The notes under the pieces are model-generated. The model was not told where the DNA came from. It did not search any database and was given only the letters and a program-made list of their open reading frames with translations. Below, one piece after another: positions 1 through 51,702 of a stretch of 51,702 bases of DNA (positions are counted from its first letter, which is position 1; each line of letters begins with the position of its first letter). The stretch spans positions 1 to 51,702 of the forward strand of contig CALSCP010001606.1 of the NCBI GenBank assembly GCA_943704425.1. Direction: 5' to 3'. The stretch comes from Ministeria vibrans ATCC 50519 (lineage: Eukaryota; Protista; Filasterea). The position numbers were made by a program, and so were the translations under genes.

Positions 1-38
1 GTTCGAGTCTGACAATTATATTTCTGTTTTGTTTGCAG

Positions 39-820
39 GTGCTGGAGGAACATCGGCGTACACGCACGCAGCTGCACTGATTGTGGGTGTGAGTCGGTAC
101 CAGTCGACAGGCAACCCGCAGTTGGCGAACTACCCTGATTTGCCCGGATCACTCAAGAGTGTGTCGAAACTCAAGACACTGTGGGAGGACCGCAAGTTTG
201 TTGTCGAGACGGTCACGGACGCCACATCGCTGGTCACCCTTGATGCGATCTCTCGGGGAGCGATCAAGCTGAGTCAGCAATGTGGCAAGTCCAAGGCGTC
301 GTTGCTGGTGGTTCACCTGATCGGACATGGCGCAGAGGATCGTGCTGGTGGTCTGCTTTTGAGTGGCGCTGAAGAGGTTTCGCAGGATCTTCTGTCGCGC
401 TTCAGCTTAAAGACTTTGGCGGCATTGCTCCAGGAGCAAGCACACTGGCGCGGATGCAACATTCTGGTGGTGTGTGACTTCTGCAATGCAGGGGCACTGG
501 TGAGTGCGGATGGGGACCTGACGATGCGCGCGAGTGTCAAGCCCGTGCCGGGCTATGCGCGACAGATGATGGCGAGCTCACTGAACAGCGCGTCGGCGTT
601 TGCGTGGAATGACGAGACGCAGATGACGCGGATGCTGGTGGAGGCACTCGGAGCGCAGAAGGCGTTCCGTCCTGGCGAGACGGTGATTAGTGCGGTGGAG
701 CTGTGTCGCCGGATGAAGAACAACTGGCAAGGGCTGCTTGTGGGGCGCATTTGGAGCGAGTGGGACGAAACGCGCAACGAAGGCGACATTCTGTTCTTTC
801 GCGATGGCAGTGGTGTGTAA
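39..820 (+). CDS. Last exon of a protein with a caspase-like (peptidase C14, metacaspase-type) domain; gene starts upstream of the window
   Basis: Acceptor ttgcag ends at 38. Motifs AALIVGVSRY..DLPG, LVVHLIGHG (catalytic His-Gly) and ILVVCDFCNAG (Asp-x-Cys) appear in C14 order. Stop at 818-820. Confidence 0.75.
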
Positions 821-1734
821 ACTGTATGTGAAGACATCATTAGTAATTGGAACACAAATCACAATAATTCTGCTCATGTATTTACTTCTCTTTCCTGTTG
901 ATTGGTATGGATCAAGTAGTCAGCTGCCCACAGGCCGGTCAGTATGAATGTTTCTCTCAGCGGTGTTTGTCTTCCAGAATTCAGAATGCATATTTTGGCT
1001 GTTGAGTAATATGGACTACCACAGTTTGTCTCTTCGACACTCCGACGGCATGTAGTGTACCGGTTAGTCGGTTATGATTAGTACCTTATCGTGTTTCTAC
1101 TGGGTCCGCTGGGTTCAAATTGCAACCAAATGATTTTAGAATTTGAGTCGCTCTATTTTCCAAAAATCCAAAATCCAAAATATTCTTCTTTGTGACTAGT
1201 TCTGCACCTTTTCTATTTGAAGATTTGTTTCCAAGGTACCAACCCTACCGCATTGCACGACACGCCTTTCCCCCCGCGTCCCCCGCCACTCTTACACCAT
1301 TCCACGTCAATCAGTGTCACAAGTTCGCTTTGTCGCTCTCTCGTCTTCCCTCGCGTCCCACGCACACTTCCACCGTATCCGACTCTCACAACACACGCAT
1401 GGTTCTCGAGCGCGCACCCTCCTTCTCGACACACTTCTCGCGAATGAGCCCACTTTGTGTTTCTGACTTATAGTATTTGTGGGGTTACTATCGTCGCACG
1501 TCCAAGTCGCAACGGCAGACCCATCCACGCCCACAGCCACTCTCTACACCTCTCCTCTGCACACCCGACACTTGCCAATGCCACTCCATCCACTCCATTT
1601 GCTTTTTACTTCCAAAGCGTCCTTTTTTTTTTTTTTTTTTTTTTTNNNNNNNNNNGTGCTCAAACTCAATTTGTTTCCCCTCACACCTGACAAAGAAAAC
1701 TGGACAACGACTGACCTGTGGCGTCTTTAGGACC

Positions 1735-3801
1735 ATGGACGGCTCAGCAATCTCAGCAGAGCCATTGCGTACGCGGCGCTCGCTGCCGCAGCAGTCAATC
1801 AACGTCGATTTGACGGGAAGTGGTGTTGTGACAACAGTGCAAACAACGGCGTTGTGTGCGAGCCCCACCTCACGAATGGGCAAAACGACGAGCTCGCCGG
1901 GGATCCAGGATGTCAAAATGCGCAGCCATCAGGCCATGGGGTCGCCCTCGGCCGCAACGGCGGCGGGGCGTGAGGCCTGGATGGATTCCAGTGACTCCGA
2001 CACCGACAACGACCACACATACCGCAACACGAGCAGCTCCAAGCGCTGTGCCGACACGGGCGCCTCGACTGGCACGCGTCGCAGACAACGCACACCATCG
2101 GGCTCGACACCCTATGCGTTTCGACCCGTCTCGTCGTCGCCCCGAGGCGGTGGGGGCGGCGGTTCGGCGGTATCGCCGCGCGACACGTCTTCCAACAGTG
2201 CCCTTGACAACTCGCTCACAAGCCTCAACTGGCTCGCAAGTCTCAGCATGGGCCCACCGCGCAAGCGCACTACCTCAACCACCTCGACCACGTCGGCCAC
2301 CGAAGTCCCTCTTGCGAGCCCACGCCAAACGTCCCTTGGCAGCACCACAACCACGACCACGACCACTTCTTCCACCATGCTCCATGATGGCAGCGACCCT
2401 CTGCGTACGTGCACCCTCTCCACCTCCTCGCTGGGTGAGCAAGAGATTGCCTCTGGCTCGGCCACGTCAATCGATCGCGACATCAGCATGCAAGTGCCAC
2501 TGATCCAACCGCTCGACGGCAACGACGAGCACAACTACATGAAAGCAGTGCGCCGTGTGTCGGTCTCGGCCGGCAGCACCATCAACCTCACTTCTGCTCC
2601 GACTACACCAACGTCAGCAACGTCGTCAACAACAACAACACGGCCTCGCATGTACGCGCGACGCAGCAGCACGACGAGTACAAGCACGCCGCGGACGGGC
2701 TCAGCCTTTACTGTGCCCACTTTAAGCAGTGTCGCCAAATACCGCACCAACCAGGCCATCAAGCCCCCGTATCCCATTACCACCCTCATTTGCATGGCTC
2801 TACACGACGCCAAAGAGCGCAGTGCCACAGCCGATCGCATTATTCATTGGATCGCCGAGACATTCCCCTACTTTACGCACACAACGGACCCTTCGTGGAT
2901 GACGGCCGTGCAGAACCAACTCCGCTCCAACCGCTGCTTTAGCATTGCCCGCGGTACCGTCGACCGGTGGACCATCGATGCAACCTTCAGTGACGTCTTT
3001 AGCGGCGATCCCTCGTACAACAGCGACCGGCGCAACTCCCCGACAGCTCACCTGCACGCCCGCAAGAACACGGACTCTCGCATGCGCTCCCCACGTCGCC
3101 GCTCCTCCTTCTCCACACAGCCACACACACACCAGCAACAACGCAAACTCAAACAGCAACACCTCATTCAACAACAACAGCAGCAACAACAGCAAATGCG
3201 GTCCATGGACAACCTCAGCGACGTGACCATGACCGAGTCTGAAGCCGCGCTCGTTCACGCGCACCGGCGCAGTCTGTCCTTCAGTGCCGCAGACAGCATT
3301 CCCGCTGCGCGCTTTGGTGATGGCACGTCAGCTGAGCCCCTCACGGACGATCTGTATTCCTACTACGCAATGACGCTGGGTGATTCATCGCAACAACAGA
3401 CACATCAGAGTAGCAGTGACGACGAGCCGTCTATCAGTGCCATTCCCGACATTGACTCACTTGTCGTCGAAGGAATTGCCATAGTCCCTCCGGCGCTACT
3501 CGACGACTCCTCTGCCTGGCAAGACGTCCTCGCGTCCTCCCTCCAACAGCACTGCAACGACGACGGTAGCTTACTCAATGCGTCTCTTGAAGCAATCAAA
3601 TCCGATCTCCAATCCAACAATAACACGAGCAATGACACGAGCAATGACACTCTTTTTCCGTCCTCGACTGACCCATATTTGGAACATGACTCTGACTCAA
3701 CCACCGCCACAAATTTCCTTTCGCCCGACAGTCTTCTTGATGACACGGCCATGGTTGATCCTTCTTCGTCAACGGACGTTCTTATGAGCGCCCTAATGTA
3801 A
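1735..3801 (+). CDS. Forkhead transcription factor, FoxJ1/FoxN-like
   Basis: Forkhead domain at ~2761-2970 (KPPYPITTLICMAL...IIHWIAETFPYF...W...NRCF). Upstream LDNSLTSLNWL resembles the FoxJ1 LDDSLTSLQWL motif. S/T- and Q-rich flanks and an acidic tail. ATG at 1735 follows a likely acceptor (tttag). Confidence 0.85.
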   Translation: MDGSAISAEPLRTRRSLPQQSINVDLTGSGVVTTVQTTALCASPTSRMGKTTSSPGIQDVKMRSHQAMGSPSAATAAGREAWMDSSDSDTDNDHTYRNTSSSKRCADTGASTGTRRRQRTPSGSTPYAFRPVSSSPRGGGGGGSAVSPRDTSSNSALDNSLTSLNWLASLSMGPPRKRTTSTTSTTSATEVPLASPRQTSLGSTTTTTTTTSSTMLHDGSDPLRTCTLSTSSLGEQEIASGSATSIDRDISMQVPLIQPLDGNDEHNYMKAVRRVSVSAGSTINLTSAPTTPTSATSSTTTTRPRMYARRSSTTSTSTPRTGSAFTVPTLSSVAKYRTNQAIKPPYPITTLICMALHDAKERSATADRIIHWIAETFPYFTHTTDPSWMTAVQNQLRSNRCFSIARGTVDRWTIDATFSDVFSGDPSYNSDRRNSPTAHLHARKNTDSRMRSPRRRSSFSTQPHTHQQQRKLKQQHLIQQQQQQQQQMRSMDNLSDVTMTESEAALVHAHRRSLSFSAADSIPAARFGDGTSAEPLTDDLYSYYAMTLGDSSQQQTHQSSSDDEPSISAIPDIDSLVVEGIAIVPPALLDDSSAWQDVLASSLQQHCNDDGSLLNASLEAIKSDLQSNNNTSNDTSNDTLFPSSTDPYLEHDSDSTTATNFLSPDSLLDDTAMVDPSSSTDVLMSALM

Positions 3802-4111
3802 TAATTCAATTTTCCACTACAATCAATAATAAAAAAATTAATAATATTAATTTTAATAATAATAATAAACATACCATTTTATTTTATTAACACAACGAGT
3901 TTCAGAAAACTTAGCGTATTACTTTCAATTTATTATAATTATTCGAAAACTTACAAAATTTATCTTAATGCGTCTCACTCACGTTTTTTTTTGTAAAAAT
4001 AATCGAAAACCAATTCTTTAAAAGGCTCACTTGGTAAATCAGTCAATCATCTTAATGCTTTTGCATTAACACACACACACACACAAAATGGCTTTCAACT
4101 GCACATTTCTC

Positions 4112-4745
4112 TCAAGGAGTGACACGAGACGGGTCACGAGGGAAGAGAGAAGTCTTGCGGATGTTATTGAGCCCCAAGTAGAGCATAACAACACGCTCCA
4201 TGCCGACACCGCCGCCGCCGTGCGGGGGCGCACCGTGCTTGAAAGCATCAACGTACCCCTGGATGGTCGGGATGGCAATGTCGTGCTCCCCTGCGCGCTC
4301 CACAAGGTACTCTGCGTCGTGGACACGCTGTGCGCCCGAAAGGATCTCTTCGCCACGCATAAACAAATCGTACGAGTTGCTGTAGCCCGGCATGTCCGCG
4401 TCAGGCATCGTGTAGAACGGACGAATGGCAAGAGGGAACTTGTCGAGCATGTAGAAGTCGGTGCCGTACTTCTTCTTCACGAGGGTTCCCAGGAACTTCT
4501 CGTTGGCCGTCGTCAAGTCATCAAACTCGCCCATTTCCACTCCAGCCTCACGCAACATTGCAACTGCATCGGGAAACGTCAGGCGCAGACTCGGCTCAAG
4601 AAACTGGAAGGGTTCAGCGGGAAACTGACGCGAGACAGTGTTGATTTCAGTGTCAAACTGGTCGCGAAGACCCTTGAAAATCGACACGAACATCTGATCA
4701 AGCATGTCGAGGACCTACAACAAGTGGTGGAGAGATAGAGTGAGT

Positions 4746-4842
<97 letters not shown>

Positions 4843-6148
4843 AAGAAACAAAGTGATAGAGAGAGAGGAGAAAGAAACAAAGTGATAAGAGAGAGAGAGG
4901 AGAAAGAAACAAAGTGATAGAGAGAAACACAGTGATAGTGAGAAAGAGGGAGAAAGTAACAAAGTGATAGAGAGAGAGAGAAAGTAACACAGTGATAGTG
5001 AGAAAGAGGGAGAAAGAAACAAAGTGATAGAGAGAGAAAAACACAGTGATAGTGAGAAAGAGGGAGAAAGAAACAAAGTGATAGAGAGAGAAAAACACAG
5101 TGATAGTGAGAAAGAGGGAGAAAGTAACAAAGTGATAGAGAGAGAGAAAGAAAGAAAGAGAGATGGGATATTGATTGAGCAAGACGTAATAACACAAAAA
5201 TGACTATGACAGCGATTGAGAGTGAATGCGCGAGTATGTGCAAGTGACTCTTCGCTTACTTCATGATAGTGCTCGGAAATAACCATTTCCATATCAAGAC
5301 CGACAAACTCAGTGAGATGGCGATGGGTATTGCTGTCCTCCGCGCGAAACACTGTGCATCGCCCAAACAAGACAGTGAGTAAGTGGAAAGAAAATCAACC
5401 GAGAGTAAAACTTATATGGAAGTGAAAAGAAAAATCCATTAAAATTGAATCAATTAGAAATGACAAGAATGATACAAAACATTAATATTATTATTGGAAA
5501 TGACGTATGGAAAAAATGAAACTTACCGGGACCCACTTCAAAAACGCGCTCCATATCGCCACAAATGGCCATCTGCTTGTACAGCTGAGGACTCTGCGCC
5601 AGATACGCACTCGCTACACCAACAAAAACGTGATGATGAGATTAGTAGGGGAAACGGGTTGTTGGTGGCTGTGACGACGATGTTACATTTGAAGTAGGAC
5701 ACTTTGAAAACGTTTGCACCGCCTTCGGACGCAGCGGGAATGATTTTCGGGGAATGGATCTCAGTGAAGTTCTGAGAGAGAAGGAAGTTGCGGAAGAACA
5801 TACAGACACCAGATTGGATGCGAAAGATGGCCTACGAGAATGAACATTAGGGTTAGGGTTTTGGGTTGAAGTGTTTCACGAGTTCTTACCTGGCTTGTTG
5901 TTGTTCTGAGGTCAATGATGCGGTTGTCGAGTCGCGTGTCCTGGCCCACCGAAGGAAGACCCTCCTTGGCAAGCTCGTCGGCCGAACGACTGGCATCGTC
6001 GATCTGGAAGGGGAGTGTCGTGGCGGCGCGACTGACACAGTGCAGTTGGCTCACGTGCAGTTCCACAGTGGATTGAGTGCACGATTGGATAGGCGTGTCC
6101 ACTTTCATCACTGTCCCAAGCACATTCACAATGGACTCTTTGGGAAGG

Positions 6149-6189
<41 letters not shown>

Positions 6190-7162
6190 AGAATGTATCG
6201 GAAACACTCAATCAGTGTGATGGGAAGTTTGTACCTTCCGGCAAACTTGACAAAGTGTTTGCTGATTTTGTCGTTGACAAAAGCAAGACCTTGAAGGGTG
6301 AACTGCTGCTGACGGAAGACAAGGAAGCATTGCTTGCCGGTCGAGCGAGATGTGTGGATTCGAACGCGAATCAGAACCTGTTCAATTTTTTGAGACGCAC
6401 AGTGAGTTTGAGTTGACGTGCAAGTCTGCTGTTTTCGTCTGTACCTCTTGACCAACGAGGGACTCGGTCACTTGCTCAACGCGAGTGTACGTGCGGCCAG
6501 GACGATCGCGGCTTTGCATCATGGGAAGCATGCCGTAGAGACCCTCGGAGTAGTCCTGTGGGTGTGACAAGGAACAGTGTCATGACGAATGATGCGATGA
6601 TGAAATGAGAGATGTGCAAAAGGAGAGCTGTGCGGCGGGCGCGGCGGGGCGGGGAGGGGCCTCGCCCAATGGCAGGCAGGCAGCGGGTGCGGGAGGGCGT
6701 GGATGCGTTGGGAATGGCGCGATATTGCGTCAGTGCGGCGTGAGTGAGCATCAATGCGCAAATCCGCCAACAACTCTTCACTGGCGTCCGTTGCAGTGTC
6801 ATTACCGGTCCCATGGCCGCAGCCTCTTCAGCAACCTGCAGAGTAGAGACAAAATAGGAGATCAGGCGGTCTCAGAATGTCGTAATAAGGTTATTTGGAT
6901 TTGTCATGCTGAGTTTCTTTTTTTTTTTTTTTTTTTTTTTTTTGACTTACGCGTTTGGCTTCAGCCGCAGCCTTGAGCGCCGCCTTCTCGCGCTCCTTCT
7001 CGAGCTTCTTCAGAGCCTTCTTGCTCAGGGGAAGACCGTCGTCGCTGAGTTACGAGATTGGAAAACTGATCAGCAGACGAACTTTTCGACTGAGGAGTAT
7101 ACATACCCCAGAACGGGCGCAGGAGCAGCGGTGGTAGCAGTGTTACTGGAGGGTTCCGACAT
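4112..7162 (-). CDS. DARS1: Cytosolic aspartyl-tRNA synthetase (multi-exon)
   Basis: Exons encode [61 protein letters not shown] and [16 protein letters not shown]. Start MSEPSS at 7162. Confidence 0.96.
4750..5150. repeat. Intronic (GA)n microsatellite grading into a ~28-bp minisatellite
   Basis: Pure GA run to ~4838, then about 11 copies of GAGAAAG(A/T)AACA(A/C)AGTGATAG, partly as an alternating ~56-60-bp dimer. Confidence 0.9.
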
Positions 7163-7326
7163 CGAAAGATAAAAAAAAGTGAAAAATAAAATTCGATAAT
7201 CGATCGATCTTAGAAATAATTATTGCCTTTCAGAGAATGACTTCAACCGCACGGGAAACACTTCTTCAATTGCTGAATTGTATTGCAATTTGCAGCCTCC
7301 ATTAACTCGTCGGTTGCGCAGCTGTT

Positions 7327-7339
7327 TGACGTGACGTCA
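7327..7339. promoter_or_regulatory. CRE/ATF-type bZIP site (TGACG + TGACGTCA) upstream of AspRS
   Basis: Perfect palindrome TGACGTCA at 7332-7339 with an adjacent half-site, ~170 bp from the DARS1 ATG. Confidence 0.4.
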
Positions 7340-7511
7340 TTTGTGATGAAAAAAATGCATAAAAGTGAATTATTATAACAATAATAACATTATAAATTAA
7401 TATTAGGTTTATTATTATTATTATTGTTAAATTGGCCGACCGAATAAACACGTAGACAGCCAGTAAAAATAAAAAAAACGAATTTATTATTATGATTATG
7501 TGTTCACTGTT

Positions 7512-8967
7512 TTATTTCTTCTCCTTTGAGTCCTTTTCCGGTTCTTCAGGAGTTTTCTGACTTTCCTCCAAATCCAAGTCGGACCGTTCCACTCCCAAAA
7601 ACTCCAGAGCAGTTTTAAAGAGAATCTGCTCCTTATCCTCACTCGACAACTCACTGTGCTTCTAATAAAAAGAAAACGAGACAAAGAGAGTGTAAGAGAC
7701 ATTTTTTTGAGACTGAGTGACGCTTTTGTGGCACTGCAAGTGATTTTTATGCGCGTGTGTGTTTACCTCGACAAGTTTTCCAGGGTAAGTCCAGGGAGGT
7801 TGTTCGCCCAAGGGAAAGGGATAGTCACTGCCCAGCATCACTCGATTGGAGCCTGAAAAGAGGGAACCCAAGAGTGCGTGAAGAAGAGAAAGTGAGAAAG
7901 ACAGTGCCGTGAGAGAATGATAATCAACGTCAGATTTCAGATTTCAGAAGATAATTATTTAGATTACCAAACAGTTTGACAAGGTACTTGAGCATATCGT
8001 CATCATGAACAAGAGAATCAACGTAGAAACGACCGCAGTAGGAACGAGGAGAGTTAGGATTGTCAACCTATGGAAAAGAGAGAATTCGATTGCAGTAGAG
8101 TTAGGGTTAGGGTATTTTTTGTGTGTGTACGTACTGCACACAAGTCGGGTCGGCACACGTGTCCATGTTCCACTCGTCCAATTGTCGCTGGAAATGATCC
8201 TCCGCCATGTGCAAACGCAACTGACAACCACAATCAATATCAGCTTCTCTACCTTTCTCTATCTTATTTTGCACCTTTCAAGTTTGGGTACTTATCAAAG
8301 ATACCCCCAAAAATCATGGAGCAAATGGCTCGACTGGACTCAGCGGGCATTCCCACAAGCCACGGAAGCCAATACTACACACAAACAATCCCACTAAATT
8401 TCTCTCTCACTCTCTCACTCACTGCACTTTATACCTTTTCCATATCTCCTTTTCCCATCATGTCCCAAGGATGGACAAAAATAGATGCACCCAGTCTCTC
8501 AGCAGTCTAATAAAACCACACACAGTTCACATAAGGTTGATCCATCTCACAAATTTTTTTTCTACCTCGTAAATCGGGTGAAGTTGTTCGTCATTGAGAT
8601 TCCACGCGTTGATGTGTGTTCCAATCTGTACTCCTGCAAATCCCAGTTCCAATACACATCGCTCCAACTCCTGAAAGCCAAAAAGACAAAAAAAAAACAA
8701 AAACGAAAGAACACAGTTCAATATTATTTTGATTTGCAATGCACAAAACAAACCAGTTGTGTGGTGTACCTTGACCGCCAACTCTGGTGCTTGCATGGGC
8801 AGCGTGCCGAGTCCAATGAACTTGCGGGGGTTCTTACGCACCGTCTCAGCCAGGTCATCGTTGAGAAACCGCGCCACCTCGGCGCCGTGCTCCGGCTGGG
8901 CCCAGTACGAGAACATGACTGGCACAGTGGACAAGACCTAAGCAAAGAAGGCCGTTTCATCTCTCTC

Positions 8968-9001
<34 letters not shown>

Positions 9002-9359
9002 ACACACACCAAATACACACACAAAAACACACCACCACCACCACCACGACTCCCCCGTGCATGTGGCTACCTGCACGTTGACCTCCGTGGCGTCCATGTC
9101 GGCTGTGCGTGCGTCGCAGCAGTAACAGTTCTTGGCGACTTTGCGGAAGAACCGCCCGTCAATGAACATGTCTGTCTCGTCCGGGCCGTTGTGTACAAGC
9201 TGCACAAACCCACCGTAGCTAGGCGCAAGTCGAATGAAGACGCCGTTTCAATGAAAATGAGGAAAACTGAAATGTGTGCAAAACTCACCCGAAACGTTCA
9301 GCAAAGTTTGGAATGTTCCTTGGCAAAATATGCGTGTGTAGATCAATCTTAGGCGGCAT
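7512..9359 (-). CDS. ACMSD: 2-amino-3-carboxymuconate-6-semialdehyde decarboxylase (amidohydrolase family, multi-exon)
   Basis: MPPKIDLHTHILP (HxH), STVPVMFSYWA, LGTLPMQAPELAV, VHPWDM, WLVGMPAE, AHGGGSFP, LGSDYPFPLGE. Confidence 0.93.
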
Positions 9360-9866
9360 CGTATGTACGCGTGTGTGTGTGTGTGTGAAAGAGAGAGAGA
9401 GGCAGAGAATCGATTGACGACAAATGATCTGTCACCAAAAAACTGAAACAACTAATGATAATCAACCCATTAGTAAATAGTACCAATTTGAAGGGCCTCT
9501 TTTTTTCTCTTTCCTTAAGGTAACAGATATGTCAACACTCGCACTCGGACGTTCCGCATCCGGAAATATAAAAAGCGTCTCGCTCGTCATTGCAACATAA
9601 TATAATAATATATTGATCGACTCTGAATGGGAATCCACGTGGAAGACCCTTGCGCGCCCGACAAGCCTCCCACACGCCCTCCCGCACTGCCACGCCTCCT
9701 CTATGCACACCATCTGGCTAGTTTCTGAAGAATCACGCCGCCATTCGCCCGTTCTACTGCGCAATTGGCGTCGGAACCCAAAAAAAAAAAAATTCGTTCT
9801 CATCTCACAGTCACTCACTCATCGCTCTCCTGCTGCTCCTGCCACAGACATCTCCCTAGACCCATT

Positions 9867-10738
9867 ATGATTATCTACAAGGACATCATCTCCGGTGAGA
9901 ACACACCTTATTCTGTCCGTTTGAGACTCATTTCGTTTCCCCCCTCTTTTTTTTTTTTTTTTTTTTTTCGTGTGCGCTCGTTCAGGCGACGAGGTTGGCT
10001 CGGACAGCTTCCCGCACGTGGAGGTCGACGACGTCGTCATTGGTATGGTGCTGTTGGGAAGCGCTTGAGTCTGCCCTGCTTATGTTCCGTCTGGTGTGTG
10101 TGTGTGTGTGTGTGATTTTGTGTAGAGCTGACTGCCAAGAAGATTTCCGTCTCCAACGACATTGACGAGTCTCTGTTGGGCGCCAACGCTTCCGCCGAGG
10201 AGGCCGCCGAGGGAACAGAGTCGGCTGCCCTCACAGACTTTGACGTTGTCATCTCTCATCAGCTCCAGCGAACGTCGTTCGACAAGAAGTCGTACATGGT
10301 AATGCAATAACATGACACAGAGAGGATTTCTGTTCTGATCCTCAACGCGTCGTTGGTTAGGCGTACATCAAGGGCTTCATGAAGACAATCAAGGAGCGTC
10401 TTGAGAAGGAGAACCCCGACCGTGTCAAGGTTTTCACCGAGAAGATGCCGCCGAGTACGGAAATGCCTCTCTAGCATGTGAGTTTCTCACCACTGTCATC
10501 TTTTGCAGTCATCAAGAAGCTCCTGGGCAAGTTTGACGAGCTCGAGTTCTTCACCGGAGCATCGCAAAACTTTGAGGGTCTGGTACTCATCTGCGACTGG
10601 CGCGAGGATGGCGTAAGACACACTCTTTCTACTTGCACATTTCCCCTTTGGGCTTGTTGACTCACATCTCCCGTCTCTGTTTAGGTGACCCCTTACTTCA
10701 TTCTGTTCAAGGATGCCCTTAAGCAGGAGAAGTGCTAG
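9867..10738 (+). CDS. TPT1: Translationally controlled tumour protein (multi-exon)
   Basis: Spliced product MIIYKDIISGDEVGSDSF...LLGANASAEE...FDKKSYMAYIKGFMK...EFFTG...TPYFILFKDALKQEKC, with GT-AG introns. Confidence 0.96.
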
Positions 10739-11366
10739 CTCACTGCCACAAATACACACACTCAACCTAAAGTCACAGAATATCTCGTCCTGTCGAATTG
10801 CGTCTTTCTCTTTCTATTTCTTTTGCATCTCTCTTATTTTTCAGTCATCTACACTCCACCTATCAAAGCGGACCATCTCGAAGCCCTTGATGGTCCGTAC
10901 ACACAATCGAGCTTGTTTTTTATATCAATTTATCCTTGAATAAATTGGAAATGTCTCTTCTCTTTCTTTCTATCTATCCTCAAACCAAACATTCTCGAAA
11001 GGCAAAGCTACCCTGCAAACAATGCAATATTTTATACTACAAACCAAAACAAATGAAACAAAACCAAAACGGCAATAACTCCAACATCGCACCTTACCCT
11101 CAAATCAAAGGAATCTAAATCTCCCTTCTCTCTCTTGTCTTTGCTCTTTCCTAAGTTCTCTTGCCCAGATCACCTCAACATGACAACATCACATATCAGT
11201 GGACAGTGATATCACCTTCGTTTTCTTTCTGATCAACCCCAATCCAACTTGCAAATTCCTTTCCTGTGAGACTTGCGGTCAAAACATAAAAACAAAGATC
11301 TCAGTATAAGATATCTCTGACTCTGAGTATGTAACTTTTTTTCTTGTGCAGAGCGTCTTTCTCTCC

Positions 11367-11442
11367 ATGCAGCGGTCCTCTTTGTACACGCTGGCGACTG
11401 TGCTGGTGGCTCTGTCGCTTCCCTTCGAGGGTATTCAGCACT

Positions 11443-11475
<33 letters not shown>

Positions 11476-14400
11476 GTCTTTTCATCTCACCATTCGGTTG
11501 TGACGTTGCAAACGAACGACATCGAAGGGCCGCACAGGGGCCGAATGGCCGCTCTTGGGGCCTTGACTGGTGGGAATGCACCGGTGTGCTGCAGTCCCGC
11601 CCGTCGATTTGAACGGGGGTCCCTTGGGGCTCGGTGTGCGGTGGGTCTGAAGGACGGTCGTTGGGCCACCAGTGGGCTCTCTCTCTCTCTGTCTCTCTCT
11701 CTCTCTCTCTCTTGCCGTGTCGCGCCTTGCACGCTTTCTTTGCCGCTTGTGAACTTGGAATATGCTGCAGCGACATGTTTGGCGTGCGGGGTGCTGCTTT
11801 GTTTGACGTGGGAGACTGTGCAAAGAGGGATTTCGCACGAAAAGAGCGATGAAATGTTGAACCGTCCTCGCTGTTTTATCTTTTCCTCACTGTAGCGTCC
11901 ACCACGCTGGTCTGCATCAACGACGGGGTGAAAGTGTTCAACTCGTCGTGTGTGGCGCACGCTGGCGCGCCGTATCTGCACGGGTCTTCGCTGGCAGAGT
12001 GGGACAGTCGCGTTGTGCTTGACGCATCGACGGGCAAGGCCTTCCTGGCGGGAACGACCGACGGCGCCTGGGCCGGCATGCCTGCATCAAGTGGGAACAT
12101 TGTCGTCCTTGGACTCCTGCCCGTAAGACCTCTTTCTTCTTTTTTGTCGTTTTTTTTTTTTTTTTTTTTTTTGGGTTGCAGAGCATTCCTGAAATAGCCA
12201 CTGATTTTTTGGTATGATTGTTTTTTTTTTTGGTTTTTTTTTTGTTGCAGGCGTCGAGTCCAAGCGCTGAGACGTACACAGTAGCACCTGTGCATTTTGT
12301 GACTGCCTCGGACTCCGATAGCAACCTGGACCAGGTGCTGAGCTTGGCCATTTCGCCATCGACCGGCGAGACAAGCGCAAAATTGTACATTGCGGGACAC
12401 ACCACGTCGTCCTTGGGCGGTGCCCAGATTGGCAGCGAGGATTGCTTTGTGGTGGTTGTTGACGCCGATACTGGTGTGCAGGATTCTGCTTCACACTGGG
12501 GCACGCCACATCACGACGAAGTCGATGCCGTGGTGCGTGATGAAGTGCGCGACCAGGTCTATGCCGTGGGTCATACGCGCGGCGAGATTAGTCAAGGCGA
12601 GTTCATGACCGGTCCCTCAGGCACGTCCAATCCCTCTGTGGACTCCACAGTCTTTGTGATGGCTCTCTCCCAACCAACAAAGGTCCTCACCATTGGCACG
12701 CAACGCCGCGAGTTTGCAACGTCGGCCGTCCTCAATGCCGACGAGGGTCACCTCTACATTGCGGGGAGCACTCAAAACAGCCTCTACAATGCCAACCAGG
12801 GCGCCACAGACGCTTTCATTGCACGCGTCAACGTTTCCTCCTCTCCCATCTCCCTCCTCGACGGCTATCAATGGGGTGCTCTCGCCAGCGAGTCAGCGTA
12901 AGCACGAAATTTTTTATTATCAACGTGACACTAATGACTGTCTTACGTTTTTTATTATAATATTAATTTTTTTTGGTTTTCTTTCTTAGTGTTGCTCTGG
13001 CGATCGATGTGGAAAACAACGCACTATTTGCCATTACGGAGGATTCTTCGGCAGGCACTCACTCACTTGTTCGATTCACTCTCGACCTTGGCTCTCCAGT
13101 CTTCACAGTGCAATTTGGCCTCTCGTAAGAGTCAAAACACAAAACCAAACAAAAAGAGACCCCTTTTTACTCCGCACACGAAATTATTTTTCAGAGGAAG
13201 CACTATTGCTTCTATGGGTCTTGACCTGTCACTGGGCTCCGTGTACGCGGTGGGATCCATTGAATCGGATGCACTTGTCGTGCGACTCGATGCCGAAACG
13301 GGTGCAGAGCTTTCTCTGACTCGAACCTCTCCTGGCACTTCTGCCGAGTACACCAGCATTGCATGTGACTCTTCACAACACTCATGTTTTCTCGGAGGTA
13401 ACGAGTGCATCACATAAAGAAAGTCTCTAACCCCCCCAAAATGCAATGATTAATAATAATAATTATTATTATTATTATTATTAATTTTGGTTGTTGTGCC
13501 GTTATTCATTAATATTATTGCTTTTTACTACATTTTTTAGGTTCAGCAAACAACGACTTTCTTGTCGAGACACTGTGCACCATTGTGTCGACGGAGGCGT
13601 GCCAGTGCAAGGCAGGATCGTGGGGAGAGGCGTGCGAGTCACAGTTGTCGTCGGACTGCGACTCATCGCCGTGTGCCAATGGCGGCAAATGCTCCAACCT
13701 CGCCGAGGGCCACTCGTGTGCTTGCGCAACGGGCTGGATCGGCGACACATGCGAAACTGTCGACGTGGATGAGTGTGTCTCGTCGCCCTGCCAAAATGGT
13801 GGCTGGTGCGAACATGATCTCAACTCGTATCGCTGCGTGTGTGTGAGTGGCTGGACTGGCGACCGGTGTCAACAAAACGCCATTGAATGCCTTTCGTTTC
13901 CATGTCAGTATGGCGGCGTCTGTACCGACCTGACGGACGGGTACGTGTGCTGGTGCGATCCCGGCACAACTGGTACCAACTGCGAGACAAACTTGGACGA
14001 GTGCGTCTCGTCGCCTTGCCACAACGATGCCACGTGCGTCGATGGCGTCAACGAGTTCTCGTGCACCTGCGTGAGTGGCTGGAGCGGCGACTTATGTCAG
14101 ACCGAAGTCGACGAGTGTGCATCGACACCGTGTCGCAACGGCGGCACTTGCCTTGAGCAGTTTGATGGCTTTACCTGTCAATGCACTCTTGGTTTCAGCG
14201 ATGCCATATGCAGCACCGACGTCGACTTGTGTCTGTCCAATCCTTGCGTCGAGGCCAACACCGAGGAGTGCATGGACACTGCTGGCGACGACTTCAACTG
14301 TATCTGCCACTTGGGCTCGTCTGGCACGCTCTGTGAGACACGTGAGCTTGCCTGTACCTCTAATCCCTGCCACCATGACGGTACGTGCAGCGAGAGCACC

Positions 14401-17097
14401 ACGGGACCCGTCGCTTTCGAGTGTGCCTGTAAAGACCTCTACATCGGCGCCACCTGCAGTGAGACGAAACCTCTGGATTCGATTGCCTCCAGTCTGGGTG
14501 CGTCGTCTTTGTCGGATCGTGAGGGCATCTTTGCTGGTCTCGCCGACGTCAACATCACATCGAACAACCTCGGAGCGCTCGCCGACATCACCCGTAATGT
14601 CACCGACTCGAAGGAGTCCGTGACCGTGAGCGAGGCTGCGTCGACGATCAAATTCATCGCGCGTGTCAGCCAACTTGACCTTAGCGCCGTCTCCGAAAAC
14701 GAGGTTTCCATCGTCGTGGATGTCGTCAGCAATCTGCTGGGTGCAACGGCAACAGCCAAGGCGGTGCTTGAGTCGGCAGACGACTCGCCTGCTCTGCTGC
14801 TCGAGCGTCTCTCCGCCAAAATCCTCGGCGCAAGCCCCTCCTGTAGCACCCCCTCCTTCTCGTCTGCCTCCGCGGACAACACCGTCTCCACGTCCGCCTT
14901 TATGACGACAGGATCCGCCATCAAGAACAGTGTGATTGAGCGCACCGCCAAGCGCATTGTCCAGTTTGCGCCGTCGGAGAGCTTCGCGGATCTCGTAGAG
15001 GCACAAATTGGCGCGAGCTCGTGCACCCGTGTTGTGATCAACGCCATGGCTGCCGATGCATTTTTCCAGGGCGACCCGACAGTGCGAACGGATGCCACGG
15101 CGAGCGCCGGCGCCCACAACGAAATTGCCAGCAGCATCATCACAGTCACGTTTGCCGACCTGGCTCTGAGTAACCCTCTCGAAGGGGGCGCCTCAGTGCG
15201 ACTGCGCATGGAAACCTCGGGCGCCGCCCTCAATGCCACCGACGATCGCTTCCAGTGTGTTGCCTGGAACTTTACAACCTCCATGTGGAGCAGCGAAGGC
15301 TGCGCGATGGTGTCGCGTAACGCTCAGCAGGGTACAGTCGAGTGCGAATGCACACACCTCACCAACTTTGCCGTGCTCTTTGACGTGAATGGCAATGCTG
15401 AGCAGTCGACCGCGCTCAGTGTCCTCTCGTATGTGGGTGTCGCACTTGCACTTATCGGAAGCTGCAGTGTGTGCATTGTCTATTTACTTTTGCGCAAGTT
15501 GCGTACCCGACCGCTCATCATCATCATGATGTGCTGCGCCACCATCTTCATGACAGAGCTCATGTTTCTTATTGTCTCGGTTGCGTCCTCGTCGGCCACG
15601 ACCGCCGGCTGCTTTACCCTTGGGCTCATCATGCACTACGCCATGCTTGCCCAGTTCACAGCGCTTCTCTGTGTCGGCATTGGATTCTACCGTCTGCTGC
15701 ACTCGGCGCGTCAGTTGACCACGCCCGTCTTGCGCACAATGGCCCTTGCCATTGTGCTGGCGCCCTTGGTGGTCATCAGCATTTTCCTGGTGGTGCTAGC
15801 CATCCTGGACGACACGACGGTCGCTTCGGCCTATGTCAACAGTGCCGATACAAACACTCAGTTTTGCTTCGTGTCCACTACGCCACGTCTTGCCGCAGTT
15901 GTGATGGGCCCTGTCGCACTGGTGCTCCTCATCAACATGATTCTCTGCGTGCGCATTGTGCTCTCGCTGCGTCACCGCCAACAACAGCTGCCGGCCAAGT
16001 TACGCGAGTCTCACTGGTCCATTGCACTGTCGCTTGCCATGCTTCTGGGCATCACGTGGGTCTTTGCTGTGTTTGTTGTGGCACACGCATCCGTGGTGTT
16101 TCAGTATCTGTTTGTCATTGCAAATGGCGCGTTGGGCATCTTCCTCTTTGTCAACTATGTGCTCATAGCCAAGGTGCGTGTGGGCATGCGCGAGCTGATC
16201 ACGTCGCTCAAGGAGCGATCGCGTCGCACGGCAAGCACCTCGTTGGCGTCGTCGCCAGGCTCAGGCAAGAAGAGCGGCAGTGGGCGGACGAAAAAGAGCA
16301 AGACGATGCAATCTGTGGCACACACCGCTGTGAACCTTTCAAATAGCAGCATGTCCAGCAGCGACTCGAGTGGCGACAAGAAGAGCCAGTTGACGCCGCG
16401 GTGGTGGCACATTTTCCATCCGGGCAGCAGGTACTTCCGCTCGCGATCACGCCACTCTGCCATGGTGCACACCAACAGCACGGGAAGTAGCAAGTCGCAG
16501 AACGACCTGTCGGTGTCGGTCTGGCGTCTTTCCGAGACACCCCACACGTCGGAGATTCTGATGGAACGCGCGCCAATGAGCGAGACACTGAGTCCCCTCA
16601 TGAGCCACAGCATGAGTCCAACCATGAGTCCGAGCCATCGTCACGGTGGACGGCGCTCACTGTTGGCGAATGCCCCCGCAGTCGTCAACACCTCGAGCGC
16701 ATCGATGCCGTCGGTTAACTCGTTGCGGTCACCGTCGTCGGCGACCAATCCGCTCTCGCCCTCGTCGACGCACCGACTTTTTGTCGATGCTCACTGCCAC
16801 CCGACACCCCCATCGTCGGTACCCACCGCACGACGCGTGAGCTGCGACCACGACGCCACCGGCTATGTGCTCGACCGTACCCAGGTGTGGATCGAGGACA
16901 TCGACGACACCACCCCCGACAACGAGGTTCCCTTGTCCGCTATCGCCTTCCCCACCGATGGCCATAGCACCGCCAAGCGTCCCAGCGCCGCTATCCTCTC
17001 ACGCTTCGGCAAGATGTCGGCCACGGCTGCACTAGAGCGTGACATGATCGATCTCGAGCAAGTTGTCACCGACCAAATGATCAGCACGGCAGTCTAA
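11367..17097 (+). CDS. Adhesion GPCR: signal peptide, beta-propeller-like repeats, ~7-8 EGF repeats, GAIN/GPS, 7TM, S-rich tail
   Basis: MQRSSLYTLATVLVALSL signal. Exons with LYIAGHT / VYAVGHT / LYIAGST repeats. DECVSSPCQNGG EGFs. GPS CVAWN...WSSEGC...CECTHL|TNFAVLF. Seven hydrophobic segments including LLGITWVFA. Joining of the 5' exons is inferred from splice signals. Confidence 0.9.
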
Positions 17098-17406
17098 AGC
17101 CTTCAAACTATTGTTTAGATTTAAAGAGTGATAGAGTGATATGAGAGTGAGAGAGAATGAGAGAGAATGAGCACGAAATCGTCAAAGGCGAAAATTACAG
17201 CAATGTACACCAACTATTTAATAAAAATACTATTACAATACTACATCTTAATTATTTTATTATAGAATGAATTAGAGCGACTTTGTTTTGATGAGAATGA
17301 TAGGATAGCGGAGAGAGGAAAGAAACAGGTAAATACAACCAGACTTTCTTTTATAATTATGATTGCCATGATTTTTAATTGTACAAACTTAACGAGCTCC
17401 TATTAC

Positions 17407-19638
17407 CTACTGGGCGTTCGCTCTCGGATTGGGAAGTTTCTGGACAATGAAAAGATGAACAAGGCCGCGGTCGGTCATGACCTTGTCGCAAAGAAGGACT
17501 TTCCAGGGAGGGAGGCTGGTGGATTGGAAGACGGGACGACGGGCAAGAGTGAGGAGGACGAGGATGCCGGTGGACGGGGCGAGGAGAGGCGCACAGGCGG
17601 AGAGGAGAGCCCGGTAGCACTGCATGTCGCCTGGTTCGCGTTCGATGCAGGACTCGGCGACAAGGTCAAGGAGGATGGCGGCGCACGAGGCTGGTGGTGG
17701 GGTGTGGGGAGTGAAGGTGCAGTCGGAGTCGGTGACGGTGATGGAGTGACCAACGAGGAGGCGGGTGGTGGGGGGCAGGCGGGCGTTGATGGCGGCGGGG
17801 AGGGTGTTGAAGCCAGGGAGCGGCAGAAAAAGGGAGGCGGTGTGATCGGGAGAGGCGACGTGAGCAATGGTGTCGGGGTGGGCGTAGTGGAGAACGTCGG
17901 TCATGGCAAAGGCGATGTCGGTCGGAAGAGGGTAGAGGGGGTAGCCCTGGTGGTGGTGCTGTGGTGCGGCCGGGACGGTCTGAGGGTGGGTGGGCGCGAG
18001 TTCTGCAAGGGAGCGGGGACGACGCAGAGGCACCGAGAGACGGAGAAGGCGCTCGTGTTGCATGGCAAACCCACACACCTCCACTGTCACGGTCAACGGT
18101 GTCTCCTCTCCTGAGTCGTTGTCTTCGTTTTCGGTGGTGGTGGTGGTGCATAGTGGAGCGAGTGCGGTGCGCACAAGTGCGGTGACATCTGCGTGTGAGA
18201 TGCTCATGTGCTTGATGGGCTTCCAATCAACATTAAGGGTCCACTTTAGGCGTGTGGCAGCGGCAGCGGTGGTGGTGGTGGTGGTGGAAGTGGCCAGACA
18301 CGCCTGTTGGAAGGTCCATTTGGGCACACGCGCGCACAGTTGCGTCAGAATGTCATTCAAATTGCTATTGGGAGGCACCACAGCGGCACACAAAAGGATT
18401 TCGGAGGAAATGGCAGTGTCGTAAGACTCAAAGGCACACACAAGTGAGCGGAAATGGGCCGGACTGGTCCGGTGACACAGCGAGACGTGTATATTGGTCC
18501 CCAGTGGATGCACCAGTTTTGCCATGTTTGCCGTGCGCTCCCCATCCCCGGCCCTTTCGACGCTATCCAAGATCTGCGTGAGACGTGCAGCAGTGCGTAC
18601 GGTGAGCCCGAGGCGTGTTCGCACAATGACTCGCAGGTGTGTCGCGTCCGCTGCGTACGCCAAGTCCATCTTCATATGAGGGAGTTTGCGCAACAGAGTG
18701 TGCTTGGGCGGCTTTTGCTTCTTGTGCTGCGTCTGAGCAGCATCTGTAGCAAGAGTAGATATAGCATCAACAGTGGTAGAAGACGTGGAACCGAGGGGCG
18801 TTTGCTCTGGTGTCGTTGTGGTGCTGTTTCCTTCCGCGTCTACTACACCGACTCCTTTGCCCTGCCCGTCTTGGTCTTCGGCGTCTTGGTCGTCGTCGTC
18901 GTCGTCGTCGTCGTCATCATCATCGTCGTCATCGTCGTCTTCGTTCTCCTCTGCTTCTCCGCGCTCGTTTCCTTCGTCGGTCCTTTTGAGGCGTTTTGCT
19001 AGTTTGCGACGCGAAATCTTTTTGCGTTTGCGCACTGTGTTCTTGTTGAAGCGACCCACACTGCGATGGGCGGCAAGGAGGTCGACCCAGGTGCCGGTGA
19101 AGGCCGCCTGCATAATGCGCGGGTCGTACAGGAGCGCGTGCGTCGACCAGAACGAGAGAGCGTTGCGCGCAGGAGCAGCGTCGTCGGCCAGCTGGTCAAA
19201 CTCAAAGGGCTCCTTGAGCGCCTTGTGGCCGACGTACGCGGTGCGCAGGAACGCCTCGGTCTCGTTCTTGCGAAACACCACGATGGTGAGCGACGAGCAG
19301 GGCTGCAGCTCCTTCTGGTCGTGCGCAGTGGCAAAGTGAACGCGCGTCGGCATGCGCCGTCCTATGCGCTTGGCAAACGTCGTCTTCTCGTCCATCCGCA
19401 CCAGCGGCGTGCGCACCAGCGTCATCTCACCAATCTTACGCCCAAAGTCGACCTCGGCGGCGTAGCGACCGCCGAAGAAGGTCTTTCCCTCGAGAGCGCG
19501 CGGCATTTGCATTTGGGCAATGCCTTGCGCAAGCAGCTCTTTCGACACGTCGTGGTGCGCCTCCAGGTGCTTTGCCGAGCGCTCGTTCACAACCACGGTT
19601 CCACCACATCCCGTGGGGTATTCACCAACGAGTGACAT
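17407..19638 (-). CDS. Intronless fusion: uncharacterised N-terminal domain, basic/acidic linker, THUMP-like domain and degenerate methyltransferase-like domain
   Basis: 743-aa ORF. The C-terminal half loosely follows the THUMPD2/3-RlmL pattern (IVRTRLGL, LPTDIAFAM, AILLDL, YRALLSACAPLLAPSTGILVLLT). NLS-like RKRKKISRRK and a poly-Asp tract. Confidence 0.6.
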   Translation of the reverse strand: MSLVGEYPTGCGGTVVVNERSAKHLEAHHDVSKELLAQGIAQMQMPRALEGKTFFGGRYAAEVDFGRKIGEMTLVRTPLVRMDEKTTFAKRIGRRMPTRVHFATAHDQKELQPCSSLTIVVFRKNETEAFLRTAYVGHKALKEPFEFDQLADDAAPARNALSFWSTHALLYDPRIMQAAFTGTWVDLLAAHRSVGRFNKNTVRKRKKISRRKLAKRLKRTDEGNERGEAEENEDDDDDDDDDDDDDDDDDQDAEDQDGQGKGVGVVDAEGNSTTTTPEQTPLGSTSSTTVDAISTLATDAAQTQHKKQKPPKHTLLRKLPHMKMDLAYAADATHLRVIVRTRLGLTVRTAARLTQILDSVERAGDGERTANMAKLVHPLGTNIHVSLCHRTSPAHFRSLVCAFESYDTAISSEILLCAAVVPPNSNLNDILTQLCARVPKWTFQQACLATSTTTTTTAAAATRLKWTLNVDWKPIKHMSISHADVTALVRTALAPLCTTTTTENEDNDSGEETPLTVTVEVCGFAMQHERLLRLSVPLRRPRSLAELAPTHPQTVPAAPQHHHQGYPLYPLPTDIAFAMTDVLHYAHPDTIAHVASPDHTASLFLPLPGFNTLPAAINARLPPTTRLLVGHSITVTDSDCTFTPHTPPPASCAAILLDLVAESCIEREPGDMQCYRALLSACAPLLAPSTGILVLLTLARRPVFQSTSLPPWKVLLCDKVMTDRGLVHLFIVQKLPNPRANAQ

Positions 19639-19694
19639 ATATCAAATTGAATGATTAGAATGATCAACGATCAACGATCACTCTTTTATCAACT

Positions 19695-20000
19695 ATGCCC
19701 AAGCGAAAGAACACAGACGCAGCGAGCGAAGCACCGCATGCCAAACGCGGCCCAGCAGCAACCAGCCCCAGCTCCAGCCCCCCAACGGCGTTTACGTTCG
19801 GCACAGGCGACATGGGCCAGCTTGGACTGGGCGAGGTCGACGAGCGCCGCAGACCGTCCCCTGTCGCCCTCCACGCTGCCGCTCATGCCGTACGTGATTG
19901 CCCACTCACTCTCCTCCTCCCCCGCCCCTTTGCTTTTCGTCGTCTTTGTCGCTTTTGTCTTTGAATGAGCCAATTTCCTTTTTCCTTTCAAAAACGTCTC

Positions 20001-20041
<41 letters not shown>

Positions 20042-21451
20042 CGTTTTTTGTTTTGTGAAACATTGCCACTGGGAAGCGACTTTTAAGAGGTCTGTTGCGG
20101 CAATCACAACGCCATTACTATTCACTGTGCGATGATCAATGCGCGTGGATGATCTTTCATATTTGAACGAGTTTTGAGCAGAAACGCAAAAAAAAGAGAG
20201 TCTGTTTCACAAAAATATGATTGTGTGTTATATTGTTGAGTTTTTTTTTTTTTATGTCTTTCTCTCATTGTCATTGTCTCTTAGGTGATTAAGGTTTCAT
20301 GCGGCGGGATGGCGACGTACGCACTGACACAGAGCGGCGAGGTGTACTCGTGCGGCGTTGGCGACGAGGGTGCGCTGGGACGGTGGAACTACGCTGAGGA
20401 TGACGAGACGCGTGTGATGATGCGGTGCGACGCACTGCCCGAGGCTGTGACCGACATTGCGGCCGGCGACAGTCATATTTTGGCGCTGGGGGCGAGTGGC
20501 AAGGTGTACATTGCGGGCACGTTCCGCGATCAGAACGGTTGCTTTGGCATTGACGCTGGGGCAGTGAGCGAGTTCCCCATGGACAATGTGCAGCCGGATC
20601 CGGTGACGGGACGTTCGCGCGACGGACGCAAGCAGTACGTGTTTGTGCGCGTGGGCCAACTTACGGGGGTGACCAAGATTGCATCGGGTGCATCGCACTG
20701 CGTTGCGGTGACCAAGACGGGTCAGGCGTACACATGGGGCGTTGGAGAGAACGGGCAGTTGGGCCGACTGGGCGAGAGGACGACGAGTCGACAGAAGCGC
20801 ATGACCCTCTTGACACCGTTGCCGGTGTCGTTGCGTCACTTGCGCGTGCGCTTTGTGGTTGATGCCTTTTGCAGCAACTACTGTACATTTGTGCTGGCGA
20901 AGCGCACGGGCAACGACGCGAGTGCTCCGTCACTGGTTGTGTTTGGGCTTAACAACTACGGACAGTTGTGCGTTGCAGAGGGTGAAGGAAACAAAGAGGC
21001 GAATCAGGATGAGGCGGACAACGATGATCATATTGTGGGACGACCGGCAGAGGCGACGCAGTGCAGTGCGCTCGAGGTGGTTGGGGTGGCGGGAGGGCAG
21101 CACCACACGCTGGTGCTGACGTCGGACGGACGGGTGCGCACAGTGGGACGGGCGTCGGAGGGCCAACTGGGCACAGGAGAGTCGGCAGACACCACACGGG
21201 TGTTGTCGTTGATTGATGGGCTTGCACAGGTGCGTGGGGTTGCAGCGGGCGACTCCACCTCCATGGCACTGACTACCTCGGGCGACTGCTACTGCTGGGG
21301 CTTTGGTGAGAACATGCAGGTGGGCGCAGGGGACGACGACGATGTCCACGAGCCTCTTCTGCTCACGGGCGGCAAGTTTGCCGCCAAGACGGTCTCTAGC
21401 ATTGCTATGGGAGCACAGCATTCCGCCATTGTCGCCGAACGACCAGAGTGA
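19695..21451 (+). CDS. RCC1: Regulator of chromosome condensation (Ran GEF), 2 exons
   Basis: Basic N-tail MPKRK, FGTGDMGQLGLG, VSCGGM, GDEGALGR, IAAGDSH, GTFRDQNG, WGVGENGQLGR, FGLNNYGQL, AGGQHHT. Intron ~19890-20284. Confidence 0.9.
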
Positions 21452-21515
21452 AAAAATTAAAGAAATAATATAAAAAGCATAGCTATGAATTATAATAGTA
21501 CAAAAAAATGAGAGA

Positions 21516-21576
21516 GGGATCAGTTGCGAGTCGAAAATTGACGAGTGTGCCTCGTCGCCCTGCTCCAACGGTGCCT
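21516..21576 (+). other. Orphan EGF-repeat coding fragment running into an N gap
   Basis: Translates GISCESKIDECASSPCSNGA, then N at 21577-21586. Confidence 0.7.
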
Positions 21577-21593
21577 NNNNNNNNNNGGGGGGG

Positions 21594-23399
21594 TTAGCAC
21601 TGCTGATTCTCACGCGTGCGCCAGACAAAGCCGTCCGTCTGGTGCCATTCCAAGAGCGAGTGGGTCCTGCGCTGGCGGGCAAGGTCACCCTGCTTGGCGA
21701 CAAAGGTACAGACGTCGCAGGCAACATCGCGCGGGGACGGCAGAGCGGCCCACGCCGCCAGTGCCCGTGTGTCGCCCGTCTCCACCAGCACCCGCCGCCA
21801 CGCTGTCAGTTCAGCATACTCACTGGGCGTCATGGTCAGCAGCCGCTGTGCCAGCTGTGGCACACCGTCGCGACTTGCCACAATGACTGAGTTGCGTGGG
21901 ACCAGTTCCTTTGCGCGCGTCCAATCGCCAAAGTAGATTGGGACTGTTCCCGCCAAAAGAGCCTCGCTCAGCTTTTCCGTGACATATCCCGGCTCTTCAT
22001 CGGTATTTTCGATCACAAGTGCAAAGGGATAGCGCGAGATGATATCGATTTTCTCAGCCATTCGTTTGTACATCTGATCGCGAAACTTTTGGCGGCGGCA
22101 ATACAGTTTGTACTTCTCTTCGTACGGATGTGCGCGGGCCATGGCGCGCTCTTCATCAAGCGAGCACAAATGGGTGGAGTCGGATCGACCGCCGGAGAAA
22201 AGAGAGCGGTCGAGAAGGTCACGGAGGACGGCCGGACGCGCCTTGTAGTCGGTGTTGTGGCGACACTTGCCATAGTGCGCAATGTGCACTCCGCCTTCCT
22301 CGAGCACCGTCATGATCTGGTTGCGGCTCACCGACGCGCAATTGCTGGTGACGGTGGCAAGAAGGGGCGTACGGGCGGCGCGCGCCTCTGCCAGGCTGGG
22401 GCACTGCGTGGGAGCAAGACCGTGTGTAAACCAGTCGCGACCCTTGTCGGTGCCGGGAAGTCGCAGGAACATGTAGAGGGGCACGTCGCTCTGGTAGCCC
22501 CAGTGCACGGTGTAGTCAATGTGGGGCAGCAGCAGTGACAAGTCTGCCTGCCCCACTTCGGGGAGACCGTTGGCCATGCGCCACAGCGGCTCGTGACCAA
22601 AAAGACCCACCGAGGAGCCTCGCGCGTGCATTGTCGTTGCCAATTCGTGCATTTGACTCTCATTGCCGCACTTGAGGTTGAGTGTGTCGGGATGCACGAG
22701 TGCCGTCTCGCTGATGGGCGTCGTCTCGCCGACGTTTTGGCGCAACCAGGTGAGACCGGCTTCCCTCGAGCCTTCGACGGTGGAGTAGATCCACGCGCAG
22801 AATACGCCTGATTTGGGGCAGGAGAGCTGAGCAACGGCACGGTTGTCGAGGATCCAGCGAGGGTGATAGATGGTGACCTCTTCGCCAGGGAAGCGCAGCT
22901 CGTTGAGGACGCCTGGCTCGTACGCGAGCGTCGGATAGAAGTCGACGAGGACCGCACGAGCATTGTGTTTGGGCATCGCCTCGTCGTCTGCAGGGGGCTC
23001 GGACTGGCCGGGGGCCTCGTTGGGATCCTTTGGCGGGGCACCGGGGGGCGCGATGGCGACGTGCGCAGCGTCTGCGTGTCCATCAGTGCCATCTGGTGTG
23101 ATGAGAATGTCATCTGTTCCCGTTTTATCGGATTTCTTGTCGTTTGCATTGTTGTGGGCGGCTGGGCTGTTGTGCTCCATGTGTGCGCTGTCTACGTCGA
23201 TGCGGTCGCCAAGGGTGATGGGGTCGTGAAGCGGCGGCGCAGACGTCTTTTTGACACTTTGCGATTTGGTGACTATCAAGCGACCCGTTGCAAGCGAAAC
23301 CACCTCCCACACGAGCAGCACCACCAACGACATGACGATCACCCGAGTGATCGGGCTGCTCATTATTCGCCGCCGATGGTGAGGCAGCAGAAGATTCAT
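21594..23399 (-). CDS. Alpha-1,3/4-fucosyltransferase (GT10), type II membrane protein, intronless
   Basis: N-terminal TM helix and stem. TSNC, YGKC and the GT10 signature YPFALVIENTDEEPGYVTEKLSEALLAGTVPIYFG. Confidence 0.92.
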   Translation of the reverse strand: MNLLLPHHRRRIMSSPITRVIVMSLVVLLVWEVVSLATGRLIVTKSQSVKKTSAPPLHDPITLGDRIDVDSAHMEHNSPAAHNNANDKKSDKTGTDDILITPDGTDGHADAAHVAIAPPGAPPKDPNEAPGQSEPPADDEAMPKHNARAVLVDFYPTLAYEPGVLNELRFPGEEVTIYHPRWILDNRAVAQLSCPKSGVFCAWIYSTVEGSREAGLTWLRQNVGETTPISETALVHPDTLNLKCGNESQMHELATTMHARGSSVGLFGHEPLWRMANGLPEVGQADLSLLLPHIDYTVHWGYQSDVPLYMFLRLPGTDKGRDWFTHGLAPTQCPSLAEARAARTPLLATVTSNCASVSRNQIMTVLEEGGVHIAHYGKCRHNTDYKARPAVLRDLLDRSLFSGGRSDSTHLCSLDEERAMARAHPYEEKYKLYCRRQKFRDQMYKRMAEKIDIISRYPFALVIENTDEEPGYVTEKLSEALLAGTVPIYFGDWTRAKELVPRNSVIVASRDGVPQLAQRLLTMTPSEYAELTAWRRVLVETGDTRALAAWAALPSPRDVACDVCTFVAKQGDLARQRRTHSLLEWHQTDGFVWRTRENQQC

Positions 23400-23676
23400 C
23401 AATCAAAATAATTGAAATCAAAATGATTGAAACTTTGAATAATAAAAAATAATAATTATTATTATTACGACTTTTCAGTTCACTTTCAGCTTTCTCTTCG
23501 TACAGTAAATCGTACTCAGTACTCCGTATTCAGTAATCACATCAATATTCAATAATGTCATTATTCATTAATTAAATATTAATAATAATAATAATAATAA
23601 TTATATATTTTTATTATTCCTAATCTTGCGCTGCATAACTAACTATTAACATTTAAATTAATTTATAATTATTGTT

Positions 23677-25893
23677 TTACACAATCGTCTCGGAAAACTC
23701 GATGATACGACTCTCGCCGGACGGCGAATGGGTGTGGATGTTTGCAGTGATGCTATGAAGCGACTGGACAGCGCTGAAGACGGTATTGAAAAAGTGCTGC
23801 GTGCCAATCTTGTCGCGGAGGCCAGTGTGGGTGAGCACATCGCGCACGGGACCGCGCACGCCGGCGAACAGCACGCGAATCTGCTGCTCTTCAAGCTCGT
23901 CGCAAAGAGACGAGACGACGTCCACGGCACTGGTGTCAAGGCCGCTAAGGGAGTCACAGTCGAGGACAAGGGCATCGACCGGCTGGCTGGCGTTCTGTGC
24001 CACCACCTTGCGCACTTTCTCCTTGAACGTGGCGGCGTTTGCAAAAAAGAGCGGCGCGTCCCAGCGCATCACAACGACATTTGCTGTGACGATAGCCTCG
24101 GGGTAGCGACGCACGTTGCGAAACACAGTGGTACCTGGCAGCCGCCCGACAATGGCGTAGTGCGGACGAGAGATGCGGGCGAGCACAAGCACCAGTGAGA
24201 CGCCAATGCTAATGCCAATGCCAAGCTCAATCCCAACAAAGACAGTCAAGCAAAAGGTGAGCACCCACAGAAAGCACTCGCGACGACTCACGCGCCACAA
24301 GTGAAGCACCTCACCCATGCGGACCATGGGAAAGACGGCCACCATGATGATGGCGGCGAGGACCGCCTTGGGCAGATAAAAGAAGGCCGAGGTGAGTGCG
24401 TACAACGTGACGAGCACGACAAGACTGCTGAGGAGCGACGCCAGTGGTGTCTTGGCGCCCGCTTGGGCATTTACCGCCGTCCGCGAGAATCCTCCTGTCA
24501 TTGGATAGCACGAGAAGAAGGAGCCTATCAGGTTGGCTGCGCCGAGTGCGACGAGCTCTTGGCTCGCGTCCAGCTCGTAGTTGTTCTCGGCTGCAAAGCG
24601 CTTTGCGACTGCCATGGATTCCATAAAGCCCACAAGGGAGATGATGGTAGCCGTGAGGAGGAGGGAGCCAATGGCTCTGAGCGACGGTACGCTTGGGGGT
24701 GCGAGCCCCGGCGGTACGGCACCCACAACGGCCACTCCACGCGACTTGGTGGCCGTCGTCTCGGTCACGAGGATGTCGGCCGTGCCGCTTGTGGCGTTGA
24801 TTGACAGCACATAGAAGGGCGTCGGTGCGACCACCGTGCCGTTTGCAAGCACAGGCACCGTCTGCGTGACGTTTGTGGCGACGTACGTCGTTTCGGCAGC
24901 CAGACCGCCCAAACTGACTGCGAGGGTACCGGCGACGACAACAATGAGCGTCGCCGGCACAATCTTGATGTAGCGATGGAAGAACCCCCAACGCTTTGGG
25001 GCGTACTTGTAGAAGAGCAGCAGAGCACAGGCGAGAAGCGTGATGAGACATGTGACCCAGTAGGCATCGCCAATGTTTTTGAACAGCTCGTAGATCATGA
25101 CGTGCAACTGTTTGCTTCGTTTCACCGAGATCCCTAGTGCGTCCTTGAGTTGCGACAGGCCAATGAGCAGCGCAGCGGCCGCTGTGAATGCGGAGAGCAC
25201 GGGATGCGCCATGAACTCGACGATAAAGCCAAGCTTGAGCACACCCAATAGCAGCTGGAGCACACCAACGGCCAATGCCAGGGCGACCGCAGCCGCATTG
25301 TACTCGCTCGTGCCTTCGACGTACGCACCACTCAGAGCACTCCGTGTCAACAGTGAGACCATTGCCACGGGAGCCACTGAGAGCTGGCCACTCGTGCCGA
25401 GGATTGCATAGACGAGCGTGCCAAAAAAGGCCGAGTACAGGCCATACTGGGCAGGGAGGCCGGCCAGAAGGGCATACCTGTCCCAACGGAGAAAAGACGC
25501 ATTAATTATTATTATTATTATTATTATTATTATAATAATAATACTATTATATATTTTGGTGTGAGTTTTTGTTTATTCTTACGCCATTCCTTGAGGGATG
25601 AGCATCACGCCCGTTGTGATACCGGCATTGAGGTCGCCGCCCAGCTTGGCTCGCCAGGTGGTCTTTGCATCGCCGTAGGAGGGAATCCAGCGCGTCGACG
25701 GCACAAAGGTGTTGGCGAGCTTTCTGATCGAAGGGCGCTCTCCGCGGCGTGCTTGCTTCAGCTTGTCCCTCACCTTGCCTGTAAGATGTCTGTCGCGAAT
25801 GGGGTCGGCTGGGAAAGCCTGGTCGCCGCTGACACGCTCAACTCCGGCAACCAACGATTGCATCTCAATGCTGCTCAGACTGTCGTCCGCCAT
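23677..25893 (-). CDS. SulP/SLC26 anion (sulfate-type) transporter with STAS domain, 2 exons
   Basis: GDLNAGITTGVMLIPQGMA|YALLAGLPAQYGLYS, GPVAMVSLL, SQELVALGAAN, GGFSRTAVN, GAKTPLA, DAPLFFAN and STAS LVLDCDSLSGLDTSA. Confidence 0.95.
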
Positions 25894-26016
25894 CACCGAT
25901 CACTGCTTCACCGTAAGAGTAGCAAGAGAACGTCGCCCTAGAAGCACTAGAAAAGTATGATGCCCGATTGTCCAAAGGAGAGCCGCACTGTCGGGCAAAT
26001 GATGAGAGCGGGATGT

Positions 26017-26038
26017 CCGATCTCGGCGGATCGATCGG
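26017..26038. promoter_or_regulatory. Candidate shared cis-element, copy 1 (SulP/YeeE divergent promoter)
   Basis: CCGATCTCGgcgGATCGatCGG; 17 of 22 positions identical to 29302-29323. Confidence 0.5.
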
Positions 26039-26246
26039 GGAAATTGCCGGAGTCACTTCGGAGTTTTTTCCGTCCAAAGTATTGCACCAGATCAAATCAT
26101 CAAAGATTTCAAACTTCAAAGTCACTTTATTCACACGTGTTAGTGCGAACTATACCTCACCAACACCCTTTGACCTTCGTCACCATCTGGCAGTAGGCAA
26201 CGCGCGCCGACCTCACCCCCAAGTTGTGAAGTGTGACTTTTTCGAT

Positions 26247-27460
26247 ATGGATTTCACTCGTGCGATTGTGTCAACGCTGAGCGGCGTTCTGTTCGGCATC
26301 GCGATAGAAAAGGGCCGGGTACACGTGCCAGAGCTGATTATTGGTACTGTGCCGTTGCGTTTGACTGTAGAAGTGTACTCATTTGTGGATTTTGTCTTTT
26401 TATCGACAGCGCAAATGAAAATGGAGCATTTTGTCATGATGAAGATGTTTCTTTCTGCCGTTGCTTCAGGCAGCGCTGCGCTTGCCCTCCTGTCTACGGT
26501 GAGCCCGCAGCGGTTCAACGTCGCCAAGGAAACGTATCGCTCGTGTTTGTGGCGGAGCGTTGGTTCGGTCGGGGTTGGGGGAGCACTGCTGGGTGTCGGC
26601 ATGACGGTGGCGGGAGCATGTCCGGGCACTGTGCTCGTGCAGTTTGGCGCAGGTCTGCCGTCGACTGTGCTGGTGCTTGTCGGCGGCTATGCCGGAGCAC
26701 TTGCCTTTGCCGTTGTGGAGCCGTGGCTGCGGGATCATGTGTTTGCACCGCCGCCGAATGTCAAGGGGAGATTTGTGGACGAGCACATCACGACCATGTC
26801 AGGGTCGACCATGGCCGTGGCCCTGAGCGTTGCCATGGCTGGATGTGTTTTTATGCTTGAGCAGTTTGTACCTTGGCAAGCGGACATTGGGATGCCATTG
26901 GATATGTCGGCTGGGTTCCCGTCGCTCTCGGCACGTGCATGGCCGCCCTACGTTGCTGGTGCAATCATTGGCCTGCTACAGATTCCCGTTGTTCTCTTCC
27001 TCGGCGACACGATTGGCAGTGCCTCGAGTTACGCAACGACAGTATCAAACGTGTGCTACGCCTGTGTGCCAAGTGCCGTTTCACACAACAAGCATCTGAT
27101 GGGCGCCAAGGACGGCTGGGCCAACTGGTGGCAGGTGCTGTATGCGGCGGGCGCCGTCTTGGGCGGCCACCTGTCCGCCTCAGCCAGCCAACAGGCGGGC
27201 GCTATGGTAGCTGAAGCTACTGGTGTGACGCCTGTGCGCTCTGTTCTCGGCGGCTTCATCATCCTCTTTGGCTCGCGACTCGCCGGTGGCTGTACCAGTG
27301 GTAAGAATTACAGTAGTTGATAGGATAGATTCATGTACTCACACACAATTAATACGTTATAGGACATGGAATCAGTGGAATGGGGTTGATGAGCACTCTC
27401 TCGTTTGTGGCTGTGGCTGCCATGTTTGCCGGTGGAATGGGCACTGCTCTGTTGCTGTGA
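26247..27460 (+). CDS. YeeE/YedE-family sulfur-compound (thiosulfate-type) transporter, 3 exons
   Basis: GVLFGIAIEKGRV, MMKMFLSA, GGALLGVGMTVAGACPGT, GSRLAGGCTSG|HGISG. Introns ~26343-26409 and 27301-27362. Confidence 0.92.
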
Positions 27461-27684
27461 GCAATAAGTTTGATAATAATTCTTTGTAAAAGATCAAAAA
27501 TTTAATATAATCAATGAATAATATAAAAATAATTATTTTAATTATAATAATGACGTTATTATTAAAAATCATATTGTATAATTATTATAGTCTTGTTTTG
27601 ACGTTGGGTACAGCTCTTGATTCTCTATTTAATTTTCCTTGATTATTGAAAAAAAAATTATTAGTGCATTAATTGAGGGGGGAG

Positions 27685-29205
27685 TCAGTGATTGGCCAGG
27701 AGAGGTCGGAGAGTGAGGTCGTAGCCGCCGACGACGTCCTTGGCGCGGAGACCGGAGGCGCGAAGGATGGAGACGGCGATGGAAGAGCGGTAGCCTTCGC
27801 TGCAGTAGGCAATGTAGGAGAGGGAATGATCGAGGGAGCGTGCGAGGTCTGCCAGACTGGTCAGTGGGGCGTTTGTGGCGTTGGGAACGCGACCCTTTTT
27901 GGGGCAGTTAAACTCGGAGGCAGTGCGGACGTCGAGGAAGCGCACGGTGGGGTCGTGGAAGAGTGCGTCGAGGCGTGAGCGGCTGTCGGTATCGTTGGTG
28001 AGGCGCAGGCGCTCCGAAGCCTGCAGCTGGCCCTGTTCGGGGCCTAGCTGAGTGCCCCATTCAGCCATGGTGGCGTCTAGGAGGGCGCACACGTTCTCGT
28101 AGCCGACGCGGCAGAGACGCTCTATGCTCTCCGTCTGCTTGTCCGTCGGCGTGACCAGGAAGACGGTCGCGTGGACATTGATGATTCCGCCCACCCAAAT
28201 GGCAAAGTTGCCATCGCCCGGCTCCAGCTTGACACCGCCGAGTTGCCCGACAGGGAAGTTGAGGGCGCCGTGGACGTGTCCCTTATTGAAATCCTCGGCA
28301 GAGCGAGTGTCGATGATGACAACCTCGCTGTCGCCCGCATGACGACGAAAGAGATCGAGGAAGTGTGCGGGTGAGACGCGCGGGACTTTGTCGACGACGG
28401 TCGCGACGTGGCCCGCACCCTCGACATTCTTGGTGACGCACTGCGCAAAGTACTGCGGCGCTTCGGGAAGACCGTCCAGGGAGAAGCTCACAAAGGCATC
28501 CTCGTCTTGGAGGAACGCCAGCGCGGGGTTGCTAGCCGTCTCGCGTGCAATGGTCGAGAACAGCTCATTGCTGAGGTTTTTGCCGCACGGAGAACCCGCA
28601 CCGTGCGCTGGGTGGACAAACGTGTCGCCAGGGAGCTCGTTGACAAGGCGGTTGAGACTGGCAAAGAGCTGGCGAGCGAGAAAGGCCGGCTCGACGCCGC
28701 GCGCTCCGAGAAGGTCGGGGCGCCCGACGCTGCCGACAAAGAGCGTGTCGCCCGTGAAGGCGCGCAGGGGCCGTCCGGCGAAGGCTCTTCCGGCGGCGGT
28801 GGCGGTGGCGGAGTCTCCTTGGCGGTCCACGAGCACGTAGGTGGTGCAGCCGAGCGTGTGTCCCGGCGTCGCCATCGCCTGGACTGCAAAGCGTTTGCTC
28901 AGGACGAAGGTGTCTCCGTCGCACACGGGAAACTGGGGATGCGACGCGCCTGCCTCCTTGCTAATCATAATGGGGGCTCCCGTGCGCTTGTGGAGCTCAA
29001 GATGGCCCGCGACAAAGTCAGCGTGGACGTGTGTGAGGAGGATGCCTTTGAGCTTGAGGTTGTGCTTCTGCAGATCGTCAATGTAGATGTCCACGTCGCG
29101 CCGCGGATCCACCACGACGGCGACGCCGTCGTGCGCAATGAGGTACGACGCCTGTGCAATGCATTGCAGGTAGTATGTCTCGAAGAGAACGTCGCTGACA
29201 ACCAT
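27685..29205 (-). CDS. MBL-fold persulfide dioxygenase fused to two rhodanese domains (CstB-like), intronless
   Basis: VDPRRD, THVHADFVAGH, TPGHT, TGDTLFVGSVGRPDL and PAHGAGSPCGK. Middle rhodanese (IDTR...GHVHGA) lacks the active-loop Cys; C-terminal rhodanese has YCSEGYRS. Confidence 0.93.
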   Translation of the reverse strand: MVVSDVLFETYYLQCIAQASYLIAHDGVAVVVDPRRDVDIYIDDLQKHNLKLKGILLTHVHADFVAGHLELHKRTGAPIMISKEAGASHPQFPVCDGDTFVLSKRFAVQAMATPGHTLGCTTYVLVDRQGDSATATAAGRAFAGRPLRAFTGDTLFVGSVGRPDLLGARGVEPAFLARQLFASLNRLVNELPGDTFVHPAHGAGSPCGKNLSNELFSTIARETASNPALAFLQDEDAFVSFSLDGLPEAPQYFAQCVTKNVEGAGHVATVVDKVPRVSPAHFLDLFRRHAGDSEVVIIDTRSAEDFNKGHVHGALNFPVGQLGGVKLEPGDGNFAIWVGGIINVHATVFLVTPTDKQTESIERLCRVGYENVCALLDATMAEWGTQLGPEQGQLQASERLRLTNDTDSRSRLDALFHDPTVRFLDVRTASEFNCPKKGRVPNATNAPLTSLADLARSLDHSLSYIAYCSEGYRSSIAVSILRASGLRAKDVVGGYDLTLRPLLANH

Positions 29206-29301
29206 TGTTTAAGAAGACCGCGGGGTTATTGAGAGGCGATCAACAACAATTAAGAGTGATTCAAATGTATTATAAAATTTATGGATCTATAGAAAATAGT
29301 C

Positions 29302-29323
29302 CCGATCTCGCGCGATCGCACGG
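29302..29323. promoter_or_regulatory. Candidate shared cis-element, copy 2 (PDO/MPST divergent promoter)
   Basis: CCGATCTCGcgcGATCGcaCGG, immediately followed by another CGATCTC. Confidence 0.5.
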
Positions 29324-29412
29324 CGATCTCTCGACTCTCATCTCCTCTGCGATATTATTCACTTATTTTTGTCTTTTAAACACATACATCACTAGCATCA
29401 ACCGTAACTAGT

Positions 29413-30469
29413 ATGGTGAGTGCCGGGCCTGTGACTCCCCTCGTCGATGCTGAGTGGGTACACGCGCGTCTTCAAAACGCTGCAATTCGAGTGCGAACAA
29501 TAAGAGCGAGAAAGTAAAGAGTATGGAACTCATTCACATTGATATGTCATGTGTAGATTGTGCAGGCGACCTGGGCCGAGTCCATTGGTGGGCGAGAGGT
29601 GTTTCCCGTCGAGCGAATTCCCCGAGCCGGAAAATATGACATTGACTCGGAGGCGGACCCGCACAGCGACCTTGTGACACGTCCTCACATGCTGCCTTCT
29701 CCATCACGATTTGCTGCGTCCTTACGGCGTCTGGGCATTCGCAAAGGTAAGAATCTGACGATGAAGTATGATTTGTGCGACATCGGAGAAATATACAATA
29801 GTTATTATTATTATTAATTATGTAATCCCTAATCTATCCTCTATCTTTTTCCCTTTCGTAGATGATCACGTCGTCATCTACGACTCAGACGGCCTTCATG
29901 GATCGCCTCGTCTCTGGTGGACATTCTTCGTGCTGGGCTTTACTCGAGTGAGTGTCTTGGATGGTGGCCTGCCCGCTTGGCGGAAAGTGTTTCCATGTGA
30001 GACGGGCGCACCCTCGGAGTGCGAGCCGGTGGCCATCGACGACCCCTTCGCGTTCCAGCCTGCTCTCGATGTATCCTTGTTGTGCAGCCTCGCTGATGTG
30101 GAGCGGGTGGCCAGTGGAGACGAGTCGTGTCCCCTCGTGCTCTTCGACGCACGCTCACCCGGTCGATTTTACGGGCGAGACCCTGAGCCACGGCCTGTGC
30201 CCAGCGGTCACGTACCCAACGCCATCTCGCTGCCGTATTCTCAATGTCTTGATGCTTCGCGGACGCGAATGGCCGACACCGACACACTGCGCAAGGTTCT
30301 CACGCGACTTGAGTCGGAGGAGCGAACAGCTGTGTTTATGTGTGGCTCGGGTTTTACCGCTGCCATCTGTGTGTTTGCGGCGTACCTCGTCGGATTGAAA
30401 ACACCCCTCTTATACGATGGCAGTTGGATGGAGTGGGTGCACAGCGGAGGGGTTGTTGTGGCGGAGTAG
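29413..30469 (+). CDS. MPST: 3-mercaptopyruvate/thiosulfate sulfurtransferase (tandem rhodanese), 3 exons
   Basis: LVDAEW, PHMLPS, VVIYD, PRLWWTF, VSVLDGGLPAW, DARSPGRFYG, GHVPNA, active loop CGSGFTA (Cys codon at 30341), LYDGSWMEW. Confidence 0.93.
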
Positions 30470-30744
30470 AGAAAAGTAACATAATGTAATAATATTTAAT
30501 ATCGTGAGACGATTGATCAACGTGTGATCAACTAATTTGTTTGATCCAAGCTGCGTATATATGTACTTTTTGGCGTTTCCGCAGCATATCTAGTTTGTCT
30601 ACTCTTGATAAATCACCTCGGCTTCACTCAAAAGTCAAAATCACATGAAAATTTGAGCATTTCAATTTTGCGTCGCGATCAATGATCACTGATCAGTTTT
30701 CCAGACACTCACTTTTCCAGTTTTCCTTCTTTACTTCATTCTTC

Positions 30745-31035
30745 ATGAAGCTCAACGTCCTGCTTGTCTTTCTAACGACAGTGTGTCATGTGGCAACGCC
30801 CGTGTGGGGCGCACAGCTGTACAAGAACGGCACAGGCGTTGTGGTTCAAGGAAACGCCTTGACGGTCGTCAATCTTGCCAATCTCGCTCAAAACTCGTCG
30901 CTGACGGGCCAGGCGCTTCGCATTGGACAGACCACTCTTGATCAGTCGACGTTGCAGCGTCTTTTGGACCTGAAAGCGAAAGTGAGAGACTCTCTTGGCC
31001 TCTTTTTGTAACAGTCTTTAAACGTTGTTTGTTTG

Positions 31036-31082
<47 letters not shown>

Positions 31083-32454
31083 GCTGCCCACTCTGAGCGC
31101 ACAGGTGCAGTCTCTCCAATCGCAAGTCGACCAGTGCACGTGTTCGTGTTCGTCGTCACCGTGCCAGCTCGGCGCAACGTGCGTCGATGCCTACGACGGG
31201 TTCACGTGCGTATGTCCCGCGGGCTTCGGAGGCAGCGACTGTGCCTCCGACATGGACGAGTGTGCGTCGTCGCCCTGCTCCAATGGTGGCACCTGCGTCG
31301 ACATGGTCGATGGCTTTGTCTGTTCGTGTCCGTTGGACTACACCGGCATCATGTGTAGCATTGATGTGAATGAGTGTTCCTCGTTTCCCTGCCAGAATGG
31401 CGGAACCTGTGCGAACCTCGTCGATGGCTTTGAGTGCTCGTGTGTGTTGGGCTTCACTGGCACACTATGCGATCAAGAAGACGAATGCGCGTCGTCGCCA
31501 TGCCAGAATGGTGCCACTTGCACGGACATGATGGGCTTCTACACATGCGCCTGTCCAGTCGGACTCGGAGGCTTTGTCTGCGAGAAAAACATCGCCGAGT
31601 GTTCGTCCTGTCCCTGTCAAAATGGCGGCACATGCGTCGACGATATTGGATTCTTTACCTGCACGTGTGCGTCGGGCTTCTCCGACACCCTGTGTTCCAC
31701 GAACATTGACGAGTGTGCGTCGTCACCGTGCCAGAACAGCGGAACGTGCGTCGACGAGATGGATGGCTTCTCGTGCCTCTGTCAGCATGGTTGGCTCGGA
31801 TCAGACTGTTCCATTGACCCGTGCGACTCGAGCCCCTGTCATTACTCCACCTCGTGTATTCCAGGCTACTACTTGGGGACGCCCGGTCTGCTTACCGTGC
31901 CCTGGTGTGTCAATTGCGGCCCATTTCCGCTCACGCTCAATGTCGAGGTGGGTCAGGAAGTCCAGTGGTCCATTGCAAATGCCACCACCGCGCACACCGT
32001 TGTCATACCCTCTCTCAACGTCACCAGTCCAACTCCAATGAGCAGCGACTTTGTCTATTCTTTCTCCTCGCCAGGCTCCTATCCATTTCACTGCACCTAC
32101 CACGCCACAAGCATGTACGGCACTGTCGTCGTCACTGCCCCGCCTGACTTTGTCTGTGAGTGTGACGATGGACTTGCCGGTGTCTTTTGCGAGACGGACG
32201 TTGACCTGTGCATGTCCAGCCCGTGCCAGTACGGCGGGACGTGCGTCGACGGCGTTGGCAATGCTTGGCCACCATACTCGTGCTCCTGTGCTCCCGGCTA
32301 CACCGGGTCAAACTGTGAGACGTTTCTCGGTTGCCACTCGCCGCCGCTGTGCCAGAACGGCGGAACGTGCTATCCGAGCCAAAATACCTACATGTGCGAC
32401 TGTGTTGAGGGATATACCGGTGCGACGTGCGACATTAGCTTTGTCACTGTTTGA
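30745..32454 (+). CDS. Secreted multi-EGF protein with an internal cupredoxin (type-1 copper) domain, 2 exons
   Basis: Signal MKLNVLLVFLTTVCHVATPVWG. Intron 30982-31083. Short coiled coil, nine EGF repeats, and cupredoxin VEVGQEVQW...AHTV...PGSYPFHCTYHATSMYGTVVV. Confidence 0.88.
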
Positions 32455-32607
32455 GCGTCGTCCCCGGGTTGTCACGGCAGCACTTGCGTCGACAGCGGCG
32501 GCACTTTATTTGTTCTCCACGCTGTTATATGGTCTGTACATAGTGGAGGGCCAACTCGTCACGCATGTATTCCATTAATATCAATTCTTCGTTCAATTTT
32601 TGCTCGT

Positions 32608-33408
32608 TCATTCGGACACTGCCAATGATTGTCGTTTTTCAACGTATGACTGGTGAAAGTCTTTTGCAAGGTGTGAAAAGGGCGGAAGGACCGACTGTGG
32701 GTCAGTTGCGGAGCACTCAAAGTACGTAAGATCGTGTTGTTGTGCAAATGACTCGCCTTCCTCGCGACTCACTCTTCGCCGGTTCTCCAGGTCGGTCTTG
32801 TTTGCCACAACGACTCCTATTAGAAAAAGAACAAAAAATCACAGTGAGTTGGTGGAGACAGAACACGTTAGTTGTACCATAGAGAGGACCGGATTTGCGC
32901 TTTTTTCTAGCCATTTCGAACCAGGCTGAGGAGTGCTCAAACGACTTCGGGTCAGTCACATCGTACACAGCGACAACCATTGCAATGTTCTCCCACTACG
33001 ATAAAATAAGAGATGTTAGACAGGGAGCTAAGACGTAGCGAGCAAGATCAATCATAATACTTATACCAAATAAATTCTTACATATTGTGGAACGGTGTCT
33101 GTGAAAACATTCTGACCGGCCGAATCATACACATACAATTCGACGAGGTCATCACTGTCGGGGACGCTTACAGCTTGTATTTTAAGGTCTACTCCAGCAG
33201 TCTGGAAGGCGGCGGGGGGGACAACAAGGGCTAGCAATTGGACATTGATTGATGTGTGTGGTTACCATGGAGTACGCTTTGGAAAATGGTTCGCCGCCCA
33301 GGGCCGCAAGCAGCGCTGTTTTCCCGACTGTCGCATCTCCTAAGTGCAATAGGGCGATGTAGGCATGCTGACAAGGGGGAAGAGAGGGAGGGAGGGAAGA
33401 GAGGGAGA

Positions 33409-33470
<62 letters not shown>

Positions 33471-33513
33471 TGATACCGACGAGAGCGCACTTGCACCGTA
33501 AAATGACACCCAT
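32608..33513 (-). CDS. IFT27: Intraflagellar transport protein 27 (Rab-like GTPase), multi-exon
   Basis: LRCKCALVGDATVGKTAL, YSMTAGVDL, VPDSDDLVELYVYDSAGQ, VYDVT, VANKTDL, FECSA. No C-terminal prenylation Cys. Confidence 0.9.
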
Positions 33514-33971
33514 TGAGATATTGTGCGGCTTTGTCCTCTATAGACTCAACACACACTCTGGCTTGTGCAACACAAACGGTGATCAATGAATATTAATTTG
33601 ATTTTTAAAAAATCAATCTATCAAGTAGGAAAATAAATAGAGAAGATACTCAATGTCAAAACAAGACAATATAGAAAACAAAGAATTAATAATAAAACAA
33701 AGAATTAATAATAATATTATTAGTACTTGATTACGTCTTGTTTTATTCATTTCAGATTCGATGAGAATTATTAATACTATCGTTTGAACCAACGTAATTA
33801 TTACTATTATTAGTATAATATCGATGAGTACACAAATATAAACGAAAAACTCGTCGGGCATTCTTTTTTTCTTTTATAACAATACAGCTGAGGGGTCGAT
33901 AATGATGGGGAGAAAATCAAGGACCAAACGATTGACGCGACGATGCCACTAGAAAAACAACAACGGAAAGG

Positions 33972-36490
33972 TCATGGAACATTCTCTGAGAAGCTCTCCT
34001 CCTCACCGTTTGCAATGTCTGCTTCCGTGAGTGAAATGAAACGACACGCATCGTCGGTGGCGGCAAGGCAGGTGGCGAGAGGATCGTCGTTGGAGGTGGC
34101 GGCGCGGACGGCAGTGAGTGCAGAGGGGACATGGTCAGGGGCAAGGGCAAGGTCGGCCTCGACGAGGGCGATGAGAGACGCCGGGTGAGCGGCATTACTA
34201 GCTGTGGTCGCAAACGATGCGCCGGCGGTGCTGCTGCTGAAGGAGGAAGCAGGGGTGGCTGATGTGCGGGAGGGCGCGATGTCGGTGGAACTGGTGCGTG
34301 CGCTGAATGAGGTGGAGCCACCTGAGAGCGCAATAAGGGCGGAAGAGCGACGTACGGGCGGCGGAGACGACACATCGTCTGCACTGCGCGTCGCACTGCC
34401 AATATTACCACCACCACTATGGCTACTGTGTCCCACTGATGCTGCGGCAGCGGCCGCGACTGCCGCAAGGCTCATGGGCTGCTGAGAGCCACCCGACGAC
34501 CAGTGGAGCGACAGCGCATCACACTCACGCAACCAGTACAGAAAGCGACGCTTGTGCTCGAGGGAGAAGGCAGAGTGGCGCGACACACGATCCAGCGCAC
34601 TCACCAAGGCCGTCAAAGTCGTCTCATTGGGTCGCGTCCCTAGCGCAAGTACACAAAAGGCGCGCGCAAGAGCCAGACTGAATTGCTGAGGAAACGTAAA
34701 CGAGCCCGCACTCTGCCCCGGATTGGGTACAATCGGCCCACTCGCAATCAGTTTCAGCTCCTCCACAGCACTTGCAAACTTGGTGGGTTCGTTCATGTCC
34801 TGGAAAGGATTACCGGGTTTAAGATTTGACACGTCGTGTCAGAAACGACAGGGTTGGATTTTAGGGTTTGCGTTGGGGGGAGTTCTATACCTTCAAGAGA
34901 GAGTCAAGAATAGACTCACGATCGCGCAATCGTTGGAGAGACAAGACCATCTTCTTGCGGGCACCCGCAGCGGCAACACCCAGAGTCACAAGTGCGTCGT
35001 CGGTCAGTGCGAGCATGTCAGAGTAGGACAGGGACGCAAACAGAGAGAGGTACTTGTGCAGACGGAGACTCTTGAGCCACGTTGGAACCTCTATATATTT
35101 GTGTGTGTGTGTGTTAGTGTGCACAACAATGTACAATCGAATTGAGGTGTACCTTTCATTCCTGAGTGAGGATTGAAGGGCGGCTCGATGATTTGGGGAG
35201 TTGAGTCGAGTGGAGTGACTCTGAGTTGCTCATTCTGTTGTTGTTGTTGTTGCTGCTGCTGCTGTTTGCGGTTCTTTTCAAAGCCAGGAGGAGGGACAAT
35301 GGCACGGGAAGAGAGGGTAGAGGCGGATTTTGGAGTATCGTCGGTGAGCCATGAGCCATCGCGGAAGGAGGCGCCGGGAGGGGCGACAGAAGAAAGCAGA
35401 GGGGCGCGCTTGGTGTCTGCGGCTGGTGCCGGTGCTGCTGGAGTGGAGGCGTCGAGGACTGCTTGAGCAGCCATAGAGGCGAAGGTCTCGTGTTGAAGAG
35501 CATTGTTGTGGTTCGAAGGGGCTGGTTGGGGTGGGGTGCTCCAGCCGTCGTGTGAGGAGCGTAGGGCGTCGCCAGGGCTGCCCCATGTAGCGCGTTGGCG
35601 AGAGGAGAGGGAGAGGGGTGTGTCGGAGGAGGAGAAGGAGGAGGAGGGGCTGGCAGAGGGCGCGGTGGTGCCCACAGAGGCGAATGGAGGGGTGTCGCGC
35701 GACGGTGGAGTGGATGCGGACGAGAGAGCGCCAGTGACACCCCCGCTGGAGGATGCAGCTGCCGAGACGCCAGCGGTCGACAGGGATGCATGGGCGAGCT
35801 GCTGCTGGCGGGCCATGAGCGCCGGGCGGCAGTCAACGAAGGCGGGATGGCTCAGCGCGACTGTGACGAGATCACGACAGCGCTCCATCTGCGGCTGGTG
35901 CGCGGCCATCGAGCGGAGCGTGTGCGCACAGACCGGCTCAATGAGCGACGCCATTGCGAGGGCCGCTGTGCGGTTCGACGGTAGCACAAGCGGCAGCAGA
36001 TCGAGAAGTTGAGTGGTCGTTCGAACGACTGTGCAGGGCAAAAGGAGGGGCGGCGGTGAGCGCAGAAGGGGGTGGGGTACAAGGGGGGGAGGGTGCTTAC
36101 CAGACATGGGGTCGTTCACCTGCAGCGTCAGAAGCGCGTCTAAAGGAACGCAAAAACATCAATACAAAAAAAAAAAAAAAAAAAAAAACAGTTGTGTTTG
36201 GGTATGTGTGTGTGTTACCAGGAGAATTAGCGAGCTGCTCGTGCTGCAGGAGCTGAGGGAACACGGCAGCGTTGTTGTGGTTGACAACATTGACAAGGTA
36301 GCGGGCCTGGACGGGCGGAATCTACAGAGGGAGGTCAGGAGGGCGCGGGGGGGGGGNNNNNNNNNNGGAGGGGGGGAGGGGCGGGCGGTACTTGTTGCAG
36401 CAGTGCCTGAAGCACCACGAGCCGCTCCGAGGCCCGCCAGTTGGGGAACCACGCCAGCACGTTGCCGACCTGTTCACGGAACTGTGCCAT
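33972..36490 (-). CDS. SAMD4: Smaug/SAMD4-like RNA-binding SAM-domain protein, multi-exon (spans an N gap)
   Basis: N-terminus MAQFREQVGNVLAWFPNW..SERLVVLQALL..VQARYL matches the Smaug N-terminal conserved region. SAM domain VPTWLKSLRLHKY...GARKKMVLSLQRLRDR. Confidence 0.9.
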
Positions 36491-36900
36491 TCGCTAAAAA
36501 TTAATTGAAATATTATTGTTAAACTAAATATTTTGATTATCTCTTCTGCTCAACGATTTTGTCGTTCGAGCGTTTGCTCGTCCGATAGATCGTCTCTAGT
36601 GAGTCTAGACGGTAAAAGCAAAGTGACTAGAACGCCTTCGATGGGCGCTCAATTGAGCGTGAGATTCTGAACTTGGACTGCTCCAGACACTGCCGGGGGT
36701 GCAGATCTGGCTTGAGTGGGACACACACTGCAAAGCAACTGAAACAACCTGCTCTGTCGCACAGGGAGTGGAGTAGGAGTCAGCCAACCTATTAATCAAT
36801 TGAGTCTTATGATCTACCCAAAAGTTCATTCTATAAATCTGAAATCTCAACTCTGAACTCTCAAGCAACAATTTCTCATTTTTTTCTACTGTATTCGTGC

Positions 36901-37294
36901 ATGCGCCTCATTGGACTGACACTCGCTGCGTTGGCTGTCTTCGCCGTTGCCCTTGCGGCCCCAAGTAGCGCAATTCTGTCTTCTTCTCTCTCTTTCTCAC
37001 CTTCTCGTCCTTTCCAGCAGCCCCCAAGGCGCCCAACTACCCCACGTCGTTGCTGCTGACCATGTGTGAGTATGGTAAGATTCCTCAGCTCACTTTTCTC
37101 GGTGGATGACATTATCTCAAAAAAAAACTTTCCATAATAAAATATATCTTTTTTCTGCTCTCTCTCCTCAGCGGCGGCTGCGTACTGCCCGCAAACGCTG
37201 CTTGAGAACTGGTCGTGCTCCCGCTGCGGCTATGGCAACTACTCGGCGACTGCGGTATGCGCTGGCGATTGTTTTTCGCACTGCTAACCCTTCT

Positions 37295-37329
<35 letters not shown>

Positions 37330-38080
37330 TTGCGTCTCTTAGGGATTTCAACCAGTCCAAATCGTCGAGGATGTCAAAGACAACCTGCAGGCATACGTGG
37401 GGGTGTCTGACTCGCTTCCTGGCATCGTGGTTGCCTTCCGAGGCACTCAGGTAAACGAGTGAGCGGACCAAAGTCGCAACTGATTCCTTGTTGTGCAGGA
37501 AACATCGTTGAAAAATTGGATCACCGACCTGTACTCGGCGCACTCCGACTTCAACTACCCTGGCTGCACAAATGGCTGCAAGGTCCACGAGGGCTTCTAC
37601 AACGCATACAACCGCACAGTCCAGGCGGGACTACTTACGGCAATTCAACAGGCGCAGAAGATGCGGCCGTCGTACACTCTCTATGTGACGGGCCACTCGC
37701 TGGGGGCCGCGCTCGCAACGCTCTGCGCCAGCGATATGGTTAGCAACTACGGGTTTGAGGGCAAGACAGTACTGACCAACTACGGGTCGCCGCGCGTCGG
37801 GGACACTGCCTACTACTCGTGGGTCAAGACCATCCTTCCCATGGCCGACCGCGTCGTCAACCAGGCTGACATTGTGCCCCATCTGCCTCCCGAGGACTTC
37901 AACTTCCACCACATTGCAACGGAAATGTGGATCAACCCGGTCGGTGTCATCACTCAGTGCAATGGCTCTGGCGAAGACCCAAACTGCTCCGACTCAGTGC
38001 CCGTCTACGACTTTTCCATCGCAGACCACCTTGACTACTTTGGCCTTGATATGGGCACTGGGCCCTGTACTCCCCCTTGA
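36901..38080 (+). CDS. Secreted class 3 lipase, multi-exon
   Basis: Signal peptide, AAAYC, IVVAFRGT, KVHEGFYNAY, VTGHSLGAALA, YGSPRVGD, DIVPHLPP, DHLDYFG. Confidence 0.94.
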
Positions 38081-38256
38081 GCCACAAAATGAAAAGTTTT
38101 TTTTTTTACAGAATCGTCACGTATAATAATTTTAATAATAATAATTTTATTATATTTTTTCTCTTACACTTAGTATAATATACAATTATTATAGGATTAT
38201 TATTAATAAGGCGCGAGTCTGCGCTAGTGGGAATGCCATTGAATGGACTACGCGCG

Positions 38257-40953
38257 CTATGCTGTGAGTTGTCGGATGCGCTGCTCAAGGGCAAGCACCA
38301 CGGCGAGTGTGGATGCCAAGCGGGCCTCACAGGCTCCCAGACGGGCTGCAGCGTCACTGCGCACGGCAGCCAGGTCCACACGCAGCTGAGCCGCCACCGC
38401 GTCACTGGTGCTCGCGTGCTGAGCTGCCTCTGCGGCACGCACTGTTGCAGCACGCGCATCCGTCTCCGACTGCGCCACTGTCAAGCGCAACGTGTCGCGT
38501 TCCTTGGTCACAGACGTGAGCTGCTGCTGCAGCGCCGCCACCACAAGCCATGGGTTTGCGCCGCTCTGGTACGCCTCCTTGACGGCGGGCGTCATCACGT
38601 CGCTCATGCCAGTCGACGCCACGCGCGCGCGTGTGCGCATTAGCTCCTCATTGACCTGTGCCAGCTCAAGCTCAAGCTCCGTCACCCGCGTTGAACGCAC
38701 CCGTGCAGTCTCTGCCTTGTCCATCAGCGACGCACAAAGCGCCTGCCACTCAGCCGTCACGGAGGTCTGCACGTTTTCCCTGCGCTGTGCCTTCTCCAGC
38801 TCCTGCTTCATCTCCGCATGCTCTGCGCCCAACACAGTGCTGTGCTCCATCATGTACTGCACACGCGACCGGTCCTTGTTGGCCTTGCTCTGCTCGCCGT
38901 GCAGCCACTGGTCTAGTCGCTCGCGCAGCACACTGTTGTCGCGGTGCAGTCCGTTGATCTGTGCACGTAGGGCGTCCAGTTCCCCATGTGCCGCACGCAG
39001 TTCCACTTCAGCCTCCGCCTTGCCCGCCACCTCGACCTGTGCCTGTGCCAGCTGCATGTGCAAACGATGCGCAACAATAGTGCGGCGCTGAGAGTACTCG
39101 CGCTCCTGCTGCAGCTCAAGGTCAATAAGACGCACGAGCTCTCGCAACGCAGTCACTCGCTCCTCCTGCGACGCATCCGATGCAAGCACACCCACCAACG
39201 CAGACTGCTGCGACGAAGACAGTGACTCGCTCTGCGACGACGACGTCACCAGTGCTCGCGTGTAGCTGTTCTCTTCACCCCCCGAGTCGTAGCGGAAGCG
39301 GCCATGCATAACGTTGCGCGGCGAGAACGACGATGTGTGCACCGCATGCGAGCGACTACTGCTTCCGCCACTAAACGAGTGCGACAGCTGCGTGCTCGCA
39401 CCCGAAGCAGACGCAGCAACAGCACCCGTGCTCACAAGCGTAGGTGCAGCGGGAAATGGCGTGTCAAGAAGGAGCCCGTGCTCGGCGGTAGCCCGGAAGA
39501 ACCCTTCACCATCATCATCCTCATCATCAACACCATTACAATTCCCTGTCAGACCACTCGGCTCATCATCATCCGCATACAGCTCATCCTGTGCACGCGA
39601 GTCCTCCTCAGTGAATGCACCAGTGGCCCTCCTACCACCACCAGTAGCCGCACGACGAGTGGCGTCCTCTTCGCGTGCAGAACGTGCGTCTGCACTCGCA
39701 CCTCCCTCGCGCACAGACGATGTCAGACGCCGTCGATTGGTGTGCTGCAACACGCGTGCGCGCTGTTGCATCCGCTGTGCTGACTCATGTGCCATCATCA
39801 CTATCCCTCCAATGTGCAGCTTCTCACAGTCATCGACAATGTCGGACGCAGACATTTGACGCAGTCGCTCGGTACTGAGCTCCTGACCGGCGGTGTACCG
39901 CACAAGCGACGGGTGGACGCAGACGCTGAGGAGCAGCGGTTCAAGAACCGTTGCAAGCTCAGGCGCAGTCAAACGGTCCGAGTCGAGTGAGCCAAACGAG
40001 AGCGAAGCGGGACGGGGAGTGTGTGCGGGCGAAGAGGAAATTTGCTGAGACGCACTGTTGGTTTGAGGGATGCTCGAAGAGGACGATGCGGTGGTGGGGA
40101 GTCGCTGGTAGATATCACGGATGTAGACAAGCAGAGAGGACGGGTACATGGCGTAGAGGTGGCGGAATAGACCCGCCGTACAGGTTCGCAGGTGAGTTGC
40201 AGGACTGAGCGCAGTGTATGCGCGTGACTGGTTGAGACGCTCAACTAAAGCGTGGAAGGAAGTGAGAAGAAGAGTAAGTGATGTGGTAGATGATACGGGA
40301 TCAAACATCGTACAGGTGGGTTGGTCGAGGATGGCCCAGGAAGGGCCTGCAGAGACGGATGGAGAGGCTGACGGGAGGGGCATGTCGTTGTGACTGGTCT
40401 TGCGGAGGATGCCAGCACGGGCACGGAGAGAGGCGGCGGCGGAGGACGGAGAGACGGGAGGGGAAGTGGAGGGGGATGGGGATGAGGAGGATTGGCTGTG
40501 GGCGACGCTGTGGCTGCGAACGCGGTTGTGCTCGAGTGGGGATGGGGGAGCCAGAGGGTTAGCACAAGCGGAGGGGAAATAGGGTGCCTGTTGCTGGGTG
40601 TGCTGTTGGCGGTGCTGCTGATGATGGTGATGGTGAGGTTGAGCGTGCATATGATGTTGGAGTTGTTGGCGCGACATGAGTGTGTCTGCTGCGGTCGTGG
40701 CGTTGTTGTGCCGCAGCGACGGATGATTCCACAGGAGGAGTCGCATAAGAATGGCAAAGAGATCGGGTAGGTGGGGTGGAAGCGACGCACACAGCAAGGG
40801 TAAAAGGGAGGTCAATGACACACAACCACTCACCAGAACTGCAATGGATCGGTCCTGCTTGAGACTCGCCAAAAGCGACTCAAACAGAGGCGAGCGCGTC
40901 ACAAGACTCAGGGAGCGATTCTACAAAACGCACATACTTCTCATTAACGCGTG

Positions 40954-41005
<52 letters not shown>

Positions 41006-41022
41006 ACACACACACACACACA

Positions 41023-41069
<47 letters not shown>

Positions 41070-41990
41070 TCACACACACCACAAAGACATACACACACAC
41101 TCACACACATACCTGTCTTCTGGCAATACAGTCAAGAGCATTGAGGGCGCGCACACGACTTGCAATGCAGAGAACAGTCGAGTTCATGTGTTGTAAAAAA
41201 GTCTACAGAGGAACACACTTCAGGACATGGCGCTCGCTCGTTCACGCCCGATCACGTACGAGAACACTTGCTTCGCCCGTGGGAAGGTCAAGCAGGTCTG
41301 CATAGGACATATGGTGGGCGTTGTACACGAAGGCGCTTGACGAGGCGTCTGCTTCGCCGTGTGCTTCGCTGTCGTCCATGACAGTGCCATGACAATGTTC
41401 CGAAAGGACGAGAATGGCAAATTGCAGGTCCATGCGACACAGCGACTGGCAGCACGGTATGAGGGCGGACCACACAAGCTTGTGGCGAGTGCGCGCGCAC
41501 TGAATCAGGAAGGAGTGCCACGAAGAGAGACACTGCAACAAAAGCACACATGCGAAACACGCAAGCGCGAGATAATATTATAATATAATATTATCATAAA
41601 TATAATTATAGTGAATGGTGCGATGCTTGCACACGTACCTGGAAGCCGTAGGACGCAAGAAACCTGTGGAGATGGCCGATGAGAGCGCCGACCTGGTCGG
41701 GTCCTAAGGCCTTGACGCCTTGGCTGGGTGTGCCGACAAGACCACGCAACGACGCCAGCACCTGGCGGAGGGGGCCGGTGAGACACACACACACTGATAT
41801 ACATACACATGCGAGGGGGGAGCGACGCGGGCAGTGCAGCGAGGGAGCAAAGGGAAGCACATACCGACTCGAGAGCAGTTGCCCCTTCCTCTTTTTTAAC
41901 GTGCGCCAGAGTCGCAAGCGCCGCACATGCGTCGTCATCGACTCGTCCTGCACACACAGCATCGACCACCCTTCGATTAAGGTCGAGCAT
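38257..41990 (-). CDS. TSC1: Hamartin-like protein (5' exons uncertain)
   Basis: LPDLFAILMRL, LFRHLYAMYPSSLLVYIR and LEPLLLSVCVHPSLV parallel hamartin LFHRLYGMYPCNF and VRIHPELV. Long C-terminal coiled coil. Confidence 0.8.
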
Positions 41991-42215
41991 CAGGCAACAC
42001 GACAAATTAATTGAATATGATTTAACTCATTTAACTCGCAACTGATTGACTTTGGACTTGAATAATGTGATACACAAATGCTATGGTTGTTGTATGTTCT
42101 TCTTATTTTTTTTTTTTTGTATTTTGTACATGTCACAAAAAGTAAAGGGAAACGAAAAGGAAAAGTGGAAAAAAGAAAGATTTAAAATATCAAAGGGAAA
42201 AAAAACTAAAGGAGG

Positions 42216-45200
42216 TTAGACAATACTGGTTTCCGGGGCGTCGTCGTCGTCGTCGTCGGACGAGTTTTCAAGGAGATTAATCGAGGTGTCAACACTGCGC
42301 GACCGCTCAACGGACGGCGCCAGGTTGACTCTGTCAATATAGGCGAGAGACTGAGTGAACTGCGACGACATTGAGCGCGTCGCGTGGCGCTTTTCGTTCT
42401 CCGTGGGGCACAGGTCGGCAGCCATGACGGAGGGGGCAGACTCGATGCTGACGTTGGCGGCGGCCATGAGAGGAGCAGAGAGGGTCGAGATGGGGTGAAT
42501 GATGCCCATGGTGAAGTCGTCTTGAGTGTCGACGTGGTCATGCACATGGACATGGTCGTCATCGTCGTCGTGGAGCTCGTTTTCCGCCTCGCGAATTGAG
42601 TCCGTGCGTCGCGTCGGCTGGTGAGTCCCCGTGTCTGTCTTGGCATCCTCGCCGGGTGTTGCCGAGCGCACTACAACCGACGGCGACGACATTGCTAGGG
42701 CGCCCTGTGAATGTGATGTGCCGTCGAGCGAGAGTCGTCGTAGTGCCAGAAGCTGGTCAATGGTCAGGTCGGCATCTTGGTTGCCCTTGCTTGCAAAGCT
42801 TTGCGACGACACGGCCTTGCTCACAGGCACATGGGTACTGCTGCTGTTCGGGTCGTTGTTGTTGGCAACCGTGTCACCAGGCGTTGCCAGTGCATTGATC
42901 GCCTCGAGTGACGACGCCTTGAGCGCCCGTTCACGTCGGGTGCGCTCCACGAGGTTGATCACGACATCAAAAAGCGACGTCGGCGCACTGTCGTCGTGAT
43001 GCGCGTCACCTGGAGCGTCACCTGCAGCTGTATTGGGCGGACTGCCGGGCGCATTAAAGTTAACAGTAGATGTCAAATCAGAATGGGAGCCGGGCACAGA
43101 CAACGTGTTGGTGCGCTGTGCGTAGGTGTCCGGAGAGGCAGACGTGTCAACGGTATCAGCGCGTCTGGGTTCGCCTCGCCGGCGCACGCCTGTTGAGTCC
43201 TTGGCGTGACCATGACGACTATTGCGCAAGCGCATTGATGCACGCGCGCGATGGTTGAAACCGCCGCTCTGCTGGAAGGTAGTGGTGGTGCGAGAGGGGA
43301 CGGCGCGCTGCTTAAATCGCACGTACGACGGCGATGACTCCGCATCCAAGTTCTCTGTACTCGCCGCGGCAGGCGACGATACACCGGCAGCCGGCGCACC
43401 TGTAGCGTCGCCCTCGGCGTGCTCGCTGTCTTCGGGACTGGTACCACGCTCGGAGCTGCCATGTGCTTGAGCATGAGCAGCCGCAGTGCGCACTTTGCTT
43501 GACGCACCCGACGCGAAACGGTCGCGAATGGCCTGGCGACGACTGTTGCCATCGGAGAAAGGCATGGTGGAGAGGGAACGAGCGGGCGACGACGACGACG
43601 ACGACGGGCCCGCGCGATCATTGTTGGGCGACTTACCCGCACCTAACACCATGAGCCGTCGCTTGTTGTCACCCGACTGCAACAGTGCCCACTTGCTCAT
43701 GCCACTCGATTCGTCCATAGCCGCACTGCGTCGCGTGTCGCGTAACGGGCCCAACAAATACGTGTAGGTCATGCCAAGTCCTGCATTAACACACACACAC
43801 ACACACAAAGATGTTGAGAACACAACACGACAAAAGAATACTAATAATAATTATACCTTTGATTTCGCGTGGCTCTCGCTTTTCCGTGTAAAACTTGTCT
43901 GCAAGCACCGAATTGACAGCCTCACTGACACATACACGTCCTGGCACCCCATTACTCTCCATTCGACTTGCAGTGTTCACAGTGTCGCCCCACAGATCGT
44001 CTATATAAAACAAAATTGTTATGCTGTGTTCCCCTCAGCCTCTCTCTCATATTTTTTTTTACAGGCAAATTTGCGCGTGCCGACAACACCCGCAATGACT
44101 GGACCAGTGTGGATACCCATACGCATTTGCAATGGTTTGCCATGCACACCGGGCAGTTTGATTTGCAGTGCCTCGAGAGCAAACAGTGCCACTCGCTCGC
44201 AATGGTCCTCACGCGCCTGTGGACAACCACAAGCAGCCATATCTATGCAAAGAGAGGAGAAAAAAAGGAAAAGAAGGAGAGGAGAGAAAAAAAAAGAAAA
44301 AAAAAACCAAGTGATGGAGAAATGAGAATCTCGCACAAGAATGTCTTCCGCTCTTTTTGCTTACAGGCGTCACCAATGGTCTTGATCTTTTCCAGGCCGT
44401 ACTTGTCGGCAAGCGAGTCCATGACGGTGAAAAGCCCATTGAGCATTTGGACCACTTCGCTGGGAGGGGTGCCGTGTGACATGGCTGTGAAACCAACAAT
44501 GTCCGAGAAGAAGACGGTCGCTTCGGCATGCAGATCGGCAATAAAGGCATTGTCGCCTTCGCGTTGCAATCGTTCGGCGACTGATCGCGGCAAAATGTTG
44601 TGTAAGAGCGCCTCGGCACGCTTCTTCTCTTCGGCCAACTCTTGGGTGCGCTGTTCGACGACATCCTCGAGCGACTCACTCCACTTCTCAAGCATAAAGG
44701 CCATCTTCTCGAGGATACTCCCGCTTTCCTTGCCCGTCAGTGACTGAAGCATGCTCAGGACATTGCTGAAGGTGGGTCGACTGGTGGGCTGGGGGCTCCA
44801 ACACTGCTCCATGGCCGCAATGAACTTCTCTTCGCGCTGGTCGGCGGCGACGGGAATCTCGGGACGCAGCGGATCGGTATCGCTCGTAATGCGTATGCAC
44901 AACAGTTGCGGGTCGAGCTCGTCAATGTCGCCGTAAGGTTCGCGCTCGTCACCCGTGAGAAGTTCCCACAAAATGATGGCAAAACTGTAGACGTCTGCCT
45001 TGAAGAGGTCCAACGAGCTCGGGTCGACGGGGCGACGGGGCGACGTGCTGTTGCGATGATGCAATGCGTTGTTCATGAGACCCGCACTAGTACTCGGAAT
45101 GGAGGCAAGACCCATCGATCGGTCTGCGCCCAGATAAGGTCCGCCCGCCAGTTGAGCTTTGAGAATCTCAGGACTCACCCAGTAGAGAGCGTCCAAGTCA

Positions 45201-47096
45201 TCCAGGTCCGCCTCCGCTGGCGACGTGTTCTCAATGAAGAAGCCCGAAATTTTACAGACGAACCGGTGATCCACCAGCACTTTGGTGGAGCGCAAGTTGC
45301 GATGCGCAATCTCGTTGTTGTGCAGAAACATCATGCCGCGTGCGGCGTCCATTGCCATGCACACCTAAGAAGAAGGAGAGCAGAAATAAAAATTATTATT
45401 ATTATTATTAATTTTTCGAAATATTTTGTATAATAGAATAGTATAGTATAATAATCTTTTTCGTTTTCATACCTTGAAGTCAAGATCAAGTTTGATTTGA
45501 GACTTGAGGCGAAGTACGTCGTATAGGGATCCCTTGGCGCAATACTCGACAACCATGTAGCGAGGTTGGATAGTGACGCCGTAAAACTCGACGAGGTTGG
45601 GATGGCGCAGGTCCTTGAGACGCACAAAGGACTCGGCAATGGCACGGTAGGCTGTTGAGGAGACTTCGCCCTCCATGACACCCAGGTTGCCGGCGCGCTG
45701 TGAGCCGAACCAGAGCGAGCGACGACGCCCGCCACCATGTCCATCGATAGAGGACGAGGGATTGTTCATGATTGAGCCGCCGCGTTGCAAACTGGTTGCG
45801 GTGCTGTTCTGACGCGGGTTCGACACATGATCAGAGAGGTTGAGGCGGATTCCGTAAGCGCGACAATGGTCGTAAGTGGCGAGGAAGGTCTCGCCGACGT
45901 CGTCAATCTCCTCGACATCCTCGAGGTCGTCGTAGTCGATTTGCCAGTGCTTGTAGCGCTCGATGGCGAGGAGGTGCTTTTTGCGATGGTGCTTGCAGTA
46001 GAAGTAGATGGCGGCGGCAGCAAGCAGCAGACCAATGATGACGACGGGCACAGCAATGGCGGCAGTGGAGCCACTTGAGGCTTGCACGAGGATGGGAGGA
46101 AGAGGAAGCGACGTGGCGAGGGCAGCCAGAGGATCAATACTCTCGTGGTTGTCATCTTGGTGGTCGCTTGTACTGACGCGAGTGTGTTCACTCCAGAGCG
46201 CCTGCATGGTGTGTGCGGCCGACATGAGGGCGACGCGGGTGGGTGTGCGCGTGTCGCGAACATTCTCATATGCTTGCCGGAGTGTGTCACGGGCGAGTGA
46301 CGACACACGCGAGACGGTGAGAGGCAAGGGTATCGGAGAAGGGTCGCGTGAGCTGAGAAGCGCATGAAAGAGAGAAGGTGGAAGAAGGGACCAGGCACGC
46401 GCGTTGGCAGGAACACCGCCGTACTTGGGGAGGAGCAACTGACCCGTTGTAAGTTGGGCGAGCCACTCGACAAAGGTGCGCGCTGCAATGTCGGTTGACG
46501 ACATGGACGAGGCAGCGCCGCGAAGGGCTACGGCAAGCAGTGGCAACCGTGCGACCGGACGACTGAAGCGCGTAGCGTTGTGAAGCGACACGAGACGAGT
46601 GGAAGCAAGAGCGGGGCACGAGGAGGGGCCTGTCGCCAGTGCGAGGGCTCGTGAGGCTGTGGTGAGGAGCGCCGGGAGTTTTCCATTGCAGAATGCATCG
46701 GTGGCCGCTGCGGCGTCCAGATGAGTGGAAGAGAAAAATTGAGAGAGAGTGAGGAGAAGAGCGTCGAGGGTTCCTTGGGCAACAAGCGTGTCGACAAGGG
46801 TGGGATCGTCGTTGACAAGCTGCGACGGCCAACGATCCAGCGAGCCACCCAGAAGTGTTGAAAGAATGTCCCACACCATTAAAGGGTCGTCCAGATCACT
46901 GCAAGTGCGGAGAGTGAGTAAAAAGGATGATTGAGGGAGAGTGTGTGTGCGAGAGATCCTTCATACGTTTGCGCTTGATTCAGTGTGTCCATCACCGAGG
47001 TCGACGGTACCACCCGCCTGCTGTTGACGGCAAGCAGGGGAACGTCTGTGACCACAGTCAGAGAGACGCTTTCAGCAGGCAACACAGCGAAATCCT

Positions 47097-47195
<99 letters not shown>

Positions 47196-47940
47196 TAAGA
47201 GAGAAGGTTAAGAGAGAGGTGCCAAAAATTTTTTGACACTACTTTGCGTTGGACGAAGATAACATCGGGAGTGCCAGATGCGGGGGTAGAGTCGCGAGTT
47301 GTGTTTGTCGACGACGCTACTCGTTGAAGCAGGTCAGCCCTATGTTAATGGGAAATGGTCAGAAGTGGCGAAAAAAAAAACGGATTTGATCAGGTTTTAA
47401 CGAAATTGGTTTAGAGAGAGAATCAAAGGGAAGAGGAGCAACGAGGGAAGGGGAGGAACAAGGGATAGAGTAGAGTGAAGGGATGGGAAGGAGACGGGGG
47501 AGAAGGGAGCGCAAAGGGGAGGCGAAAAGTTGGGATTTGGAAGAAGAGACGAAAGAAACAGACCGAGAGAGATGATAGGCAGAAAAAAAANNNNNNNNNN
47601 AAAAAAAAGAAAAGAGTGAAAGGGAAGAGAAAGAGAGGAGATTGAAGAGAGGGGAGGTGGGAAGAGAGGGGAGGGGAGGGGGCGACGGCAGGCGGGTTCG
47701 GAGGGAGGGGGCGTGGGGGTACCATTTTGGGGCGTTGAGGCACGCGAGATGAACGGGCGCTGCCGAGAACGTTGAAAAGGGCGCTTGCTGGAGTAATCGG
47801 CATGTGGGGGAGTCCCGCGCGGCGGCCTGGACACGGTCGGAGGGCTGTGATGACGATGGGTCGCGCGGGTGAGCTGCAGACGCGGCAGCAGCGGCGAGCG
47901 CGACGGCCAACCAAAAAATGGCCCAGAGCGTCCGGGACAT
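42216..47940 (-). CDS. Single-pass receptor nucleotidyl cyclase: signal peptide, ectodomain, TM, pseudokinase, coiled coil, class III cyclase, disordered tail (spans an N gap)
   Basis: MSRTLWAIFWLAVALAAA signal and TM IAVPVVIIGLLLAAAAIYFY. Kinase-like LRHPNLV, AHRNLRS, DVYSFAIILWE. Coiled coil LEDVVEQRTQELAEEKKRAEALLHNILP. Cyclase FSDIVGFT, KIKTIGDAYM, YDLWGDTVNTASRMES. Confidence 0.92.
47100..47190. repeat. (AG)n microsatellite in an intron (one of many in the window)
   Basis: Uninterrupted AG run of ~90 bp. Similar runs occur near 8960, 31040, 33410, 37300 and 40955 (the last followed by CA repeats). Confidence 0.95.
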
Positions 47941-48546
47941 CACGTCGCGTTGCACGTACACACACGCAGCGACACAGGCAGCCCGGGGAAGGCGGCGGGG
48001 CTAGTGTGCAGAGGGACTGGGGCCGAGGGTCGACGGTGCGTCTGTGATGAGAGGGCCAATCACACACAGACACAATCAACAACACGTTTAAAAAAAAAAA
48101 GAGAGAGAGAGAGAGAGAAAAGCGAAAATTCAAAAGTCAATGCTGGTGCAGCAACACACGCCGAGTCACAGCCAGCCAGAGAGCAGGAGGACGCGGTATT
48201 AGGTTGCAACCGAGATATTAAATTGTTGAGTTGTCTGTTGTCAGTTGTTTGGTTATTTTGATCGTTAATTGATGGAAATGAGTTGCGATTGAATTTTGTT
48301 GTTGTGAGTGATTCGTTGCGAAATCATCGGAAAGCATCGCATGTTTGTTGCCCATGGCATACCGGTGAGAAATGAGTATTGGTAATGTGCCAATATTCAA
48401 TCGTAGCTGGCACGAAACACAGTGTCTTCTTGGGTTGGTTTCCGTTTCACACACTCACAAAGTTTTTGGTCAAACATTGTGATTTGCGAATAATATTTGA
48501 AATAAGACGCTAAACATTTCTTTACATCTTTCATCGTTGCAGTGGA

Positions 48547-48907
48547 ATGAACAAACGTGGGACTGCAGAGACGCCCTCGACGCCCGGACGCGGGATGATT
48601 GCGTATTTGGGGAGCGAGAGCGAAGACGAAGGGAGTGACGCATCGCGCTGCTACGACGATGAGACGCGCGCCGACGGGAGCAGCAGCGCGTCGGCGACGA
48701 TGTTCCCAATGGAGCTGGGATCGCCCACGTTCTGCATTGGGGGCGGCGAGGAGTCCGTCGACTCCTTCTACGACGACGACGACGACGAAGGCGGTCCGCT
48801 CATTCGTCGACTCGATTCCTCGCAAATTCTCTATGTGCCCAAGGAGAAGACCCCCAAGCTTGTGGGAACGTACATTCTTGGAGACCTTCTTGGCACCGGT
48901 ACGACCC

Positions 48908-48943
<36 letters not shown>

Positions 48944-51050
48944 TTTTGCCCACAGTCTCTTATTTCAAGTTTTTGTTTTTTGCTCACTGTCCGTTTTCCG
49001 TCAATAGGTTCATACGGCAAAGTGAAAGAGGCCCTTGACGCCAACACGCTCCGACGAGTAGCTGTAAAGATTATGAAAAGGAAAAAGCTGAAGAAGATTC
49101 CCAATGGCGAGCAGAACGTAAAGCGGTACGGTGATGGCTAGGACGTGTGTGTTGGTTTAACCGATGTGTGTGTGTGTGTGTGTGTCTCACGCAGCGAACT
49201 GACGTTGTTGCGCAAGATTCACCATGCACATGTCATTGAGCTGCTTGACACCTACTACAACGACGAAAAGCAGAAACTGTACGTGTTTATGGAGTACTGT
49301 ACGTGCGGACTTCAGGAGATGCTTGAGAGTGCGCCAAACAAACACTTTCCCATTGATCAGGCTCACCAGTACGGCATTGAGAGATGCGCGACTTGCACGG
49401 GACATCTTAACAAGTAGTAATTTCTTTTTATATATATATATATCTTTTGTGTAGCTACCAGTGTCAGTTGTTGGACGGTCTTGGATATTTGCACTGTCTG
49501 TCGATTGTGCATCGCGACATCAAACCGGGCAATCTGCTGGTGGCATTGGACGGCAACCTGAAGATTACCGACTTTGGAGTAGCAGAGGTGATTCCAATGC
49601 ACTCGCAATGCACAAGCAGCGCAGGCACACCGGCATTTCAGGCGCCCGAGCTTGCCAATGGGTGCGAGGCATACAGTGGATTCAAGGTGGACGTGTGGGC
49701 GGCCGGTGTAACTCTGTAAGCGTGATTGAGTGCGATCAAGGGACTCAGTGTGTCTTTGTGGTCTGTGTGTGATGGAGTGGCATTTTTTTTCTTACCTATG
49801 AGTAGTGTTTTTTCAATGAGTCATTCGGTGTGAGACTTTTTCAGAAATTTCTTATTGGGTTTGTTTGTTTTGTTGTTGTTGTTGTTTTTTTTTTTGTTTT
49901 TTTTTCGGGTTGTTTAGGTTCAATATGACCACGGGCGGTTATCCTTTTACGGGTGAAACCATTTACAATCTATTTGAGAACATTGGAAAGGGAGAATATT
50001 CAATTCCAGAGTCAGTTGAGTCTGATCTGGAGAGTTTAATCAGAGGTAACAAAAGAAAAAGATGAGAAGAGTAATAATTTTGGGTTGTATAGGAATGATG
50101 TGTGTTGATCCTGAGGAGCGGTTTGACGTGTTTCAGGCACAAGAGCACGCGTAAGAAACCGAAAGAAGGAGTGAGAATATGAATATGATTGAATGTGTGT
50201 GCGTGTGGTGTTTAGGTGGATTGCGATGGACCATGGCGTGACTGCGGCCGAGTGGGTGCCTGTGCTTGCGAGTGTGGGAGATCCGGACTGTCGGGGGACG
50301 TCGCTGGTGCCGTATCTGGAGAATATGTACAATGATGCATTGGAAGATGAGGAGGAGGAAGAGGAGGAGGAAGAGGAGGAAGAAGAGGCAGGGGGCAAAG
50401 GGGAAGGTGAGGGCGGTGGCGATGATGATGGGGTGGGCTTTGTAGGGAGTGTCATGACGCTCATGTTGGAGGAGGAGAAGCGCAATAGCACTGGGAGTGC
50501 TGGTGATGGCGGCGGCGGCGGTGGTGGTGGTGGTGGGCATGAGCGGATGGCGTCGGAGGAGACAGTGGAGGATGTGGATGAAACTAAAGAGAATGGTGCA
50601 GGCGTGGAGGATGCAATGGCCGCCATGATGGCCGAGATGACAGTCGAGCAGAGGGAAGAGCTCGTGGTGATGATGGGGAGTGCCGAAGAGGCATCGGCCC
50701 ACCTGCAAGAACAGCTACCGGAACATCCGCTTGTCCATCCGTCCCGCCACCATGTGCCCATGACGTCGTCGCGTACGCTCGCTCGCGACGCCACAACACA
50801 CCCTGCAGTCGAGGTGGATGACTATGGCTTGCAGATGCAGGCGGAGCTGACTGCCATGCGCGAACGATTCACGCTTGACGTGCTCTCGCTGCCCTTTAAC
50901 GACCCTTCGTACGACGTGCAGCTTGAGTGCGGCATTGGCGGCCTCGACGGCTTTCGCATTCGTCGCGCCACCGTTCGCAAAACTTGCTTTGGTGGAGATA
51001 TTTTCCCCGAGACAGCCGAGACGCGTGCGGAGGCCAGGCTCATTACTTAG
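48547..51050 (+). CDS. STK11: Serine/threonine kinase LKB1, multi-exon
   Basis: [33 protein letters not shown]...[84 protein letters not shown]. Confidence 0.95.
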
Positions 51051-51702
51051 ACCGCTGAGAGAAATAGAGAAGAAACCAAATGTAAATTATAAAATCGCAT
51101 CAATCATTGACTTTGAATGGTTTCAATAATCCGATTGATATTTGATCGTGAATTACACAAATTTTACCAAGAAGCACACTAATCCCTCGACAGCGAACTC
51201 ACCCATCACGCTGAAAAACACTTCAGGTATCATCTGATAAGAGGGAGTGAAGGAACGTGAACGAGAATTGCCTTTTGTGTTGTCATATTCGTATGGGACG
51301 AAAAGAAAAATTGGTTTGTCGACTCACTTGTGATAACGCTGACCCGTGCTGCAACCATTGTGCAAGTGTTGTCGTACATTGGTGTGGTGGCGTTTATAAT
51401 GGCAAGATGCGCGAAATGTGTCCTGTGGGGGTCGCAATGGCGTCGTTTGTGTGTTCGACCAACATTTGGACTTGTTTGTGTCGTCTGCGCAACTCATCCG
51501 ATGATGCGCTCTCGTTGATTGATCAGTCGTTGTTTGTGAGTCATTTTGTTTTGGTTTGTTTGAAAGGGACTTTGAGTGGAGAGACAGAGAGTTCTCATTG
51601 GTTGGCACTCAGTTGATCGCTGAGGCCTCATAGAACCACGTTCCCTTGTGTGTGTGCCTCTGTTTGCTGTGATCCAGTTGTCACTCCTCACTCCTCTCTC
51701 TC

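Follow-up and report, generated by a model that had tools for sequence, protein, structure and literature searches.

Among the closest described systems is the cst operon of Staphylococcus aureus (CstR-CstA-CstB-SQR-TauE), whose three-domain dioxygenase CstB is distinguished by a Cys-Gly loop (C201-G202) and by a Gln (Gln13) where canonical persulfide dioxygenases (PDOs) have Thr, and whose catalytic rhodanese Cys (C408) is flanked by R370 and R413 (PMC12934615). The Cys-Gly loop and the Gln give thiosulfate as the sole product of CstB, with no free sulfite (PMC12934615). A sulfurtransferase and a sulfur-oxyanion transporter are encoded next to the dioxygenase. Bacterial YeeE imports thiosulfate (PMC11073785), and in the blh/bigR-type and yrk-type loci, as well as in two bacterial operons referred to here as L024 and L135, genes of PDO-rhodanese fusions (PDO-Rhod) abut genes of YeeE/YedE half-proteins. 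The animal mitochondrial SQOR-ETHE1-TST system also combines a non-heme-iron MBL-fold persulfide dioxygenase with a thiosulfate-forming rhodanese; its genes are dispersed in the genome. In the fungal DAL and GAL clusters and in plant clusters for specialised metabolism, non-homologous genes that serve one pathway adjoin each other in the nuclear genome under promoters of their own, some of them bidirectional.

Here, we describe four consecutive genes of the filasterean Ministeria vibrans located at positions 23677-30469 of the window, i.e., of the whole analyzed stretch of 51,702 nucleotides. They encode, in this order, SulP/SLC26 (minus strand), YeeE (plus), PDO-Rhod-Rhod (minus) and an MPST-type sulfurtransferase (plus), and thus form two head-to-head pairs. 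The original prediction had named these families, their order and their pairing from the sequence, and all three are borne out by Pfam and by gene models built from reading the sequence together with spliced contigs. The features of the locus are:

23677..25896, minus strand: SulP/SLC26-type anion transporter gene with a C-terminal STAS domain (exon 1 25896-25583, intron 25582-25478, exon 2 25477-23677; 704 aa)
25897..26246, no strand: divergent promoter region of SulP and YeeE (motif 26017-26041 with core CCGATCTCGNNNGATCG at 26017-26033)
26247..27460, plus strand: gene of a fused full-length YeeE/YedE (Sulf_transp) membrane protein (exons 26247-26343, 26410-27300, 27363-27460; 361 aa)
27586..27631, no strand: short dispersed repeat (one copy) in the convergent spacer at the 3' ends of YeeE and PDO (depth up about 24-fold, loose ends in all runs)
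27685..29205, minus strand: intronless gene of a CstB-type persulfide dioxygenase (MBL PDO domain, Cys-less rhodanese-like domain, catalytic rhodanese domain; 506 aa)
29206..29412, no strand: divergent promoter region of PDO and MPST (second motif copy 29302-29326)
29413..30469, plus strand: gene of a two-domain rhodanese of the 3-mercaptopyruvate sulfurtransferase (MPST) type (exons 29413-29490, 29557-29746, 29862-30469; 291 aa)

The start codons of the divergent pairs are 350 bp (SulP/YeeE) and 207 bp (PDO/MPST) apart, and the convergent spacer between YeeE and PDO is 224 bp long. The genes do follow each other with no gap, as originally noted, but this is typical of a compact genome in which short intergenic spacers are the rule; those flanking the cluster measure 274 and 212 bp. 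The four introns of YeeE and MPST are seen as GT..AG joints in RNA-like contigs X1, X5 and X6 (both YeeE introns in all three, both MPST introns in a single X1 contig). The SulP intron has no bridging contig; its removal restores the motif IPQGMAYALLAG, unbroken in 118 of 120 homologues, and X1 contigs are present on both SulP exons. The spliced introns and the neighbouring Forkhead, adhesion-GPCR, RCC1 and EGF genes establish that the cluster, with its three intron-bearing genes, is nuclear and not a contamination, as had been proposed. DNA run X8 is collinear.

RNA-derived contigs cover all four genes (over PDO, X1 contigs span 27648-29230), but none spans two of them and the contigs end between genes. 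The genes are thus transcribed separately, and the original label of an operon-like cluster holds for their adjacency but not for their transcripts. In depth, the contigs of YeeE exceed those of SulP, PDO and MPST about 30-fold, although contig depth reflects expression poorly. Unlike the cst operon, the cluster lies in a nuclear genome: the dioxygenase gene has neighbours with introns, the genes are monocistronic and the promoters divergent. Its transporters are YeeE and SulP rather than TauE, its sulfurtransferase is a eukaryotic MPST rather than a CstA fusion, and a CstR-type repressor was found neither in the locus nor in the genome.

A short motif, first found as repeat D2, is common to both divergent promoters and may tie the two gene pairs together. 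Its 17-nt core matches the genome exactly at two sites, namely the two divergent promoters of the cluster, for a pattern that was defined from these same two copies. The copies agree at 19 of 25 positions, a match that one of 150 Markov shuffles attained; the significance is modest (p ~0.01 for the 25 nt and ~0.09 for the 17 nt). Both copies are flanked by RNA contig ends, which fall at 25962 and 26137 for copy 1 and at 29230 and 29384 for copy 2. The repeat at 27586..27631 has at least 81 genome copies at up to 3 mismatches (control, 0) and is no part of the sulfur function.

The dioxygenase carries all hallmark residues of CstB, in agreement with its original assignment. Reading frame 27685-29205 of the minus strand matches Pfam Lactamase_B and two Rhodanese stretches; structure 3tp9 aligns with residues 9-496 (1.5e-50), and CstB of S. 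aureus (3r2u) follows with 2.2e-33. The three-domain architecture of CstB is present, and in the middle domain the active-loop position is not occupied by Cys. The metal set (H59, H61, D63, H116, D153, H201), the C207-G208 pair of the loop GAGSPCGK, and C468, R427 and R473, which align with HCQSGIRSS of 3r2u, are invariant in an alignment of 18 sequences of the eukaryote clade (A1), and Gln18 (AQASYLI) aligns with the CstB-specific Gln of SQASYLI. Judged by these residues, the enzyme most likely turns persulfides into thiosulfate. Neither a second PDO or ETHE1-type gene nor an SQR was found in the genome, which extends the earlier observation that the window holds no SQR. The CstB-type enzyme thus appears to be the sole persulfide dioxygenase, and MPST is a plausible source of its persulfide. 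The PDO, MPST and YeeE proteins begin right at their domains; since the PDO has no presequence, it is apparently cytosolic. In contrast to the SQOR-ETHE1-TST system, where SQR and ETHE1 act, the M. vibrans cluster relies on one fused enzyme that belongs to another class of PDO.

In MPST, reading frame 29768-30469 of the plus strand contains two Pfam Rhodanese stretches, and exon 3 has human MPST (3olh/4jgt) as its best match (2e-29). The active-site loop CGSGFTA aligns with CGSGVTA of the human enzyme, and both substrate arginines are kept (DAR and GRF versus human DSR and GRF), which assigns the protein to MPST and not to TST. We take the loop (CG(S/T)GVT, versus CRKGVT in TST) to be diagnostic in this way and the two arginines to bind the carboxylate of 3-mercaptopyruvate. 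In SulP, reading frame 23677-25377 of the minus strand matches Pfam Sulfate_transp (3e-81) and STAS (1e-21), the membrane domain preceding the cytoplasmic one as in the SulP/SLC26 family; in a scan of the organism's own genome, profile positions 22-380 map to 24256-25476. Its relatives of known structure are SULTR4;1, prestin, SLC26A6 and pendrin, with AtSULTR4;1 (7lhv) the best at 7.5e-104. The SulP family carries many anions (sulfate, thiosulfate, sulfite, bicarbonate, chloride), among which sequence alone does not choose.

YeeE is recognized in reading frame 25968-27320 of the plus strand by Pfam Sulf_transp (PF04143; 1.3e-30). The profile of the eukaryotic YeeE family (A2) matches YeeE of S. 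thermophila (6leo) over its full length, residues 2-324 (3.4e-14), and the two pseudo-symmetric halves of the fold are present, with bacterial relatives matching as separate halves. The equivalents of StYeeE C91 (GACPG) and C293 (GGCTSGHG) are invariant in the family alignment. The three-cysteine relay (C293, C91, C22) is incomplete: the C22 position holds His in M. vibrans and Tyr, Phe or a similar residue in other eukaryotic YeeE. A PF01206 search for a YeeD/TusA partner gave no match in the assembly, which is fragmented, so that absence is not proven. With the third cysteine missing and no such partner found, the transport mode of YeeE may differ from that of bacterial TsuA.

Searches in relatives returned part of the linkage. 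The PDO falls into a eukaryote-only clade with Choanoeca and sponges, and SulP forms one clade with three choanoflagellate SulPs (support 100). YeeE is a member of a widespread eukaryotic family of fused proteins that reaches far beyond Holozoa (fungi, algae, a euglenid), with relatives up to 45% identical. Overall, choanoflagellate relatives exist for PDO, YeeE and SulP, and sponge or other animal relatives for PDO and YeeE; the closest non-eukaryotic relatives of PDO and SulP are bacterial. In the demosponges Amphimedon queenslandica and Halichondria panicea, a SulP+STAS gene directly adjoins the orthologous PDO-Rhod gene (41-44% identity), which qualifies the original statement that animal ETHE1, MPST and SLC26 are not clustered this way. 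The sponges have two-gene pairs with neither YeeE nor MPST nearby, and their SulPs are many-exon genes for which comparisons did not demonstrate orthology to the M. vibrans SulP. On the metagenomic contig P0015, of the eukaryote clade, a fused YeeE lies two genes away from PDO. YeeE has no such linkage in S. rosetta or Corticium, nor has PDO in Corticium or Dysidea, and the complete set of four linked genes did not turn up in any other eukaryote examined.

The parallel with bacterial loci drawn in the original prediction is upheld: YeeE halves lie within 60 bp of PDO-Rhod-Rhod in 32 of 160 bacterial loci, and operon L024 holds all four families (SulP/STAS, YeeE, PDO and a two-domain rhodanese) together with SorA and an SQR-like gene. 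Bacterial YeeE, however, consists of two halves of ~140-205 aa co-directional with PDO, whereas the M. vibrans protein is fused and its gene convergent with PDO. The SQR-like gene, sulfite dehydrogenase, thioredoxin and Crp regulator of L024 have no counterpart here, and the cluster proteins are only 25-40% identical to those of L024 (MPST only 25% to its two-domain rhodanese). The cluster does not stem from a recent transfer of an operon, and each gene is of an old eukaryotic lineage. This also sets it apart from the fungal and plant clusters, which belong to other organism groups and do not deal in inorganic sulfur: its content resembles that of a bacterial operon, with no evidence of recent transfer.

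We consider it somewhat likely that the four independently transcribed genes make up one module, partly cytosolic and partly in the membrane, that handles sulfane sulfur, with a thiosulfate-forming flow and an assembly that took place in eukaryotes. This reading joins what was observed (gene identities, catalytic residues, splicing, transcription, low copy number, relatives and their linkage) to putative substrates, a presumed direction of flow and cellular location, and possible co-regulation. MPST, which has no presequence, would load persulfide from 3-mercaptopyruvate or hand on persulfide sulfur. This sulfur would pass onto C207 and C468 of the PDO, where Fe(II) and O2 would convert it to thiosulfate without free sulfite. 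Thiosulfate and related oxyanions would then cross the membrane via YeeE, the thiosulfate-channel homologue, and SulP/STAS. The cluster would have been built or kept in a eukaryotic lineage from separately descended genes, converging on the content of bacterial operons.

The flow may run the other way, which we regard as possible but unlikely. Thiosulfate or sulfate would enter through YeeE, with SulP, and thiosulfate would be split into sulfite and persulfide by a rhodanese, either MPST or the rhodanese domain of the PDO itself. The PDO would oxidise the persulfide, and the products would enter assimilatory sulfite reduction to cysteine. Yeast thiosulfate assimilation uses SulP-family permeases and rhodaneses including Tum1, the MPST orthologue, which speaks for such scavenging. 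The genome encodes an ATP sulfurylase and a NIR_SIR-type sulfite/nitrite reductase, which would permit this route, and the very deep YeeE contigs would fit a constitutive nutrient transporter. Thiosulfate is what bacterial YeeE imports (PMC11073785), and a Burkholderia PDO-rhodanese fusion is cited in PMC9163753 as running from thiosulfate towards sulfite. Against this direction, the PDO has the Cys-Gly loop and Gln that in CstB give only thiosulfate, and of the features needed in bacterial uptake, a YeeD/TusA partner was not found in the assembly and the third YeeE cysteine is missing.

It is improbable that the cluster is the decayed remnant of an ancient bacterial SulP-YeeE-PDO operon that an early holozoan or opisthokont ancestor acquired in one go; different lineages would retain different parts of the linkage, and MPST would have joined later. 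L024 and L135 hold these families side by side, PDO and SulP have bacteria as their nearest relatives outside eukaryotes, and the SulP-PDO pairs of demosponges and the YeeE-PDO linkage on P0015 could be such pieces. However, fused YeeE is spread far beyond Holozoa while the PDO clade is apparently much narrower, which points to different ages, and the sponge SulPs are no closer to the M. vibrans SulP than they are to its paralogue or a bacterial SulP. The genes are divergently oriented with a promoter each, and the MPST is eukaryotic-type. Because of this MPST, the single-donor transfer of the whole block, raised originally, finds no support. We would give equally little weight to the bolder version in which a SulP-YeeE-CstB block came whole from a sulfide-oxidising bacterium and has stayed physically linked for over half a billion years, M. 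vibrans having the fullest copy (with MPST recruited), demosponges SulP-PDO and another protist YeeE-PDO. If true, it would be a rare operon-derived metabolic cluster that selection maintains in protists as well as in animals, and its shared promoter element would be a dedicated one.

The SulP-YeeE-PDO-MPST cluster is real and non-random. The 29.7 Mb assembly has 2 Sulf_transp loci, 2 SulP genes, 1 PDO and about 6 rhodanese loci, and by our own arithmetic (roughly 10,000 genes) four consecutive genes with one member of each family are expected ~5e-10 times, or ~6e-6 times if 50 "sulfur genes" are assumed. As the families are of such low copy, chance adjacency is negligible, and the family expansion named at the outset as a possible cause of it is ruled against. 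That four sulfur-related genes are neighbours in a gene-dense genome with no functional meaning is accordingly very improbable: short spacers everywhere, the absence of the complete arrangement from other eukaryotes examined and unequal apparent transcript levels, including those of YeeE and the promoter-sharing SulP, would suit it, but one to six loci per family, expected runs far below 1e-5, bacterial operons of the same families and recurrent pairs in sponges and on a metagenomic contig weigh against it.

The gene families themselves are not new to eukaryotes; the M. vibrans locus brings four of them together in a nuclear cluster that mirrors bacterial sulfide-oxidation operons in its gene content.

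Pfam identifies four consecutive sulfur genes in 23677-30469, listed here from left to right:

23677-30469, first gene, minus strand: SulP/SLC26 transporter with a STAS domain (SulP)
23677-30469, second gene, plus strand: YeeE/YedE Sulf_transp protein (YeeE)
23677-30469, third gene, minus strand: metallo-beta-lactamase domain with two rhodanese domains (PDO)
23677-30469, fourth gene, plus strand: two-domain rhodanese (MPST)

The models of these genes were read off the sequence and then compared with public runs. In X1, a run that behaves as RNA, separate contigs lie over each of the four genes, and YeeE intron 1 (26344-26409) and MPST introns 29491-29556 and 29747-29861 are spliced; both YeeE introns, including 27301-27362, are spliced in X5 and X6, which also behave as RNA. 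X8, a DNA run, is collinear with the window. The SulP intron (25478-25582) is bridged by no contig, X1 contigs ending on both sides of it; its removal makes the motif IPQGMAYALLAG whole again, and this motif is unbroken in 118 of the 120 homologues. Most of the SulP intron is a (TAA/TTA)n microsatellite (25496-25553), where reads are cut and across which no contig runs. The PDO gene is intronless. The locus is nuclear and eukaryotic, as its flanking genes show: their products are a GT10 fucosyltransferase, proteins with EGF arrays, a GPS-containing adhesion GPCR, and Forkhead and RCC1 proteins. The predicted arrangement as two divergent pairs of sulfur genes thus stands on the Pfam assignments, gene models and X1 contigs, and the predicted nuclear location on the spliced GT..AG introns and the neighbouring genes. 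Hamartin is also encoded within the window, as are the proteins listed below; hamartin, the Forkhead protein, the adhesion GPCR and the kinase-like fragment, taken with best matches in choanoflagellates and sponges, suggest a holozoan protist:

1477-3801, plus strand: Forkhead-domain protein
13585-17097, plus strand: EGF-rich adhesion GPCR (GPS and 7tm_2)
31105-32454, plus strand: EGF-repeat protein with a weak Cupredoxin_1 match, below cut-off, at residues 275-343 (4.4e-5)
45467-46879, minus strand: tyrosine/serine-threonine-kinase-like fragment

The PDO was predicted to be a CstB-like dioxygenase, and the comparisons agree. Its residues 9-496 align with the Alicyclobacillus beta-lactamase/rhodanese protein 3tp9 (1.5e-50), S. 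aureus CstB (3r2u) also aligns with it, and its Gln18 corresponds to CstB Gln13. The metal ligands, the C207-G208 loop, the rhodanese C468, R427 and R473 are invariant in an alignment of 18 sequences of the eukaryotic clade. In CstB, C201 is self-S-sulfonated and the group is passed to persulfidated C408 by the same residues, thiosulfate being the sole product, with no release of sulfite (2026 preprint, PMC12934615). Since the CstB catalytic residues are conserved, the window PDO is of the CstB type by every sequence-level criterion. It carries an Ala/Thr/Gly-rich insertion of about 12 residues (residues ~136-151, window 28750-28800) between the HT and FTGD motifs, which is absent from the other 17 eukaryote-clade sequences. 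In the PDO tree, a clade of 20 sequences with a support of 100, comprising the window protein, an MMETSP transcript, Choanoeca flexa, five sponge genera and unnamed transcripts, stands apart from the bacterial sequences (chiefly those of Acidobacteriota and similar groups). As judged from this tree, the CstB class forms a eukaryote-only clade that includes choanoflagellates and sponges and keeps every catalytic hallmark. CstB-class persulfide dioxygenases are treated as bacterial in the literature that we found on CstB, and our literature search returned no description of a eukaryotic CstB-type clade, nor of the four-gene cluster. Two intronless eukaryote-clade PDO-Rhod-Rhod copies (1-1322 and 10001-11530) occur in L006, a locus on the 729-kb ENA contig ctg49563, where about 9 kb separates them and repeated NHL/DUF5128 genes alternate with them in a tandemly duplicated block.

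SulP, YeeE and MPST were searched via their largest exon alone, and their trees and identities therefore describe partial proteins. The best match of MPST is human MPST (2e-29), with CGSGFTA as the MPST loop and the two substrate arginines in place; its identity to the two-domain rhodanese of the bacterial operon described below is only 25%. On this sequence evidence, the MPST is of eukaryotic type. The family to which YeeE belongs is eukaryotic, consists of fused, full-length proteins and has members in echinoderms, molluscs, a brachiopod, a sponge, choanoflagellates, chytrids, ascomycetes, algae and a euglenid. A direct phmmer search with YeeE matched no solved structure; the family profile alone reaches S. 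thermophila YeeE, which it covers completely (3.4e-14). Of the relay cysteines, the first two are conserved and the third, a cytoplasmic one, is not; in bacterial YeeE this third cysteine contacts the partner YeeD (PMC11073785). The solved structures nearest to SulP are SULTR4;1 and prestin, and in the tree it shares a clade, at a support of 100, with SulPs from two Hartaetosiga species and from Salpingoeca infusionum, amid bacterial 'SLC26' proteins.

The adjacency of these genes is difficult to ascribe to chance. The searched assembly (29.7 Mb in 2860 contigs, fragmented) contains two Sulf_transp loci, two SulP genes, about six rhodanese loci and one PDO locus, and thus the families are not so expanded that adjacency would be expected. 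By our own arithmetic, assuming about 10,000 genes, one member of each family in four neighbours is expected ~5e-10 times, and counting 50 'sulfur genes' instead raises the expectation to ~6e-6. The original prediction also noted that no gap separates the genes; the spacers are indeed short (200-350 bp), but this is not special in itself because such spacers are usual in the Ministeria vibrans genome. No second sulfur cluster was found around the paralogous YeeE on contig C1908, which adjoins a CLC channel and a phosphoesterase.

A comparison with other genomes revealed partial linkages, and the full set in no other eukaryote examined. In Amphimedon, the orthologous PDO is head-to-head with a SulP+STAS gene, and in Halichondria a SulP gene is directly upstream of PDO; no sulfur genes lie near PDO in Corticium and Dysidea, and none are linked to YeeE in S. 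rosetta and Corticium. The SulP genes of the sponges are split into many exons; compared exon-wise, they are equally distant from the window SulP, its paralogue and a bacterial SulP; because all three comparisons are equally weak, we do not assign them as orthologues of the window SulP. On a metagenomic contig from the subclade nearest to the window, a fused 410-aa Sulf_transp gene is two genes from PDO. Among 160 bacterial and metagenomic PDO-Rhod-Rhod loci, YeeE halves occur within 10 kb in 46 and within 60 bp in 32, SulP in 5 and a two-domain rhodanese in 8. In the marine contig L024, genes for Crp, SulP, thioredoxin, a YeeE half, a porin, a second YeeE half, Tll0287, PDO-Rhod-Rhod, a rhodanese, an SQR-like protein, a sulfite-dehydrogenase-like protein, a haem protein and a two-domain rhodanese follow each other in one direction, and the eukaryotic cluster therefore reproduces the gene content of a bacterial operon. 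Pairs of the cluster families thus became or stayed neighbours several times, and the full four-gene arrangement is so far unique to the Ministeria vibrans genome. Another possible sulfur-transporter pairing is present in an animal, Lingula anatina (L010), where a TauE gene, of the sulfite-exporter family (24869-26391), lies 8.5 kb downstream of YeeE (10001-16391) in the same orientation.

Although the content of bacterial sulfide-oxidation operons is mirrored here, the cluster genes are old eukaryotic ones with introns and their own promoters. PDO, SulP and YeeE each fall into eukaryotic clades or families and thus each is old in eukaryotes. An ancient transfer of SulP, YeeE and PDO as one block is not favoured. 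The age of these three genes and the eukaryotic type of MPST rule out that a bacterial operon was transferred recently. The cluster genes are not foreign to eukaryotes; the finding is real and of greater interest than ordinary annotation, and less exotic than first framed.

The cluster, predicted to be operon-like, is not an operon: the transcript contigs are separate for each gene, and none spans two genes. The divergent promoters have in common a 25-nt stretch with 19 matches (26017-26041 and 29302-29326), both copies being on the plus strand between transcript ends. Its 17-nt core, CCGATCTCGNNNGATCG, occurs twice genome-wide, both times in these promoters. Among 150 trials with shuffled promoters, 1 reached 19/25 and 13 reached 14/17; since the two copies themselves served to define the pattern, the motif is no more than suggestive. 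Allowing up to two mismatches yields 113 matches (control: 40); the other YeeE and SulP genes have none nearby, and no regulon can be defined from these matches. The X1 word depth is ~600-2100 over the YeeE contigs (26137-27492) and 16-60 for SulP, PDO and MPST (24500-30490), a difference of about 30 times, contig depth being a poor measure of expression; in X5 and X6, YeeE is almost the sole cluster gene assembled. YeeE RNA seems to be much more abundant than that of its neighbours, and equal co-expression of the four genes is unlikely. In the 3' spacer where YeeE and PDO converge lies a dispersed short repeat (27586-27631, core 27598-27625; consensus close to TTGACATTGAGTACAGCTCT(C/T)GATTCTC), with at least 81 copies on both strands genome-wide and none in the reversed control. 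Read depth rises ~24-fold at this repeat, which may represent either a 3'-end signal or a miniature mobile element.

The window was said to lack SQR, and none was found in the whole assembly either, by inspection of Pyr_redox_2 candidates or with the L024 SQR-like protein as query; the N-terminal motifs of the candidates look like those of lipoamide-dehydrogenase/glutathione-reductase, AIF, NDH-2, dihydropyrimidine-dehydrogenase and SelD-associated proteins. An ETHE1-type PDO was likewise not found, the PDO-domain query matching the window PDO alone and the other Lactamase_B matches looking like glyoxalase II and CPSF; nor was a TusA/YeeD gene. We say 'not found' rather than 'absent' because the assembly is fragmented. 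The CstB-type PDO seems to replace ETHE1 and SQR in Ministeria vibrans. The multi-exon locus L175 (contig C171, ~4100-6750, plus strand), which is not linked to the cluster, encodes another persulfide enzyme of bacterial style: it joins a CoA-disulfide-reductase-like N-terminus (VVGGVAGGASCAARLRRL) to a C-terminal rhodanese domain, the best rhodanese match in the genome, an architecture like that of bacterial CoA-persulfide reductases.

We consider it somewhat probable that the four-gene module is a cytosolic disposal route for persulfide sulfur. Persulfide sulfur would be supplied or relayed by MPST and oxidised by the CstB-type PDO to thiosulfate, and thiosulfate and related anions would cross a membrane by way of YeeE and SulP. 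The opposite direction, the scavenging of thiosulfate and sulfate, appears rather unlikely; it is favoured by the presence of assimilation genes in the genome (ATP sulfurylase and a NIR_SIR reductase are encoded), by YeeE being an importer in bacteria, and by its seemingly high expression. The genome also encodes a molybdoenzyme of the sulfite-oxidase type.

Gene clusters at the level of a pathway are familiar from bacteria, fungi and plants; to our knowledge, they are rarely documented in protists or animal relatives. The compact four-gene sulfur module is a tractable case for understanding why unrelated genes of the same pathway become neighbours, and the eukaryotic CstB-type clade, whose member in Ministeria vibrans seems to stand in for ETHE1 and SQR, points to an undescribed cytosolic persulfide-removal route in marine protists and early-branching animals.
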